Source: Bacteroidota bacterium (lineage in GTDB: Bacteria > Bacteroidota > Bacteroidia > Bacteroidales > UBA12077). Taken from it: a DNA stretch of 63,806 bases. The position numbers and the translations under genes are program-made. This document shows positions 1 through 63,806 of the stretch, piece by piece (the stretch's first letter is position 1; every line of letters starts with the position of its first letter). The stretch lies in contig JAYEKP010000088.1 of the NCBI GenBank assembly GCA_034661075.1, positions 1 to 63,806 of the forward strand. The letters run 5' to 3'. Below the pieces are notes generated by a model, which worked only from the letters and a program-made list of their open reading frames with translations, was not told where the DNA came from and searched no databases.

Positions 1-104
1 TATTTATCAACTTAGGAAGCTTAAATACAATCTTTACCTATTTTTCAAAATATCCTGAACATAAAAACAAAATTAAAGAAGTATTATGGACTACAAATTA
101 TAAA

Positions 105-1001
105 ATGCCTTCTAAAGATTTTAACTATTGTCTGGATTCCTCCGCTTATCATTCCTTTCTCAACTTAAACCTTCCTTTAACGGCTATACATAACGAAATG
201 TTTAAGCAGTATAATGATCATTGGATAAAACAACTCAAAGAAACAGAAACACTTCTAAGCGAAGATATCTCAAGAAGTATCAATCAACCCAATAATATAT
301 TTTCTAAAAATTTATATGATGAAACTGCATTTTTATATTTATTAAACCCCGATTTTTTTACTCAAAAAATAGAAGGAAACATACTAAAACGAGACCTAGA
401 AACTGACATAGAGTCATTAAATACGGTAATGGATTCGATTTTTTCGAGCAATACGGTGAGTACTCAGGCTTTTTCTCATTTTCCGGAAGGGGCCTCGGAT
501 TATATCGAAGATATTCAAAATATTATGAGAGAAACTATTCAGAAGTGGGGCAAAGATGAATGGGCAACGTGTGTTCTAACCTGCGAAATACACCGGCATG
601 TTGGCGTTTATACATTAATAGGTGCAAAAATGGGAGTTCGGGCCAGAGAATATTTTGGTGCCGGTATGGATGAGCTCAAAATTGTGTCTTATGCCGGGCT
701 GGAACCTCCTTTTAGTTGTTTGAATGATGGATTACAGGTAAGCACGGGAGCAACACTTGGACATGGCTTGATTTCTGTTCAGAAAATCAGTAAAATTCCT
801 CAAGCAGATTTCTATTATCTTGGACAAAAAATTACGATATCATTAAAAGATGAGTATAAAACACAGATAGCTTCAGAAATCAAAAAGCTAAGTTATATCT
901 ACGGATTAGATAGCAATATTTATTGGGATCTGGTTCGGGATATAGCTATTAATGGATGGAAAAACTGGGATAGACATGAAATTTTTGAAATAAAAAAATA
1001 A
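105..1001 (+). CDS. FmdE-domain protein (formylmethanofuran dehydrogenase subunit E-like C-terminal half; N-terminal half unassigned)
   Basis: 298-aa ORF. The C-terminal segment CEIHRHVGVYTLIGAKMGVRAREYFGAG...FSCLNDGLQVSTGATLGHGLI resembles the FmdE family core as I remember it. TAA stop. Confidence 0.5.
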   Translation: MPSKDFNYCLDSSAYHSFLNLNLPLTAIHNEMFKQYNDHWIKQLKETETLLSEDISRSINQPNNIFSKNLYDETAFLYLLNPDFFTQKIEGNILKRDLETDIESLNTVMDSIFSSNTVSTQAFSHFPEGASDYIEDIQNIMRETIQKWGKDEWATCVLTCEIHRHVGVYTLIGAKMGVRAREYFGAGMDELKIVSYAGLEPPFSCLNDGLQVSTGATLGHGLISVQKISKIPQADFYYLGQKITISLKDEYKTQIASEIKKLSYIYGLDSNIYWDLVRDIAINGWKNWDRHEIFEIKK

Positions 1002-1047
1002 ACCCGGAAGTAAAAAACTGCCGGGTATATATTTTTCAATAACAAAT

Positions 1048-2304
1048 TTATCCTCCAAAATCATCAAAGTCGACCATTTCATCGGGTACTCCTAAGTTAT
1101 ACAGCATATCCTGAACTGCATCATTCATCACCGGAGGACCGCACAAATAATATTCTATCTCTTCGGGTTCTTCGTGTTTGCTCAAATACTCATCATGAAC
1201 CACCTGGTGAATAAATCCGGTTAAGCCATTCCAGTTATCCTCTTCTTTTGGTTCTGATAATGCAAGATGGAATGAAAAATTAGGAAATTGTTTTTCAATT
1301 TCTCTGAACTCATCTTCGTAAAATACTTCACGTAAGGATCGGGCACCATACCAATATGATACTTTCCGATCGGTTTTGAGAGTATGGAACAAATGGAAAA
1401 TATGTGACCGTAAAGGAGCCATACCGGCACCACCACCAATATACACCATCTCGCGATCCGTATCTTTAATAAAAAATTCACCGTAAGGGCCAGATAAGGT
1501 TACCTTATCACCCGGTTTCCTGGAAAAGATATAAGAGGAGCAAATACCAGGATTAACCTTTTTAAAGGCTCCTTTTGAGCGATCCCATGGTGGTGTTGCA
1601 ATTCGTATATTTAACTTAACAATATTTCCCTCGGCAGGATGATTGGCCATAGAATAAGCACGGAATGTTTCTTCCGGATTTTTCATCTTCAAATTCCACA
1701 TATTAAATTGATCCCAATCTTCACGGAAACGTTCATCCACTTCTATATCTTTAAAATCCACTTCTATTTTTGGGACATCTATCTGTACATATCCACCCGG
1801 TTTAAAGTCAAGGTTTTCGCCTTCGGGCAATTTAACTACAAACTCTTTAATAAATGTGGCCACATTTCTGTTGGAAACAACTTCGCATTCCCATTTTTTA
1901 ATGCCCATAACCTCTTCAGGAACTTTAATCTTCATGTCGTTCCTGATTTTCACCTGACAACCCAACCGCCAATAGTTTTGTTGTTCTTTACGAGAAAAAA
2001 ATCCGGTTTCGGTAGGAAGAATACTACCACCTCCTTCTAACACCTGACATTTACACATTCCGCAAGTTCCTCCTCCACCACAAGCTGATGGAAGATAAAC
2101 ATCATTATTCGAAAGTGTAGCTAAAATTGTATTTCCGGGGTCAACTTCAATCTCTTTTTCATCGTTAATTGTTAGTTTTACTTTTCCCTGAGGGGTAAGT
2201 TTTTTTCTTGCCAATAGAAGAATTAAAACCAATGCAAGAATAATGGTTAAAAATACTGCTATACTAAGTAATATAACCGTTGTTTGTGATGTTAGTAATA
2301 TCAT
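1048..2304 (-). CDS. nqrF: Na+-translocating NADH:quinone oxidoreductase subunit F
   Basis: 418 aa. N-terminal TM helix, 2Fe-2S ferredoxin Cys pattern (SACGGGGTCGMCKC...GC), FNR-like FAD/NADH domain (RAYSMAN, GGGAGMAP). Last gene of an nqrA-F array. Confidence 0.95.
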   Translation of the reverse strand: MILLTSQTTVILLSIAVFLTIILALVLILLLARKKLTPQGKVKLTINDEKEIEVDPGNTILATLSNNDVYLPSACGGGGTCGMCKCQVLEGGGSILPTETGFFSRKEQQNYWRLGCQVKIRNDMKIKVPEEVMGIKKWECEVVSNRNVATFIKEFVVKLPEGENLDFKPGGYVQIDVPKIEVDFKDIEVDERFREDWDQFNMWNLKMKNPEETFRAYSMANHPAEGNIVKLNIRIATPPWDRSKGAFKKVNPGICSSYIFSRKPGDKVTLSGPYGEFFIKDTDREMVYIGGGAGMAPLRSHIFHLFHTLKTDRKVSYWYGARSLREVFYEDEFREIEKQFPNFSFHLALSEPKEEDNWNGLTGFIHQVVHDEYLSKHEEPEEIEYYLCGPPVMNDAVQDMLYNLGVPDEMVDFDDFGG

Positions 2305-2398
2305 TCTTAATATTTTTTAATGAGCCGATTCATTTGTTTTATTGTATGATAAATAATCCACGGCTTTTGGTATATTAATCTTTTTAAAAAAAATTCGT

Positions 2399-3016
2399 TT
2401 ATAATTTTATACCCATAAATCCCATAAAGGCAATGCCCATTAATCCGGTAATGATAAAAGTTATGCCAAGTCCTTTTAATGGAGCAGGGACATTCGAATA
2501 TCGTATTTTTTCTCGAATAGCAGCAATCCCAACAATGGCAAGAAACCAACCAACCCCGGAACCAAGTCCAAAGGCAGTTGCCTCAGCAATGCTATTATAA
2601 TCTCGCTCCTGCATAAATAAAGAACCACCAAGTATTGCACAGTTAACCGCAATCAATGGTAAAAATATTCCTAGTGAGTTATATAACGTCGGTGAAAATT
2701 TCTCGATAATCATTTCTACCAACTGAACCATGGAAGCAATTACGGCAATAAAAATAATAAAACTTAAGAAGCTTAGGTCTACATCAGCAAACCTGGGACT
2801 TAACCAGGCAAGAGCCCCTTCTTTTAATAAATAATTATGAATTAAATAATCAATTGGAACCGTAAATCCTAATACAAAAATTACGGCAATCCCTAAACCT
2901 GTGGATGTTTTTACCGTTTTCGATACAGCTAGATAGGAACACATACCCAAAAAGTATGCGAATATCATGTTATCGATAAATACTGACTTGACAAATATGT
3001 TAATTAAATTTTCCAT
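2399..3016 (-). CDS. nqrE: Na+-translocating NADH:quinone oxidoreductase subunit E
   Basis: 205-aa polytopic membrane protein of NqrE/RnfA type. Position between nqrD and nqrF. Confidence 0.93.
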
Positions 3017-3036
3017 GTTTATATCATTTCAGATTC

Positions 3037-3684
3037 TTAGTTTGATTCAATTAGTTTTCTATTTTTGGAACGCTGTACCCAAATAATTATTCCTACAACA
3101 ATCAGCGCCATAGGTGGAAGTATCATTAATCCATTATTTTCATAGCCAAAATTATAAACCCCCTGAGGGATAACCTGGTAATCCAAAATCGTTCCTGAAC
3201 CTAAAAATTCTCTAAAAAAAGCAACAATAATAAGGATAATGCCATAACCGGCAGCATTCCCTAAACCATCCAAAAAGGAGGGCCAGGGTTTGTTGGCTAA
3301 TGCAAAAGCTTCCAAACGGCCCATGATAATACAATTGGTAATAATCAGCCCCACAAAAACAGATAGTTGTTTGCTTATTTCAAATAAAAACGCTTTTAGT
3401 ACCTGATCAACCAAAATAACTAACGAAGCAATAACAACCAGTTGAACAATGATGCGGATTCTGGGTGGAATAGATTTTCGCAATAACGAAATAACAACAT
3501 TTGCTACAGCCATTACAAATACAACCGAAAGTGCCATAACAATGGCCGGTTTAAGTTTTACGGTTATTGCAAGTGCCGAGCAAATACCCAGAACCTGAAC
3601 TGTAATCGGATTACTATCGTTTAAAGGTTCGCGTAGTAATTTTAAATTTTTAGCTGAAAATAAAGGTTCTTTTTCTTTATTCAT
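3037..3684 (-). CDS. nqrD: Na+-translocating NADH:quinone oxidoreductase subunit D
   Basis: 215-aa polytopic membrane protein of NqrD/RnfE type. Operon position. Confidence 0.93.
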   Translation of the reverse strand: MNKEKEPLFSAKNLKLLREPLNDSNPITVQVLGICSALAITVKLKPAIVMALSVVFVMAVANVVISLLRKSIPPRIRIIVQLVVIASLVILVDQVLKAFLFEISKQLSVFVGLIITNCIIMGRLEAFALANKPWPSFLDGLGNAAGYGIILIIVAFFREFLGSGTILDYQVIPQGVYNFGYENNGLMILPPMALIVVGIIIWVQRSKNRKLIESN

Positions 3685-3687
3685 TGT

Positions 3688-4398
3688 TTATTGATTTTTA
3701 ATATTTTCGAAATAGGGAATATAGCTTTTTAAGCAATCGTTTAACATTTCATCAACACCCTCACTAGTAATGGTTCCTCCAGATATTCCATCTACTTCAT
3801 ATTTAGAATCCGGCTTGGCAGTTCCTCCTTTTTTTACTCTCACAGAAACAAACTCGCCTTTATCGTCAAAAATTTCTTTCCCAATAAATTGATTTTGGAA
3901 ATCTTCTGTGGCTATCTCCGCTCCCAGTCCCGGTGTTTCTCCCTGATGACTAAAATTGGCACCATAAATGGTAGACAAATTACTTTTTAAAGAAACATAA
4001 CCCCAAACCGGACCCCACAATCCTTTACCATAAACAGGAAGAATATATTGCTTTTCTTCCTTATCATTCAAACTAATAAATACAGGTAAGTTCCTTTCTT
4101 CTAACGGTTTTGCCATCTCTTTTTTCATATCTACCTCAAATACATCCACCCCTTCTTTCACTTTCCCTTTATGGCCTACAACATAGCTTTCGACAATATA
4201 TTTATCGTAAAGTTCAACAGCATTTGCTGCTGTACTTTCAATATTTATGGAGGTAAGAATATTTTCTTTTTTATTGATTTCTACATTTTTCTTTTGAAAA
4301 GGCTGAAGAGTCATTGCCGCGATAGAAAGTATTGCTGCAACCACAACAACCATAATGGTAGAAAAAACAAAAATATAGGTGTTACTGAATGACTTCAT
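3688..4398 (-). CDS. nqrC: Na+-translocating NADH:quinone oxidoreductase subunit C
   Basis: 236 aa. One N-terminal TM helix plus an FMN-binding domain with a flavinylation-type motif DGISGGTITS. Operon position. Confidence 0.9.
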   Translation of the reverse strand: MKSFSNTYIFVFSTIMVVVVAAILSIAAMTLQPFQKKNVEINKKENILTSINIESTAANAVELYDKYIVESYVVGHKGKVKEGVDVFEVDMKKEMAKPLEERNLPVFISLNDKEEKQYILPVYGKGLWGPVWGYVSLKSNLSTIYGANFSHQGETPGLGAEIATEDFQNQFIGKEIFDDKGEFVSVRVKKGGTAKPDSKYEVDGISGGTITSEGVDEMLNDCLKSYIPYFENIKNQ

Positions 4399-4416
4399 AG
4401 TTTATTTAATGTTTTA

Positions 4417-5580
4417 TTATGCACTTACTTTAGCTCTTTTCATTCTTTTTTTCATATTGGCTTGTAATACGTAATAATCAATTAATGGAGCAAATACGTT
4501 CATTAACAAAATAGCCAACATTACTCCTTCGGGATAAGCCGGATTAATAACTCTAATCAGAATTGCCAGGAACCCGATTAAAAATCCATAAATAATTTTT
4601 CCTTTAGGAGTTTGTGCTGCAGAAACCGGATCGGTGGCCATAAATACGGCACCAAAAGCAAATCCGCCAAGCAGTAGGTGTTCCCAGGCCGGTATTTCCA
4701 TAAATGGATTTACGGCAAAAATATTAAGCAAAAGCCCCATAACTAATCCACCGATAAAAGTGGAAAACATAATCCGTGCACTTCCAATACCGGTAAAAAG
4801 TAACAAGGCTGCGCCAATTAATACAGCAAGTGTAGAAGTTTCTCCAATTGATCCGGGAATGGTTCCAAAAAACATTTCGGCTACACTTGGTAAATTATTA
4901 ATATTTCCGGCAGCAGCTTCGGCCAAGGGAGTAGCTCCTGTGTATGAATCAATAATTCCTTCTCCTGCTGACATTCCGTGTGTCCAAACAGCATTACCCG
5001 ACATATATGAAGGATAGGCAAAGAAAAGAAAAGCTCTGGCTGTAAGTGCCGGATTTAAAATATTCATTCCGGTACCACCAAAAACCTCTTTGCCAATAAC
5101 TACTGCAAAAGCTGTAGCTACAGCAACCATCCATAAAGGAATATCAACGGGCAATACAAGCGGAATAAGCATTCCGGAAACCAAGAATCCTTCGTTTACC
5201 TCATGGCCGCGAATTTGAGCAAATGCAAATTCTATGGCTAACCCTGTAACATAAGAAACAACAATAATCGGAAATACTGCCTTAAATCCAATCCAAAACA
5301 GTTCTAAAATGGTTCCTCCCTCCTGTCCTGTGGCATTAATATGTTGCAATCCAATATTCCACATGCCAAAAAGAAGGGATGGAACTAACGCCAGCACAAC
5401 CATAATCATGGTTCGTTTCATATCATTGGCGTCTCTTATGTGAGCTCCTTTTGTAGTTACTGTATTTGGAACAAACAAAAAAGTTTCGAAAGCTTCGAAA
5501 GTTGATTGTAATTTTTCAAACTTCCCTCCCTTTTCAAACTGAGGTTTTATTTTATCAACAATTTTTCTTAATGAATTCAC
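4417..5580 (-). CDS. nqrB: Na+-translocating NADH:quinone oxidoreductase subunit B
   Basis: 387-aa membrane protein of NqrB/RnfD type with a YTGATPL flavin-attachment-type motif. Operon position. Confidence 0.93.
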   Translation of the reverse strand: MNSLRKIVDKIKPQFEKGGKFEKLQSTFEAFETFLFVPNTVTTKGAHIRDANDMKRTMIMVVLALVPSLLFGMWNIGLQHINATGQEGGTILELFWIGFKAVFPIIVVSYVTGLAIEFAFAQIRGHEVNEGFLVSGMLIPLVLPVDIPLWMVAVATAFAVVIGKEVFGGTGMNILNPALTARAFLFFAYPSYMSGNAVWTHGMSAGEGIIDSYTGATPLAEAAAGNINNLPSVAEMFFGTIPGSIGETSTLAVLIGAALLLFTGIGSARIMFSTFIGGLVMGLLLNIFAVNPFMEIPAWEHLLLGGFAFGAVFMATDPVSAAQTPKGKIIYGFLIGFLAILIRVINPAYPEGVMLAILLMNVFAPLIDYYVLQANMKKRMKRAKVSA

Positions 5581-5636
5581 TATTAAAAATTTTTTATGTT
5601 AAAATATTTCTTTCTTTCATTATCCTTAATCGATGA

Positions 5637-6992
5637 TTAGCTCATTTCTTTTCGCATCAAGTCAAGCCCTTCTCGAATAATCGATTGAACTTCCGTTTTG
5701 GAAGTACATACATATTCGCAAAGTGCAAAATCTTCTTCATCCACTTCGTAAATCCCAAGTTTTTCCATCAAATCAATATCTTCAATCATAATAGCTTTAA
5801 TTAATTGTACAGGATAAATATCCATGGGAAAAACTTTTTCATACTCCCCGGTCATCACATAAGCTCTTGGGCCACCATGCAAATTGGTATCCAATTTAAA
5901 TTTACGCCCGGGAATTAGCCACGAAAGCACAGCCCTGGAAACGCTAAATTTATTAAATCCGGGTTTAGCCCATCCAAACATCTCATAATAATCTCCTTCA
6001 GGTATTACTGTTATCATATTATCATAATAACCTACATATCCCTGGCTATAAATTTTTGATCCGGTAAGTACATCCCCGCTAATGTAACGCAATGGTTTAT
6101 CTTCTGTAACATTGTCTTTTACCAAATTAGCAATACAGGCACCACTTATAATTTTATAATATTTTGGATGAATAACTTCTGAGCCAGTGAGGGCAATAAT
6201 CTTGGATGCATCATAAATTCCTTTGTTAAATAAGCGCCCAATCATAATTATTTCCTGTGGATAAGTATACCACATTACCTCTCCCTTATTAATCGGATCA
6301 ATTTTATTGATTTGAACACCAACATTTCCTGCAGGATGTGGCCCTTTAAAATAATAAAATTCTACTCCTTTCACCTTGGTATAAGTATCTGCGGGAGGAT
6401 AGTCGGCATTTAAGCTAAGGTGAATTTTACCATCGGTAAGTTTAGATAAAATATCAATACCCTGCTGAAATTCATTTCCATATTCTTTAGCGATATAATC
6501 CATATCGGGAGCTAAAGGAGCGGAATCAAAAGCAGAAATAAAAATAGCTTTCGGGATATCATTTGCCTGTGCAATAATAGAATATGGCCTTTGCCTTATG
6601 GCAGGCCATAAACCCGATTGCTGTAGAACAGCAATAATTTCTTCTCTGGTAAGGCTTTTGGTGTCGGGAACGTCAAAGCTTTCAAATTCTATCTCAGGGT
6701 CTGCCTTAACCACAACTTCAAGAATTATCCTACGTTCTCCTCGATTAATTTCAATTACTTCTCCACTAACTGGTGATGTGAATTGAACCTCTGGCTGAAA
6801 CTTATCAAAAAACAATGGAGTCCCTGCTTTTACTCTATCCCCGATTTTAACCAAAAGCTTTGGCCTTATTCCCTGAAAATCTGTCGGTTTTACTGCGTAA
6901 GTATCCGCTTGTTCTGCTTTTTTTAAAATCTTTTCTGCCGTTCCGACAAGTTTAATATCTAAACCTTTTTTAATTTTTATAACTTTCGACAT
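5637..6992 (-). CDS. nqrA: Na+-translocating NADH:quinone oxidoreductase subunit A
   Basis: 451-aa soluble protein. Typical NqrA N-terminus (IKIKKGLDIKLVG). First gene of the array. Confidence 0.93.
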   Translation of the reverse strand: MSKVIKIKKGLDIKLVGTAEKILKKAEQADTYAVKPTDFQGIRPKLLVKIGDRVKAGTPLFFDKFQPEVQFTSPVSGEVIEINRGERRIILEVVVKADPEIEFESFDVPDTKSLTREEIIAVLQQSGLWPAIRQRPYSIIAQANDIPKAIFISAFDSAPLAPDMDYIAKEYGNEFQQGIDILSKLTDGKIHLSLNADYPPADTYTKVKGVEFYYFKGPHPAGNVGVQINKIDPINKGEVMWYTYPQEIIMIGRLFNKGIYDASKIIALTGSEVIHPKYYKIISGACIANLVKDNVTEDKPLRYISGDVLTGSKIYSQGYVGYYDNMITVIPEGDYYEMFGWAKPGFNKFSVSRAVLSWLIPGRKFKLDTNLHGGPRAYVMTGEYEKVFPMDIYPVQLIKAIMIEDIDLMEKLGIYEVDEEDFALCEYVCTSKTEVQSIIREGLDLMRKEMS

Positions 6993-7189
6993 ATTATATT
7001 GTTAGGTTATATTAATCAATAGGTTAAACAAATTTAACTAAAATATTAATACTGCTACTTTTTTTATCAATAATAACTATTCTAATAGTTATTTGTTTAC
7101 CTGTTGTGTTATTTTTTTAACAACTTAGTTGTCCATATAGCATGATCTAAATAAAAATCAGATACTTAATTATTTTATATTTTTGATTA

Positions 7190-7197
7190 CAAATATA
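7190..7197 (-). promoter_or_regulatory. Candidate Bacteroidota -7 promoter box (TATATTTG) upstream of nqrA
   Basis: Minus strand reads TATATTTG, matching the TAnnTTTG consensus. It lies within a 17-mer TTTTGATTRCAAATATA that recurs at 8009-8025. About 200 nt upstream of the nqrA start. Confidence 0.35.
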
Positions 7198-7277
7198 AAT
7201 TTATCTATTAATATATGTGTATTCATAAATCTATTTTTCATTCTTCAATGATTTCGTGATAACTACTACTTTTGTTA

Positions 7278-7976
7278 TCAACCACTTTGACTAATTTTTT
7301 TTAATAAGTCAACATTTTTAATATCAATTTTCCCTTTTTCATCTTTAATAATTCCTTCTTTCCGTAAATTTTTCAACGTACGAACTACACTCATGGTTGA
7401 CATTCCTGTAAATTCTGCCAAATCTTTCCGTGATAGAATCATCTCAAATTCCTTGGATTTAAATATATTTTCTGATAAATACATTAATGCATCAGCTACC
7501 CTTCCGTTCATTTGTTTTTGGGTTAAACTTGCCATTTTATCATAAAACTGCAAAGCTTCAGCGTTTAATGAGGAGATAATCGATTTTGCAAATTTATGAT
7601 TCTTATAAATTAACTTTTCAATTACATTACGATCAATGGCACATACAACTGTATCGGATAAAGCTGCAACAGAAAAACGGGCAATATTATCCGGATTAAA
7701 TAATGAAGTTAAACCTATTAGTTTCCCTTCAGGAATAATATCTAAAATAAGATTACTGTCCACATCAGTTTCTTTATAAACTTTAACAAAACCTTCTTTT
7801 ATGTACATTATATGAGTAACAAAAGAACCCTGTTTGGAAATTATTTCCCCCTTTTTAAATCGAATCTGAACTTTATTTTCATTGGTCAGCAATAACTCCT
7901 TTTCATCTAACTGTTTAAAACAAAGAGATTTATTTTTGCATTCCAGGCATTCCGTTATCAATAATGATTTCATCAT
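7278..7976 (-). CDS. FNR-like Crp/Fnr-family transcriptional regulator (predicted [4Fe-4S] O2 sensor)
   Basis: N-terminal Cys motif C-x2-C-x5-C (ECLECKNKSLC) followed by FKQLDEKEL. Additional central Cys (VVCAIDRN). cNMP-binding-like domain. C-terminal HTH (RKDLAEFTGMSTMSVVRTLKNL). The ORF-track start at 8003 is a TTG; the ATG-ATG at 7976/7973 (MMKSLL) is more plausible. Confidence 0.85.
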   Translation of the reverse strand: MMKSLLITECLECKNKSLCFKQLDEKELLLTNENKVQIRFKKGEIISKQGSFVTHIMYIKEGFVKVYKETDVDSNLILDIIPEGKLIGLTSLFNPDNIARFSVAALSDTVVCAIDRNVIEKLIYKNHKFAKSIISSLNAEALQFYDKMASLTQKQMNGRVADALMYLSENIFKSKEFEMILSRKDLAEFTGMSTMSVVRTLKNLRKEGIIKDEKGKIDIKNVDLLKKISQSG

Positions 7977-8017
7977 GGAATTAAAAATAATAAAAAAATG
8001 CAATTTATTTTTGATTG

Positions 8018-8025
8018 CAAATATA
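8018..8025 (-). promoter_or_regulatory. Candidate -7 promoter box (TATATTTG) of the FNR-like gene
   Basis: Minus strand reads TATATTTG about 40 nt upstream of the ATG at 7976. Same 17-mer context as at 7181-7197. Confidence 0.35.
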
Positions 8026-8184
8026 TATCTATTTTTTTATAGATTTATATCTATATATAAATAGATTTTTATAATACATACATCAATCAAATTTATATTA
8101 AAAACATATTTTATAAAAGCTTATTTGTGAATAATTATTAGGAATTTATATTGTAGTTTTACAATGTATAAATATTTAAATATA

Positions 8185-8220
8185 TGTAATAATATATACA
8201 ATTGTAATAATATATACAAT
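8185..8220. repeat. Perfect 18-bp tandem direct repeat (TGTAATAATATATACAAT x2) ending 2 nt before the mrpE-like start codon
   Basis: Read directly: 8185-8202 is identical to 8203-8220. A related ACAATGTATAAATAT lies at 8161. Confidence 0.9.
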
Positions 8221-8222
8221 AT

Positions 8223-8717
8223 ATGAAAATCAAAAACTTCCTTGCATTATTTCTCATCTTAATGGTTGTTTGGGTATTAGTAAACAACTCCTTTTCCGGG
8301 AAAATTATTATTATAGGATTTATACTTTCAGCATTTATTGCATTTTTTTTCGGAACAAATTTACGGATTTTCGATGAGCTTAAATTTACGCCAACAGCGG
8401 TAGGGTACACTTTAATTTATCTTTTTGTATTTTTAATCGAATTAATCAAATCAAACCTCGATGTTGCCCGCCGGGTACTTACTCCCTCATTACCCATTAA
8501 TCCGGGAATTGTAAAAACCAAAACAGTATTAAAATCAAAAATGGGGCGTATGATTTTAGCTAATTCAATTACGCTTACCCCCGGAACACTTACCGTTGAT
8601 ATAGATGGCGATACTTTATATATACACTGGATTGATGTATGTTGCGACGATATTGACAAAGCAACACAAACCATTATTAAAAAATTTGAAAAACATTTAG
8701 TCAAAATATATGATTAA
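8223..8717 (+). CDS. mrpE: Mrp/Mnh-type cation:proton antiporter subunit E (MbxA/MbhA-like)
   Basis: 164 aa. MnhE-type sequence (ANSITLTPGTLTVD). First gene of the operon. Its stop overlaps the next start by 8 nt. Confidence 0.88.
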   Translation: MKIKNFLALFLILMVVWVLVNNSFSGKIIIIGFILSAFIAFFFGTNLRIFDELKFTPTAVGYTLIYLFVFLIELIKSNLDVARRVLTPSLPINPGIVKTKTVLKSKMGRMILANSITLTPGTLTVDIDGDTLYIHWIDVCCDDIDKATQTIIKKFEKHLVKIYD

Positions 8718-8970
8718 TAAAATTCTATTTATAGCAGCAATCATCATGTTGTTAGCGATTTTGCTAACACTTTACCGATTTATTAAAGGCCCTTCCGCTG
8801 CTGATAGGTTGGTGGCCTTTGATGTAATGACTGTAAGCTCTCTTGCACTTATAGCGCTCATTGCAAATTTTGCATCCCGGGTAATATATATTGATGTAGC
8901 ATTAGTTTACGGATTACTTAGCTTCCTGGGGATTATAATTGTTTCACGTTTTCTGGAAGGGGGGTTATAA
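8710..8970 (+). CDS. mrpF: Mrp/Mnh-type antiporter subunit F
   Basis: 86 aa, 3 TM helices, GPSAADRLVAFDVMT motif typical of MnhF. Confidence 0.88.
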   Translation: MINKILFIAAIIMLLAILLTLYRFIKGPSAADRLVAFDVMTVSSLALIALIANFASRVIYIDVALVYGLLSFLGIIIVSRFLEGGL

Positions 8971-8972
8971 TT

Positions 8973-9344
8973 ATGGATAGTACAATAGGTATAATTGGTG
9001 CAATTTTGGTGTTGTCAGGCTCCATATTTATCTTTTTAGGGGCTTTGGGCTTAGTGCGTATGCCTGATATATTTAATCGCATTCAGGCAGGAACTAAAGC
9101 ATCTACGTTGGGAACTTTTCTTTCTCTCATCGGATTATTGTTAATTACACCCGAATGGTGGGGCAAATTAATTTTATTAATGATATTTATCTTAATTACC
9201 AATCCTGTTTCGTCCCATGTTTTAGCAAGAGCAGCTCATTTTATTGGTGTTCCGCTGGCGGATAAAACGATAACCGATAAATATAAACAGGAAAAAAAAA
9301 CACTTTTGATTAACGACGAAATAAAAAACGATACCCATGATTAA
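8973..9344 (+). CDS. mrpG: Mrp/Mnh-type antiporter subunit G
   Basis: 123 aa. GALGLVRMPDIFNRIQAGTKASTLG is typical of MnhG. Confidence 0.88.
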   Translation: MDSTIGIIGAILVLSGSIFIFLGALGLVRMPDIFNRIQAGTKASTLGTFLSLIGLLLITPEWWGKLILLMIFILITNPVSSHVLARAAHFIGVPLADKTITDKYKQEKKTLLINDEIKNDTHD

Positions 9345-9582
9345 TCTTTTAATAACAATTGTCATCGGGATTTTAATTTTGATTATGGCCATTGTTGCCA
9401 TACACAATAAAAATCTAATAGTAGGCATTATAGCAGCAGGAGCCGTTAGTTTATTTGCTTCTATTCTGTATTTACTACTTGCCGCACCCGATGTTGCCAT
9501 GACCGAAGCCGCCATAGGGAGTGGTCTTTCTACAATTATTTTCTTTTATGTACTCAATAAAATAAAGAAACAAAATGGTTAA
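9337..9582 (+). CDS. MbhD-like small membrane subunit (DUF4040 / MnhB N-terminal-like)
   Basis: 81 aa, 3 TM helices, LLAAPDVAMTEAAIG motif. Overlaps both neighbours by 8 nt. Confidence 0.8.
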   Translation: MINLLITIVIGILILIMAIVAIHNKNLIVGIIAAGAVSLFASILYLLLAAPDVAMTEAAIGSGLSTIIFFYVLNKIKKQNG

Positions 9583-10273
9583 GAACACTTTTATATTTGT
9601 TTTGCTAGTAGGTTTTGTATTTCTGTTCTTCAATCTTTTTGCTGATTTTACCGGGAATACAGAACTTAATGAGCTTGCCGGCCATTATGCCGGCTCGGGG
9701 CATGAAGAAGTTGGTGCTGCTAACCTTGTAACTGCCGTGATTGTTACTTATCGTGGATTAGACACCTTGGGCGAAGTTACCATTTTGTTCTTATCGGCTG
9801 CCATTGTCAGCTTCTTGCTTAAAATTGAAACCTCAACAACAGATGACCGGAAGCTAAGAGCAACAAGTGAAATTTTGGATACTGCATCCAAAGTTTTAGT
9901 TCCCGTAATTTTTATTTTTGGTATTTATGTTTTTATCAACGGGCACCTTACACCCGGTGGTGGATTTCAAGGGGGAGCAATTATAGCATCAGGCCTTGTA
10001 TTAATATTACTTGCAAAACCAATAAGACGGATTAGCCATAAGCTGATTTCTATTGTTGAATCCATTTCGGGTTTAAGCTTTGTATTATTAGGTGTTGCAG
10101 GAATTCTTTTTGCTGCAGGGTTTTTAGACAATAAAATATTGTCGCTCGGTGAATTCGGAACTATTTTTAGCGCTGGCTTAATCCCTATCATATACATTTT
10201 TGTAGGATTAAAAGTTGGCGCCGAGTTATCGTCAATTATAACTAATTTACAGGAAAATCAGAACGAAGCATAA
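9575..10273 (+). CDS. MnhB-domain membrane subunit (MbhE/F-like)
   Basis: 232 aa. ANLVTAVIVTYRGLDTLGEVTILF and GHLTPGGGFQGGAI motifs of the MnhB family. Confidence 0.82.
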   Translation: MVKNTFIFVLLVGFVFLFFNLFADFTGNTELNELAGHYAGSGHEEVGAANLVTAVIVTYRGLDTLGEVTILFLSAAIVSFLLKIETSTTDDRKLRATSEILDTASKVLVPVIFIFGIYVFINGHLTPGGGFQGGAIIASGLVLILLAKPIRRISHKLISIVESISGLSFVLLGVAGILFAAGFLDNKILSLGEFGTIFSAGLIPIIYIFVGLKVGAELSSIITNLQENQNEA

Positions 10274-10644
10274 TGGAAAACTTAAATATAGAAACCGTAA
10301 CATTAATTACTGGAATAGTCCTTTTACTCATAGGTATATGGGGCTTACTTACCCAAAAAAATCTGATAAAAATGGTGATTGGGTTTGCTTTATTCGATAC
10401 CGGGATACATATTATAATGGTAAGTATCGGATATGTTAAAAATCGCACCGCTCCAATACTCGACCAGGCAGTAAAAACAAACGAAGCAGCAGAAAAAATT
10501 GTAGACCCTGTTCCACAGGCACTCGTTCTTACTGCTATTGTCATCGGGCTGGGAATTACAGCATTAATGCTTGCCTATGTTTTAAAAATGTATCAGAAAA
10601 AGAAATCTTTAGAAATCAATAATTATAACGATTTAAAATGGTAA
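10273..10644 (+). CDS. MnhC/NuoK-like membrane subunit (MbhG-like)
   Basis: 123 aa, 3 TM helices, NuoK/MnhC-like. The start shares 1 nt with the upstream stop (TAATG). Confidence 0.82.
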   Translation: MENLNIETVTLITGIVLLLIGIWGLLTQKNLIKMVIGFALFDTGIHIIMVSIGYVKNRTAPILDQAVKTNEAAEKIVDPVPQALVLTAIVIGLGITALMLAYVLKMYQKKKSLEINNYNDLKW

Positions 10645-13600
10645 GACCTTTATATATTATTGCTATTGCATTAGGAACAGCTTTTTCGTTGGGATTTTTT
10701 AAAAAGGCCAATCGAAATATTCCTTATGCATTCATGTTTTTGGCCATGGCTTTCATGGCATTTATTTCGGGCCAGTGGCTTTATGCTTTTTTAGCCAATC
10801 AGCAAGAAGCGATTCAAATTTTTACAGCAGGTTTTCAACCCCCATTTTCTATTAGCTTGCAAATGGGATTGCACGAAGCGGTTTTTCTGAGTTTGATTAA
10901 TGGAATTGGAGTATTATCTGCAATCTATTTATACGAACAATTCCGGGATAAAGGGGTGCAAATGATGATGGTTTTTATTTTGCTGTTTATGGGATTAAAC
11001 GTAATCATCATGACCCGCGATATTTTTAACCTGTTTGTTTTTCTCGAAATCTCAACCATTGCCCTTATTGGATTAATTTTATTAGAGAAAAAAGAGCATG
11101 CGATGAGTTCGGGATTTAAGTATCTGATTGCATCAGGAATAATAAGCGGGATATTGCTCATCGGAATTATTGCCATCTATTATTACAACGGCACATTATT
11201 CATGAATGACATTATTAGCTCTAACCCGCTTCTTCTAAAGGGTGGTTCAGTAGCTATTTTTCTTACCTTAATAGCAATCGTATTAGAATTAAAACCATTC
11301 CCGGCCAATGGATGGGCTTTAGATGTTTATGAAAGTGCACACCCGGGAGTTGGAGCCATTTTATCTGCCGCAATGGGCACGGCAATGCTATTTGTATTGT
11401 ATAAAATAACTCCCTTCATTGCTGATCCATGGTTTAATGTAATTGCTACCATTGGAATCATCACGTTTATTGGATCAAACCTCTTAGGAATTCAGCAAGA
11501 TAATGCCCAGCGCTTGTTAGGCTACTCTTCCGTAGGGCAGTTAGGATTAATTATGCTTGTTATCGGATTATCACCGTATCTTGGGGATAATTATCTATTT
11601 ATAGGGTTCACCCTTTTAATTAGCCACTTCCTGGCAAAAGCAGGTTTATTTTGGATAGCCGGTATTATCAAACAAAAAAAATTAAAAGGATGGTCTGTGC
11701 TTCGAAAAAAACCACTTTTAATGGTATTGTTTGGTACATTTATTTTTGCATTAATTGGGTTTCCTCCATTCCCATCATTTATGGGAAAATGGGAATTAAT
11801 TATGCAATTATCCCTATCAGGACAACATATATGGATGTTTTTGATTTTAATTGGTTCTTTGTTTGAATCAATATATCTTATAAGATGGTTTAGTGTGTCC
11901 CTTAAAACTGATAATACGGGGTTAAAAACTTTCAAAATTAAGCTTCATTCGATTCTGCCTCCTGCAATTTTTGGAATTGCAATTTATATATTTGGGTATA
12001 TTGCTGGAACATATCTAGATGCAGCAAAAGCTATCAATTATATCCCATTATTATTCATTATTTTTATAGCTTTAATTGATTTCTTACCTGCATGGGTGAA
12101 AAATATTATTTCAATATTTGGAGTTATTTTATATATAATATTTATTTATCCTACAGTAGAAGGTGATTTATTGAGACAAATTTTCCTTGGAATATTTTTA
12201 GGTGGTGCAGTTATAACATTATTTTCTGGATTTTATTATAAGGGTAAACGAGTGGGGTTTTATCCAATGGCATTAGCTATGTTTGCTGGTTTGGCAATGC
12301 TTATTACTGCTACTAATCTGTTTGAGATACTTTATGGTTGGGAATTAATGACAATTGGCTCATATTTTTTACTCATTAGAGGTAAAAAATCACAACCCCA
12401 CGGTTATAGCTATATGATGTTTTCAATTGGAGGTTCTTATGCTATAATGTTTGGATTTGCATTAGCGTTCACTAGTGCTGGAAATTTAGGATTAATTGCA
12501 TTAACTGGCATTAATGTCCTTCCAACTTTAGCATATTCTTTAATTTTATTAGGTTTCATGACAAAAACAGCCTCTTTCGGAGTGCATATATGGTTACCTG
12601 GAGCCCATGGAGAAGCTGTTGCAGATATTCATTTTATGGCATCCGCAATTTTACTTAAAGCCGGTGTGTTTGGAATTATTTTAGTGTTATTCGGAATGGG
12701 TTCTGAAGCAACTTATGCTAAAAATATATTATTAGCTCTTGGTTGGATTGGAGCCATTTCAGCTTTAATTGGAAATATGGCAGCAACATTTCAGGAAAGT
12801 GCAAAACGATTGCTTGCTTGGTCAAGTATTGGACAATTAGGATATATTATTTTTGGTCTTGCCACAATGTCGTATTTAGGTTGGATAGCTGGATTATTTT
12901 ATACCGTAACTCACTTTTTATATAAAGGTGTTTTATTTTTAATTATAGGAGGCATTGCTCTCAAATTAGGAACTCCTCTAATGTACAAAATGGGTGGGCT
13001 AATTAAAAAAATGCCATTTTCTTTTATTGCTGTATTAATTGCGATTATAACTTTGGCTGGAGTACCTCCCCTAGTTGGTTTTGCAGGTAAATGGCTGTTT
13101 TATAATACAATTATTAGCGAAGGTTTTTATTTTCAAGGAGTTGTTGTATTGTTTTCTGGAATAGTTGCATTCCTTTACCTTTTTAGATTAATACATACCA
13201 TTTTTTTAGGCCAGCTTAAAGATGAACATAGATATGTAAAAGAAATATCTCCATGGTTGTTAATTCCTGTATACTTGCTTTTAATAGGTATAATGATAAT
13301 ATCGGCAAGACCGGAAATTATTTTAAAACCTTTAGGAAATTATTTAATTGCCTATTTCCCAAATGGGGCAATTACTTGGAATGGAACAATGGCTAGTACA
13401 GGATTAGGATACTGGAATGGATATTGGGTAATGATAATCATCGGTGTAATGTTTGTATTTGTTCTTGGATGGTTACTTTACACCAATGCCAAAGCACAAA
13501 AAGTAAAACAATTTAACATGGTATACAGTGGCGAAAGGCCATTTACTCCGGAAACAACACATATTGCTCACAATATGTATGCCGGATACAGTAAAGCTTT

Positions 13601-13763
13601 AGGATTTATTGTGGAGCCATATATTACAAGATTCTGGAATAATATGTCTGATGCATTAGTACATTTAGGCGGGCTGATTAAAAGGATATATAATGGCAAT
13701 GGACAAACCTATGCCTTTTACATTATTGCCTATATTGTAATTACATTTTTTCTTGTTTTTTAA
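10638..13763 (+). CDS. Fused double NuoL/M/N (MrpD)-type antiporter-like subunit (MbxH-H'-like fusion)
   Basis: 1041 aa, all membrane. There are two successive proton-conducting-membrane-transporter-like halves. The first contains GYSSVGQLG, and the second contains WLPGAHGEA and WSSIGQLGY. Confidence 0.85.
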   Translation: MVRPLYIIAIALGTAFSLGFFKKANRNIPYAFMFLAMAFMAFISGQWLYAFLANQQEAIQIFTAGFQPPFSISLQMGLHEAVFLSLINGIGVLSAIYLYEQFRDKGVQMMMVFILLFMGLNVIIMTRDIFNLFVFLEISTIALIGLILLEKKEHAMSSGFKYLIASGIISGILLIGIIAIYYYNGTLFMNDIISSNPLLLKGGSVAIFLTLIAIVLELKPFPANGWALDVYESAHPGVGAILSAAMGTAMLFVLYKITPFIADPWFNVIATIGIITFIGSNLLGIQQDNAQRLLGYSSVGQLGLIMLVIGLSPYLGDNYLFIGFTLLISHFLAKAGLFWIAGIIKQKKLKGWSVLRKKPLLMVLFGTFIFALIGFPPFPSFMGKWELIMQLSLSGQHIWMFLILIGSLFESIYLIRWFSVSLKTDNTGLKTFKIKLHSILPPAIFGIAIYIFGYIAGTYLDAAKAINYIPLLFIIFIALIDFLPAWVKNIISIFGVILYIIFIYPTVEGDLLRQIFLGIFLGGAVITLFSGFYYKGKRVGFYPMALAMFAGLAMLITATNLFEILYGWELMTIGSYFLLIRGKKSQPHGYSYMMFSIGGSYAIMFGFALAFTSAGNLGLIALTGINVLPTLAYSLILLGFMTKTASFGVHIWLPGAHGEAVADIHFMASAILLKAGVFGIILVLFGMGSEATYAKNILLALGWIGAISALIGNMAATFQESAKRLLAWSSIGQLGYIIFGLATMSYLGWIAGLFYTVTHFLYKGVLFLIIGGIALKLGTPLMYKMGGLIKKMPFSFIAVLIAIITLAGVPPLVGFAGKWLFYNTIISEGFYFQGVVVLFSGIVAFLYLFRLIHTIFLGQLKDEHRYVKEISPWLLIPVYLLLIGIMIISARPEIILKPLGNYLIAYFPNGAITWNGTMASTGLGYWNGYWVMIIIGVMFVFVLGWLLYTNAKAQKVKQFNMVYSGERPFTPETTHIAHNMYAGYSKALGFIVEPYITRFWNNMSDALVHLGGLIKRIYNGNGQTYAFYIIAYIVITFFLVF

Positions 13764-13781
13764 TTTAAGATTACCATAGCT

Positions 13782-14690
13782 ATGAACGATATTATAGTCA
13801 AACTTTTATGGACATTATTAGGTTTATTCATTGTGCTGAATTGGGGATTGTTAATGGGTGCAACCATGCGAAAAATTGTAGCACGCGTAGCACATAGATA
13901 TGGAATCCCTTTTTATCAACCCTGGCTCGACCTGATTAAATTGTATTCTAACCGTTCATCGATTAGTCATGGTGTCATGTTTTACTTAGGCCCTGTTTTC
14001 AGGCTTGGTGGCGGATTAGGAATTTTCCTTTTTTTACCGCTCATCTATGGTTCTGAGCATTTTAGTAATTTCTCATGGGCCGGTGATTTAGTATTGATTT
14101 TATACTTCCAGTTTTTTGGGATGTTAGGCATGGCCTTAGGTGCAGGCGAAGGGGGGCACCCAAATTCTGTCATTGGAATTACCAGGGGATTAGGACAGTT
14201 TACCACGGTTGAGCTACCATTAACCCTGGCAGTAATATCTATTGCACTCCAATATAATACTCTTTCAATCTCAGAAATAGTAGCAGCACAACAAGGTGGA
14301 TTTCAAAACTGGACCTTAGTTACCAATCCTATTGCCACAGCAGCAGCTATGCTTTCATTACTTGGATTATTCAGACACGCACCTTTTAACTTAGTTATGG
14401 CACCGAATGAAGTTCCTATTGGGCCACCAACCGAGTATCACTCCGCCTTTTTAGGTGTTCTTAGAACCAATGGTGCAATTTTACATGTAGTTGAAGCGGC
14501 GTTATTTATGAATTTGTTTTTTGGGGGAGCAACCCATTGGGTAGAATTTATTGTAAAAACATTCCTGATTTATTTCTGGTCTGTTTTTGTTGGTGTTGTT
14601 TCACCACGTTTCAGAATAGAACAATCGGTAACCTGGTTCTTAAAAATACCTTTAGCGATAGGTATTTTGGCTGTAATTCTTTACATCTAA
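13782..14690 (+). CDS. NuoH/HycD-like membrane subunit (MbxM-like)
   Basis: 302-aa polytopic protein, complex I subunit-1 family-like. Placed before the NuoB-like gene. Confidence 0.8.
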   Translation: MNDIIVKLLWTLLGLFIVLNWGLLMGATMRKIVARVAHRYGIPFYQPWLDLIKLYSNRSSISHGVMFYLGPVFRLGGGLGIFLFLPLIYGSEHFSNFSWAGDLVLILYFQFFGMLGMALGAGEGGHPNSVIGITRGLGQFTTVELPLTLAVISIALQYNTLSISEIVAAQQGGFQNWTLVTNPIATAAAMLSLLGLFRHAPFNLVMAPNEVPIGPPTEYHSAFLGVLRTNGAILHVVEAALFMNLFFGGATHWVEFIVKTFLIYFWSVFVGVVSPRFRIEQSVTWFLKIPLAIGILAVILYI

Positions 14691-14706
14691 TTAAAAATCA
14701 TTTAGC

Positions 14707-15390
14707 ATGTCAGATAATACTAAAAATATAGAAGAAAAAAAGGATAAATTTCTCGCTGAAGAAAACAAAAAAAGAATAGTAACCGGCCCGGATGGGGTAC
14801 AATTTGAAGTAGACCCTTTACAGGATTATTTTTGCGATCAGCGTCCTGTTGCAAAGGATCCCAAAAATAAAGTTATTGAAAAATTTTTAAATTGGGCTCG
14901 GGCAGAATCTTTATGGGTTTTGGGCTTTGGAACCGGCTGTGGGAGTATTGAAATCCCTCCACTACTAACTCCAAGGTTTGATGCTTTTAGATATGGTGTT
15001 CAAATGAGGCCTACTCCCAGACAATCATCGGTACTTATAATTTCCGGATATTTAGCGGTAAAAACATTAAAAAGAGCGATCCGCTCTTACGAGCAAATGC
15101 AAAATCCGAAATATGTACTTGCCTTAGGCAGCTGTACCATTAACGGAGGAATGTACTATGATAGTTATAATACCATTAACCGTTTAGATTATTATTTGCC
15201 GGTAGATGTATATGTGGCCGGTTGTATGCCACGTCCGGAAGCACTATTAGCCGGATTTAATAAACTAAAAGAACGAATAAAAGCCGGAAAAGCTGAAGGA
15301 GCCAACGATTATGCCAACAAATTTGACTGGTACAAAGCCAATCAAAAAAAAATTATTAAAGATTGGAACATGCCTGATTATAATTGGTAA
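14707..15390 (+). CDS. NuoB / hydrogenase small-subunit-like protein (MbxJ-like) with only three cluster cysteines
   Basis: 227 aa. NuoB-like blocks are SLWVLGFGTGCGSIE (canonical FGLACCxxE), PRQSSVLIISG, LGSCTINGGMY and VAGCMPRPE. Only Cys78, Cys143 and Cys173 are present. Confidence 0.85.
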   Translation: MSDNTKNIEEKKDKFLAEENKKRIVTGPDGVQFEVDPLQDYFCDQRPVAKDPKNKVIEKFLNWARAESLWVLGFGTGCGSIEIPPLLTPRFDAFRYGVQMRPTPRQSSVLIISGYLAVKTLKRAIRSYEQMQNPKYVLALGSCTINGGMYYDSYNTINRLDYYLPVDVYVAGCMPRPEALLAGFNKLKERIKAGKAEGANDYANKFDWYKANQKKIIKDWNMPDYNW

Positions 15391-15417
15391 AAACCGAACA
15401 AAGTAAAATATTTAAAA

Positions 15418-15951
15418 ATGAAGGAAATCATTCAAGATATAAAAAAGAGATTCAATTGTACTGATGAGATTGAGCAATCAAAAACGCAGAGTTATATTAC
15501 AGTTCAAAAAGAGTTAGCCATTGCTTTAATTACACATCTAAGAGATATTAAAGGTTTTACACACCTGGTTCTTTTAACGGCTGTAGACTGGATTGAAAAC
15601 AACCAGTTCCAGCTAACCTACATGCTAAATAATCCAACAAAAAAAATTGACTTAGGCGTGCGGGTTTTTATCGACCGCGAAACAGCAACCATGGACAGCG
15701 CACATCATTTATGGGAGCAGATGGCAACCTATCAGCGTGAGTTAAAAGAGATGTTTGGTATTGATTTCCCGGGTAGTCCAAGACTTAACGAACCCTTTAT
15801 ATTAGAAGGATGGGATAACATCCCTCCATACCGTAGAGATTTCGACACCTTAAAATATGCACAGGAAACTTTCTTCCCGCGCGAAGGAAGAGAGACCAAT
15901 GATCCTGCTGAATTTATGAAGAAAAAGATGTATCCCGATGAAGAAAAATAA
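15418..15951 (+). CDS. NuoC-like 30-kDa subunit (MbxK-like)
   Basis: 177 aa. NuoC-type core (LVLLTAVDW..., FGIDFPGSPRL...LEGWD). Overlaps the next gene by 14 nt. Confidence 0.82.
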   Translation: MKEIIQDIKKRFNCTDEIEQSKTQSYITVQKELAIALITHLRDIKGFTHLVLLTAVDWIENNQFQLTYMLNNPTKKIDLGVRVFIDRETATMDSAHHLWEQMATYQRELKEMFGIDFPGSPRLNEPFILEGWDNIPPYRRDFDTLKYAQETFFPREGRETNDPAEFMKKKMYPDEEK

Positions 15952-17128
15952 TAAAATATGGCCAGGCGACCGGTCTAAATACCCGGCTTTTGATGAGAAT
16001 GGAAACCCTATCATCGACTTAAAGTCGCATAAATTAACCAAATTGTGGCATGGGCCTAACCATCCCGGAGTTACAGGAAATATGTCGCTTGAGCTTACCC
16101 TAAGCGGAGATGAAGTAGTGGAAGCGAAAACGCATGTTGGATACTTACACCGTGGATTTGAAAAACTAATGGAACGTCGGTTATATATTCAATGTTTCCC
16201 TACATGTATCAGGATGTGTGTTCCTGAAGCGGACTCAAATGAATATGTTTTGGCAGCATCTATTGAAGATTTAGGGGGAATAGAAATTCCTGAAGCTGCC
16301 TCATGGATGAGAACACTCGTTCTTGAGATGGCCAGATTACAAGTTTTATTAAGAACAGTTCCGGGACAGGCTGCAACTCTTTCATTAGGCATGGGGGCTC
16401 AATGGGGAATGTATTTAAGAGACCTCATACTAGACCGCTTCGAAGAACTCACCGGAGGTCGTATTTATCATATGTTTATTATTCCCGGAGGGGTTCGTGG
16501 ACTATTACCTGCCGGATTCAAAAAACGAATGGAAGAGAATTTAGTAGAGATTGAAGAATTTATCGATAAAATTGAGGATTTAATATTTACCAATGCCATA
16601 TTTAAAAAACGAACTATTGGAATAGGTTACATTGATCCTTCATGGGTAGATAAATATGGCATTGTCGGCCCAAATGCAAGAGCTGCAGGGTATAACCGCG
16701 ATGTTCGAAAAGACTACCCCTATTTAAAATATAATGAACTGGATTTTGAACCTTATGTTGGCAAAGATTCTGATGTATTCACCCGTTCACAAGTAAGAAA
16801 ACATGATTTAATTCAAACGGTTGATTTAATCCGACAAATTCTGGCAAAAGTTCCTGAAAAAGGAGACATTCGGGCAAAAACGCCTAATGTACTACATTGG
16901 CAGCTTCCCAAAGGAGAAACCTATCAAAGAAGTGAATCTTCAAGAGGGGAATATGGTTTATATGTAGTTTCCGATGGTTCCAAATACCCAAGGAGGGTAA
17001 ATCTTAGAGGACCCAGTTATACTCATGCTGTAGCTTTACTCGAAAAATTATTAATCAATGCAAACATTGCTGATGTTCATTCTATCATGGTATCATTACA
17101 AACTTGTCCGCCTGAAATTGAACGATAA
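15938..17128 (+). CDS. NuoD / [NiFe]-hydrogenase large-subunit-like protein (MbxL-like) lacking two of four NiFe cysteine ligands
   Basis: 396 aa. Contains GPNHPG and HVGYLHRGFEKLME blocks. The N-terminal ligand motif reads R-M-C94-V-P-E97 instead of R-x-C-G-x-C. The C-terminus reads Q-T-C390-P-P-E393-I-E-R-stop instead of D-P-C-x-x-C-x-x-R. Confidence 0.85.
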   Translation: MKKNNKIWPGDRSKYPAFDENGNPIIDLKSHKLTKLWHGPNHPGVTGNMSLELTLSGDEVVEAKTHVGYLHRGFEKLMERRLYIQCFPTCIRMCVPEADSNEYVLAASIEDLGGIEIPEAASWMRTLVLEMARLQVLLRTVPGQAATLSLGMGAQWGMYLRDLILDRFEELTGGRIYHMFIIPGGVRGLLPAGFKKRMEENLVEIEEFIDKIEDLIFTNAIFKKRTIGIGYIDPSWVDKYGIVGPNARAAGYNRDVRKDYPYLKYNELDFEPYVGKDSDVFTRSQVRKHDLIQTVDLIRQILAKVPEKGDIRAKTPNVLHWQLPKGETYQRSESSRGEYGLYVVSDGSKYPRRVNLRGPSYTHAVALLEKLLINANIADVHSIMVSLQTCPPEIER

Positions 17129-17145
17129 CTTGTGGTGATTTGTGT

Positions 17146-17568
17146 ATTTGGTTATATGATTATTTGAAAAATTGATATAAATATGAGACTTTATTCTTTT
17201 GAAAAACTTGAAGTATGGAAGTTATCACGAAAATTGAATAAAAATATTTATCAAATTAGTGAGAAATTTCCTGATAGTGAGAAATTTGGATTAACATCTC
17301 AAATAAGAAGAGCTTCAGTTTCAATTTCTTCAAATATTGCAGAGGGAAACTCAAGAAAATCAGGAATTGAACAAGCTAGATTCACAGAATTTGCATTTGG
17401 AAGTTTAATGGAAGTGTTGAATCAACTAATACTTGCTAATGATCTGGAGTTTATTAATGAACAAATTTTAAATAATGAAAGATTATTAATAGAAGAGATA
17501 GGTAATAAGATAAATAAATTGAAAGAAGTTCAATTGAGAAAAGGGCACAATTCTTCATATAACCAAAT
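17146..17568. repeat. 14-bp perfect inverted repeat bracketing the four-helix-bundle gene (arms 17146-17159 ATTTGGTTATATGA and 17555-17568 TCATATAACCAAAT)
   Basis: Read directly. The left arm is 24 nt upstream of the start codon. The right arm lies inside the last codons of the ORF. Confidence 0.8.
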
Positions 17569-17578
17569 CAACAAATAA
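17183..17578 (+). CDS. Four-helix-bundle protein (23S rRNA intervening-sequence protein / Avd-like family)
   Basis: 131 aa. YSFEKLEVWKLSRKL...FGLTSQIRRASVSISSNIAEGNSR...FAFGSLMEV is the family signature as I remember it. It interrupts the L-N gene junction of the operon. Confidence 0.85.
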   Translation: MRLYSFEKLEVWKLSRKLNKNIYQISEKFPDSEKFGLTSQIRRASVSISSNIAEGNSRKSGIEQARFTEFAFGSLMEVLNQLILANDLEFINEQILNNERLLIEEIGNKINKLKEVQLRKGHNSSYNQINK

Positions 17579-17594
17579 TCTAATAAACAATAAA

Positions 17595-19391
17595 ATGAAA
17601 TTAAAAGACATATTAACACCTTTTACCGCCTGGAAAAATGTTTTTGAAGATCCCAAAACGGTAAAAGACCCTTTAAATGACCGGCCAGGAGCCGAAAGAT
17701 ATAGAGGCTTTCATAAAAATGATATCGAAACCTGTATTGGGTGTGGTACGTGTGAGGAAATCTGTGAAAATCAAGCCATTGATTTGGTTCCTGTAGAAGG
17801 CATCGAAACAAAAGACGGGGACAGTGGATTACGGCCCAGAATTGATTACGGAAGATGTTGCTGGTGTGCCCTATGTGTGGATGTTTGTACCACAGGGTCG
17901 CTAACTCTAAGTAACGAATATACCTGGGTTTCTGAAGATCCTGAAGACTTTAGATATACCCCTGGGGTTGATAAAAAAACCTGGGACAAAAATGAAGCAG
18001 GATGGAAAAAACCTGAACATGGGTATGAATTATATCCTCTTGAGCGGGTGAAAATCGAGCATCTGAAACCGGAAGAGAGGGATCAATCATTTATAGAGAT
18101 AATAAAAGGTTACTCCAAAGAAGAAGCACAAAAAGAAGCCGACCGTTGTGTGGAATGTGGGATATGTGTTGCAACCTGCCCTGCACATATGGGAATCCCT
18201 GAATATATTAAAGCCGTTCGGGAAGATAATATTGAAGAAGGACTTAGAAAATTGTATGAAACCAACCCCTTACCCGAGATTTGTGGAAGGATATGTACGC
18301 ATAAATGTGAAACGGTTTGTTCTGTCGGGAATCTGGGTGAGCCTCTATCTATCCGATGGCTCAAAAGATATATTGCCGACCAGGTGGATTCTGAAGACTA
18401 TAAACGAATTTTAGGAACCGATGGCATTGAAAATAAAGATAAAAAAATAGCGATTATTGGCTCTGGGCCATCGGGATTATCAGCAGCATACTATCTGGCT
18501 CTCATGGGATATCAGGTTAAAATATTTGAAGCTTATCCACAAGCCGGTGGAATGATGCGTTATGGAATCCCGGAGTATCGATTACCTTACGGCCAGATTG
18601 ACAAAGATATAAATTATATTCTGTCATTAGGTGTTGAAATAAAATACAATACACGAATAGGCAAAGATATAACCCTTGAAAATCTTCAGAAAGAATACGA
18701 CGCAGTATTTTCAGGTACAGGATTGCATTTGGGCAGAAGTACCCGAATACCGGGAACAGACCATGAAAATGTTTATCAGGCAATCGATCTACTGCGAGAT
18801 ATTACTATGGGGAAAGAAGTCCCTGTTGCTGAAAAGATAGTTGTAATTGGAGGGGGAAATGTAGCAATGGATATTACCCGCTCGCTGGCACGTTTACAAA
18901 ATCAGAAGTATGGTAAAGTACATATAACAGCAACCTCGCTTGAATCTGAGGATATTATGCCCGCCGACCGGGAAGAAGTGGTAGAGGCGCGCGAAGAAAA
19001 AGCAACCATTGAACCCGGATGGGGACCGACATCCATCGAGATTGAAAACAATAAAATTAAAGGATTGCATGTGCAGAAATGTACTTCTGTTTTTGATAAA
19101 GATGGCCGCTTCAATCCAAAATTTGATGAATCACAAACAAAATTCTTCGAAGCTGATATGGTGATTGAATCCATAGGACAGGGAATGGATATTGAATACA
19201 TCAGTAAAGATACCCGCGAACAAATGGAGTTTGACCCTCGAGGTAGAATTATTGTTGATAATTATTTCCAGACAGGTGCCAAATGGCTGTTTGTAGGTGG
19301 TGATATTATCCAGGGGCCGGATGTTATCCATGGTATTGCCAACGGACATAAAGCAGCCATAGGAATTGACCGGTTTTTAATGAATAAATAA
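17595..19391 (+). CDS. Fusion protein: NuoI/MbxN-like 2x[4Fe-4S] ferredoxin domain + GltD/NfnB/PreT-like FAD- and NAD(P)H-binding iron-sulfur flavoprotein
   Basis: 598 aa. N-terminal CIGCGTCEEIC and CCWCALCVDVC motifs. GltD-type Fe-S region follows (RCVECGICVATCP...GRICTHKCETVC). FAD fold IAIIGSGPSGLSAAYYL...AGGMMRYGIPEYRLP, and a second dinucleotide fold IVVIGGGNVAMD. Confidence 0.85.
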   Translation: MKLKDILTPFTAWKNVFEDPKTVKDPLNDRPGAERYRGFHKNDIETCIGCGTCEEICENQAIDLVPVEGIETKDGDSGLRPRIDYGRCCWCALCVDVCTTGSLTLSNEYTWVSEDPEDFRYTPGVDKKTWDKNEAGWKKPEHGYELYPLERVKIEHLKPEERDQSFIEIIKGYSKEEAQKEADRCVECGICVATCPAHMGIPEYIKAVREDNIEEGLRKLYETNPLPEICGRICTHKCETVCSVGNLGEPLSIRWLKRYIADQVDSEDYKRILGTDGIENKDKKIAIIGSGPSGLSAAYYLALMGYQVKIFEAYPQAGGMMRYGIPEYRLPYGQIDKDINYILSLGVEIKYNTRIGKDITLENLQKEYDAVFSGTGLHLGRSTRIPGTDHENVYQAIDLLRDITMGKEVPVAEKIVVIGGGNVAMDITRSLARLQNQKYGKVHITATSLESEDIMPADREEVVEAREEKATIEPGWGPTSIEIENNKIKGLHVQKCTSVFDKDGRFNPKFDESQTKFFEADMVIESIGQGMDIEYISKDTREQMEFDPRGRIIVDNYFQTGAKWLFVGGDIIQGPDVIHGIANGHKAAIGIDRFLMNK

Positions 19392-19408
19392 TTTAAAATT
19401 ATTTTGCT

Positions 19409-20389
19409 ATGATAGATCTTTCGACCGAATACATGGGGTTAAAACTAAAAAACCCAATTATCGCAGCCAGCTCGGGACTAACCGACACGGCAGAAAAAGT
19501 AAAAAAACTGGAAGATAGTGGTGTAGGTGCTGTTGTTTTAAAATCATTGTTCGAAGAACAAATCCGTATGAAAGTTGATTCTTTAGGTATGAACAACATG
19601 TTTAATACCTATTCGGATAACGAAAATTACATAGCCTTTTACACCAAACAAAATACTGTAAACGAATATTTAACGCTTATCAAAGACTCCAAAGCAAAAG
19701 TTAATATTCCGGTTATTGCCAGCATTAATTGCTACTCTATGGGCGAATGGGTTGAGTTTACCCAAAAAATTGAAGAAGCAGGAGCTGACGGTATTGAATT
19801 AAATATGTTTATATTACCCGGAGATATTGAACAAAAAGGAGAAGAAATTGAACAAAAATATTTTGACATTATCCGGAAGGTTCAGGAACATACATCGCTA
19901 CCTGTTGCTGTGAAATTAAGCTACTATTTTTCGGGAATGGGCGAAATTTTAAAGCGTATCTCTCAAACCGGAATAAAAGGAATGGTATTATTTAATCGTT
20001 TTTATAATCCTGATGTTGATTTGGAAAATGAAAAAATAAAACCTTCGAGAATTTTTAGTGTCCCTGAAGAAAACTCCATGTGTATCCGTTGGATTGGTTT
20101 ACTATCGGGTAAAGTAACTTGCGACATGGCTGCTTCAACGGGTATCGATGATGGATATGGCGCATTAAAAAATATTCTGGTCGGCGCCAAAGCCGTTCAG
20201 GTAGCATCTGCTTTATATCAAAATAAATTAGAACATATTAACCAAATGCTAACCCAGATGGAATCGTGGATGCAGAATAAAGGGTACAATTCTATCCAGG
20301 AAATTATTGGAAAATTAAATTACTCCAAACACAATGTTGAATTGTACGAAAGAGCCCAGTTTATGAAATATTACTCGAGTTACGAATAA
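19409..20389 (+). CDS. Dihydroorotate dehydrogenase-like (PyrD/PreA-fold) FMN TIM-barrel protein lacking the class-1 catalytic Cys
   Basis: 326 aa. N-terminus LSTEYMGLKLKNPIIAASSGLT and GADGIELN are DHOD-like. Where class-1 DHOD/DPD has LN(L)SCPN, this protein has LNMFILPG. No C-terminal ferredoxin domain. Confidence 0.75.
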   Translation: MIDLSTEYMGLKLKNPIIAASSGLTDTAEKVKKLEDSGVGAVVLKSLFEEQIRMKVDSLGMNNMFNTYSDNENYIAFYTKQNTVNEYLTLIKDSKAKVNIPVIASINCYSMGEWVEFTQKIEEAGADGIELNMFILPGDIEQKGEEIEQKYFDIIRKVQEHTSLPVAVKLSYYFSGMGEILKRISQTGIKGMVLFNRFYNPDVDLENEKIKPSRIFSVPEENSMCIRWIGLLSGKVTCDMAASTGIDDGYGALKNILVGAKAVQVASALYQNKLEHINQMLTQMESWMQNKGYNSIQEIIGKLNYSKHNVELYERAQFMKYYSSYE

Positions 20390-20402
20390 CGAAATAAGGA
20401 GA

Positions 20403-20432
20403 ATGACCGGTATTTTGCCGGTCATTTTTTTA
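20403..20432 (+). terminator. Rho-independent terminator ending the 8223-20389 operon
   Basis: ATGACCGG-tattttg-CCGGTCAT followed by T7, 14 nt after the stop codon. Confidence 0.8.
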
Positions 20433-20512
20433 TCATACAAATATAATTATATAGATATATTGATTTATATAATATTTTTCCCTATTTTTACGTAAACTAA
20501 AATTTTACACCT

Positions 20513-20989
20513 ATGCTAGCCAAAGAGATTTTAGAAAAAAAGAAAGAACAAGGGAATCATAAAGTGAGTACAATAACAGAAAACACTTCTGCTTTTGAAG
20601 CCATAGCTCAATTGGACAAATTAAAAATTGGTTCGTTATTAGTCATCAACAATAAAAATGAAATCTTAGGAATTGTTTCGGAGCGTGATATTTTATATAA
20701 ATGCTATAACTCAGGTATCCCTCTAAAAGAAAGAACCATCAAAGATTTAATGACTCCTAAGGAAGATCTTATCATTGGCAAATTGGAAGATGATACGCAC
20801 TATTTGCGAAATGTAATGACTCAAAAACGAATCCGGCATATTCCCATTATTGATAATTCAGGCCAATTAGCAGGTATTATTTCTTCAGGCGATATCCTGA
20901 AAAATGAACTGAAAGTAACCGAAAAAGAAGCCCGATTATTACGCGAACATATCAGGAATCCTTTCGGAATACATTTGTATGATGAATAA
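20513..20989 (+). CDS. CBS-pair domain protein
   Basis: 158 aa. Two CBS-like repeats (GIVSERDIL..., HIPIIDNSGQLAGIISSGDILK). Confidence 0.8.
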   Translation: MLAKEILEKKKEQGNHKVSTITENTSAFEAIAQLDKLKIGSLLVINNKNEILGIVSERDILYKCYNSGIPLKERTIKDLMTPKEDLIIGKLEDDTHYLRNVMTQKRIRHIPIIDNSGQLAGIISSGDILKNELKVTEKEARLLREHIRNPFGIHLYDE

Positions 20990-21003
20990 ACAAAACGATT
21001 AAA

Positions 21004-21267
21004 TTATATATCAAGTTTTCCGGGTTTAATCTTACTATCCGGATACTCAACCTCCTGATCGGGATGATCGGCAAAAAATTGCAAATCTTTAACAAACCCG
21101 TCAATATCCTGATCAGAAAATCCCTTCTCTTTTGCAGCCTCTTCGAGTGTACCCCAAATAGGTTCTCCACAGGCAATACATTTTATCCCTTCGTTCATTA
21201 AATATTTTACCGCTTGTGGAACTTCTTCCACCAGTTCATCAATGGTTATGTCTTTTGTAATTTTCAT
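21004..21267 (-). CDS. DUF1858-type small redox protein (hybrid-cluster-protein-associated disulfide domain family)
   Basis: 87 aa. ITKDITIDELVEEVPQAVKYLMNEGIKCIACGEPIWGTLEEAAKEKG matches the DUF1858 pattern with CxxC. Confidence 0.7.
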   Translation of the reverse strand: MKITKDITIDELVEEVPQAVKYLMNEGIKCIACGEPIWGTLEEAAKEKGFSDQDIDGFVKDLQFFADHPDQEVEYPDSKIKPGKLDI

Positions 21268-21424
21268 ATGTTTATTTTTTGTTTTTTTAAGGTCATATGG
21301 AACCGCATAATTAAAATAATCATTATCGTGTGTGTATTTTTTGATTAAAAAAATTCATATTCGTTTCATATGATCTCTTTTTTATTCCTAACCTATAACA
21401 TTAAAAAATGTTCACAAAAGAAAA

Positions 21425-22246
21425 TTAATGAATAATATATTTATTTCCCTTCGCATGACAAGACGGACTTGTTTCGGTTTCCGGGAAATATTCACCAATT
21501 AAATGATATAAGTCAATATCGTACTCTCTCATCTCTTCGCGGGTATTTACTGCATTATGTTTACCATCCGGTGCAGGAACTTCTGCATTAACATCAAACC
21601 AGTTTTGAACTCCTTCGGCCCAATACTCCCAGATATTGGTTGCGGCATAGGTATTATTATATTTACCTTGAGAAATTGCATTATCTAACAAATCCTGTAA
21701 AATAGCATTAAAATCTTCCCGGACAGGTAAAATTCCTACCGCATGAATCGTATGTGCAAATTCATGAATAAGAATATCCTCGGCATGATATTTATCGATT
21801 TGATAACAAAGAAGATTCTCTTCTGCACAAGAGGTTAAAGGCAACTCTACAGTACCTCCTAATCCTCTGGCCCTTACATCCCAGTTAAGACTTGTATCAT
21901 TTTCCAGATGAGCATGTTCCGGGATATCTGTCGTTCCCTCATATCGGGCCATTATGGCAACTCTCGTATCTACTTTAACCATTTCTTGCAATACAACTTT
22001 TGGCAACCCATTGGTCATAAACAAAATAATTTCATAAGCTTTAGACAATGCCTCATCAGGCACTTTACGTGATGAAATAATATGAATACCGTTAGCATTC
22101 ACATATTTTTTATAAAAAGGGTCTAATTCCAAACTTACGGGAGGTGAGATAATGGATACGTTTGACTTACTTTTTATTTGTGCAATCCCAGACAATGACA
22201 AAAATAAAATACTCGTAATTGTAAACAGAACTATAATTGATCTCAT
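21425..22246 (-). CDS. Secreted putative zinc metallopeptidase (HExxH)
   Basis: 273 aa. N-terminal signal peptide. HEFAHTIH zinc-binding-type motif. Family not recognised. Confidence 0.5.
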   Translation of the reverse strand: MRSIIVLFTITSILFLSLSGIAQIKSKSNVSIISPPVSLELDPFYKKYVNANGIHIISSRKVPDEALSKAYEIILFMTNGLPKVVLQEMVKVDTRVAIMARYEGTTDIPEHAHLENDTSLNWDVRARGLGGTVELPLTSCAEENLLCYQIDKYHAEDILIHEFAHTIHAVGILPVREDFNAILQDLLDNAISQGKYNNTYAATNIWEYWAEGVQNWFDVNAEVPAPDGKHNAVNTREEMREYDIDLYHLIGEYFPETETSPSCHAKGNKYIIH

Positions 22247-22350
22247 CGGTTTATACTTTTAAGTTGTCATGTAAAATTACAAAATCTTTACTATTTACCT
22301 TAATAAAAAAATTTTTATGAACGAACAAATTTAGTGTGAGCAGTAAAAAT

Positions 22351-23649
22351 TTAAATTTTTCGATATATCTTTTTAGGAGCATACAAGCTAAGCGTAACCA
22401 CCCGGGCAATCATAAACAGCATAAATGCAGCCCATAACCCATGGTTCTGAAAGAAATGATGCAGTAAAAAATATGCCGGCAGAAAAATTAAAAAAGCAGA
22501 TATCAACATCGAGTTACGCATACTGGCTGAGGCCGTTACACCGATAAATATGCCATCCCAGATAAATGCTCCAAAAGTTAAAACAGGGATTAAATATACC
22601 CAAACCAAATAAGGCTGAATCGATTGAATAACCTCCTGATTATCGGTAAAAATACTTAGCAATAAACTATCGCCAAAATAATATGCTGCCGTAAATATTC
22701 CGGACATTAATAAACCCCAGTAGAAAAGCAGTTTAGAAACTTTAATTAACCGTTCTTTATCTCTGGCACCAAAATATTTTCCGGCCAGCGCCTCCCCTGC
22801 ATAAGCAAATCCATCCACGATGTAAGCATAAATAGTAAAAAACTGTAAAAGAAGTGTATTTACGGCCAGAAGTGTATCACCATATTGGGCCGACTTTGCG
22901 GTAAAAAACGATAAGGTAAAAACCAGGCTTAAGGTTCTGATAAATATATCTTTATTTACATTAAAGAAAATTTTAAGCTTATCAACTTGAACAATATCTT
23001 TAAAACGAAAATATTTTATCAGCCTTTTTTTATGATTTAAGATAAACAAAAAGACCACAATTAATCCGGAATACTGGGCTAAAACGGTTCCCAATGCCAC
23101 GCCGTCCGATTTCATCCCAAAAAATCTAACCAATGTAACATTAAAAACAATATTTAATACATTGATGGTTATCGCAATCATCATCGGGATTTTTGCATTT
23201 TGCATTCCGATAAACCACCCGGTTATTGAGTAAATAGCAATAGTAGCCGGTGCGGCCCAAATACGAATATAAAAATATTCGCGGGCAAAATACTCTACCT
23301 CCTCACTCCCATTGATAATAAAAAAACTCAGCCACTCAATAGGGATTTGCAAAATAATTAACCCTATGGCTCCGGCTAATCCTACAAAAAGCGCACGATA
23401 CAATAACTGGAAACTTTCTTTAAGATCTCTTTTTCCAAACGATTGGGCGGTAAAGCCACTGGTTCCCATCCGCAAAAAACTAAATCCCCAGTAAATAAAA
23501 TTAAAAATCATGCTTCCCAGAGCAATCGCACCTATATACACTTTTGATTCAAGGTGGCCAACCAGCGATAAATCAACAATGCCCAATAACGGAATGGTGA
23601 TATTGCTGATAATGTTAGGAATGGCGATATTTAAAATTCGTCGGTTCAT
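22351..23649 (-). CDS. MATE-family efflux transporter
   Basis: 432 aa, 12-TM-type. N-terminus ILNIAIPNIISNITIPLLGIVDLSLVGHL is typical of MATE/DinF-like proteins. Confidence 0.85.
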   Translation of the reverse strand: MNRRILNIAIPNIISNITIPLLGIVDLSLVGHLESKVYIGAIALGSMIFNFIYWGFSFLRMGTSGFTAQSFGKRDLKESFQLLYRALFVGLAGAIGLIILQIPIEWLSFFIINGSEEVEYFAREYFYIRIWAAPATIAIYSITGWFIGMQNAKIPMMIAITINVLNIVFNVTLVRFFGMKSDGVALGTVLAQYSGLIVVFLFILNHKKRLIKYFRFKDIVQVDKLKIFFNVNKDIFIRTLSLVFTLSFFTAKSAQYGDTLLAVNTLLLQFFTIYAYIVDGFAYAGEALAGKYFGARDKERLIKVSKLLFYWGLLMSGIFTAAYYFGDSLLLSIFTDNQEVIQSIQPYLVWVYLIPVLTFGAFIWDGIFIGVTASASMRNSMLISAFLIFLPAYFLLHHFFQNHGLWAAFMLFMIARVVTLSLYAPKKIYRKI

Positions 23650-23779
23650 GAGTTATTTCGATGCACGAAAATAATTTTTTAAAAATTAGTAAACAATACC
23701 AATTTTCTTTTGTTATACAACTAAATCATTTAGAACGATTCTAAATAACAAAATGTCTAACTATTAAAATTACAAAATT

Positions 23780-24376
23780 ATAGCTTTTAAATTACCAAAT
23801 TTATCATACAGTTACGATGCATTAGAACCATATATTGATGCACGAACCATGGAGATACACCATACCAAACATCATGGTGGATATACCAATAAGTTAAACG
23901 ATGCAATAAAAGGAACTCCGATTGAAAATCAATCGATTGAAGAGATATTAAAAAAAGTTTCAAAACATCCAACGGCTGTTAGAAATAATGGCGGCGGGTA
24001 TTATAACCACAAACTCTTTTGGGACATTATGTCGCCCGAAGGAGGTGGTGAACCTTCAGGAAAATTGATGGATACCATAAAAAAAGACTTTGGCTCTTTC
24101 GATAAATTCAAAGAAGAGTTTAATCAGGCTGCGGCCACCCGTTTTGGCTCGGGTTGGGCATGGCTGATGAACCAGAACGGGAAATTAGTAATTGCCTCTA
24201 CTCCAAACCAGGATAATCCGTTAATGGATATCAGTGAAGTAAAAGGAACCCCCATATTAGGACTTGATGTATGGGAACATGCATATTACTTAAAATACCA
24301 AAACAGAAGGCCCGAATATATTGATGCTTTCTGGAGTATAGTTGACTGGAATAAAGTAAAAAAGCGTTTTGTTTAG
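23780..24376 (+). CDS. sodA: Mn-type superoxide dismutase with ATA at the Met1 position (non-canonical start or start-loss pseudogene)
   Basis: The frame is open from 23768. The translation (I)[31 protein letters not shown]... is a full SOD N-terminus. There is no ATG/GTG/TTG between the upstream TAA (23765) and the internal Met at 23849. [11 protein letters not shown] and [18 protein letters not shown] motifs are present. Confidence 0.7.
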
Positions 24377-24436
24377 TTGTTTTACCAACTGCCCTTAGGC
24401 AGTGCAGATTTGTAAATGTAATTTAGGTTTAGTAAG

Positions 24437-24460
24437 GCCGGGATTTTTCCCGGCCTTTTT
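24437..24460 (+). terminator. Rho-independent terminator after the first SOD gene
   Basis: GGCCGGG-attttt-CCCGGCC followed by TTTTT. Confidence 0.75.
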
Positions 24461-24530
24461 GTTGTAATTCCCTTTTTTATTCATTAAATTTATTTAACAA
24501 TTTGATGTCAAACCTAAAAAAATAATCATT

Positions 24531-25106
24531 ATGGCTTTCGAATTACCTAATTTACCCTATGCATACGACGCACTAGAACCAGAAATATCCAAACAAACGC
24601 TCGAGTTCCATCACGATAAGCATCACGCTGCTTATGTAAACAAGTTAAATAATTTAATTAAAGGAACCGAGTTTGAGAATGCAGATATTGTAGATATCAT
24701 TATGAAATCGGATGGTGGTATTTTTAACAATGCTGCACAGACCTGGAATCATACCTTTTACTTTGATCAATTTGGCAAAGACAAAAGCAATGAACCCAAA
24801 GGACAGCTGAAAGATGCAATAAATGAGACATATGGTTCATTTAATGAATTCAAAGAAAAATTCGCAGATGCAGCAAAAACCTTATTTGGATCGGGTTGGG
24901 CATGGTTAGTTAAAAAACCGAACGGCAGCCTGGATATTGTCCAAACACCCAATGCGGCGAATCCGTTAACCGAGGGGTTAATCCCTATTTTAACCTGCGA
25001 TGTATGGGAACATGCTTACTATTTAGATTATCAGAATAAGCGTCCCGATTACATCGAGAGTTTCTGGAAAATTCTCGATTGGGATATCATCTCCGGCCGC
25101 TATTAA
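24531..25106 (+). CDS. sodB: Fe-type superoxide dismutase
   Basis: 191 aa. MAFELPNLPYAYDALEP, AAQTWNHTFYF (Fe-type signature as I recall) and [18 protein letters not shown]. Confidence 0.9.
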   Translation: MAFELPNLPYAYDALEPEISKQTLEFHHDKHHAAYVNKLNNLIKGTEFENADIVDIIMKSDGGIFNNAAQTWNHTFYFDQFGKDKSNEPKGQLKDAINETYGSFNEFKEKFADAAKTLFGSGWAWLVKKPNGSLDIVQTPNAANPLTEGLIPILTCDVWEHAYYLDYQNKRPDYIESFWKILDWDIISGRY

Positions 25107-25159
25107 ACATATTTAAAACCATTTTAAATTACCTATTCAGGTAATACAATACTTTTTTT

Positions 25160-25195
25160 GTTCCCGGAAATTTTTATCTTCGGGAACATTTTTTA
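25160..25195 (+). terminator. Rho-independent terminator after sodB
   Basis: GTTCCCG...CGGGAAC stem followed by ATTTTTT. Confidence 0.65.
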
Positions 25196-25222
25196 TGATC
25201 AAAACTTACTAAATTTAATATT

Positions 25223-25798
25223 ATGAGCTCATTGAAAGGAACACGTACAGAACAAAACCTGTTAAAATCATTTGCCGGAGAATCGCAGGCAAAAAACCGA
25301 TATGAATTTTTTGCTAAGGTTGCCAAAAAAGAAGGCTACGAACAAATAGCCGAATTCTTTTTAGAAACAGCCGCACAAGAACAACAACATGCCAAAACAT
25401 TTTTCAAATTGCTTGAAGGAGGAATGGTTGAAATCACGGCTTCGTATCCGGCAGGAGTTATTGGAACTACCACAGAAAATTTAAAAGCGGCAGCCGAAGG
25501 TGAAAACGAAGAATGGTCTGAGCTTTATCCTGAGTTTGCAAAGATTGCAGAAGAAGAAGGATTCAAAAAAATTGCTACTACTTTCAAGCTTATTGCAAAA
25601 GTTGAAGCCGAGCATGAAAAGCGGTACCTTAAACTACTTGAAAATATTGAACAAGGTAAAGTTTTTGAACGCGAAGAAAAAGTGCGTTGGGTATGCCGCA
25701 AGTGCGGACATGTACACGAAAGTAAAAAAGCACTTAAAAATTGCCCGGTTTGTGGCCATCCGGAAGCTTATTTTGAGATAGAAAAAACAAACTATTAA
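25223..25798 (+). CDS. rbr: Rubrerythrin
   Basis: 191 aa. Ferritin-like diiron domain (TEQNLLKSFAGESQAKNRY...EQQHA...EAEHEKRY). C-terminal rubredoxin-type CxxC...CxxC (CRKCGH...CPVCGH). Confidence 0.92.
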   Translation: MSSLKGTRTEQNLLKSFAGESQAKNRYEFFAKVAKKEGYEQIAEFFLETAAQEQQHAKTFFKLLEGGMVEITASYPAGVIGTTTENLKAAAEGENEEWSELYPEFAKIAEEEGFKKIATTFKLIAKVEAEHEKRYLKLLENIEQGKVFEREEKVRWVCRKCGHVHESKKALKNCPVCGHPEAYFEIEKTNY

Positions 25799-25856
25799 TA
25801 AGAGTTTAAACTTATATCTAAGAGGATGTCCTAAAAGTGTTTATTTCAATATACAC

Positions 25857-25916
25857 TTCGACAGGCTCAGTGTGACATCTTAGTTGTTAGCTCATTGTCA
25901 TATTGAGCTTGTCGAA
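25857..25916 (+). repeat. 21-bp-arm hairpin of the TTCGACARGCTCA...TGACA repeat type
   Basis: Arms are 25857-25877 and 25896-25916. The three non-Watson-Crick positions are all G.U pairs when the plus strand is folded (C.A on the minus strand). Confidence 0.7.
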
Positions 25917-25969
25917 ATATGAATAACTAATGAACACTCTCTTTTATCTTACGCAAAAAATTATGCATT

Positions 25970-26548
25970 ATGATTAGAGAACTCATAACCAAAAACCGCA
26001 GTTATCGCAGATATTACCAAAATCACAAACTCTCCATCGAAGAATTAAAGGATTTGGTAGAGTTAGCGCGCTTATCTGCATCAGGAAGAGATTTACAACC
26101 CTTAAAATATTATTTATCTGCCGATGAAGAAACCAACCAAAAAGTTTTTTCCACCTTAGCCTGGGCCGGATATTTAAAAGACTGGGATGGCCCGGAAGAA
26201 GGAGAACGGCCAACAGGCTATATCATTATTCTAAGCGATACACGGCTTACCACTAACTATTTCTGTGATCAAGGGATTGCGGCACAAAGCATGCTACTGG
26301 GCGCAGTGGAAAAAGCATTAGGAGGATGTATTTTTGCTTCTATCCAACGAGAAAAATTAAAACAACTGCTGAATATCGAAGAATATTTTGAAGTTTTATT
26401 AGTTATTGCCCTGGGCAAACCAAAAAAAGAAGTTGTAGTTGAAGAGGTAAGAAATGGAGATATAAAATATTACCGCGACGAAAATCAGGTGCATCATGTT
26501 CCTAAACGTAGTTTGGATGAATTAATTATTTCCGGTGTAATTGATTAA
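25970..26548 (+). CDS. Nitroreductase-family protein
   Basis: 192 aa. N-terminus RSYRRY...LKDLVELARLSASGRDLQPLKY and GIAAQSMLLGA are typical of the family. Confidence 0.85.
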   Translation: MIRELITKNRSYRRYYQNHKLSIEELKDLVELARLSASGRDLQPLKYYLSADEETNQKVFSTLAWAGYLKDWDGPEEGERPTGYIIILSDTRLTTNYFCDQGIAAQSMLLGAVEKALGGCIFASIQREKLKQLLNIEEYFEVLLVIALGKPKKEVVVEEVRNGDIKYYRDENQVHHVPKRSLDELIISGVID

Positions 26549-26552
26549 ATGC

Positions 26553-26598
26553 TATACATTCAAAACCTCACTAACTATTGAGGTTTTGAATGTATAGA
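26553..26598. terminator. 19-bp perfect hairpin between convergent genes (bidirectional terminator candidate)
   Basis: CTATACATTCAAAACCTCA-ctaactat-TGAGGTTTTGAATGTATAG. Confidence 0.7.
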
Positions 26599-26606
26599 AA
26601 ATAGTA

Positions 26607-28979
26607 TTACAATAAATTACCTATTTTAATTCCAAAATAGATGGTTCTGGGTTGCCCGGGGCCATAGATATATCCCGGATCCCGTTCCTCTCCGGTATCA
26701 AAATCATCCTGATAGGAATTAAACATATTTTTAATCCCCACAAAGATTTGCATACTGGCTCCATTTAAGTGGTACTGATAGCTTAATTTTGCACCCAGGT
26801 CAACAAACGGATTTGTTTCTCTTAGCTCACCATCTTCTGGTTCAGCCAGGGTTGGGCCAAAATAGGGTACTAACATACTCCCGGTATAATTTCCTGTTGC
26901 CATAAGGCAAAATCCTTTAATAAAATCCCAGTCGATGGTTGCATATCCATATTGGTTAGGTGTTCGAAAGAATTCTTTCTTTCCAAATTCCTGGGCTTCT
27001 TCATACCTACTTTGTTGAAAAGTGAATCCTCCGGTAAAACTAAAATCTTCGGACGGAATAACATTTAACTCCATATTCACCCCTTGAACCACAGCTCCAC
27101 CATCAGCGTTAATCCGCGTATAAGTTACCACTCTGTTTTCATCAGGCATACCGTAATCTTGTACAAATGCATCCTTTAACTGGGTATAAAACCCTTCAAC
27201 TAAAAACCCAACGTTGGTGTGTTCAATTAACTTATTAAAATCGAGCGATACCATATAACTATGACTGGTTTCTTGTTTTAGATCAGGATCATTGATATGA
27301 ATAACTTGTCTGAAACCAGAGGTTTCAATGTGTAAATCCTCATCAAAAATTTGAGGAGCCCGATATCCTTGTGAGTAACTTGCCCGTGCCTGAAGATAGT
27401 TGAAAATATCATATTTTAAAGTAATTCGCGGACTTATAACATTCCCGGACGAAGAAGTCCCATCCACCTTGTTTTCAATAGCGTAATGATCAAACCGGGC
27501 ACCCACAGAAGCATTAAACTTACCAAAACGATGATCGTATTGAGAAAATACTCCGTAAATATTTGATATTTGATCGGCAACAATCGTATTATCCCTATGA
27601 GGAACAATCAATTCGTCCCCATCGAATTGTACCTTTTTATAATCTGCATAGCCAAGTTTCTGATCATCTAGTGTTTCTCCACGAAATTCAATCCCTGAGA
27701 TTAAGCTTGATTGTTTAAATCTAGCATCATACTGGGCTCCAATATCATAAGTAAGGCCTTTTGTTGCTCCATAATCCTCTAAGGAGTAATTTGCCCCATA
27801 ATAAGAATCCCTATTTACCAGTTGTCCAGAAACATATAAAGATAATTTATCTTCATCGCGTAAAAACTGATCAAAAGTAACAGCTCCTGAAGTTATTTTA
27901 TGTTTAACCGCTTCGGTAATCTGAGATTCATGGTAAGGTTTGTCAAATCCATCGCCACCTCTTCGGGTTTCATTGATAGTAAAAAAATCAACATATAATT
28001 TATTTTTATAACCCAAACGGTGAAATAATCGTGTTCCCAACGTAATATTATTTAATTCTGATAATTCAGAAAAACCGTCGTTATTGGCATCAAAATGTTC
28101 TTTATCGCGATGAAACCCATAAAGGGTCATCCCTGTTTTTCCATCAGACGATACCACCGAAGTGTTTAAGTTTACGCTATAATCAAAAGCTGGTTTTCCC
28201 GAACCGTCCAATCCCACACCGGTATATCCGGATTGAGCGGATGCTTCGTACGAGTTATTCACCGGATCCTTTAATATTAAGTTGATGGTTCCGGCAATGG
28301 CATTACTTCCATATAAAGCTGACCCTCCACCACGTACAACCTCAATTCGTTCAATAACAGAGGATGGAATAAGCTCTAACCCATACACTCCGGCTAATCC
28401 GCTAAAAATTGACCGGTTGTTTATTAATATCTGAGAGTAAGGGCCTTCCATTCCATTCATTCTTACTTGGGTAAATCCACAATTCTGACAATTATTTTCC
28501 ATTCTTAACCCAGGGCAAAAATTCAACCCATCGCTTAAAGTAATGGTTTGTGCAACATTAAAAATTTTAGGTGTTATCGTATTTACAATAACCGATGCAT
28601 CTTTCCTGCGTTTGTCGTTCCGATCGGCGGTTACGACAACCTGCTCAAGGCCCAACACATCAGCCTGTAATATAAATTTTAATTCAATGGTATTCCCTTC
28701 GGTAAGCTCAACATCCTTTTCAACATCCTTATATCCAATAAATGATGCTTTAACGGTATATTTACCGGTTGGCATGTTGATCAGTTGGAAATGCCCGGTT
28801 TCGTCGGTAGCAGTTCCAATGGTTGTATTTTTAAGAATAATCGTTGCAAATGGTATATGCTCACCATCCGTATCGACAACATGTCCTACAATATTCGCAT
28901 CGGTTCGTTGAGCATAAGTAGATGAAATTATGATGATATATATTCCTAAAGTTAGTATTGATTGAAAAAAATTTTTCAT
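26607..28979 (-). CDS. TonB-dependent outer-membrane receptor with N-terminal carboxypeptidase-regulatory-like domain
   Basis: 790 aa. Signal peptide, then a CarboxypepD_reg-like segment (GHVVDTDGEHIPFATIILKNTTIGTATDETGHFQL). Plug domain, beta-barrel, and a C-terminal aromatic-rich end. Confidence 0.9.
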   Translation of the reverse strand: MKNFFQSILTLGIYIIIISSTYAQRTDANIVGHVVDTDGEHIPFATIILKNTTIGTATDETGHFQLINMPTGKYTVKASFIGYKDVEKDVELTEGNTIELKFILQADVLGLEQVVVTADRNDKRRKDASVIVNTITPKIFNVAQTITLSDGLNFCPGLRMENNCQNCGFTQVRMNGMEGPYSQILINNRSIFSGLAGVYGLELIPSSVIERIEVVRGGGSALYGSNAIAGTINLILKDPVNNSYEASAQSGYTGVGLDGSGKPAFDYSVNLNTSVVSSDGKTGMTLYGFHRDKEHFDANNDGFSELSELNNITLGTRLFHRLGYKNKLYVDFFTINETRRGGDGFDKPYHESQITEAVKHKITSGAVTFDQFLRDEDKLSLYVSGQLVNRDSYYGANYSLEDYGATKGLTYDIGAQYDARFKQSSLISGIEFRGETLDDQKLGYADYKKVQFDGDELIVPHRDNTIVADQISNIYGVFSQYDHRFGKFNASVGARFDHYAIENKVDGTSSSGNVISPRITLKYDIFNYLQARASYSQGYRAPQIFDEDLHIETSGFRQVIHINDPDLKQETSHSYMVSLDFNKLIEHTNVGFLVEGFYTQLKDAFVQDYGMPDENRVVTYTRINADGGAVVQGVNMELNVIPSEDFSFTGGFTFQQSRYEEAQEFGKKEFFRTPNQYGYATIDWDFIKGFCLMATGNYTGSMLVPYFGPTLAEPEDGELRETNPFVDLGAKLSYQYHLNGASMQIFVGIKNMFNSYQDDFDTGEERDPGYIYGPGQPRTIYFGIKIGNLL

Positions 28980-29125
28980 TATTCAGATGGTTATTAGTGT
29001 AATACAATTATTGGTTGTTTAATTTTTAGATATTTTTAATGGTGTAGCAAAAATATTTTTGCTATCACACCCTCTGTTTTTATTCAATAAATTATTTTAT
29101 TGATATAAAATGGAAAGAGAGGAAA

Positions 29126-29518
29126 TTAAAATAGAAAGAAATTGGCAGGTGGTGCCCTGTAATTAATTAAATTATAAAAAAAGGAATTTTTAGAATAACA
29201 TTTTGGAATGTCATATTTTGTAATAAGAAAATATTCTGGATTTAAATGATCCTGAACATTATGAATATTTACAAAAAATTCAAGGGTTTGTATAATCTGT
29301 AACTCAAAGTTATTATGCTGATGTTGGGTATTTGGTTTTTTATTTTCTCTGCTTTTATTAAACGGATGTGCATGAATAATAATATTACCACAAGTCGTTC
29401 TATGCGTATGAATGAAAAATGAAGCATTAAAAACAATACCTCCAATAATTCCCAAAAAGAGGAAGGAAATAATTACCTTTTTTATATATCTTATGCTTAT
29501 TTTCATTATCTGCGACAA
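29126..29518 (-). CDS. Hypothetical His-rich membrane protein upstream of the TonB-dependent receptor
   Basis: 130 aa. One TM helix, HTHRTTCGNIIIHAHPF and QHQH motifs. No family recognised. Start uncertain. Confidence 0.35.
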   Translation of the reverse strand: MSQIMKISIRYIKKVIISFLFLGIIGGIVFNASFFIHTHRTTCGNIIIHAHPFNKSRENKKPNTQHQHNNFELQIIQTLEFFVNIHNVQDHLNPEYFLITKYDIPKCYSKNSFFYNLINYRAPPANFFLF

Positions 29519-29671
29519 AAATAGGTTAAATCAAATAAACAGCCCATACCAATATTTAGGTATTTTTAGTTTTGTTTAACTCTATATATTATTCGTTACT
29601 ATTAAACAAACTTACAAATTATCTAATTTGACTTATCTATTTTAAAACCGTTTAAAAAGACGAAACAAAAA

Positions 29672-29701
29672 AGCTGATTCCCAAGCATTCGGGAATCAGC
29701 T
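29672..29701 (-). terminator. Rho-independent terminator downstream of aor
   Basis: Arms AGCTGATTCCC and GGGAATCAGCT. On the minus strand they are followed by TTTTTTGTTT. Confidence 0.75.
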
Positions 29702-29727
29702 AAATAAAATTTTATTATAAACAAAGA

Positions 29728-31884
29728 CTATTGTAAATCTTTAATTACTTCAATCAATTCAGGGAGATCCATCCCTAAGTTTTTAAGATGTTCGATTTTA
29801 GGTACTCCATTTTTATTCCAGCCACGACGCTCGTATACAGCATCAAGTAGCTGTTCATATCTATCTTCTCTGTATTTTCGAGTTATAGCCATTTTTTCTT
29901 CGGTGGTTTTTCCTTCAGGATCAATACCTATAATTTCTTTCATCTGTTTATCATAACGCTCGGCTCTTGATTCGTACTCCTCAACAGTAACCGGCCCTGC
30001 GGCACGGTATGGTTGAGCATCATGTTTACGTAAACCATACCCTCTACGGATATTAAAGATACGCTGGAAATTGTATACACGTTCACTCTGACGAATCAGC
30101 TCATCCTTATCGAAAGGTTTTCCTGTTACACCTTCGTATATAGCTACATAGTTGTCCACGTGTTCAGGAATTTTATGAGGCTCATCCGCTTCGGCATTAC
30201 TTTCAGGAACAACATCGTTCCAGCAAAGTTTACAAAGCCCTTGTAACCCAAACCAGGTTCTGAACATTGGCATATAGTGTAATGCTTCGGCTTTATCTTC
30301 GAACGTAGGAATCTGGTTGTTCACCATATCCATAAAGATAAGCCATGCTTCATCGTGCTGAGGGCCTTTATTGGTCATGGCATAACCACCTTGCTGTGCC
30401 AATGATTCTTTAGAAACATATTGTGAATATTCAAGCCCTTTATTTTCCATTCCAATATCATTAAGGAATTGCTCATCGGCGCCATATTCTTTCACAAATT
30501 TTTCTTTCATCTTACGGATACCCATACCTGCAACGACACCAAATCCTTCACCTCGGGCTAATTGATGCATCAATTCCATCATTGCTTCGAAATTACCAAA
30601 CTTTAATTCCAATCCTCCGGTACGTTCTTTGTTAAGAATACCTTCTTCGTAACATTCCATAATAAAGGCCACAAGCGTACCCCAAGTGATGGTACAAATA
30701 CCATACGTATCACAATAAAAGTTTGCTTCAATAATTCCTTCTGGATCGAAAACACCAACATTAGAACCTAATCCGGCTCCGTTTTCGTATTCAGGCCCGT
30801 CAACAAGAACTTTTTGTCCTTTGTATGGCCCTGTTTTTAATTCAAAGTCGTCCACTCCTTTTGAGCAACTCATTGCACATCCAATCCAGCATCCGTCCGG
30901 AATATTTTGGGTAAAATATTTATCACGAAAAACATTACTATGTATTTTCAATGCGTCTTCAGAGCTTCCATATTTAAAGTTATGCGTAGGTAGCAAGTCG
31001 TAATCGTTCATTACGTTAAGAATATTTACCGTTCCCTTTCTACGCATTTGACATTGCTGATCATCAAGTTCGCGCATTTCACGCTGAAATCTGCGTCCAC
31101 GCTCTTTAATCTTATCTAAGTCCGCAACATGGTTAAGGTTTCCTTTAACCCCCTCGACTCTGGCCACAATGGCTTTAATATTTTTATCACGCATAACGGT
31201 ACCTAACCCGCCACGTCCTGCTTGTTTAAGCCTTATCTTTTTACGTTTTTGATCGTAAAAAGTAAAATTAATCATTCCGATTAATGAATGTTCTGCGCCA
31301 GCTCCTGTAGAAACGATTCCAATATTTTTATAATCTTTTTCATTTTCAGCAAAAGCTTCAGTTAGCTCTTCGGCCAATATATGTGAGTCGGTTGAAAATC
31401 CTGGATCATCCAAAACCTCAACAGTACCTTTTGTTCCATCAATATATATGATAACATCTTTGTCGGCTTTTCCCTGAAGTTCTAAAGCATCATATCCTGA
31501 AAATTTCAAGAATGGGCCAAAGAATCCTCCCACGTTAGAATCCATAACCGAATCGGTTTGAGGGGAAATGGAAACTAAAAGTGATTTACCGGCTCCTGAA
31601 TACTGAGTAATTCCTGCTACCGGGCCCGGACTAATAATAATTTCATTCTCAGGATCATTCCATTTGGTATCTGGTTTGGTTGCATCCCATAATAATCGTA
31701 AACCGAAACCCTTCCCTCCAATAAATTTTTCTTTCATTTCTTCGGAAACAGGCTTTTCCTTAATTTCATTGGTTCCAACATTCATATACAAAATTCGGTT
31801 GGCATAACCTCTTTCTAACGGACGAAGCTCATATTTAAACTCTTTAAGCTTTTTCTGAGCTGCTCTTAATTTTTTCACATCCAT
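29728..31884 (-). CDS. aor: Aldehyde:ferredoxin oxidoreductase family (tungsto/molybdo-pterin, [4Fe-4S]) enzyme
   Basis: 718 aa. AOR N-terminal domain (GYANRILYMNVGTNEIKEKPVSEEMKEKFIGGKGFGLRLLWD) and long AOR catalytic domains. TAG stop. Confidence 0.88.
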   Translation of the reverse strand: MDVKKLRAAQKKLKEFKYELRPLERGYANRILYMNVGTNEIKEKPVSEEMKEKFIGGKGFGLRLLWDATKPDTKWNDPENEIIISPGPVAGITQYSGAGKSLLVSISPQTDSVMDSNVGGFFGPFLKFSGYDALELQGKADKDVIIYIDGTKGTVEVLDDPGFSTDSHILAEELTEAFAENEKDYKNIGIVSTGAGAEHSLIGMINFTFYDQKRKKIRLKQAGRGGLGTVMRDKNIKAIVARVEGVKGNLNHVADLDKIKERGRRFQREMRELDDQQCQMRRKGTVNILNVMNDYDLLPTHNFKYGSSEDALKIHSNVFRDKYFTQNIPDGCWIGCAMSCSKGVDDFELKTGPYKGQKVLVDGPEYENGAGLGSNVGVFDPEGIIEANFYCDTYGICTITWGTLVAFIMECYEEGILNKERTGGLELKFGNFEAMMELMHQLARGEGFGVVAGMGIRKMKEKFVKEYGADEQFLNDIGMENKGLEYSQYVSKESLAQQGGYAMTNKGPQHDEAWLIFMDMVNNQIPTFEDKAEALHYMPMFRTWFGLQGLCKLCWNDVVPESNAEADEPHKIPEHVDNYVAIYEGVTGKPFDKDELIRQSERVYNFQRIFNIRRGYGLRKHDAQPYRAAGPVTVEEYESRAERYDKQMKEIIGIDPEGKTTEEKMAITRKYREDRYEQLLDAVYERRGWNKNGVPKIEHLKNLGMDLPELIEVIKDLQ

Positions 31885-31942
31885 ATTTAATTCTCCTTTA
31901 AATTTATGTCAATTTTACTGATTTAACTTACTTTTCACATTT

Positions 31943-31950
31943 CAAAGTTA
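31943..31950 (-). promoter_or_regulatory. Candidate -7 promoter box (TAACTTTG) for aor
   Basis: Minus strand matches TAnnTTTG about 60 nt upstream of the aor start. Confidence 0.3.
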
Positions 31951-32103
31951 TAAAAATATAGTTTGAAAAGATATTATAAAATGACTTAAATCAATATGTT
32001 GCAATTTGCATATCGTTTTTTTTTCAATAAGAAGAATAACAACATGATAATTAGTTTCATCGCTCAAAAATCGAATAATCATTGGATTAAAATGAATATA
32101 TTT

Positions 32104-32111
32104 TAAATTTG
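32104..32111 (+). promoter_or_regulatory. Candidate -7 promoter box (TAAATTTG) for the DUF364-thiF-thiS cassette
   Basis: Matches TAnnTTTG 20 nt upstream of the ATG at 32131. Confidence 0.3.
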
Positions 32112-32130
32112 TTGCTTAAAATAAATAAAA

Positions 32131-32829
32131 ATGCAAGAACCTCTGAATTATTTTTTTGAAAAATACGGAATCAATCTACAAGAAATTAAACAGATCATTT
32201 GCGGCCAAAAGTATGTAGCTGTATTATTAAAGAACGGGCATATTGGTGTATGTGCTACCCTCGGGCATTATGTTGATGTAGCCATACAGGATTTAAGATT
32301 TCCTGATTTAGATAATGTACAGCACAGAATTGTGCTTAATGCATATTTTAATGCCCACTTTAATTATCAAAATCATTATGATAACACCAGCGATATTTTT
32401 GATAAAATAGATTTTAAAAAATATCACAAAATTGTGATGATCGGATTTTTTAAATCATTGGTAGAAAAATTTGAACGTGAAAAAATTGCGCTAACTATTT
32501 TTGATAAAGCTGTTGAAGATGAGAAATTAGCTCCCATGTCAAAACAATTAGAAGAGATTGCCACCGCTGATGCTATCATTCTTTCTTCAACCACAATTTT
32601 CAACCATACTTTTTCACAATTAATAAAAGCTACCAAAGAAAATTGCGACACTTATACATTAGGGCCTTCAACCATTATGCACCCTGAAATGTTTCAATAC
32701 AAAAACATTAAATTTTTGTTTGGCTCGGTATTCGATCCTAATGATATGAATACCTTAAAAATTATTGAGAATGGAGGGGGAACAAAACAATTTTTACCAT
32801 TTATGCACAAAGTTTTTTTAAACCCTTAA
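32131..32829 (+). CDS. DUF364/DUF4213-type Rossmann-like protein (putative metal/cofactor handling)
   Basis: 232 aa. The pattern YVAVLLKNGHIGVCATLG...IVMIGFF...ADAIILSSTTIFNHT resembles the DUF4213+DUF364 family as remembered. Confidence 0.55.
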   Translation: MQEPLNYFFEKYGINLQEIKQIICGQKYVAVLLKNGHIGVCATLGHYVDVAIQDLRFPDLDNVQHRIVLNAYFNAHFNYQNHYDNTSDIFDKIDFKKYHKIVMIGFFKSLVEKFEREKIALTIFDKAVEDEKLAPMSKQLEEIATADAIILSSTTIFNHTFSQLIKATKENCDTYTLGPSTIMHPEMFQYKNIKFLFGSVFDPNDMNTLKIIENGGGTKQFLPFMHKVFLNP

Positions 32830-32831
32830 GC

Positions 32832-33440
32832 ATGACTTTTGAGGAAATTAAATCCATTTTAAAAAATCATACAGTGGGTATTGCTGGTGCAGGAGGCCTT
32901 GGTTCTAACTGTGCAGTAGCATTATCCAGAGTTGGTGTTGGCAAATTAATCATTGCCGATTTTGATGTAATAAATGAAACCAACTTAAATCGACAATATT
33001 TCTTTAAAGACCAACTTGGAGAAAAAAAAGTACGTGCTTTAAAAAATAATATCCAACGTATTAATCCTGAGATTGAGATAATTATCCATGATCTTAAACT
33101 AAATGAAAACAATCTTGTTAACATTTATAAAGATTGCGATATTATTGTAGAGGCGTTTGATTTAGCCGAAATGAAACAAATGATTATTGAAACCTGTATG
33201 AGCAAGCTCCCTGATAAACCATTAATTATTGGATCGGGAATAGCCGGATGGGGTAAAAGTAATGAAATAAGAATCAGGCAATCTGAAAATTTATATATTT
33301 GCGGCGATGAGATGGCTGAAACATCAACACAAAACCCACCTTTAGCACCTAGAGTGGGAATAGTAGCAAATATGCAGGCAAATACAGTTTTAGAAATTTT
33401 ATTAAACACAAACCACAAGGATAAAGATTACGCTAAATAA
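32832..33440 (+). CDS. thiF: ThiF/MoeB-family sulfur-carrier adenylyltransferase (short ThiF type)
   Basis: 202 aa. GIAGAGGLGSNCAVALSRVGVGKLIIADFDVINETNLNRQYFF. Confidence 0.85.
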   Translation: MTFEEIKSILKNHTVGIAGAGGLGSNCAVALSRVGVGKLIIADFDVINETNLNRQYFFKDQLGEKKVRALKNNIQRINPEIEIIIHDLKLNENNLVNIYKDCDIIVEAFDLAEMKQMIIETCMSKLPDKPLIIGSGIAGWGKSNEIRIRQSENLYICGDEMAETSTQNPPLAPRVGIVANMQANTVLEILLNTNHKDKDYAK

Positions 33441-33624
33441 TACGGAAGAAAAGTTTGATAAAAATAAACTTACGATTAGTGAATTGCTTGAACTTAGCAA
33501 CTTTTCTTACAAGCTACTTATTGTTAAGGTTAATGGGAAACTTGTACGAAAAGAAGCTTACCATAATACCATTGTTAAAGATGGCGATGATGTAACGGTT
33601 TTGCATCTTGTTACCGGTGGATAA
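33421..33624 (+). CDS. thiS: ThiS/MoaD-like sulfur-carrier protein ending in Gly-Gly (absent from the ORF track; ATA/ATT start)
   Basis: Hand translation: (I)KITLNNTEEKFDKNKLTISELLELSNFSYKLLIVKVNGKLVRKEAYHNTIVKDGDDVTVLHLVTGG-stop. There is no ATG/GTG/TTG after the in-frame TAA at 33403. It overlaps the thiF end by 20 nt. Confidence 0.7.
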   Translation: MKITLNNTEEKFDKNKLTISELLELSNFSYKLLIVKVNGKLVRKEAYHNTIVKDGDDVTVLHLVTGG

Positions 33625-33701
33625 CATTTTTATACTTTATGCTTATTTTCTTTGATTTGATGCACAAATTCTTTTACTATTGTAAAAAAGATTACCAGGT
33701 C

Positions 33702-34013
33702 ATGAATACCTTAGAAAAAATATGGAAAATAATTTTACCTATTATCAAAAATAAGTATATCATGACTTTACTTATCTTTTTAATCTGGCTTCTGTTTTTC
33801 GACCGTAATAACTTAGTGGACAGAATTAAAGAAATGAATCATTATAACCAGCTGCAAAAAGATAAAAAGTATTTTAAAGAACGCATTGATGCAGACACTA
33901 AACGGTTAGAGCAATTAAAGACCAACAACAAAAACCTGGAAAAATTTGCCCGTGAGCAATACTTCATGAAAAAAGCAGACGAAGATATTTTTGTGGTAGT
34001 TGAAGAAAATTAA
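33702..34013 (+). CDS. ftsB: FtsB/DivIC-family septum formation initiator
   Basis: One TM helix plus a coiled coil (FFDRNNLVDRIKEMNHYNQLQKDKKYFKERID...FAREQYFMKKADEDIFVV). The ORF track starts at 33639; the Met at 33702 is more plausible. Confidence 0.75.
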   Translation: MNTLEKIWKIILPIIKNKYIMTLLIFLIWLLFFDRNNLVDRIKEMNHYNQLQKDKKYFKERIDADTKRLEQLKTNNKNLEKFAREQYFMKKADEDIFVVVEEN

Positions 34014-35275
34014 AACTCCCGATCTACGTTTCTGAATACCTCCAACCATGATTTATGATTTTTTGATTCAGGAACAGTCAGTTTTAGCTTTTTTGCCAGT
34101 TTTTCTACTTCGGACAACAAATTCGTTTTGGGATAATACTTTTCCGTTGTTGCATTCAAATATTTAAGCACCTTAAATGCATTAAACCAAACAAAGAATC
34201 TTTTTAGAAAAGAATTTAAACCAGCGCAGTTTTGATGAATCTCTTCAATTGCAATAAAAAAATGGTTCTCATTTAAAAAGTCGGCAATAGGAAGTGGTAA
34301 TTGATAGATAATATCATTTAATTCTTCCGGTGAGCTTTTATACAACTGATTAACAATTTGTAAAAAGGCTTTTAAATCGGTAAAACAACGTAAATCATAC
34401 GTTAATAAATCATCATTCCCTGAATTTATAATTTGATTAACCATTGGGCCGGTACCAAAGGGAACTCTTTGCGATATGCGTGGCGAAGGATAAACGCAGG
34501 TAGTATTTATCTCATCGCAATTACCCAAAGGAAAAACCTTATGTAGAAAATAAAAATCTTCCCCTGCTTGTTTACTATTCATACCACCTTGTTTTGCATA
34601 GGCTTTCGCCGACACGGCAAAGCACGACCCAACGGCATAATACGAATACGGGAATTTTACAAACTGAAAAGCAAACTTATAGTATCTTAAGTATAGTTCA
34701 TAAATGGTAATGGCATGATAGATTTCCGGCGGATAACGATTGCCTTCCACAGGATGTTCAAAATAAATCGTTGTCAGGTTGGTTTTAGGATTTTGCTCAA
34801 AATACTTCTCTATTTCAATCAGGTAATCAGCTTTAACTTCAGCATCTGCATCCATGGAAAGAATTACCCCTTTTTCCTGGCCTATCGCATTAAAACGATA
34901 AAGTGCTTCATCCATTCCCAGCTTACGGGCATATCCGGCTCCGGCAACCCTGGAGGAAATATTTTGTTCGTGAAACACAAAAAAACGAAATGCAGCATCG
35001 GTATGTGACTGAATCCAACCCTGCACTTCGTAAAATGTTTTTCTATTTTGTTTTTTTATTCGCTCATGGGCTGTTTCTGGCTCATTAACAACAACAATAA
35101 CTTCCACAGCAAATTCAGGCCGCTGACAATTCCATAAAGAGTTTAGGGTGGTTAAAATATGATCCTCATCAAAACAAGGAATTACAACAATATACTTTAC
35201 CTTGTTGGTTATTGGCTCAGCGATTTTTGCTTCAAAAATTTTTTGTCTTTCAAAGTAAAAATCAGCAAAGCTCAT
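34010..35275 (-). CDS. Family-2 glycosyltransferase
   Basis: 421 aa. N-terminal GT2 core (YIVVIPCFDEDHILTTLNSL...ILSMDADAEV). Confidence 0.7.
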   Translation of the reverse strand: MSFADFYFERQKIFEAKIAEPITNKVKYIVVIPCFDEDHILTTLNSLWNCQRPEFAVEVIVVVNEPETAHERIKKQNRKTFYEVQGWIQSHTDAAFRFFVFHEQNISSRVAGAGYARKLGMDEALYRFNAIGQEKGVILSMDADAEVKADYLIEIEKYFEQNPKTNLTTIYFEHPVEGNRYPPEIYHAITIYELYLRYYKFAFQFVKFPYSYYAVGSCFAVSAKAYAKQGGMNSKQAGEDFYFLHKVFPLGNCDEINTTCVYPSPRISQRVPFGTGPMVNQIINSGNDDLLTYDLRCFTDLKAFLQIVNQLYKSSPEELNDIIYQLPLPIADFLNENHFFIAIEEIHQNCAGLNSFLKRFFVWFNAFKVLKYLNATTEKYYPKTNLLSEVEKLAKKLKLTVPESKNHKSWLEVFRNVDREF

Positions 35276-35290
35276 TTTTTAGAAATAAAA

Positions 35291-35938
35291 TTACTTCTTC
35301 TTATTTTCTTCTTGATATTGCTCATTAAGCCCGTTTAGTACATCTCGGGTAATATTAAGGCTCGTATCTGCAAATAATACCTGGCTTCCAAATGTTTTAC
35401 TTAAAACATATCGGTAATCATGTTCTTTGTTATATTCTTCCAGAAATTTCATTATACGATCCAGTCCTTGTCGTAACATTACCTGCTCCTCTTCTGATAA
35501 CTGCTGCGCAATGTTATCTCTGGTAGCATATAGTTCTTGTTCTTTCTGAGCTAGTTCTTGTTGCAACATTTGCGCTTTGGTGCGGGTAATCAAACCTTTA
35601 TTCATTTGCTCCTGAAAATCGCGAACTTCACGTTCAAAATTGCGAGATTTTAACTGAAGTTCAGCTTCCGACTCTCCCATTTTTTGATTTAAATCGTCTC
35701 GCTTATCCACAAAAAACTGATATTCAGATATGATGGTATCAATATTCACATAGGCTATGGAAAAACTACGGTCTATAACTTCTCCATCAACTTTTTCTTT
35801 TGTGTCCGAAGTATCCGCTATCGTATCTTTTCCTATGCCTGTAAAATATAATACATAAATTCCCGCTACTGCAAGTATTAAAATGATATTTAACCAAAGT
35901 GTTGTTTTTTTCATGATGATCTTTTTTATTAGCTTCAA
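35291..35938 (-). CDS. OmpH/Skp-family periplasmic chaperone
   Basis: 215 aa. TM/signal anchor plus a long coiled coil rich in Q/E/K, typical of OmpH. Confidence 0.75.
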   Translation of the reverse strand: MKLIKKIIMKKTTLWLNIILILAVAGIYVLYFTGIGKDTIADTSDTKEKVDGEVIDRSFSIAYVNIDTIISEYQFFVDKRDDLNQKMGESEAELQLKSRNFEREVRDFQEQMNKGLITRTKAQMLQQELAQKEQELYATRDNIAQQLSEEEQVMLRQGLDRIMKFLEEYNKEHDYRYVLSKTFGSQVLFADTSLNITRDVLNGLNEQYQEENKKK

Positions 35939-36103
35939 TTGATTTTAACAAAGCAAATATAAGTGAATATCATTCAAGCAAAAAATTTTATTTACGAATT
36001 TTTAGAATTGAGCGATGAAAAATAAAAACTTAACGTTTTTTAACAATTATAAAAATAAATATAAACCCCAAGTCGCTCCAGGTGGTTTCGTTGAATTTCT
36101 AAT

Positions 36104-36138
36104 AATCCGTCTAGCCGCTTTGAGCGGTTTGGCGGATT
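36104..36138. repeat. REP-like nested hairpin (AATCCG..AGCCGCTTTGAGCGGTT..CGGATT)
   Basis: Read directly. Positions 36113-36134 are the exact reverse complement of 51471-51492. Confidence 0.75.
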
Positions 36139-36188
36139 ACACTTTCACCACATTGAAAGCTGCTGCAAAAAAAATTCATCAATTATTC

Positions 36189-36208
36189 AGCACACAAGAA
36201 TGTGTGCT
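36189..36208 (-). terminator. Hairpin downstream of the PorP/SprF gene
   Basis: AGCACACA-agaa-TGTGTGCT, 25 nt past the stop. A T-run follows further along the minus strand. Confidence 0.5.
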
Positions 36209-36232
36209 ATACTGAACTGTACTATACTTTGA

Positions 36233-37216
36233 TTAGATGGTAGGACAAGGAAGCATTTTACGCTTTTCCCGATCGGTTATACCCTGATTGAATTGAAAGA
36301 TAACGGAAATCTCATGTGAGCCACCGGTAAATCCTACCAGTTTCGAGATGGTTAAATCATAGCTATATCCAATTTGAAACTGGTCTATTTTAAATCCAAC
36401 CAGAAAAGCCAATACATCGTTACTGGTTAATTCTTTAAGTACGGGAATTCCCCTATACCAAACACCAATTACCAAAGGCATTTTGTACCAGTACAATCCC
36501 AAATCGAGCTGACTGTATTGATCCTGCATCTTAAAAAGAAATGCAGGGGACAAGCTTTGCCCACTAGACCAGTTGTATCGATCCATAATCGTAAATTTTG
36601 CTCCTCCGTAAAGGGAAAATTTAAAAGGATCCTGGCTGATATCACCCGTAAGCGATCGATTAGGTTTAAGCATTCGATCCCACGTAAAGCCAACCCAATA
36701 ATTTCTATTAAAAGCCAATACCGAAAAAGAAGCATCAATATCGGATTTTCTTTGTAAAATAGGAATTTCTGCAGTTCCTTCCGTATCCGGATTTTCTAAT
36801 TCATCCCCAAAAACAAGATCATCAAAAGCAATGCTGCGCTGGGTATAGAAAAAACTTAACCCGGGACTAACCTGCCATCCTGAGTTGAACTGGAATTTAT
36901 AGGAATAGGCCAGCCCAATATTGGTGGTCGCCAAATTACTTGTTCCTGCTTGTTCGCGATACAATAACACACCGACTCCACTATTCAAATGTGGAAAATA
37001 GTGATCGTAGGAAAGTGCATAGGTTTGAAATGCCCTGGTTAAAGATGGCCACTGATTCCGGTAGTTTGCCGCAATTCTGTCGCCATCGGTTGACCCTGCA
37101 AATGATGGGGCCAAATAAAGAAAACTGGCATAAAACTGTGAAAACTGAGAATCCTGAGCAACAACTTTAATTTGTGCTAAAAGAATAAATAAAAGGATAT
37201 ATACTATTCTGTTCAC
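36233..37216 (-). CDS. PorP/SprF-family type IX secretion system membrane protein
   Basis: 327 aa. Signal peptide, then QDSQFSQFYASFLYLAPSFAG, the family's N-terminal signature. Directly downstream of a type-B CTD cargo gene. Confidence 0.88.
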   Translation of the reverse strand: MNRIVYILLFILLAQIKVVAQDSQFSQFYASFLYLAPSFAGSTDGDRIAANYRNQWPSLTRAFQTYALSYDHYFPHLNSGVGVLLYREQAGTSNLATTNIGLAYSYKFQFNSGWQVSPGLSFFYTQRSIAFDDLVFGDELENPDTEGTAEIPILQRKSDIDASFSVLAFNRNYWVGFTWDRMLKPNRSLTGDISQDPFKFSLYGGAKFTIMDRYNWSSGQSLSPAFLFKMQDQYSQLDLGLYWYKMPLVIGVWYRGIPVLKELTSNDVLAFLVGFKIDQFQIGYSYDLTISKLVGFTGGSHEISVIFQFNQGITDREKRKMLPCPTI

Positions 37217-37351
37217 AATGGTTCACTTTCTTTTTAAGGGTTTTCATACCCTACTGTTGAGCATTTAAAAATATAAAAATAAAAATATTTTAATTCTTTT
37301 AATATTTTAGTTATAAACATCATCAAATCAAGTAAAAATCTCCGTTGTTAA

Positions 37352-40300
37352 TTACCGGATTAACGTAACATCTCCGGCGAGTTCAAAAGCTCTTCCATTG
37401 GTAAATCTACCTTCGGCTTTCCAAACATAAACATCCGATTTTGCTTCTTTTCCTCCTACTTTTCCATTCCAACCCATTTCCAAATTATTGGTTTCAAAGA
37501 TTAACTCTCCCCATCGATTGTAAATCAATAATTCATATTCAACGACTCCTTTAGCTACGGGTTTAAAAACATCGTTTATACCATCTTCATTGGGAGTAAA
37601 AGCATTTGGGAAAGCAATTTCGCCCTCACCAATTACTTTAACAGCTCTTTCTTTAATCAGGGAATCTACACATCCCTGGCTATTGATAACCACCAGTTTA
37701 ACATCATACTCTTTTGGCATTTCGTCATCGGGTGGTTTCTCATAGTAATGGGTTACATTCGTAGCTATAGACGTTTTTCCATCGCCAAAATCCCATAAAT
37801 AAGAGCAACCAGAAGTATCATTACACATCGATTGATTATAGAACTCAACCCGTGCTTCTAATGTCTCGGCATCAAGCATCGTTATACTGGGTAATAACTC
37901 AAACTTGGCTACAGGATTGGAATACACGCGTATCTTTTTATATTCGTAATCTTCACCACCTTCGCCCGTGGCGGTTAATTTTACATTATAGGTGCCAGGT
38001 TCGGTATAGGTATGGGTAATTTCAGCTCCTTCGCCTATTTCTCCATCACCAAAATCCCAAATGTATTCATACACTTCGGAATATATGGATGCCGCTGCAA
38101 TAAAATCAACATCCAACCCGTCATTTAAACAGCCGACATCAACACTCGTGGTAAAATCAGCGTTAATATCCGGAGGTAAAATGGTTACCGTTTTCGTTAA
38201 GGCATCATTACAATCACTCGTTTGACTGGTTACGGTTAGGGTAATATCTTTTTCACCCCAATGTTCATAATCAAAATAATTAGGTTCTACATCCGTAGAT
38301 GTATTTTCCTCCAGATCGCCATATTCCCATAAATAATTAAAGGGCCCATCGTTGGTTTTATTATCAATAAACACCCTGTTCTCGGGAAATTTTTGTACAA
38401 GTGGGTTTACATCAAACTCTACAATTGGTTGAACATAAGCTGTAACCGGCTTGGTAATGGTATCCCAGCAATTATATTCAGACGATGCGCGCAAGAATAC
38501 ATTGTAAGTACGGTTAGTATTCCATGTATTTGTAAATCGATGTACCGGATTTTCCTGGTTGGAAGTGTTTCCATCATCAAAATTCCAGTAAAAATATTGT
38601 GCCGGAGATGTTGATTCATTGATAAATGATGAAACAAAAGGGCTACAACCGGCTTCGTCATAAGTAAAATCTGCAATTACATCAGGGAATACACTAAGTT
38701 CCAATGATGTACTGTCTTTACAGCCTTCATTTGTTCCTACCCAAAGCTCAAGCGTGTAATTTTGTACCACATCAACCAGTGTGTTAGGATAGGTATGTGT
38801 TAATGTCTGGTCAGTTGTGTTATTTGTACCATCGCCAAATCGCCACTCGAACATATCTTCGCCAACAGATTCATTTTCCATATAAGAAACCAATGGCGGG
38901 CATGATGATGTGTTATCTATAAAAAATTTAGATAATGGCTGATGATAAACAGTAACCACTGCACTCGTATCGTCGGTACAGAAATTTGGTGACTGTACTG
39001 TTAAATCAACAGTAAAAGTCCTGTCATCGGTACGGCTTGAATTATAAAATGTATGCGACGGATTAGCAGATCCGGATGTAGCACCATCGCCAAAGCTCCA
39101 GGTGTACTTGGTTGCGGGAGGAACAGATGATAAATCGGTAAATTCAATATCTAAAGGCGTACATCCATTATCAGTATCCATATCATAAAGTGCACGTACA
39201 AATTCATATACGGTTACCGTATCGATATATTCTGATGAACAACCATGCTCATTTTCTGCAACCAACCTTACCTGGTAAGGACGCAAACTGGTGGTTGTAT
39301 TTTCGTAGGTATAGTCAAAGTCGGCCAATCCGGTAGATGAAAATTCATCTGCTCCGTCTACATACCATGTGTAGGTATTAGCAGCATTGCCAACAGAAGC
39401 ATTTTGAATTGTTGTTGTAAATGGCGGACATCCTTCATTTTCCTCGATGGAGTAGTCGGCAATAACTTTTGAATAAACCGTAATATAGTCGGTATGCGAA
39501 TCGGTACATCCATTTTCCGATTCGGCTGTCATAACCACTTCGAACGTTTTATTATCTGTTGTGTTATTGGTAAAGGTTTTGTTTACCGGGCTGGATAATG
39601 TTGTTAATGAACTGCCATCGCCAAAGTTCCAGTTCATGGTATATGAACCGCCTCCCGAGGATGTATTGGTAAATACCACATCGGATGGATTACAGGCATT
39701 GTTTTGTACGTAAGAAAAATCGGCAAGGATGGATGAATGGATCGTAATCCCTCGTTTTAACGTATCGTAACATCCATGTCCGTTACCTACTATTAAAGTA
39801 AGACTATCTGTACGGCTCGTTCCGGAGGTATTATAATATGTTTTCGAAAATGAGGATGTAATGGTACTGTCTGGATTTCCTAAATCTAAATCATCATTAT
39901 CCCAGAACCAGTAATATTCTGTGCCTGATGAATTGTTGGAAATATTCACGGTAAGCGGGGAACAATCTTCCGATAAATCAATATCAAAGTCAGCATTCGT
40001 GTATGGATAAACTTTTATTAACCCCGTGGTGTCGTGGGTACATCCATTGGTTGTTGTAACTTTAAGATTCACATCAAACGGCCGGGTCGTCGGGGTAGTG
40101 TTCTCAAACTGGTGGGCAGGCTCAGTAACAGAAGAGGTGGTGCCATCCTTAAAGTCCCAGGTATATTGATTCGCATTAATTGAATAATCTCGGAACGAAA
40201 ATTTAAACGGATTACACCCTATGGTATCCATAGGACCAAAATCTGCTTTGGCTTCGGCAAAAACCGTATCGGTTCTTGAGAAAGTTTTGGTACAGGTAGC

Positions 40301-42244
40301 ATTTCCATTGCTTACGGTCAATGTAACATCATACATATCGTTCGCATTGGTTGTACTTGTATTTCTTGGGAATACATTGGTTTGTGGGTCTGCATTAGGG
40401 GTATTTAGTACAGGGGACCCATCTCCAAAATCCCATGAATATTCACTAATTCCGGGGTAGTACATGGGCGTAACGGTAATCGTATCGGGTGAGCATCCCG
40501 AGGATGCATCCATCGTAAAAAATGCACGTACTCGTGGATGAACCGTAACATTAACAGAGGAAGAATCCAGGCATCCGTATTTGGTTTCCACGTCGAGTTG
40601 GACATTCCGAACTACTGCACCTGTCTGGTTGATATTCCGGAATAAATTGGTTGCAGGGTTGGTATTTGCTGAGGCACCATCATCAAAGTCCCATGTATAG
40701 GATACATTAGGGAGTAAAGTATCTGAAATATCTGCTTCAAAATCAACTTGAGTTGAATCACAAACTTCGCTGGCAGATGGGACTATATCCGTAATGTGAA
40801 CTTCAGGATAGACCGTAATGGTAACAGTTTGGTCGGTGCTGCAAAACCCATCGGTACTGGATACCGTTAAGGATAAATAATGTTCGGTAACCGCATCAGA
40901 AGTATTGTTATAAGAAATAGGATTGGTTGGGTCCTCATCATTTGATGTTGGATTTCCATTATCGAACTCCCACAGATAATCAATTCCGGTACCTTTCGAC
41001 TGATTGGTAATGTTTACCTCCAAGGGTGAGCAGCCATCGTTTTCATCCAGCACAAAGTCAGCCTGAGCTCTGTATGCCAAAACATCGCGGTAAACCGTAT
41101 CGGCACATCCATACTGGGATTGAGCCACCAAACGTACCGTATAGGTCTGATCACTATCGGTAGTATTGGCATAAAACTTATTAAAAGTGATTACGGTAGA
41201 ATCGGTATTCATGTTTGAACCATTGCCAAAAGTCCAGTAAAAATCCGAAGCGATATGCTCGCCATGAGGCGAAGTTCGGGTAAACTCGATGGTATCAGCG
41301 TTACATACCCTTCCGGTATCCAGGTCGAAAGCAGCCTGTACCTCGGGATACACGGTGATGGTATCGCGATGTATTCTTTTACATCCTGCATGATTATAAA
41401 CCCGGAGTTCAACCGGGAAATGTGCAACAGTATCTCCTGTATTAACATATTCATGAGGTAAAGAACCAAAAAATGCTCCAGTATAAGGGGTTGCACCATC
41501 ACCATAAAATAATGTGTCAGTAACATCTCCCGCAGATGCATTAGTAAAAGTAACCGTTAAGGGTGAACATCCGTTGTTATTATCAATGGTAAAATCAGCC
41601 TCGATATGAGGAAAAACCCTGATAGTTGTATGGGCAGTATCTTTACATAAATAAGGTGAAGTTAACCGCAGCTCGACATCATATTCAACCGTATCGGAAG
41701 TATTGATGTGGCTAAAGGTATGAATTTTATCGCCGGGGCCATTAGTTGTATTTCCATCATTAAAGTCCCATACATATCGGTCAGGATCAATATTCCCGTA
41801 TGAACTATCTGCAAAATGCACCTCTAGAGGATTGCAACCTATAAGCGTATCCGGGATAAAATCAGCATGTATTTCCGGTTTTACATGAACATCAACAGTA
41901 TGCTCATTGGTACATACAGACCCATCGTAACGGGTTAACATACGAATGGTATAGGTGCTATCTGTAGACGATGTATTATCATAAGTAAACGTGGATGGAG
42001 CTACTGTAAAATCATATGTGTCTTCATCCCACGACCCATCATTGGTATAATCCCATCTATAGATATATGATGAATCAGATTCATTAATAATATCAGGAGT
42101 AAACGGTGCACAACCACTATAATCTGATAACCTAAAAAAAGCATTGGGTGCGTCCTGAGCATCCACTTGAAGTGTAATGTTTGTATCTAAATCACATGCT
42201 CCAATTATGTGGACATTAAAGGTATATACATCTCCCGGTGGCAA
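37352..42244 (-). CDS. PKD-repeat surface protein with T9SS type-B C-terminal sorting domain (SprB-like cargo); C-terminal segment of a gene split by an in-frame TAG
   Basis: 1630 aa. At least 15 W-x-F-G-D-G-type PKD-like repeat cores counted by eye. The C-terminus AFPNAFTPNEDGINDVFKP...LLIYNRWGELIFE...GWNGK matches the gliding-motility-associated CTD. There is no ATG and no signal peptide. The frame continues from 42329-43984. Confidence 0.85.
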   Translation of the reverse strand: MPPGDVYTFNVHIIGACDLDTNITLQVDAQDAPNAFFRLSDYSGCAPFTPDIINESDSSYIYRWDYTNDGSWDEDTYDFTVAPSTFTYDNTSSTDSTYTIRMLTRYDGSVCTNEHTVDVHVKPEIHADFIPDTLIGCNPLEVHFADSSYGNIDPDRYVWDFNDGNTTNGPGDKIHTFSHINTSDTVEYDVELRLTSPYLCKDTAHTTIRVFPHIEADFTIDNNNGCSPLTVTFTNASAGDVTDTLFYGDGATPYTGAFFGSLPHEYVNTGDTVAHFPVELRVYNHAGCKRIHRDTITVYPEVQAAFDLDTGRVCNADTIEFTRTSPHGEHIASDFYWTFGNGSNMNTDSTVITFNKFYANTTDSDQTYTVRLVAQSQYGCADTVYRDVLAYRAQADFVLDENDGCSPLEVNITNQSKGTGIDYLWEFDNGNPTSNDEDPTNPISYNNTSDAVTEHYLSLTVSSTDGFCSTDQTVTITVYPEVHITDIVPSASEVCDSTQVDFEADISDTLLPNVSYTWDFDDGASANTNPATNLFRNINQTGAVVRNVQLDVETKYGCLDSSSVNVTVHPRVRAFFTMDASSGCSPDTITVTPMYYPGISEYSWDFGDGSPVLNTPNADPQTNVFPRNTSTTNANDMYDVTLTVSNGNATCTKTFSRTDTVFAEAKADFGPMDTIGCNPFKFSFRDYSINANQYTWDFKDGTTSSVTEPAHQFENTTPTTRPFDVNLKVTTTNGCTHDTTGLIKVYPYTNADFDIDLSEDCSPLTVNISNNSSGTEYYWFWDNDDLDLGNPDSTITSSFSKTYYNTSGTSRTDSLTLIVGNGHGCYDTLKRGITIHSSILADFSYVQNNACNPSDVVFTNTSSGGGSYTMNWNFGDGSSLTTLSSPVNKTFTNNTTDNKTFEVVMTAESENGCTDSHTDYITVYSKVIADYSIEENEGCPPFTTTIQNASVGNAANTYTWYVDGADEFSSTGLADFDYTYENTTTSLRPYQVRLVAENEHGCSSEYIDTVTVYEFVRALYDMDTDNGCTPLDIEFTDLSSVPPATKYTWSFGDGATSGSANPSHTFYNSSRTDDRTFTVDLTVQSPNFCTDDTSAVVTVYHQPLSKFFIDNTSSCPPLVSYMENESVGEDMFEWRFGDGTNNTTDQTLTHTYPNTLVDVVQNYTLELWVGTNEGCKDSTSLELSVFPDVIADFTYDEAGCSPFVSSFINESTSPAQYFYWNFDDGNTSNQENPVHRFTNTWNTNRTYNVFLRASSEYNCWDTITKPVTAYVQPIVEFDVNPLVQKFPENRVFIDNKTNDGPFNYLWEYGDLEENTSTDVEPNYFDYEHWGEKDITLTVTSQTSDCNDALTKTVTILPPDINADFTTSVDVGCLNDGLDVDFIAAASIYSEVYEYIWDFGDGEIGEGAEITHTYTEPGTYNVKLTATGEGGEDYEYKKIRVYSNPVAKFELLPSITMLDAETLEARVEFYNQSMCNDTSGCSYLWDFGDGKTSIATNVTHYYEKPPDDEMPKEYDVKLVVINSQGCVDSLIKERAVKVIGEGEIAFPNAFTPNEDGINDVFKPVAKGVVEYELLIYNRWGELIFETNNLEMGWNGKVGGKEAKSDVYVWKAEGRFTNGRAFELAGDVTLIR

Positions 42245-42328
42245 AATTGCAAAAGTTTTACTGGCATAAATATCATCAATATAATCTACTGGAGACCATT
42301 CATAGAATCTACCACCTGATGCTTCAAG

Positions 42329-43984
42329 CTAAGCAGTATCACCAGGACAGACAATTCCAATAGACCCACCCTCTGCACTTACCATTCCACTTCCTTCCAT
42401 TACATTATAATTGGAAAAATAACCATAAAATGCATCCTCTTCAGTATGTCCATTAATAACCCCCAGGTGAAAAAGTTCTACATCGTTGGAAAGTAAAAAA
42501 GCTGTATCTTTACTTAAAGCATTGGCATTAAATCGTGCATATTTCCACTCATCATATGGGGCCCCTGTTTCGGGTAAAGGATTAAAATTTGTTGGGTCAT
42601 TAATTTCATCCAACACATTTTGTTCATCTGCTGTTAAAGGAACATCTTTGGTTAAACTAAAATTACTCATTGCAGCATTACGGGCCAGAATGGTTAAATA
42701 AAATTCATAAGTTTCTCCCTTTGTCCTGTTAAATGCGACATCATAAGAACCAGTACATTTGGATATGGTAGGAATTAATGAGCCTGCTTTTTGGCGGCCT
42801 GCCCCAGACATATGAAATACATACACCGGGTAATCTGATTTAACTGATACAATCTTATAGTCAGGATCATTCATTGAAAAAGTTTTAGTTTCTCCGACAC
42901 CTATATTATCAGTCTCTGTATAACCGGCAGGGTCACATTTTATAGTAATATTTGTATTTGGTTCTGTCCCTACAATATAAATATAATCTTCTATTTCAGT
43001 ATTATCATACCCAATACCTTGAATAATAGCGTAATCTGTTCCGATATGGTCAATGGGTACAATTTGGTCGGTAACATAATCGGGATTAAGTGAATGTTGT
43101 GATTTAACAACATCATCATGGGTTATAATAGCAATAGGGGCACCGCTTGAATTCGGATCTATAGTATCTACTTCAACAAAAGTTCCGGCAAGTCGGTCAT
43201 CTTCTTCAAAAGATGTTTGATACTCATAACCTGCATTACTCTGGTAAGGTGTAATAATAGATGTTTCCCCTTTATCCAACCATATTTCATAAGTTCCCCC
43301 AGCGGGTAAACTAATCGGAGAACCATCCTTTACCCAGATTGAATTGGTTGGAGAAATTAAAATTTTTGTATTATCTTCTGTGGCAACAATATCAATTGAA
43401 CTATAAGGCCTATAATCACAATAATAAGCTCGTGTGCAATTAGTATTTTGAAAAGGTACATAAAACTGTTTTCCTAAAGCATTATTCCCCTTTAATGAAA
43501 TTAATTCCATATTATACTGAACACCAATTTCATAATAGGCTGTAATCATTTCATCCGAAGTAATTTTAATCCCTTTATTATTTCTATTAATGTAAGGTCT
43601 TGCAGCAACAAGATCCGATGTAGTCCAACGTAATTTATTTTCCATAGAATTCCATTGTATTACTAAGGCATCATCAATGAAGCTTGAAAGATCTTCACGA
43701 TGAGTATCGTTAGCAGGAATATTAATTACTAAAGGATTTCCTCCATTAAAATTAGGGTTTGCAGGCATAGATATAGACACATTGGCTGGTTCATCAAAAG
43801 TGGTTAAATGGAGATATACAGGGGTTCCATTTTGTATTTCCTCACAAGTATACCCTCCTTGTGAGTGATACCTATTTGTTTCAGGGGCAGAAAACCAAAA
43901 GACTGTATCTTTTTGTGCAAAACCTTGTTTTGAAAAAAATACCAGAAAAAATAAAATAGGAAGATAAACTATATTTTTTTTCAT
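42329..43984 (-). CDS. N-terminal segment (signal peptide + beta-rich domain) of the same surface protein, ended by an in-frame TAG
   Basis: 551 aa. Signal peptide MKKNIVYLPILFFLVFFSKQGFAQ. It ends ...IVCPGDTA-TAG, and the same frame continues LEASGGRFYEWSP... Confidence 0.8.
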   Translation of the reverse strand: MKKNIVYLPILFFLVFFSKQGFAQKDTVFWFSAPETNRYHSQGGYTCEEIQNGTPVYLHLTTFDEPANVSISMPANPNFNGGNPLVINIPANDTHREDLSSFIDDALVIQWNSMENKLRWTTSDLVAARPYINRNNKGIKITSDEMITAYYEIGVQYNMELISLKGNNALGKQFYVPFQNTNCTRAYYCDYRPYSSIDIVATEDNTKILISPTNSIWVKDGSPISLPAGGTYEIWLDKGETSIITPYQSNAGYEYQTSFEEDDRLAGTFVEVDTIDPNSSGAPIAIITHDDVVKSQHSLNPDYVTDQIVPIDHIGTDYAIIQGIGYDNTEIEDYIYIVGTEPNTNITIKCDPAGYTETDNIGVGETKTFSMNDPDYKIVSVKSDYPVYVFHMSGAGRQKAGSLIPTISKCTGSYDVAFNRTKGETYEFYLTILARNAAMSNFSLTKDVPLTADEQNVLDEINDPTNFNPLPETGAPYDEWKYARFNANALSKDTAFLLSNDVELFHLGVINGHTEEDAFYGYFSNYNVMEGSGMVSAEGGSIGIVCPGDTA

Positions 43985-44064
43985 ATTTTAAACATTTATC
44001 TAAATAAATCGTATATCTATCAAAAACTATATGTTGCTTATCAAAATCTTTTACGCAAAAGTAT

Positions 44065-44072
44065 TAATTTTG
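44065..44072 (+). promoter_or_regulatory. Candidate -7 promoter box (TAATTTTG) for the 2019-aa surface protein gene
   Basis: Matches TAnnTTTG about 60 nt upstream of the ATG at 44134. Confidence 0.3.
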
Positions 44073-44133
44073 TTTTAACTTTTTAATATAATTTAATATA
44101 AATTAACCGAGTAGCTATTAAATTTATTACATC

Positions 44134-47100
44134 ATGAATATCAAAGATATAATTATTTTATGTGTTTTTTCGTTTATAAGCCTATTTTCTTATGGTCAGG
44201 AGATATACATAAACGAAAATTTCGATGGCAGTACAAAACCTGCTGACTGGACTTACTTTTATGAATCAGGAGATATAAACTGGAGTTATCTCGATGGTGG
44301 TTATACTACTGGAGAGCCAGGGTCAAGTGAACCACCTTATGCGTTTCAGGGAGAAAGAAATGCTGTTTTTTATTTTGCCAGCCCCTATAATGAAACAACA
44401 AAATTAATTACCCCTCCTATTGATTTAAGTTATGCTATAAAACCCAAACTGGTTTTTTGGCACGCTCAGGCTGATAAATTATATGGAGGCGGATACAATC
44501 ACGATGAACTACGTATTTATTATAAAACTTCATTTACAAGTCCCTGGGTACTTTTAGCTGAATATACTGATGAAGTACCTGATTGGACAGAGCGAAACAT
44601 ACTATTACCTGACTCTTCTCTAACAAGTACTTATTATATTGCTTTTGAAGGAAAAACAAAAAATGGTTTTGGAACTTGTGTTGATAGTATGTTTGTTATT
44701 GAAACAGGTATAATCCCCAGGTATGTAGAATCAATAAACACTAAACAGGCATCTTCACTAATTGTACCAACATCATCAGAAAATAATAAAATGGTTCGTG
44801 TAGATATTTCTGTTAAAGGAAATGATGGTACAATTATTTTAGATTCAATCGCTTTTAAATCTTTAAACACCAATGATACTGATATTTCTGCAAACGGAGT
44901 AAAGCTTTTTGTCTCTAATGATACTACCTATTACAGTGCCACACAGATTAGTACCGGAAAGAATTTTAATGATGAAACGGTAAGTTTTTATAATTTAAAC
45001 TATGAACTGCCAACCGGCCTATCGTCTGTTTGGCTTACCTATGATATAAAAGAGGATGAGAATCACAATTTACAAAATCACATCTTAGATGCCTATGTCC
45101 CCACCAATGGCATAAAGATAAACGGAAACTATTTTCCATCTTCTGATCAATCGCCCTCCGGAAATAGAAAAATTGCCGAGTCCATTTTCTTTGACAATTT
45201 TGAAAATGTAGGTTTCTGGACTTTTACTGGAGAATTCGAACGAGATACTGCGCAAGGAAAAGGAGGCGGACTAGGAGATCCTGACCCGGAAAATGCTGTT
45301 TCTGGTTCTTATATTATTGGGACGGATATATCTGATAATGGCAATTATGAAAACAATATGAATTATCATGATGACCAAGCAATTACACCTTTAATTGATG
45401 CAGAGTATTATAAAGATACCCGAATTTATTTTCACCGATGGCTAAATATTGAAGTAAATGACTCTGCATTTATTGAATATTCAACTAATGGTGGCACAGA
45501 CTGGCATAGAATCTGGTTTAGTAATGCAACGATTAATGATAGTAAATGGAAATTTATTAATCTGGATACCAAAAACTTTTTGGATAAAAAGTCAGATTTT
45601 CAGGTTAACATCTCTTTAGGTGGTACGAGTGAATCATGGGTTTTATCTGGATGGAATATCGATGATTTTTTCATCACTGGCGATTATATTTCAAAAGATG
45701 TTGGAATAACCGATTGGATTTATCCCACAGGAGGTTGCGGACATACGGATGAAGAATATATAACAGTTGAAATAACAAACTTTGCAGGAGATCCATTAAC
45801 AGATCCTCTACCCTTAAGTTTTTCTTTTGACGGAGGTACTTCAATATACCAGGATACCATTCTAGCCCCGAACCTTGCAGTAAAATCTTCAATGACCTAC
45901 GAAATTAAAACACCGATTGACTTAACAACACCCGGTTGGTTCCTGGATGTTTATGCTGAAACGAACCTCCCCGGCGATGAGGTATCTACCAACAACAGAC
46001 TTACAACAGAAATATTTATCACTCCTACTTACTCTCTTCCTTATATCGAAAATTTTGAAACCAATGACGGGTATTATTTAAGCGGAGGTGATTATTCCAG
46101 CTGGTCATATGGAATTCCTGCAGGAACCATAATTAACGGTGCAGCTTCAGGCGATAATGCCTGGGTAACTTCCTTATCAGGAACTTATAATAATAATGAA
46201 GATTCGTATCTTGAAACACCCTGTTTTAATTTTGGTGGAGCCGATTCAATTATTTTCGAATTTAAGTGTAAAGGATTGTCCGAAGATCAAACCGATGGAC
46301 TAACCATAATGTACACTTTTAACGAAGGAGAAACCTGGGAACCACTACCCAATGATCATGACTATTCCTGGAACTGGTATAACGAAGGAAACATCAGTGC
46401 ATTAGGATTACCCGGAATTGATGATACGAATGAAGAATGGCTTACTTACAGGCAGTTACTTCCTGAAATATTTAGTAACCAGAGCCTGGTTAAATTCCGT
46501 TTTGCATTTAAAAGTAATAGCTCATTAAGATACGAAGGTTTTGGGATTGATGATATCAAAATTTATGAAGCACCTTATGATGTAGGAGTCAGTGCGATGA
46601 CTTACCCTTATGATGCCTGTGAATGGAAGGATACCACGCATGTAAAAATTTATATCGAAAATTATGGACCAAATGCCGTTAAAACCGGTACTGATATTCC
46701 ATTGGTAATGAAGTTTAAAACATCAACCCTGCGCGATACACTAACCCTTAGTGAAGATTTAGCGGTTCAAGATTCAGTATTATATACATTTGGCTCAACC
46801 GTAGATATGTCGTATGCCGGCGATTATGATTTCATCCTTTACACCAAACTGGAAAACGATCCGTTCTATTACAGTGAAAGCTGTAACGATTCGCTGGTTA
46901 CTTCCGCAAGTGTACTGGGTATGCCCAATTACAATCCCTTCCCGGATGTTATCGGAGAAGAAACACCCATAAACATTACCCTGGATGCAGGGGAAGAATC
47001 GCCAGGGGTAGATTATACTTCTTATGCATGGAGTCCCGCGGGATCGAACCGGACTCTAAATGTCAGCTCTGCCGGGACATATAGTGTTACGGTAACCAAC

Positions 47101-50100
47101 AGCGAAAGTTGTCCCGCCTCCGACCAGGTGGAAGTAGTTGCTTCGGAAGTTGACTTAACCATGACACAAATCTATACCGTACTGGAAGATTCCTGTGAGC
47201 GCGAAGATTTAACCGAATTGTCGGTTCAAGTTACCAACAACAGCCTGAAAAACCTTGAACCCGTTACGGATACTGTCGACCTGGCCTATCAGGTCAATAA
47301 CCAGGATCCGGTTACGCAGTCCTTTGCTTTAACATCAACCTTTGCAATAGGAGCTACCCAGGATTTCACTTTTACTCAAGAGGCTGATTTCAGGACAGTT
47401 AATGATTATACGTTAAAAGTTTTTGTAGATTTGGCTGACGACCTGAATCCTCTGGACGATACACTGACTTCTACCTTTAGTACCAAAGGGTATGTGGATA
47501 TTCATTTTGACCAGGATACCATTTACACCTCTCAAACAGATACGCTTGAATTATCCCCAATCCCTGCATACGACAATTACACCTGGAGTACAGGCGAAAC
47601 GAGCGACACCATTACACCTGCTGACAATATCAGTCAATGGTACATAGTGACGGTAAATGATAATTTTGTTTGCGGTTCGGATACCGACTCCGTATATGTA
47701 GAAACCTATGATTTAGGTGTTACAGCTATAAATAATCCAACCAATGGATGCGAAGATACAGTATCTTTATCCATACCTTTATCAGTTACAATTAAAAATT
47801 ACAGTGGGAATACCTATCCTGCAGATAAAGAGATAAACATTTCCTATAATTTTGACAACAATGGATGGAATGATGTTACTGTAACACCAGGAGCAGATTT
47901 TGGCCCGAACAGTACAAGAACAATTAATATTGGTTCAATTGAACCTACTGAACCAGGATTACACACATTTATTGTAACTACTTTATCTAATATCGATGCC
48001 AACCATTCGAATGATACTATTTTTCATCATTTTGAAACATATCAGCTGCCAGATGTAGAGCTAGCCTACGATACAATTTTTACAACCCGGGCAGACACGG
48101 TACTACTCATTGCTGAAACACAGGGTGATATTGATTCTTACTTATGGAATACAGGAAATACAAATGACACTTTATTTGTTAGTGATAATTATTCATCTAA
48201 TTATATAGTAGAAGTAACTGATATTAATAGTTGTGGCAGTGATAAAGATTCAACTTCTATTATTACTTACGATTTCAAACTAGATGCTCTTACTTTTCCA
48301 AAAGATGGATGTTCACATACTAACGCTGAACATGTAACAATAAATATTAAAAATAACGGAGACGACCTATTTCATACCGGACAAAAAATTATGGTCGGTT
48401 ATATTTTTAATAATTCAACACCTGTTCTAGAAGAAATTATTTTAGAAACTAATCTTTTCCCTTCTCAAACGATTGAATATACATTTACAGAAAAAATAAA
48501 TATGCAACAAGTTGGCTCGTATTCACTTTCAGTTTTTACTGACTTTAATTATGATGCCAATCGCACAAACGACACCATTTCTAATATAATTAATACTTTT
48601 GGTTATCCTGTTGTTGATATTGGAGAAGACATTTACACTTCACAACCTGATACTGTGATGCTGATTGCTGATCCAGGTTATAATAATTACAGCTGGAATG
48701 ATGGAACAAAAGATGACACTTTACAGGTAAGCTATCCGGCTTCCTACAACTATATTGTTACAGTTACCAGTATTAACGGTTGTAGCACAAGAGACAGTCT
48801 AAATGTTTTCACTTACAATGTCAATGCCTCCGGGCTGGTTGCACCCGAAAATCAATGCGAACTAACCGATACTGAAGAGATCACCCTTGCTGTGCACAAC
48901 AACAGCATGGACACTTTACTCCATGGAGAATCCATCAGTGCAAGCTACAACCTTAACAATGGTTCTCCGGTTACAGAAACCTTTAACTTACCCGAAACCT
49001 TATATCCGGATAGCACATACGGTTATACATTTACCCAAACGGCTGATTTATCCGTTAATCAAACCCATCAGTTTAAATTATTTGCAAAACTTACGGATAT
49101 AGATGTTAACCTTGAGGATACCACAAGTGCAAGTGTTGATTTTCTGAAACCGGAGTTTGATCTGGGAGATGATGTAAATGTGGGAACCGGAGAATATACA
49201 ATAGATGCTGGAGCCGGTTATACCTCCTACTTGTGGTACGACGGATCAACCGAACAAACCTACACCGTGGATATCAATGACCAGACACCTAACCAATACT
49301 ATGCGGTTACGGTTACCAACAATTACGGTTGCGAAGCAACCGACTCGGTTAAAGTAACCTTCGATCTTGAGCCGGATATTGCCGTTACCAATATGTTCTC
49401 TCCCACAGCAACATGCTGGATTGATGGAGAGTCGTATCCTGTAGAAATAGAAATTACCAATGCGGGTGTTATTAACCTGGCTTCAGGAACAGAAATTCAG
49501 GTAGGATATAGAATTGCGAATGAAACACCTTTTACCGATACCTATGTCTTATCATCTGATTTAACAGGTGCTGAAAGTATATATTATACATTCGACCAGG
49601 AAATATCATTTCCTGAGGGGGATGATTACCTCATCAAAACTTTTGCTAAATTACCTGTGAATGACGAAGATATAGCCAATGACACCCTCCCCATGAATGT
49701 AAATATCAGTTCTCCGGATGTTAGCTTAAGTCCGGATGATACAATTTACTTTACCGATCAGGTAACCCTGAATGCAGGCAACTGGGAAAATTATCTGTGG
49801 CAGGATGGTAGCACCAAAAAAACCTATGAGGTTACTACCGAAGGATTATATTCGGTTACCGTTACCGATGCCCTCGGCTGCCAGGGATATGATGAAGTAT
49901 ATTGTGCTATTTCCACCGGTATGGATAACATTATTCAACATCATGATTACATAATCACCTATTTCCCCAATCCTGTTCATGAGGAGTTAAAAATCGTCAT
50001 AAACGCTCAACGGAACCTCGATGTTCATCTGGATTTAATCAACACCCACGGGCAGGTTGTTTATAACCAGAAGCTAAGCCGTGTAAAAGATGTGGTTGAA

Positions 50101-50193
50101 AGAATTTATGTCCGTAACTATGCACAGGGAGTATATTATCTGCGCTTCAGAATGGATGAAAAGTTTTATGTACGAAAGATTATTATCCAATAA
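44134..50193 (+). CDS. Giant modular cell-surface protein with T9SS type-A (Por_Secre_tail) C-terminal sorting domain
   Basis: 2019 aa. Signal peptide. MAM/choice-of-anchor-like N-terminal modules (FDNFEN..., IENFETNDG...). These are followed by alternating CARDB-like (YDxGV..P...C...I.N.G) and Y-x-W-x-x-G-x-T...VTVTD..GC modules. The C-terminus YFPNPVHEELKIVI...GVYYLRF...RKIIIQ is the sorting domain. Confidence 0.88.
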   Translation: MNIKDIIILCVFSFISLFSYGQEIYINENFDGSTKPADWTYFYESGDINWSYLDGGYTTGEPGSSEPPYAFQGERNAVFYFASPYNETTKLITPPIDLSYAIKPKLVFWHAQADKLYGGGYNHDELRIYYKTSFTSPWVLLAEYTDEVPDWTERNILLPDSSLTSTYYIAFEGKTKNGFGTCVDSMFVIETGIIPRYVESINTKQASSLIVPTSSENNKMVRVDISVKGNDGTIILDSIAFKSLNTNDTDISANGVKLFVSNDTTYYSATQISTGKNFNDETVSFYNLNYELPTGLSSVWLTYDIKEDENHNLQNHILDAYVPTNGIKINGNYFPSSDQSPSGNRKIAESIFFDNFENVGFWTFTGEFERDTAQGKGGGLGDPDPENAVSGSYIIGTDISDNGNYENNMNYHDDQAITPLIDAEYYKDTRIYFHRWLNIEVNDSAFIEYSTNGGTDWHRIWFSNATINDSKWKFINLDTKNFLDKKSDFQVNISLGGTSESWVLSGWNIDDFFITGDYISKDVGITDWIYPTGGCGHTDEEYITVEITNFAGDPLTDPLPLSFSFDGGTSIYQDTILAPNLAVKSSMTYEIKTPIDLTTPGWFLDVYAETNLPGDEVSTNNRLTTEIFITPTYSLPYIENFETNDGYYLSGGDYSSWSYGIPAGTIINGAASGDNAWVTSLSGTYNNNEDSYLETPCFNFGGADSIIFEFKCKGLSEDQTDGLTIMYTFNEGETWEPLPNDHDYSWNWYNEGNISALGLPGIDDTNEEWLTYRQLLPEIFSNQSLVKFRFAFKSNSSLRYEGFGIDDIKIYEAPYDVGVSAMTYPYDACEWKDTTHVKIYIENYGPNAVKTGTDIPLVMKFKTSTLRDTLTLSEDLAVQDSVLYTFGSTVDMSYAGDYDFILYTKLENDPFYYSESCNDSLVTSASVLGMPNYNPFPDVIGEETPINITLDAGEESPGVDYTSYAWSPAGSNRTLNVSSAGTYSVTVTNSESCPASDQVEVVASEVDLTMTQIYTVLEDSCEREDLTELSVQVTNNSLKNLEPVTDTVDLAYQVNNQDPVTQSFALTSTFAIGATQDFTFTQEADFRTVNDYTLKVFVDLADDLNPLDDTLTSTFSTKGYVDIHFDQDTIYTSQTDTLELSPIPAYDNYTWSTGETSDTITPADNISQWYIVTVNDNFVCGSDTDSVYVETYDLGVTAINNPTNGCEDTVSLSIPLSVTIKNYSGNTYPADKEINISYNFDNNGWNDVTVTPGADFGPNSTRTINIGSIEPTEPGLHTFIVTTLSNIDANHSNDTIFHHFETYQLPDVELAYDTIFTTRADTVLLIAETQGDIDSYLWNTGNTNDTLFVSDNYSSNYIVEVTDINSCGSDKDSTSIITYDFKLDALTFPKDGCSHTNAEHVTINIKNNGDDLFHTGQKIMVGYIFNNSTPVLEEIILETNLFPSQTIEYTFTEKINMQQVGSYSLSVFTDFNYDANRTNDTISNIINTFGYPVVDIGEDIYTSQPDTVMLIADPGYNNYSWNDGTKDDTLQVSYPASYNYIVTVTSINGCSTRDSLNVFTYNVNASGLVAPENQCELTDTEEITLAVHNNSMDTLLHGESISASYNLNNGSPVTETFNLPETLYPDSTYGYTFTQTADLSVNQTHQFKLFAKLTDIDVNLEDTTSASVDFLKPEFDLGDDVNVGTGEYTIDAGAGYTSYLWYDGSTEQTYTVDINDQTPNQYYAVTVTNNYGCEATDSVKVTFDLEPDIAVTNMFSPTATCWIDGESYPVEIEITNAGVINLASGTEIQVGYRIANETPFTDTYVLSSDLTGAESIYYTFDQEISFPEGDDYLIKTFAKLPVNDEDIANDTLPMNVNISSPDVSLSPDDTIYFTDQVTLNAGNWENYLWQDGSTKKTYEVTTEGLYSVTVTDALGCQGYDEVYCAISTGMDNIIQHHDYIITYFPNPVHEELKIVINAQRNLDVHLDLINTHGQVVYNQKLSRVKDVVERIYVRNYAQGVYYLRFRMDEKFYVRKIIIQ

Positions 50194-50211
50194 TGATATT
50201 GATCAATATAA

Positions 50212-50401
50212 AACCGACGGGTTAACCCGTCGGTTACAGCAATCATGACCTATTTTTCCGGTTGTTTTTATCGGATGATTTTCCCGTCTGCTTTAGCTGA
50301 CGGATAACATAGGATAGAAAATAACAGGCTTTAGCCGGTTATGATGAAAGTAAGGGCTTCGCTCAAAACGAAACCTGCCACAGGCGGGTAAACCCTTACT
50401 T
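50212..50401. repeat. Cluster of four REP-like hairpins between convergent genes
   Basis: Four hairpins were read directly:
- 50212-50235: AACCGACGGG-ttaa-CCCGTCGGTT.
- About 50284-50302: CCGTCTGC-ttta-GCTGACGG.
- About 50322-50343: ATAACAGGC-ttta-GCCGGTTAT.
- 50349-50401: outer stem AAGTAAGGG/CCCTTACTT enclosing two small stems. Confidence 0.7.
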
Positions 50402-50431
50402 AAACTTACCCCTAAATTGGATTATCAATGA

Positions 50432-51343
50432 TTATCCTTTCACAAAAATCGCTTTGATAATCTGGCTGGCCATTTTGGGATTTTCCTTTAATCGGCGGGT
50501 TGAATATCCAAACCACTCTTTTCCAAAGGGGACATACACTCTCATTCGATGACCATCGTCAACAATTTTTTGACGCAAGTGGGGTGTAACCCCATAAAGC
50601 ATCTGGAACTCATATTTATCTTTGGGCACCTTGTATTTCTCTATTAACCGGTAAGCACCCTCAACCACCGGCTTGTCGTGGGTTGCTATCCCCGGATAAA
50701 TACCCTTCTGAAAACAAAACTCGATATCCTCTAAAAAATGCTGATTTACTTCTTCGTATTTTTTATAAGCAATCTCCCTGGGCTCAACGTAAATCCCTTT
50801 ACACAAACGATAGTTTAAAGGTGCTTCTTCGGAGTGCATATCCATTAAATTTTCCAGGTCGGAATAAGTTCTTCGCATATAAGCCTGAAATACCAGCCCT
50901 ACATTTTTCGGAAACTCGGCTTTGAGTTTTCGAAAAAGCTCAATTTCAAGGTCTGTACATGAAGAATCTTCCATGTCGACACGAATAAAATTATCATATT
51001 CAGCAGCTTTAGCTACAATTTCACGAATGTGCTGATAACAAACATCTTTATCAATCAATAAACCAAACATGGTTGGTTTTAATGAGTAGTTACCATCAAT
51101 CTTCTCTGCTTCAATACGGTCAATCAATTCGAGATACTCTTTTTTATTTTGCTCGGCTTCGTCGAGATTTTCTATAAACTCTCCCAGGATATCAAGGGTT
51201 ACCATGATTCCTTCACGATTGAGATCTTTAGACACCTTAATGGCATCTTCTACCGTTTCACCGGCGATATAAGTTTTGGAAAATAACCATACAAATTTCT
51301 TAGGAAAGTATGGTAAAATAGCTGCAATAAATTTATTAAACAT
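50432..51343 (-). CDS. Proline dehydrogenase (monofunctional PutA-like)
   Basis: 303 aa. PRODH TIM-barrel family pattern (YIAGETVEDAIKVSKDLNREGIMVTLDILGE...YVPFGKEWFGYSTRRLKENP). Confidence 0.85.
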   Translation of the reverse strand: MFNKFIAAILPYFPKKFVWLFSKTYIAGETVEDAIKVSKDLNREGIMVTLDILGEFIENLDEAEQNKKEYLELIDRIEAEKIDGNYSLKPTMFGLLIDKDVCYQHIREIVAKAAEYDNFIRVDMEDSSCTDLEIELFRKLKAEFPKNVGLVFQAYMRRTYSDLENLMDMHSEEAPLNYRLCKGIYVEPREIAYKKYEEVNQHFLEDIEFCFQKGIYPGIATHDKPVVEGAYRLIEKYKVPKDKYEFQMLYGVTPHLRQKIVDDGHRMRVYVPFGKEWFGYSTRRLKENPKMASQIIKAIFVKG

Positions 51344-51470
51344 ATCTTAATTGTTCATTAGTTATAATTATACAATATAAACATCTAACTATTTAAATAG
51401 TTTGGCATAATTATAAATTTTTTTGCAAATAATCAATTAAAAAAGGGAGATTACAGTAGATTATTTAATA

Positions 51471-51492
51471 CGCCAAACCGCTCAAAGCGGCT
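51471..51492. repeat. REP-like hairpin, inverted copy of 36113-36134
   Basis: CGCCAAACCGCTCAAAGCGGCT. This is a 22-nt exact reverse-complement match to 36113-36134. Confidence 0.75.
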
Positions 51493-51524
51493 TGGTGAGT
51501 TAGACAACAAGGTTATCTTTAATT

Positions 51525-52490
51525 CTAATTATACTTATGATCTTTTAAATAATTTTGCACATAATCTTTCACTCCATCTTCCAGCGTGGTAAAAGAATTA
51601 TCATAACCAATTGATCTAAGTTTGTCCATATTTGCTTCGGTAAAATACTGGTATTTATCGCGAATATCTTCGGGCGTATCTATAAATTCAATATTTTCTT
51701 TAACGCCCATGGCTTTAAATGTATTTTTGGCCAGGTCGAGAAAAGAACGCGCTTTGCCGGTTCCCAGGTTATAAATTCCAGAATCTTTACGATGATTCAT
51801 TAAGAAATAGATAACATTCACCACATCTTTTACATAAATAAAATCACGAAGCTGTTCCCCATCTTTGAAATCAGGGCGGTGCGACCGGAAAAGTTTCATT
51901 TTTCCCGTATTCGAAATCTGATGATAAGCATGAAAAATTACCGATGCCATGCGTCCTTTATGATACTCATTGGGGCCGTAAACATTAAAGAATTTTAATC
52001 CGGCCCAGAAATAAGGTTTATGTTCCTGCGGTAAAGCCCATTTATCAAATTCATTTTTCGATTCTCCATACGGATTTAATGGTTTTAATTTTTCCACTAT
52101 CTCATGATTATCATCATAGCCATGCTCACCCCCTCCGTAAGTTGCCGCGGACGAGGCATAAATCAATGGCAAACCATATTCAACACATTTATTCCATACC
52201 CGCTGGGTATAACCAATATTTAATTTTTCAAAAACGGATGGATCAAATTCAGCAGTATCGGTTCGTGCACCAATATGCAAAATAATTTGCACCCATTTAT
52301 GGTTAGCATCCAGCCATTCCATCAGATCATCACGATGTACTTTTTGCGAAAACTCCTTTCCTTCAAAATTCTTATTTTTCTCCTCACGCGAAAAATCATC
52401 CACTAAAACGATATCTTTAAAACCTTCATCATTTAGTTTACGCACTAAATTACTGCCGATAAACCCGGCGGCTCCTGTAACTATAATCAT
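51525..52490 (-). CDS. hldD: ADP-L-glycero-D-manno-heptose 6-epimerase
   Basis: 321 aa. MIIVTGAAGFIGSNLVRKLNDEGFKDIVLVDDF and the overall SDR-extended pattern closely resemble HldD/RfaD. Confidence 0.85.
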   Translation of the reverse strand: MIIVTGAAGFIGSNLVRKLNDEGFKDIVLVDDFSREEKNKNFEGKEFSQKVHRDDLMEWLDANHKWVQIILHIGARTDTAEFDPSVFEKLNIGYTQRVWNKCVEYGLPLIYASSAATYGGGEHGYDDNHEIVEKLKPLNPYGESKNEFDKWALPQEHKPYFWAGLKFFNVYGPNEYHKGRMASVIFHAYHQISNTGKMKLFRSHRPDFKDGEQLRDFIYVKDVVNVIYFLMNHRKDSGIYNLGTGKARSFLDLAKNTFKAMGVKENIEFIDTPEDIRDKYQYFTEANMDKLRSIGYDNSFTTLEDGVKDYVQNYLKDHKYN

Positions 52491-52519
52491 AACTTTACTT
52501 TTTAATCATTTTGCGTTTG

Positions 52520-53353
52520 CTAAGTTAAAAATATTTGTTGACTCATTGGTGGAACAATTCCTAAAGAGGATGCTTTTTTATACAGACTTTTTATGGCTTC
52601 TTTTCCATCATTACCCAAATCGAGCGTATAATTATTTACATACAATGCAATATGTTTATACATTACCTCTTCGTCCATTTCCTGTGCATGTTTTTTTATA
52701 TAAGGATATGCTGATTTTGGATTTTCAAAAGCATACTCAACACTTTTCTGTAAAATGCGGTTAATTTTTAACTTTAGTTCAATATCCATATCCCGTTTAA
52801 TGGCTATGCCGCCCAATGGAATGGACAGGTTCATCTCTTTCTCCCAGTACTCCCCTAAATCTAAAATTTTTTGCAATCCTTTTTTTTCATAGGTAAACCT
52901 ATTCTCGTGAATAATAAGCCCGGCATCTGCTTCTCCGCTTAAAACAACCTCCTCAATATCCGAAAACAGATACGCTTTCTTTTGTTTAGCATAGGGGTAA
53001 GCTATACTTAGCAATAAATTAGCTGTGGTATTTATGCCAGGGATTGCAATGGTTACATCATTCACTTCATCGGGATAAATTTTATGTTTACTGATTAATA
53101 GCGGGCCGTTATTTTTTCCTAAAGCACTTCCTGCATCTAACAAACAATAATTGTCAGCAATCTTTGCATAAGCATGATAACTTACTTTGGTAACATCCAG
53201 CAATTGACGAGCAGCTTTTTTGTTCAACTCTTCCACATCAGCCAATAAAACATCAAAATCAAGCCCCTCAGTATCCACTTTATGATGAACCATGGCATCG
53301 AAAATAAAAGTATCGTTGGGGCAGGGGGAATAGCCAAGTGTTATTTTTCTCAT
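52520..53353 (-). CDS. mqnD: 1,4-dihydroxy-6-naphthoate synthase (futalosine pathway)
   Basis: 277 aa. ITLGYSPCPNDTFIFDAMVHHKVDTEGLDFDVLLADVEELN is the MqnD N-terminal signature as remembered. Confidence 0.8.
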   Translation of the reverse strand: MRKITLGYSPCPNDTFIFDAMVHHKVDTEGLDFDVLLADVEELNKKAARQLLDVTKVSYHAYAKIADNYCLLDAGSALGKNNGPLLISKHKIYPDEVNDVTIAIPGINTTANLLLSIAYPYAKQKKAYLFSDIEEVVLSGEADAGLIIHENRFTYEKKGLQKILDLGEYWEKEMNLSIPLGGIAIKRDMDIELKLKINRILQKSVEYAFENPKSAYPYIKKHAQEMDEEVMYKHIALYVNNYTLDLGNDGKEAIKSLYKKASSLGIVPPMSQQIFLT

Positions 53354-53368
53354 CGTTTATAAAACATT

Positions 53369-54052
53369 TTATTTGTAAACATTTATTATCTCAAAAAGTT
53401 TATGGTTAAGGTTTTTAATGGCTAACGGAATATTCCAATTTTGGGAATTACGCTCTTCCACAAAATTAGAAATTGCCCGGATAGCCATAAACCGAACGCC
53501 TTCTTTTAAACAAACATAAAAAAAGGCAGCACTTTCCATCGTTTCAATATCTGCAGAAAATTTTTGTTTTATTTTTTCAATCGAGTCTTCGTTGCCATGG
53601 GTTATATCTGAAGTTAATGCCTTTACTTTTTGCAATGATTGGAAAATATTTTGTTTGAATTGATTCGGATTTACGAGCTGTCCGTTTTTAAACGGAAAGT
53701 CATTGGAATCCAGAAATTTTTTATCAAATAAAGTGTAAAAACTATCCCCATCTTCAATGCCTAACCCGGCAAACTCATCTTTTTCAACCCAAACCACATC
53801 GCCAATCTTTAAATCAGAGTTAAAACTACCGGCTATGCCTGCATTAATTACTAAATCATATTTTTTAGCTTGTAATTTTTGGCTCAATGCGTATGTTGTA
53901 AAAGTGCAACCCACTCCGGTAATTAAATAATCAACCACCAAATCTTTCACAACGGTATATTTCATCATGCAAGCGTTTGATACATTGATTTTTAAATTTT
54001 TCTTTACAGAAAAAATCTCCTTTTCTGTTGCTGAAACAATTAAAATCTTCAC
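53369..54052 (-). CDS. mqnB: Futalosine hydrolase (nucleoside phosphorylase superfamily)
   Basis: 227 aa. MKILIVSATEKEI..., PNP/UDP fold length. Adjacent to mqnD. Confidence 0.7.
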   Translation of the reverse strand: MKILIVSATEKEIFSVKKNLKINVSNACMMKYTVVKDLVVDYLITGVGCTFTTYALSQKLQAKKYDLVINAGIAGSFNSDLKIGDVVWVEKDEFAGLGIEDGDSFYTLFDKKFLDSNDFPFKNGQLVNPNQFKQNIFQSLQKVKALTSDITHGNEDSIEKIKQKFSADIETMESAAFFYVCLKEGVRFMAIRAISNFVEERNSQNWNIPLAIKNLNHKLFEIINVYK

Positions 54053-54162
54053 GGTATTTTGTACTTTTGGAAACTCAAAGATATTGTTTTTGTGGTAAAA
54101 TTATTGTTATTTTAAGGGAACAACAATTTATTTGAAATAAAAACAATATAAAATGACGTATT

Positions 54163-54576
54163 ATGATGTACTTAACCCGACGAGAACGATTTTGTGCTGC
54201 TCACCGGCTATTCCGCAAAGAATGGGATGATGCAAAAAACCTTGAAGTTTTCGGACAGTGTTCACATAAAAACTGGCATGGACATAATTACATTCTTTAT
54301 GTTACAGTAAAAGGCGAATTAAATCCTGAAACCGGATTTGTGGTTAACATTAAACAATTAAGTACCATCATAAAAGAAAGGGTCATCGAAAAACTTGACC
54401 ATAAAAACATTAATATAGATGTAGATTTTATGCAGGAAAAAATTGCTTCGACTGAAAATTTAGCCATTGGGATATGGGAACAATTAAAACCCGCGATTGA
54501 AACATTGGGTATTGAACTACATTGTGTTAAGATACAGGAAACCGAAAACAATTTTGTCGAATATTTTGGAAATTAA
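54163..54576 (+). CDS. 6-pyruvoyl-tetrahydropterin / 6-carboxy-tetrahydropterin synthase family protein (PTPS/QueD)
   Basis: 137 aa. RRERFCAAHRL, FGQCSHKNWHGHNY, LDHKNINIDV, STENLAIGIWEQL. Strongly PTPS-like. Followed by folE. Confidence 0.88.
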   Translation: MMYLTRRERFCAAHRLFRKEWDDAKNLEVFGQCSHKNWHGHNYILYVTVKGELNPETGFVVNIKQLSTIIKERVIEKLDHKNINIDVDFMQEKIASTENLAIGIWEQLKPAIETLGIELHCVKIQETENNFVEYFGN

Positions 54577-54585
54577 TAACAAATC

Positions 54586-55224
54586 ATGGAAATAGTTAAT
54601 AATGGAGTAAAAACATTTGAAGATAGTGGGTACGCACGTATCGACAAATGGAACGAAGAAAAAACAGAAGAATTATCAAAGCATTACAAAGCTATACTCG
54701 AACTTATTGGTGAAGATCCTAAACGAGAAGGATTATTGGATACTCCTCTGCGTGTTGCCAAAGCCATTCAGTTTTTAACCAAAGGGTATAATATTGAACC
54801 GAAAGATATTTTAAAATCGGCCATTTTTAAGGAAGATTACAAGCAAATGGTTATTGTTAAAGATATTGAGCTTTACTCCATGTGCGAACATCATATGATT
54901 CCTTTTTATGGTAAAGCGCATGTGGCTTATATCCCGAATGAATATATCACCGGATTGAGTAAAATTGCCCATGTGGTTGAAGCTTACGCCCGTCGTTTAC
55001 AGGTTCAGGAACGTTTAACCATGCAAATCAGGGACTGTATACAGGAAACATTAAACCCTATGGGTGTTGCAGTAGTTATTGAAGCAGCACATATGTGCAT
55101 GCAGATGCGCGGGGTGCAAAAACAAAATTCGGTAACTACTACCTCTGCTTTTACCGGAGCGTTTTTACGCGATACAAAAACCCGCGAAGAGTTTATACAC
55201 CTTATTGGTTCGAAACTGCATTAA
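54586..55224 (+). CDS. folE: GTP cyclohydrolase I
   Basis: 212 aa. [46 protein letters not shown]. Confidence 0.93.
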
Positions 55225-55358
55225 TCATCTCATTAAGATTAAATTTCTAAAAATCCTAAGCATAGACAAATATTGCCTTTTGGTTAGGATTTTTATATTT
55301 TTGTCGACCGATTATAGGAATAACAATTAAACGTTAAATATTAACTAAAATTAATGAT

Positions 55359-56231
55359 ATGAAAGCATATGTATTCCCAGGCCAGGGAGCACAATTTGTT
55401 GGAATGGGTAAGGATTTATATGAAAATTACCCGGTAGCCAAAGAATTATTCGAGAAAGCCAACGAAATTTTAGGTTTTAGGATTACTGATTTGATGTTTG
55501 AGGGAACAGAAGATGACCTGAAACAAACCAGGGTAACGCAACCGGCTATCTTTTTACATTCGGTAATTTTAGCTAAAACACTGGAAGATTTTAAACCCGA
55601 GATGGTTGCAGGGCATTCGTTAGGAGAATTTTCTGCGTTGGTAGCCAATGGTGCACTATCCTTCGAAGATGGATTAAAATTAGTTTATAAACGTGCAATG
55701 GCCATGCAAAAAGCCTGTGAATTGGAGCAATCGACCATGGCAGCCATTATCGGATTAGAAGATAAAGTGGTAGAAGATGTTTGTGCGGCAATAGACGAGA
55801 TTGTGATTCCGGCCAACTACAATTGCCCGGGACAACTTGTTATTTCAGGCTCAATGAAAGGAGTTGATATTGCCTGTGAAAAATTAAAAGAAGCAGGAGC
55901 AAAACGTGCTTTACCCCTTAAAGTTGGTGGTGCATTCCACTCGCCTTTAATGGAACCTGCTCGTGTTGAATTAGCGGAAGCAATTAACAGCACAAACTTT
56001 AACACTCCGATTTGCCCGGTATACCAAAATGCAGACGCAAAACCCTATACCGATCCGGTAAAAATTAAAGAAAACTTAATTAAGCAATTAACCTCACCTG
56101 TAAGATGGACACAAACCATGCAAAATATGATTGCGGATGGAATGACCTCATACACCGAAGTTGGGCCCGGAACGGTTTTGCAAGGATTACTAAAAAAAGT
56201 AGATCGGCAAATACCAGCACAGAGTGCATAA
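55359..56231 (+). CDS. fabD: Malonyl-CoA:ACP transacylase
   Basis: 290 aa. FPGQGAQFVGMG, active-site GHSLGEFSAL, GAFHSPLM. Confidence 0.93.
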   Translation: MKAYVFPGQGAQFVGMGKDLYENYPVAKELFEKANEILGFRITDLMFEGTEDDLKQTRVTQPAIFLHSVILAKTLEDFKPEMVAGHSLGEFSALVANGALSFEDGLKLVYKRAMAMQKACELEQSTMAAIIGLEDKVVEDVCAAIDEIVIPANYNCPGQLVISGSMKGVDIACEKLKEAGAKRALPLKVGGAFHSPLMEPARVELAEAINSTNFNTPICPVYQNADAKPYTDPVKIKENLIKQLTSPVRWTQTMQNMIADGMTSYTEVGPGTVLQGLLKKVDRQIPAQSA

Positions 56232-56257
56232 ATGTAAAAGAAAAATATAGTAAGAGG

Positions 56258-56350
56258 GTGTCCAAAAAGCCATAAGAAAGTCATTGCTTCATTTCCTGCC
56301 TGCCGGCAGGCATGGCATTCGCAATGACACTTGTAATTATTTTTGGACAG
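56258..56350. repeat. Nested imperfect palindrome of about 90 nt between convergent fabD and osmC
   Basis: Outer arms GTCCAAAAA (56260-68) and TTTTTGGAC (56340-48). Middle arms GTCATTGC (56280-87) and GCAATGAC (56321-28). Central palindrome TGCCTGCC/GGCAGGCA (about 56297-56312). Confidence 0.7.
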
Positions 56351-56359
56351 CCTCTTTTT

Positions 56360-56779
56360 TTATTCTTTAAATTTTATACTTATATTCTGTTTGGTATCAG
56401 GGTGTAAGCTTAATGGCACTGGTGATACTTTAACCAACCCCTCCAAAAGCCTCTTTTGTTTATCGGTTAAATCACACATCGAAAAATCGTACTCAATTTT
56501 TACCTCTGCCACACGACGTGGATTCTCCGACATAATTTTCCATGTTTTAGCGGTGGCGCCATCGATACTAAATCCCGCGGCTTCGGCTTTTATACCCATA
56601 ATGGTAAAAATACAACTGGCTAAGGAGGTTGCCAGTAAATCGGTGGGAGAAAAAGTTTCTCCTTTACCATGATTATCTACCGGAGCATCCGTGATTAGTT
56701 TATTTCCCGAACGTACATGTACTGCTTCCGTTCGTAATTGCCCGGTATACGTAGTTTTTATTGTTTCTTTATTTTCCAT
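56360..56779 (-). CDS. OsmC/Ohr-family peroxiredoxin-like protein
   Basis: 139 aa. GETFSPTDLLATSLASCIFT and C-terminal HPD... are typical of the OsmC family. Confidence 0.85.
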   Translation of the reverse strand: MENKETIKTTYTGQLRTEAVHVRSGNKLITDAPVDNHGKGETFSPTDLLATSLASCIFTIMGIKAEAAGFSIDGATAKTWKIMSENPRRVAEVKIEYDFSMCDLTDKQKRLLEGLVKVSPVPLSLHPDTKQNISIKFKE

Positions 56780-56780
56780 G

Positions 56781-56815
56781 ATCCATAAATTTTATTATGA
56801 AACAAATTTATGGAT
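56781..56815. promoter_or_regulatory. Perfect 12-bp inverted repeat (ATCCATAAATTT-N11-AAATTTATGGAT) abutting the osmC start codon
   Basis: Read directly. The left arm begins 2 nt from the ATG of the minus-strand osmC gene. Confidence 0.5.
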
Positions 56816-56969
56816 TTTATGTTCTTGAAAAAATGTTAGAAAAATTTAAAGTGATAATAAATAGTCACTTATAAACCAATTGATAAATACTTAGTATTTG
56901 GGCTTGTACGATATATTTTAATTATATTTGTTTTAGAGATTACTTGTAATTAAAAATAAACCAATCTCT

Positions 56970-57692
56970 ATGGAATATAACATATATTGTGATGAAAGCT
57001 GCCATTTAGAGAATGATCCTCATAAAGCCATGGTATTAGGTGCCATATGGTGTGCTAAAGCAGACAAAGGAATGCTTTTTGACCGAATTAAAGAGATAAA
57101 ATTAAAATATGGCTTTCCTTCCACATTTGAAATAAAGTGGAATAAAGTTTCCTCTTCAAAAATATATTTCTATAAAGAAATAATCAACTTTTTTTTCGAT
57201 ACCGATAAATTAAACTTCAGGGCCTTAGTTATTCCAAATAAAAAGATATTAAATCATAAACAATTTGAGCATACGCATGATGATTTTTACTATAAAATTT
57301 ATTTCGATATGCTCAAAATTATTATTTCACCAGATGATACCTATAATATTTTTCTTGATATTAAAGATACCCAAGGTTTCGAAAAAGTGAATAAGTTACA
57401 TGAAGTAATATCAAATGCCCATTATGATTTTTCTCAAACTATTGTTAAAAATATTCAAGAAGTACGTTCAGAAGAGGTTAGTCTTTTACAAATAACTGAT
57501 TTATTAATTGGAGCTATGTCATATTTTCATCGCCAACTGGAAACAAGCAAAGCTAAATTAGAACTTATTAGATTAATAAAAAAACGCAGTAATTATAGCT
57601 TATTAAAGTCTACATTACCTAATGAGCGTAAATTTAATTATTTTATTTGGCGTACAGGATATACAAGGAGGGAAAGAAATGGAGGTTTTTGA
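56970..57692 (+). CDS. DUF3800-family protein
   Basis: 240 aa. N-terminus YNIYCDESCHLENDPHKAMVLGAIWC is the DUF3800 signature as remembered. Confidence 0.75.
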   Translation: MEYNIYCDESCHLENDPHKAMVLGAIWCAKADKGMLFDRIKEIKLKYGFPSTFEIKWNKVSSSKIYFYKEIINFFFDTDKLNFRALVIPNKKILNHKQFEHTHDDFYYKIYFDMLKIIISPDDTYNIFLDIKDTQGFEKVNKLHEVISNAHYDFSQTIVKNIQEVRSEEVSLLQITDLLIGAMSYFHRQLETSKAKLELIRLIKKRSNYSLLKSTLPNERKFNYFIWRTGYTRRERNGGF

Positions 57693-58185
57693 ATTGCCTG
57701 AACTTATTGAACTTAGTGATTTTGGCGGTAATTTTGATACTTACCTTTCAGCAGTATATGAAATATTTAAAAATGATTTTATAAAAAACAAACCTGTTTT
57801 TCAAGGAAAAAGATTGGGTTTAAAAAAATTCCCACTAATAGAAGGTAAAGAATATACTTTTTATCATATGACCCATGAAGGAAATATTGAAAACGAAAGA
57901 TTACCTGATTTAAGGCGGATGGAACGCATAGCCTGGCCTCGTCCAATGATTGATTATTCAACTCATTCTTACTTAAAAGTCTGGCGCAATATACGCAGAG
58001 GTAAGGGAGGAACACGAAACAGAATACTTATCTTACATGAGAAAGAAAAATATTTAGTAGTACTGGAAGAGCGAACCAATTATATTTTACCCTGGACAGC
58101 CTATTTAATAAAAGGATCTCATCAATTAGGAAAACATTTAAAAGAGTACGATAGCTATAACAAGCAGAAGCCGCTACAAAAGTAA
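57679..58185 (+). CDS. Hypothetical protein, translationally coupled partner of the DUF3800 gene
   Basis: 168 aa from the ATG at 57679. That ATG is preceded by AAGGAGG (57665-57671) and overlaps the DUF3800 stop by 14 nt. No family recognised. The ORF track lists an upstream start at 57622. Confidence 0.6.
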   Translation: MEVFELPELIELSDFGGNFDTYLSAVYEIFKNDFIKNKPVFQGKRLGLKKFPLIEGKEYTFYHMTHEGNIENERLPDLRRMERIAWPRPMIDYSTHSYLKVWRNIRRGKGGTRNRILILHEKEKYLVVLEERTNYILPWTAYLIKGSHQLGKHLKEYDSYNKQKPLQK

Positions 58186-58366
58186 CGGCTTCGTTTCTCT
58201 TTCAACACTTACACCTTTCAGATGGTTGGTGAGATATTTTGAGTATCCTTCTTATTACCTAAACGAATATAAAACAAAAATGTTTAATTAAAAAACTAAA
58301 TGAATACTTTTTATTATATTCTTTTACATTGCAAATACCAAATAAACTATCATTCCAAAACTAATA

Positions 58367-58600
58367 TCATACCTCACCACAACCTGCACAACCTGCAGTA
58401 CCTGTTAGTTTGGCAACCTCACTCCTACACTTTATTTCTTCTGATCGGGCACACGTCAACCCCAGTTTACGCATGTCTTTATTTTTACCTACTGAAGTTT
58501 CAGGGAATTTTTTATTCTTTCGGAAGAACACATTAAATCCCATAGCAATTACAGCAATTACCATCAATCCAACAACTAAAAAAAACAATTCAATAAACAT
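58367..58600 (-). CDS. Small single-TM Cys-rich membrane protein
   Basis: 77 aa. N-terminal TM helix, basic stretch, and five Cys in the C-terminal half (LTC, IKC, GCAGCG). Family not recognised. Confidence 0.45.
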   Translation of the reverse strand: MFIELFFLVVGLMVIAVIAMGFNVFFRKNKKFPETSVGKNKDMRKLGLTCARSEEIKCRSEVAKLTGTAGCAGCGEV

Positions 58601-58746
58601 TCTATAAATTTTGTTGTTATTAGTTTACCGATGCAAAGATAAGCATTTTAACTTTTAAAAAAGAAGAACGATACTTTACAATGAACCAATAGTTTTGTAA
58701 ATCATACATCTACAAATAATTATATCCGTTGATAAACTATAATATT

Positions 58747-61181
58747 ATGAGTACAAAAAGCACAGCGAAGAAGAATACAAAATCAAAAACTTCATGGAAC
58801 AAGCAGGAAGTATTAAACGATTATAAATTAGCCAATGTAAGCCGCCAAGTAAGTCTATTAGGGCGAAAAGAAGTCCTTACCGGGAAGGCCAAATTTGGCA
58901 TTTTTGGTGATGGAAAAGAAATCGCACAAATTGCTATGGCTAAGCAGTACAAAGATGGTGACTGGCGTTCGGGCTATTACCGCGACCAAACCTTTATGAT
59001 GGCTGCCGGATTATTTACCCCCGAAGAATTTTTTGCCCAATTATATGGCGAAACCGATATTGAGCTAAATCCCGGAAACGGAGGCCGTTCGTTTAACAAT
59101 CACTTTTCTACCCGCAGTTTAAACGATGATGGAACCTGGAGAAACATAATGAAACAAAAAAACTCATCGGCTGATATCTCCCCACAGCAGGACAGATGGC
59201 CCGTTGGGTAGGATTAGCTTATGCATCCAAACTTTTTAGAAATGTAGAAGTGATGCAGGAATTTAAAACCTTATCGGATAAAGGAAACGAAGTAGCCTTT
59301 GGTACGATTGGAGATGCCAGTACATCCGAAGGACAGTTCTGGGAAGCTATAAACGCAGTGGGTGTATTACAGGTGCCTGCAGCTATAGCCGTTTAGGATG
59401 ACGGATACGGAATTTCCGTGCCTAAAAAATTCCAAACCACCAAAGGCAATATATCGGAGGTACTAAAAGGTTTTGAACGAACCAAAGATAAACCCGGTAT
59501 CGTAATCTTAAAAGGCAAAGGATGGAATTATCCAGGATTAATAAAATTGTTTGAAGAAGGTGTTGAAATTGCCCGAAAAGAGCATATTCCTGTTCTTTTT
59601 CATATCGATGAAATTACACAACCTCAGGGACACTCAACTTCCGGATCGCATGAAAGATATAAACCGGAAGAACGATTGAAGTGGGAAGAAGAATTTGACG
59701 GCATCCGCAAAACACGCGAATGGATACTAAAAGAAAAAATTGCTACGGAAAAAGAACTGGATAAAATTGAACAAGAAGCAATAGATGAAGCTAAAGCTGC
59801 CAAAAAAGCAGCCTGGAAAAAATTTAAAGATCCGGTAAAAGCAGAAAGGGATAAGTTAATTGAAATCATCGATAACCGCTCGTGTGTCTGTAAGCGCGAA
59901 GGGATTGACAAAGTAGGGATGTATACCGAGGAGTTAAAAAAGATAATGAGTCCCATCCGTAAAGATATTTTTAGTACCGCAAAAAAAATTCTACGCCACG
60001 TGTGCTTGGATTGTAATATCCGCGAAAAGCTTCAAAACGATTTATCCGAGTGGCTGGAAAGAAATTATGAAGATAACTATGAACGTTACAATACAAAATT
60101 AAATAATGAATACCCAACATCGGCATTAAATGTTAGTGAAGTAAAAGCTGATATTAAGCCAAACTCGCCCGAAGTAGCCGGACGTGAAATTCTGAGAGAT
60201 AATTTCGATTATCTGTTTAAAAAATATCCAAAAATGGTAGCCTTTGGCGAAGATTTAGGAAATATTGGCGGAGTAAACCAAACCTACCAGGGATTACAGG
60301 AAAAATACGGCGAACTTCGTGTAACCGATACAGGAATTCGTGAGCAAACCATCCTGGGACAAGGTATTGGCCTTGCTTTACGCGGATTAAGGCCGATTGC
60401 AGAGATTCAATATTTTGATTATTTGTTGTATGCTTTGCAAACCCTAAGTGATGATTTGGCTACTACGCATTATCGTACGGCAGGCGGACAGGTTATTCCC
60501 GTCATTATCAGTACCCGCGGACACCGACTGGAAGGAATATGGCATGCCGGATCGCCATTAAGTATGGTGATTAACTCCATCCGTGGCGTTTATGTTTGTG
60601 TGCCACGAAACATGACGCAAGCAGCAGGATTTTATAATACCTTAATGGAAGGTGAAGACCCGGCATTAGTGATTGAACCACTAAACGGATACCGTTTAAA
60701 AGAAAAACGGCCGGAAAATATTGGCGAATATAAAATTCCACTGGGTGTTCCTGAAATCCTTAACGAAGGAAATGATATTACGCTGGTAACATACGGTTCA
60801 TGTGTTCGTATCGCACAGGATGCCGTAGAACAATTAAAAGAATTTAATATTTCGGTTGAGTTGATCGATGTGCAAACATTGTTGCCGTTTGACCGAAAGC
60901 ATATCATAACTGATTCTATCAAAAAAACCAATAAGGTGGTATTTTTTGATGAAGATGTTCCGGGTGGAGCAACAGCATTTATGATGCAGAAAGTTCTTGA
61001 AGATCAAAGTGCATATTATTATCTTGATGCTGAGCCAAGAACCGTAACTGCAACAGAGCACAGGCCTGCTTACACCAGCGATGGAGACTATTTTTCCAAT
61101 CCAAACGCCGAGGATGTTTTTGAAGCTATCTATTCCATGATGAATGAAGTGGACCCGAAAAAATATCCGGAATTATATTAA
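58747..61181 (+). pseudogene. Fused E1 alpha/beta 2-oxoacid dehydrogenase (TPP-dependent), disrupted by a 1-nt frameshift and an in-frame TAG
   Basis: Three consecutive ORFs (58729-59211, 59196-59396, 59418-61181) read as one protein. The frame switches at the C4 run 59180-59183 (..SSADIS / PTAGQMARWVGLAYASKL..). The TAG at 59394-59396 interrupts ..PAAIAV-stop-DDGYGISVP... The beta-like half (..GIREQTILGQGIGLALRGLRPIAEIQYFDY..) is intact. Confidence 0.8.
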
Positions 61182-61321
61182 AAATCAAACATAAATGATA
61201 AAAGTGCATTTTCAAATTGAAAATGCACTTTTTTTTGCATAAAAAAAATAACTATTTTTCAGCTATATAAAATTTGCATTCATAAAATTAAAAACCGAAT
61301 TTTATGGTAAAATTTAATTCT

Positions 61322-61555
61322 ATGGCATTCAATCTGTTTAAGAAAAATAAAAAGATAACATTACAAGATTTGTCCGGGGCTCCTTTATACCCTGGTGATA
61401 AAATAGAATCCCTGCGCTATGACTTAGGTGAGTGCATATTAATTGAAGGCGAAAACGGATTTGAATATGAATCGTTGAAAGACGGAAGAAAGGTAAGTTA
61501 TACAAAAATGATTGATGCATCCACCAGCTACCAAAAAGTTCGTAAGTTAAATTAA
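61322..61555 (+). CDS. Hypothetical small protein
   Basis: 77 aa from MAFNLFKK. No family recognised. Followed by a strong terminator. Confidence 0.4.
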   Translation: MAFNLFKKNKKITLQDLSGAPLYPGDKIESLRYDLGECILIEGENGFEYESLKDGRKVSYTKMIDASTSYQKVRKLN

Positions 61556-61624
61556 GCTTCTTTTATCAAACTAAAGTTTCTTTATTTAAACCAATTAAAG
61601 ATTATAAGATTTTAACCTGACTGT

Positions 61625-61660
61625 AAAAAATCAAAGGTTTAGCTAAACCTTTGATTTTTT
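61625..61660 (+). terminator. Rho-independent terminator
   Basis: AAAAAATCAAAGGTTT-agc-TAAACCTTTGATTTTTT. Confidence 0.8.
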
Positions 61661-61740
61661 CTATGGCAGCAGCATTATTCATTAAATTCATGAATGATGG
61701 AGGTTAAGTATTGAAATACTCCTTTTCTGAAAGAATTTTA

Positions 61741-61748
61741 TATATTTG
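61741..61748 (+). promoter_or_regulatory. Candidate -7 promoter box (TATATTTG) for nrfHA
   Basis: Matches TAnnTTTG 40-50 nt upstream of the candidate nrfH start. Confidence 0.35.
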
Positions 61749-61798
61749 GTATAGAGACATAACCGCTAACTCTTTTCATTAATAATATGGTGTAGCAA

Positions 61799-62372
61799 AT
61801 AAAAAAACTAACCCCGCCCCCACAATGGAGATTCCCCGTAATCATAATCCTTGGGGTTTTTGTTGGCTTGTCCATTTATTCATTTTATGTTTCCAAAGCA
61901 CACTCCTATTTATCCGACAATCCGCAAACCTTTATTCAGTTGTCATATTATGGTTCCTCAGTATGCAACATGGAACCACAGTTCGCATCGCGAGATTGCT
62001 CATTGTAACGATTGTCATGTTCCTCATGATAATTTTTTCTCGCATTATTATTTTAAAGCCAAAGATGGGTTACGGCATGCCACTATATTTACCTTGCGAG
62101 CAGAACCACAGGTTATTCATATAAAAGAAGCCGGAATAAATGTTGTACAGCAAAATTGTTTACGTTGCCATGAAGAACTAATAAAAAATGCAGCATTACA
62201 GGTAAATCATCCGGATTTTCATAATAATAGAGAAACTCGTTTATGCTGGTACTGTCATAAAGAAACACCCCACGGAACAGTCAACAGTTTATCTGTAGTC
62301 CCTGATGCACGGGCGCCATTACCCAAAAGCCCGGTTCCTGAATGGCTTAAAGAAGTTACCAAAGAAAATTAA
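61799..62372 (+). pseudogene. nrfH: Cytochrome c nitrite reductase small subunit NrfH (NapC/NirT family), apparently frameshifted and lacking an ATG
   Basis: - The frame from 61941 gives CHIMVPQYATWNHSSH, CNDCH, CLRCH and CWYCH.
- The conserved N-terminal TM helix and SKAHSYLSDNPQT lie in another frame (61799-61939).
- A 1-nt excess near 61940 joins the two frames.
- The first heme motif reads F-I-Q-C-H instead of C-x-x-C-H.
- Upstream, the frame reads ATG GTG TAG CAA ATA AAA AAA. Confidence 0.7.
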
Positions 62373-62383
62373 AATAAACACCT

Positions 62384-63806
62384 ATGAAACCAATTAGCGA
62401 ACAAATAAAAGAAAAACCCTGGAAAGGATGGCTTATTTTTATTGCTACTATTGTTATTGTTTTCTTTTTAGGGCTTTTAGCTTCATCCATCGTTGAACGC
62501 AGAGCCGAAGCAATATTTGCTTACACCCCACAAGTAGAGCATTCGCAATGGGAACCCCGCAATGAAATCTGGGGAAAAAACTTTCCAAGGCAATACGACA
62601 GGTTTTTAAAAACAGCCGACACCACGTTCAAAAGTAAACACAACGGAAGTGCTTTCCGCGATATGCTTGCAGAAGATCCTAAATTAGTGGTTTTATGGGC
62701 TGGATATGGTTTTTATAAAGAATATAATCAGGGAAGAGGCCATTATCATGCGATTAATGATATTCGCGATATCTTACGAACCGGAGCTCCGGTTGATGGG
62801 AACGTAAGTCCTATGCCGAACACATGCTGGACATGTAAAAGCCCCGATGTTCCTAGAGTGATGGAACAAATTGGTGTAGCCGAATTTTATAGCGGAACTT
62901 GGGAAATGCTGGGCCATGAAATTGTAAACCCCATAGGTTGCGCCGATTGTCATGATGCTGAAAATATGAATCTCAGAATTTCAAGGCCAGCATTAATAGA
63001 GGCTTTTCAGCGACAAGAGAAAGATATTCGTTCAGTAAGTCATCAATATATGCGAAGCCTGGCTTGTGCACAATGTCATGTGGAGTATTATTTTAAGGGT
63101 GAGGGCACTTACCTTACGTTACCCTGGGATAAAGGAATGTCTGTGGATGCCATGGAAGCGTATTACGATGAATATGAATTCTCCGATTGGACTCACTCCA
63201 TTCGTAAAGCGCCTATGTTGAAAGCCCAACATCCCGATTATGAAATTTTTACTACAGGAATACATGCCCAACGAGGGCTGTCTTGTGCCGATTGTCATTT
63301 ACCATACATTAATGAAGGCGGTCAAAAATTTACCGATCATAAAATTCAAAGTCCGCTTAATAATGTGGAAAATACTTGTTTGGTATGCCATAGAGAAAAA
63401 ACAGAAGAACTAATTGCCAATGTTTATGAACGACAGGATAAAGTTAGAGAAAGTATGTATAAACTGGAAGAATTATTGGTGCGCGCTCATGTAGAAGCAG
63501 GAAAAGCATGGGAATTAGGTGCATCTAAAGAAATAATGGATCCAGTGCTTCAGGATATCAGACATGCACAATGGCGATGGGATTATGTTACGGCAAGTCA
63601 TGGTGGTTCTTTCCACAGCCCGATTGAATGCTCCAGAATTTTATCTAGCGGAATAAATATTGCCTTTGAAGCAAGGATCAAACTAGCCAGAATATTTGCT
63701 TCGTTAGGTTTTAATGAGGAGGTTCCGTATCCTGATATTTCGACCAAAGCAAAAGCACAGGAATATATCGGATTAGATATGGATAAATTAAATGCTGAAA
63801 AGAAAA
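62384..63806 (+). CDS. nrfA: Pentaheme cytochrome c nitrite reductase NrfA (3' end beyond the window)
   Basis: Hand translation is open from the ATG at 62384 to the window end (474 codons). N-terminal TM anchor. Heme motifs are CWTCK (the NrfA-specific CxxCK), CADCH, CAQCH, CADCH and CLVCH. Confidence 0.9.
   Translation, partial: MKPISEQIKEKPWKGWLIFIATIVIVFFLGLLASSIVERRAEAIFAYTPQVEHSQWEPRNEIWGKNFPRQYDRFLKTADTTFKSKHNGSAFRDMLAEDPKLVVLWAGYGFYKEYNQGRGHYHAINDIRDILRTGAPVDGNVSPMPNTCWTCKSPDVPRVMEQIGVAEFYSGTWEMLGHEIVNPIGCADCHDAENMNLRISRPALIEAFQRQEKDIRSVSHQYMRSLACAQCHVEYYFKGEGTYLTLPWDKGMSVDAMEAYYDEYEFSDWTHSIRKAPMLKAQHPDYEIFTTGIHAQRGLSCADCHLPYINEGGQKFTDHKIQSPLNNVENTCLVCHREKTEELIANVYERQDKVRESMYKLEELLVRAHVEAGKAWELGASKEIMDPVLQDIRHAQWRWDYVTASHGGSFHSPIECSRILSSGINIAFEARIKLARIFASLGFNEEVPYPDISTKAKAQEYIGLDMDKLNAEKK

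Follow-up and report, generated by a model that had tools for sequence, protein, structure and literature searches.

A Bacteroidota gene cluster that may encode an NAD(P)H-fed, ion-translocating sulfane-sulfur reductase with an optional FMN-barrel accessory

The window discussed here is a stretch of 63,806 nucleotides from a Bacteroidota bacterium (contig JAYEKP010000088.1 of assembly GCA_034661075.1), which contains one co-directional gene cluster at positions 8223–20989. The cluster brings together small Mrp-like subunits, a pair of antiporter-like subunits and counterparts of NuoH, B, C, D and I (Table 1). Its MbsN/NuoI-like domain is not free-standing but forms the N-terminus of a 598-residue flavoprotein (17595–19391, hereafter the fusion). 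A 326-residue protein with the fold of dihydroorotate dehydrogenase (DHOD) follows after only 17 nt, in line with the original observation of a DHOD/PreA-fold barrel at this position.

Table 1. Features of the gene cluster, with positions in the window.
Feature	Position	Strand	Basis
MrpE-like membrane subunit, opening the cluster	8223–8717	+	Pfam MNHE, E=5e-42; first gene also in 80 related loci
Five small membrane subunits	8710–10644	+	Pfam match, orthologue domains and kept order
MrpF-like	8710–8970	+	Part of the small-subunit block
MrpG-like	8973–9344	+	Part of the small-subunit block
MbhD-like	9337–9582	+	Part of the small-subunit block
MnhB/MbhE-like	9575–10273	+	Pfam MnhB/MbhE
MrpC/NuoK-like	10273–10644	+	Part of the small-subunit block
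1041-aa double antiporter-like fusion, MbsH-like N-half and MbsH'-like C-half	10638–13763	+	Two Proton_antipo_M stretches; best PDB match 6U8Y
NuoH/MbsM-like membrane anchor	13782–14690	+	Pfam NADHdh, E=7.5e-42
NuoB/MbsJ-like subunit, predicted three-Cys proximal [4Fe-4S] site	14707–15390	+	Best PDB match 6U8Y_J
NuoC/MbsK-like subunit	15418–15951	+	Pfam Complex1_30kDa, E=6.6e-25
NuoD/MbsL-like subunit, vestigial NiFe site, without quinone ligands	15938–17128	+	Best PDB match 6U8Y_L
131-aa four-helix-bundle protein, 23S rRNA IVP family	17183–17578	+	Pfam 23S_rRNA_IVP, E=8.9e-35; TIGR02436
Fusion residues 1–125, MbsN/NuoI-like 2x[4Fe-4S] domain	17595–17969	+	6U8Y_N, 81 bits; invariant Cys
Fusion residues 164–267, Fer4_20 2x[4Fe-4S] domain as in NfnB/GltD/DPD	18084–18395	+	Pfam Fer4_20, E=3.6e-30; eight invariant Cys
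Fusion residues 284–598, FAD and NAD(P)H folds, NfnB-like	18444–19391	+	Pyr_redox_2, E=4.2e-26; PDB matches
DHOD/DPD-fold protein of the PRK07565 family, putative FMN barrel without catalytic Cys/Ser	19409–20389	+	Pfam, NCBIfam, alignments, AlphaFold model
CBS-pair protein, recurrent last cluster gene, putative nucleotide-sensing regulator	20513–20989	+	Pfam CBS, E=3e-19

Orthologues of the small subunits in two related loci carry the domains PF04066, PF03334, PF13244 and PF00420, and their gene order is kept in all loci compared. The double antiporter-like protein matches chain X of PDB entry 6U8Y over residues 531–1035 and chain H over residues 6–236; in Halanaerobiales and spirochaetes its halves are two separate genes. 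The IVP-family gene fills the slot before the fusion gene in a few close relatives only and is probably an insertion, not a subunit of the complex.

For every core subunit tested (J, L, N and H/H') the best PDB match is the sulfane-sulfur reductase MBS, entry 6U8Y. The NuoB-like subunit reaches 209.6 bits with 6U8Y_J (134.7 for the next entry), and its 'FGTGCGSIE' aligns with MbsJ 'FCTGCGGIE', the non-ligand C25 being exchanged for Gly and C28, C93 and C123 being kept. Along the same lines, the NuoD-like subunit scores 293 bits with 6U8Y_L against 197.5 with Nqo4. It retains two of the four NiFe cysteines, MbsL C85 ('RMCVPE') and C385 ('QTCPPE'), and its quinone ligands are replaced, Nqo4 H38 by Thr and Y87 by Val. 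By sequence, the membrane module is specifically a homologue of the P. furiosus type of MBS; these best matches and hallmark residues set aside a generic nuo/mrp pump. The expectation that NuoI-like clusters feed a membrane ion pump thus survives as regards a Mrp-type, complex-I-like pump, but not as regards its generic identity.

Is the fusion itself genuine? Homologues at E≤1e-20 number 7841, of which the best 120 are all 593–610 residues long, and the fusion was verified in 80 loci, each from a different species. It matches NCBIfam NF010590 (PRK13984) with 915.8 bits (curated cut-off 946), residues 2–597 aligning with model positions 7–608 of 611. An assembly artefact, such as a missing stop between two genes, is ruled out by the homologues of about 600 residues, the end-to-end match and the conserved loci. 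The family is already on record (PRK13984; Degli Esposti 2015, PMC4758237). Its N-terminal domain matches NuoI and FpoI models as well as MbsN of 6U8Y (81 bits; the next entry reaches 48). In an alignment of 14 family sequences the cysteines C47/C50/C53/C57 and C88/C91/C94/C98 are all invariant, bearing out the two NuoI-type ferredoxin motifs noticed earlier, and so are C185/188/191/195 and C230/234/238/242 of the Fer4_20 region. In total the fusion holds 16 invariant cysteines, forming four complete 4-Cys motifs, plus an FAD fold (IIGSGPSG) and an NAD(P)H fold (VIGGGNVAMD) inside Pyr_redox_2 at residues 284–579. The AlphaFold model is poor in the Fe-S domains (pLDDT <50 at residues 1–64 and 85–116) and unusable for geometry.

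The flavoprotein half scores 269.9 bits with NfnA of NfnABC, 266.1 with T. maritima NfnB, 254.9 with Pf NfnI, 176.1 with GltD and 113.4 with DPD, and these matches place it with NfnB, well apart from GltD and DPD/PreT. The unit had been called a complete GltD-type one. Its Fe-S Cys region, GSGPSG and GGGNVAMD are indeed in place, but its affinity lies elsewhere (176 bits with GltD versus 255–270 with NfnB-like proteins). The Arg-Arg pair in the 'YRR' that follows the NAD(P)H fold of NfnB is taken as the 2'-phosphate pocket that specifies NADPH. In the fusion these three residues read 'ATS' (in 'TATSLE'), the pair becoming Thr-Ser; T[SAC]LE stands at this position in the majority of the family and YRRR is kept in a minority clade. 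From the loss of the Arg-Arg motif we infer that this clade probably uses NADH. The cluster encodes no FAD_binding_6/NAD_binding_1/2Fe-2S protein that could act as a PyrK-like FAD/[2Fe-2S] partner of the NfnA kind; the sole protein of this type in the whole window is NqrF.

The DHOD-like protein carries Pfam DHO_dh over residues 4–287 and belongs to NCBIfam NF005741 (PRK07565, 'dihydroorotate dehydrogenase-like protein'; 413.6 bits over residues 1–325, cut-off 303). The Fe-S tail of PreA is missing, as predicted, and the PreA model aligns with residues 1–198 only (positions 1–203 of 422). Its AlphaFold model (pLDDT 86) superimposes on the FMN domain of DPD and on class-1A DHODs with a TM of about 0.7. 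K45, N132, K169 and N196 of the putative FMN core do not vary across the 62 members of the family alignment; they correspond to DHOD Lys43, Asn127, Lys164 and Asn193. The active-site loop is a different matter: 'ELNLSCPNVPG' of L. lactis DHODA aligns with 'ELNMFI--LPG', so that Cys130 falls on Ile135, beside a two-residue deletion. The family alignment contains no conserved Cys or Ser in this short, hydrophobic loop, and a counterpart of the catalytic C671 of DPD is likewise absent. The DHOD N67-loop region cannot be aligned and is replaced by a helical insertion. In turn, the family has invariants of its own (E49, E50, W114, Y151, S217, R227, K254, R315 and Q317) and a conserved 'YERxQFMKY' tail. 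The loss of the catalytic-Cys loop that had been read from the single sequence thus extends to the whole family alignment. Since the catalytic Cys/Ser is missing and the pyrimidine pocket is partly lost, neither dihydroorotate nor dihydropyrimidines are likely substrates of the protein, as originally suspected.

How constant is this arrangement? In all 78 informative loci, which represent at least eight phyla, the fusion lies downstream of the same Mrp and NuoH/B/C/D-like cluster, and among these loci no case was found of a fusion apart from the pump. The lineages include Bacteroidota, Spirochaetota, Cloacimonadota, Halanaerobiales and Chlorobiota, as well as alpha-, beta- and gammaproteobacterial sulfur and iron oxidisers. 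The concern that the pair might mostly occur away from mrp/nuo-like genes is therefore unfounded for the fusion. The DHOD-like gene behaves differently. It follows the fusion in 24 of 65 informative loci, all from Bacteroidota and with the 17-nt spacing conserved across the 24 species, and is absent there in the other 41; in at least four spirochaete genomes it stands upstream of the cluster. The slot next to the fusion holds rubrerythrin-like genes in 26 loci, DHOD-like genes in 24 and CBS genes in 15, and is empty in 14, with rubrerythrin-like or CBS genes taking it in other lineages. The 15 loci with the CBS-pair gene span several phyla; in them it comes after either the fusion or the DHOD-like gene. 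Outside Bacteroidota, four of seven DHOD-like family members looked up stand alone in unrelated contexts, and in relatives a second paralogue lies 3.4 kb away, outside the operon. Comparing fusions with and without a DHOD-like neighbour revealed no distinguishing or co-varying residue. The DHOD-like gene is optional to the cluster, and the base complex does not need it; the idea of a general partner of the fusion does not hold up. We found no description of a Bacteroidota cluster ending in DHOD-like and CBS genes in the searchable literature.

From the homology, cofactor motifs and gene neighbourhoods established above, we infer the electron path, substrate, direction of flow, nucleotide preference and any physical contact with the DHOD-like protein. 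The folds, the four 4-Cys motifs and the unfailing adjacency to the pump support the anticipated NAD(P)H-entry module: a putative NAD(P)H/FAD unit wired through four [4Fe-4S] sites into the membrane pump. In Pyrococcus the MbsN/NuoI-type subunit takes up electrons from ferredoxin; as it appears here fused to an NfnB-type flavoprotein, NAD(P)H is the likely donor, not free ferredoxin. Electrons would pass from NAD(P)H to the FAD, through the two Fer4_20 and the two MbsN-type [4Fe-4S] clusters, and on to the proximal [4Fe-4S] cluster in the MbsJ-like subunit, which is predicted to have three Cys ligands. By analogy to MBS, a sulfane-sulfur compound such as polysulfide would be reduced in the pocket of the MbsJ-, MbsL- and MbsM-like subunits, and this reduction would drive H+ or Na+ movement via MbsH/H' and the Mrp-type subunits. 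Sulfur oxidisers may use the complex in the opposite direction. The DHOD-like FMN barrel would most likely exchange electrons with the Fe-S chain of the fusion, much as [4Fe-4S] clusters do with FMN in DPD/PreA, and serve a soluble substrate. The reading we prefer, and consider moderately probable, is thus a sulfane-sulfur reductase that is fed by NAD(P)H and translocates ions, with an optional FMN-barrel accessory in Bacteroidota and some spirochaetes. Taking E0' as about -320 mV (NADH) and about -260 to -270 mV (polysulfide), the reaction would yield roughly 10–12 kJ per 2 e-. The low yield speaks against sulfur reduction; its similar magnitude to a value of 12 kJ/mol/2e- quoted for MBH, an ion pump (PMC8165549), we count in favour. 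In addition, mbxA of T. maritima is induced 4.4-fold by S0 (PMC9431562). In Endoriftia a 'Mrp-Mbx' complex and the sulfur-globule protein genes are both first co-expression neighbours of the rTCA cycle (PMC11636981).

Older literature on such operons assumes the reverse flow, from ferredoxin to NAD(P)+ (PMC4758237; Mesotoga preprint). The complex would then be an Rnf-like ion-translocating ferredoxin:NAD(P)+ oxidoreductase, the 'Mbx' idea, in which the NfnB-like module reduces NAD(P)+ and no sulfur substrate is involved. The window encodes an aldehyde:ferredoxin oxidoreductase, so ferredoxin is in play, and the co-expression of the Endoriftia complex with the rTCA cycle, which depends on ferredoxin, could agree with operation in reverse. 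However, the MbsN-like ferredoxin docking subunit is itself part of the flavoprotein, and the cluster encodes no other ferredoxin-binding subunit. Moreover, the superfamily couples ion pumping to the NuoB/D/H pocket, and the MBS-style pocket kept here would be idle; archaeal Mbx has itself been re-assigned from Fd:NADP+ oxidoreductase to sulfane reductase. We regard this direction of flow as unlikely. Even less probable, in our view, is flavin-based bifurcation or confurcation as first suggested, in which the NfnB-like FAD would split the electrons of NAD(P)H and send one branch down the low-potential MbsN/MbsJ Fe-S chain to the pump. The high-potential branch would go to an exchangeable accessory, and it seems just as doubtful that the DHOD-like FMN plays this part in Bacteroidota and spirochaetes, with rubrerythrin-like proteins doing so in other lineages. 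The FAD of NfnB/NfnL is the bifurcating site of NfnAB, and NfnB/NfnL is what the flavoprotein half resembles most; the slot beside the fusion nearly always holds a redox or regulatory protein, and spirochaete fusions bear an extra C-terminal domain. Against this stand the missing NfnA/PyrK-like partner, the varying and at times empty slot, a DHOD-like protein without an Fe-S cluster to bridge FAD and FMN, and a fusion in which no residue tracks DHOD-like presence. Furthermore, the top PDB matches of the flavoprotein half are Stn and NfnABC, where NfnB-like domains are described as plain NADPH entry modules and not as bifurcating sites. Were the FAD bifurcating after all, a membrane-integral, ion-translocating respiratory complex with flavin-based electron bifurcation would be on record for the first time, and a DHOD-like branch would give a widespread orphan family a new catalytic role.

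A separate question concerns the DHOD-like protein alone, which could be an independent ping-pong FMN oxidoreductase that shares the operon and exchanges no electrons with the fusion. Class-1A DHODs function alone with fumarate, and the solitary family members, the second paralogue, the gene's absence from most clusters and the lack of co-varying residues fit such independence. On the other hand, the tight spacing is kept, a second and different adjacency occurs at the operon's 5' end in spirochaetes, the protein itself lacks a domain for binding a reductant, and a partnership of an NfnB/GltD-like with a DHOD-fold protein is proven in DPD/PreTA. We take independence to be a real possibility, if not a probable one.

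Read as an NAD(P)H-fed sulfane-sulfur reductase, the complex shares with P. furiosus MBS (formerly Mbx) the subunit set of Mrp-like small subunits, MbsH and MbsH' and equivalents of MbsM/J/K/L/N, as well as the predicted three-Cys proximal cluster, the two vestigial NiFe cysteines and the absence of quinone His/Tyr. It differs in the roughly 470 residues of NfnB-like Fe-S flavoprotein added to MbsN, in the single protein uniting MbsH and MbsH', in the Gly at MbsJ C25, and in being a bacterial, mesophilic version with extra DHOD-like and CBS genes. Closest in architecture are the bacterial 'mbx-like' operons of Thermotoga and proteobacteria, in which gltD-type subunits take NuoI's place and which share the PRK13984 fusion family (PMC4758237). 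There a rubrerythrin-like gene is often last, as in 26 of the related loci, whereas in Bacteroidota the last genes are the DHOD-like and CBS ones. NfnB/NfnL (4YLF, 5JCA; 255–266 bits) has the same two-cluster Fer4_20 domain with FAD and NAD(P)H folds; unlike it, the fusion lacks an NfnA partner and the 'YRR' arginines and carries an N-terminal MbsN domain. DPD and PreT-PreA likewise combine a GltD-fold Fe-S flavoprotein with a DHOD-fold FMN barrel, and the DPD FMN domain is among the best structural matches, but the present barrel has neither their C-terminal 2x[4Fe-4S] domain nor the catalytic Cys, the resemblance of the flavoprotein to DPD is remote, and the pair is encoded together with a membrane pump. 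With class-1A/1B DHODs (L. lactis PyrDa and PyrDb) the barrel shares the TIM-barrel fold and the FMN-core Lys/Asn; it lacks the catalytic base of the 'SCPN' loop (Cys, or Ser in class 2), a shorter hydrophobic loop replacing the Cys130 loop and a helical insertion the N67 loop. Unlike the present fusion, DsrL, the NAD(P)H:acceptor oxidoreductase of DsrAB, is a soluble protein that works with a different partner and carries no fusion to a complex-I-type subunit. As it is described (PMC7596348), DsrL nevertheless follows a similar plan, with an NfnB-like module and an added ferredoxin domain that feed a sulfur-metabolising Fe-S enzyme.

When the core subunits encoded around the fusion were compared with all PDB sequences, every one tested had its best match in 6U8Y, the membrane-bound sulfane-sulfur reductase of P. 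furiosus (MBS, formerly Mbx). The NuoB-like protein scored 209.6 bits against MbsJ (next best 134.7), the NuoD-like protein 293 bits against MbsL (next best 197.5, Nqo4), and the N-terminal domain of the fusion 81 bits against MbsN (next best 48); the N-terminal and C-terminal halves of the 1041-aa protein matched MbsH (chain H, 149.8 bits) and MbsH' (chain X, 180.4 bits), respectively.

MBS is marked by a proximal [4Fe-4S] cluster on three cysteines only (MbsJ C28, C93 and C123, with C25 too distant from the cluster and dispensable), by the vestigial NiFe cysteines C85 and C385 in MbsL, and by missing quinone ligands H38 and Y87 (PMC7684303). The window proteins show all three defining features. 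In the alignments the NuoB-like protein reads FGTGCGSIE where MbsJ reads FCTGCGGIE, with Gly for C25 and C28 retained, and it keeps GSCTINGG and AGCMPRPE; the NuoD-like protein keeps RMCVPE and QTCPPE, with Thr for H38 and Val for Y87. Since the window proteins carry these features and match 6U8Y best, the cluster is, judged by its sequences, a bacterial MBS homologue. A quinone-reducing mini complex I was rejected on the absence of H38 and Y87 and the presence of the MBS-type features, and a true hydrogenase because just two of the four NiFe cysteines are left.

Features of the window and examples from related loci (L001, L002 and so on are loci from other species that bear a fusion homologue)
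Feature	Position	Strand	Remarks
Complete Na+-NQR operon, nqrA-F	1048-6992	-	divergent, upstream of the MBS-like cluster
Crp/FNR-family regulator gene	7278-8003	-	between nqrA-F and the MBS-like cluster
MBS-like cluster	8223-20989		15 co-directional genes
MrpE-, F-, G-like, MbhD-like, MnhB-like and MrpC-like small membrane proteins			cluster start, in this order
Double antiporter-like protein, 1041 aa	10638-13763	+	MbsH and MbsH' homologues in one chain
NuoH-, NuoB-, NuoC- and NuoD-like proteins			next in cluster, in this order
Four-helix-bundle protein, 131 aa	17183-17578	+	23S-rRNA-IVP (TIGR02436), between NuoD-like gene and fusion gene
Fusion, 598 aa	17595-19391	+	MbsN/NuoI-like domain and flavoprotein
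Nucleotide pocket of the fusion	~18885-18960		residues ~430-455
DHOD-like protein, 326 aa	19409-20389	+	starts 17 nt past fusion gene
Hairpin, 25 nt	20402-20426		9-bp stem, 7-nt loop; in 123-nt gap between DHOD-like and CBS genes
CBS-pair protein	20513-20989	+	last gene of cluster
Oxidative-stress run and aldehyde:ferredoxin oxidoreductase	23849-26548 and 29728-31884	+ and -	a few kb further downstream
Candidate ORF for second DHOD-like paralogue	36233-37216		unrelated
Second DHOD-like paralogue, example	L002:14400-15383		63% identity to the window's DHOD-like protein
Rubrerythrin/ferritin-like genes, examples	L050:11800-12321, L064:11794-12288, L074:4517-5038, L044:3510-3950, L040:8134-8589		21 other loci in addition

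The one-chain form of MbsH and MbsH' also occurs in most Bacteroidota and proteobacterial loci; two separate genes are present in Halanaerobiales, spirochaetes, the Cloacimonadota locus L045, one Anaerolineales and one Bipolaricaulota locus. The slot of the 131-aa gene is likewise filled in a few close relatives (L007, L001/L002, L014), L019 carries a gene of this type before its NuoC-like gene, and most other loci have none. This gene looks like an insertion, not a subunit. Scanning 7800-21500 for sigma-70 promoters and terminators gave background level, the sigma-70 scan being uninformative for Bacteroidota, and the hairpin behind the DHOD-like gene was called terminator-like on the minus strand only.

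The sequence statements of the original prediction were all correct when the window proteins were analyzed. Two CxxCxxCxxxC motifs lie at residues 47-98 of the fusion, residues 164-267 match Pfam Fer4_20 (E=3.6e-30) with eight further cysteines, and a Pyr_redox_2 domain contains GSGPSG and GGGNVAMD; none of the 16 cysteines varies in a family-wide alignment that reaches down to members at 41% identity. An assembly artefact with a missing stop was rejected on the end-to-end match to NF010590, the abundance of full-length homologues and the loci found in many species. This NCBIfam model (PRK13984, 'putative oxidoreductase') covers residues 2-597 at 915.8 bits, its curated cut-off being 946. Among 5.8 billion proteins searched, 7841 homologues were found at E<=1e-20, of which the best 120 are without exception 593-610 aa long. 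Among the representatives of a 50%-identity cluster library, about 12 show the full-length architecture, and beneath them scores drop to a generic GltD/NfnB-like level. The AlphaFold model of the fusion, with Fe-S domains at pLDDT <50, is unusable for inter-domain geometry.

One genome per species was scanned; tblastn confirmed at least 594 hits, from which 80 verified loci were retained, and the window's proteins served as phmmer queries to annotate them. Wherever upstream DNA was available (78 loci), the fusion gene directly follows MrpEFG-MbhD-MnhB-MrpC-MrpD(D)-NuoH-B-C-D, so it is not found away from the pump. The hosts include Bacteroidota, Spirochaetota, Cloacimonadota, Halanaerobiales, Chlorobiota and Neomarinimicrobiota, and further many proteobacterial sulfur and iron oxidisers such as Thiothrix, Sedimenticola, the symbionts Thiodiazotropha and Thiosymbion, and Gallionellaceae.

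The flavoprotein half had been described as GltD- or NfnB-like, with a possible PreT parallel. Searched against the PDB, residues 148-598 scored 269.9 bits with NfnA of NfnABC (9N5U), 266.1 with T. maritima NfnB (4YLF_B), 260.9 with NfnII, 253-260 with Stn and 254.9 with the P. furiosus NfnI large subunit, against 176 for GltD and 113 for dihydropyrimidine dehydrogenase (DPD). With the NfnB-like scores far above the others, the half is by homology an NfnB-type module, neither PreT- nor GltD-type. In NfnB an Arg-Arg pair binds the 2'-phosphate of NADPH and is taken here to specify this nucleotide. Where NfnB has 'YRR' after the second Rossmann strand, the window's fusion has 'ATS' ('TATSLE'). 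The majority of the 80 loci show T[SAC]LE with an 'LQxxKYGK' insert in this pocket, and a minority clade (L080, L081, L084, L086) has an NfnB-like 'YRRR'. We infer that the window's clade uses NADH or has relaxed specificity; the two pocket types suggest NADH- and NADPH-using versions of the complex.

The DHOD-like protein scores 413.6 bits with NCBIfam NF005741 (PRK07565, 'dihydroorotate dehydrogenase-like protein'), whose cut-off is 303, and is thus a member of this family. Its AlphaFold model (pLDDT 86.4) resembles the FMN domain of pig DPD and class-1A DHODs with a TM of ~0.7 at ~20% identity, and the FMN-core residues of L. lactis DHODA are retained, with K45, N132, K169 and N196 invariant among 62 family members. 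The 'LSCPN' loop with Cys130 of DHODA is, however, replaced by a shorter hydrophobic 'MFI--LP', and the region of the DHODA Asn67 loop is taken up by a helical insertion. Domain analysis detected neither an Fe-S tail nor a nucleotide-binding domain. The predicted lack of the catalytic Cys loop and of a PreA-type ferredoxin tail is thereby borne out, and a canonical DHOD or PreA is rejected. With the Cys loop replaced and the Asn67 region occupied, we agree that neither dihydroorotate nor dihydropyrimidines are likely substrates of the protein. The family has invariants of its own (E49, E50, W114, Y151, S217, R227, K254, R315, Q317) and a conserved 'YERxQFMKY' tail.

Is this protein a partner of the fusion? 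An NfnB/GltD fold with a DHOD fold is the proven partnership of DPD and PreTA. Of 65 informative loci, 24 have the DHOD-like gene as the next gene downstream of the fusion, and these are exclusively Bacteroidota. Spirochaetes have it at the opposite end of the operon, immediately before mrpE and in the same orientation (seen in one MAG each of Treponema and Alkalispirochaeta, a GCA_001188585.2 contig and a Leptospira-labelled MAG). That the linkage recurs in two phyla with distinct gene orders speaks for a functional tie to the complex. On the other hand, the gene is absent from 41 of the 65 clusters, four of seven looked-up family members outside Bacteroidota stand alone in unrelated neighbourhoods, and none of 656 alignment columns of the fusion discriminates sequences with the adjacent gene from those without (24 versus 14), so that no signature of a dedicated interface is seen. 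Also against a link, the close relatives L001-L006 (77% identity) possess another DHOD-like paralogue, located 3.4 kb downstream behind a MacB/FtsX gene; no such second copy occurs in the window. On this mixed evidence we treat the protein as an optional, lineage-specific accessory, whose electron exchange with the Fe-S chain of the fusion is roughly as likely as not.

Where the DHOD-like gene is missing, the slot directly after the fusion gene holds a rubrerythrin-like gene (26 loci) or a CBS gene alone (nine), or is empty (14). The rubrerythrin/ferritin-like proteins (146-173 aa) occur in proteobacteria and others. In several phyla a CBS-pair gene recurrently closes the cluster, whether or not the DHOD-like gene is present (besides the window in L010, L018, L028, L030, L031, L041, L085 and L086), and its product may regulate the complex by sensing nucleotides. 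Spirochaete fusions reach ~750 aa through a C-terminal extension, which had no Pfam match at E<=0.001; an ad hoc rubrerythrin-like HMM flagged a single long fusion of this type, L057 ('uncultured bacterium').

How would such a complex work? In MBS ferredoxin docks on MbsN, and in NfnB two [4Fe-4S] clusters run from the FAD toward the ferredoxin site. With both joined in one chain a diffusible ferredoxin would no longer be needed, and electrons could pass from NAD(P)H through FAD, the two Fer4_20 clusters and the two MbsN clusters to the three-Cys proximal cluster, where a sulfane-sulfur compound would be reduced, coupled to H+ or Na+ movement. Sulfur oxidisers could run it in reverse. Several points favour this scheme. 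The E0' values are ~ -320 mV for NADH and ~ -260 to -270 mV for polysulfide, from which we obtain ~10-12 kJ per electron pair. The ion pump MBH works with an energy yield of similar magnitude, 12 kJ/mol/2e- (PMC8165549). Elemental sulfur (S0) induces mbxA of T. maritima 4.4-fold (PMC9431562), and in Endoriftia the genes of a 'Mrp-Mbx complex' and sulfur-globule proteins are first co-expression neighbours of the rTCA cycle (PMC11636981). The nqrA-F operon in the window fits Na+-based energetics. The oxidative-stress run further downstream comprises two Fe/Mn superoxide dismutases, a rubrerythrin with a rubredoxin domain, and a nitroreductase.

The original prediction had raised the possibility of flavin-based electron bifurcation at the fusion. 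The resemblance to NfnB and the variable redox gene beside the fusion would fit this idea, but an NfnA-like partner is absent, the slot is often empty, and the DHOD-like protein lacks a cluster that could link two flavins; moreover, modules of the NfnB type can also act simply as the place where NADPH delivers its electrons, as they do in Stn and NfnABC. We thus regard bifurcation as improbable. The enzyme is likely an NAD(P)H-fed sulfane-sulfur reductase, a proposal sharpened by the MBS catalytic signature, the NfnB affinity and the replacement of the Arg-Arg pair in most members.

Bacterial MBS/Mbx-like complexes are widespread, occurring in anaerobic Bacteroidota, spirochaetes, Cloacimonadota and both free-living and symbiotic sulfur-oxidising proteobacteria. 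The MBS signature of the core, the permanent wiring of its ferredoxin-accepting subunit to an NfnB-type module and the loss of the Arg-Arg pair in most members together lead to a hypothesis that can be tested: the complex would be a respiratory pump for sulfane sulfur, driven by NAD(P)H or else reducing NAD(P)+. If true, it would couple the pool of pyridine nucleotides directly with zero-valent sulfur and with Na+/H+ gradients. It would also bear on fermentative sulfur reduction, on how sulfur oxidisers draw on their sulfur stores and on how complex I came by its NADH-input module. For its part, the orphan PRK07565 family gains a first functional lead from its recurrent linkage to an MBS-like complex; neither a functional study of the family nor this pairing is described in the searchable literature, and as far as that literature shows the recurrent DHOD-like and CBS add-ons are undescribed as well. 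Comparative genomics and curated HMMs have already documented the fusion and where it sits in mbx-like operons.
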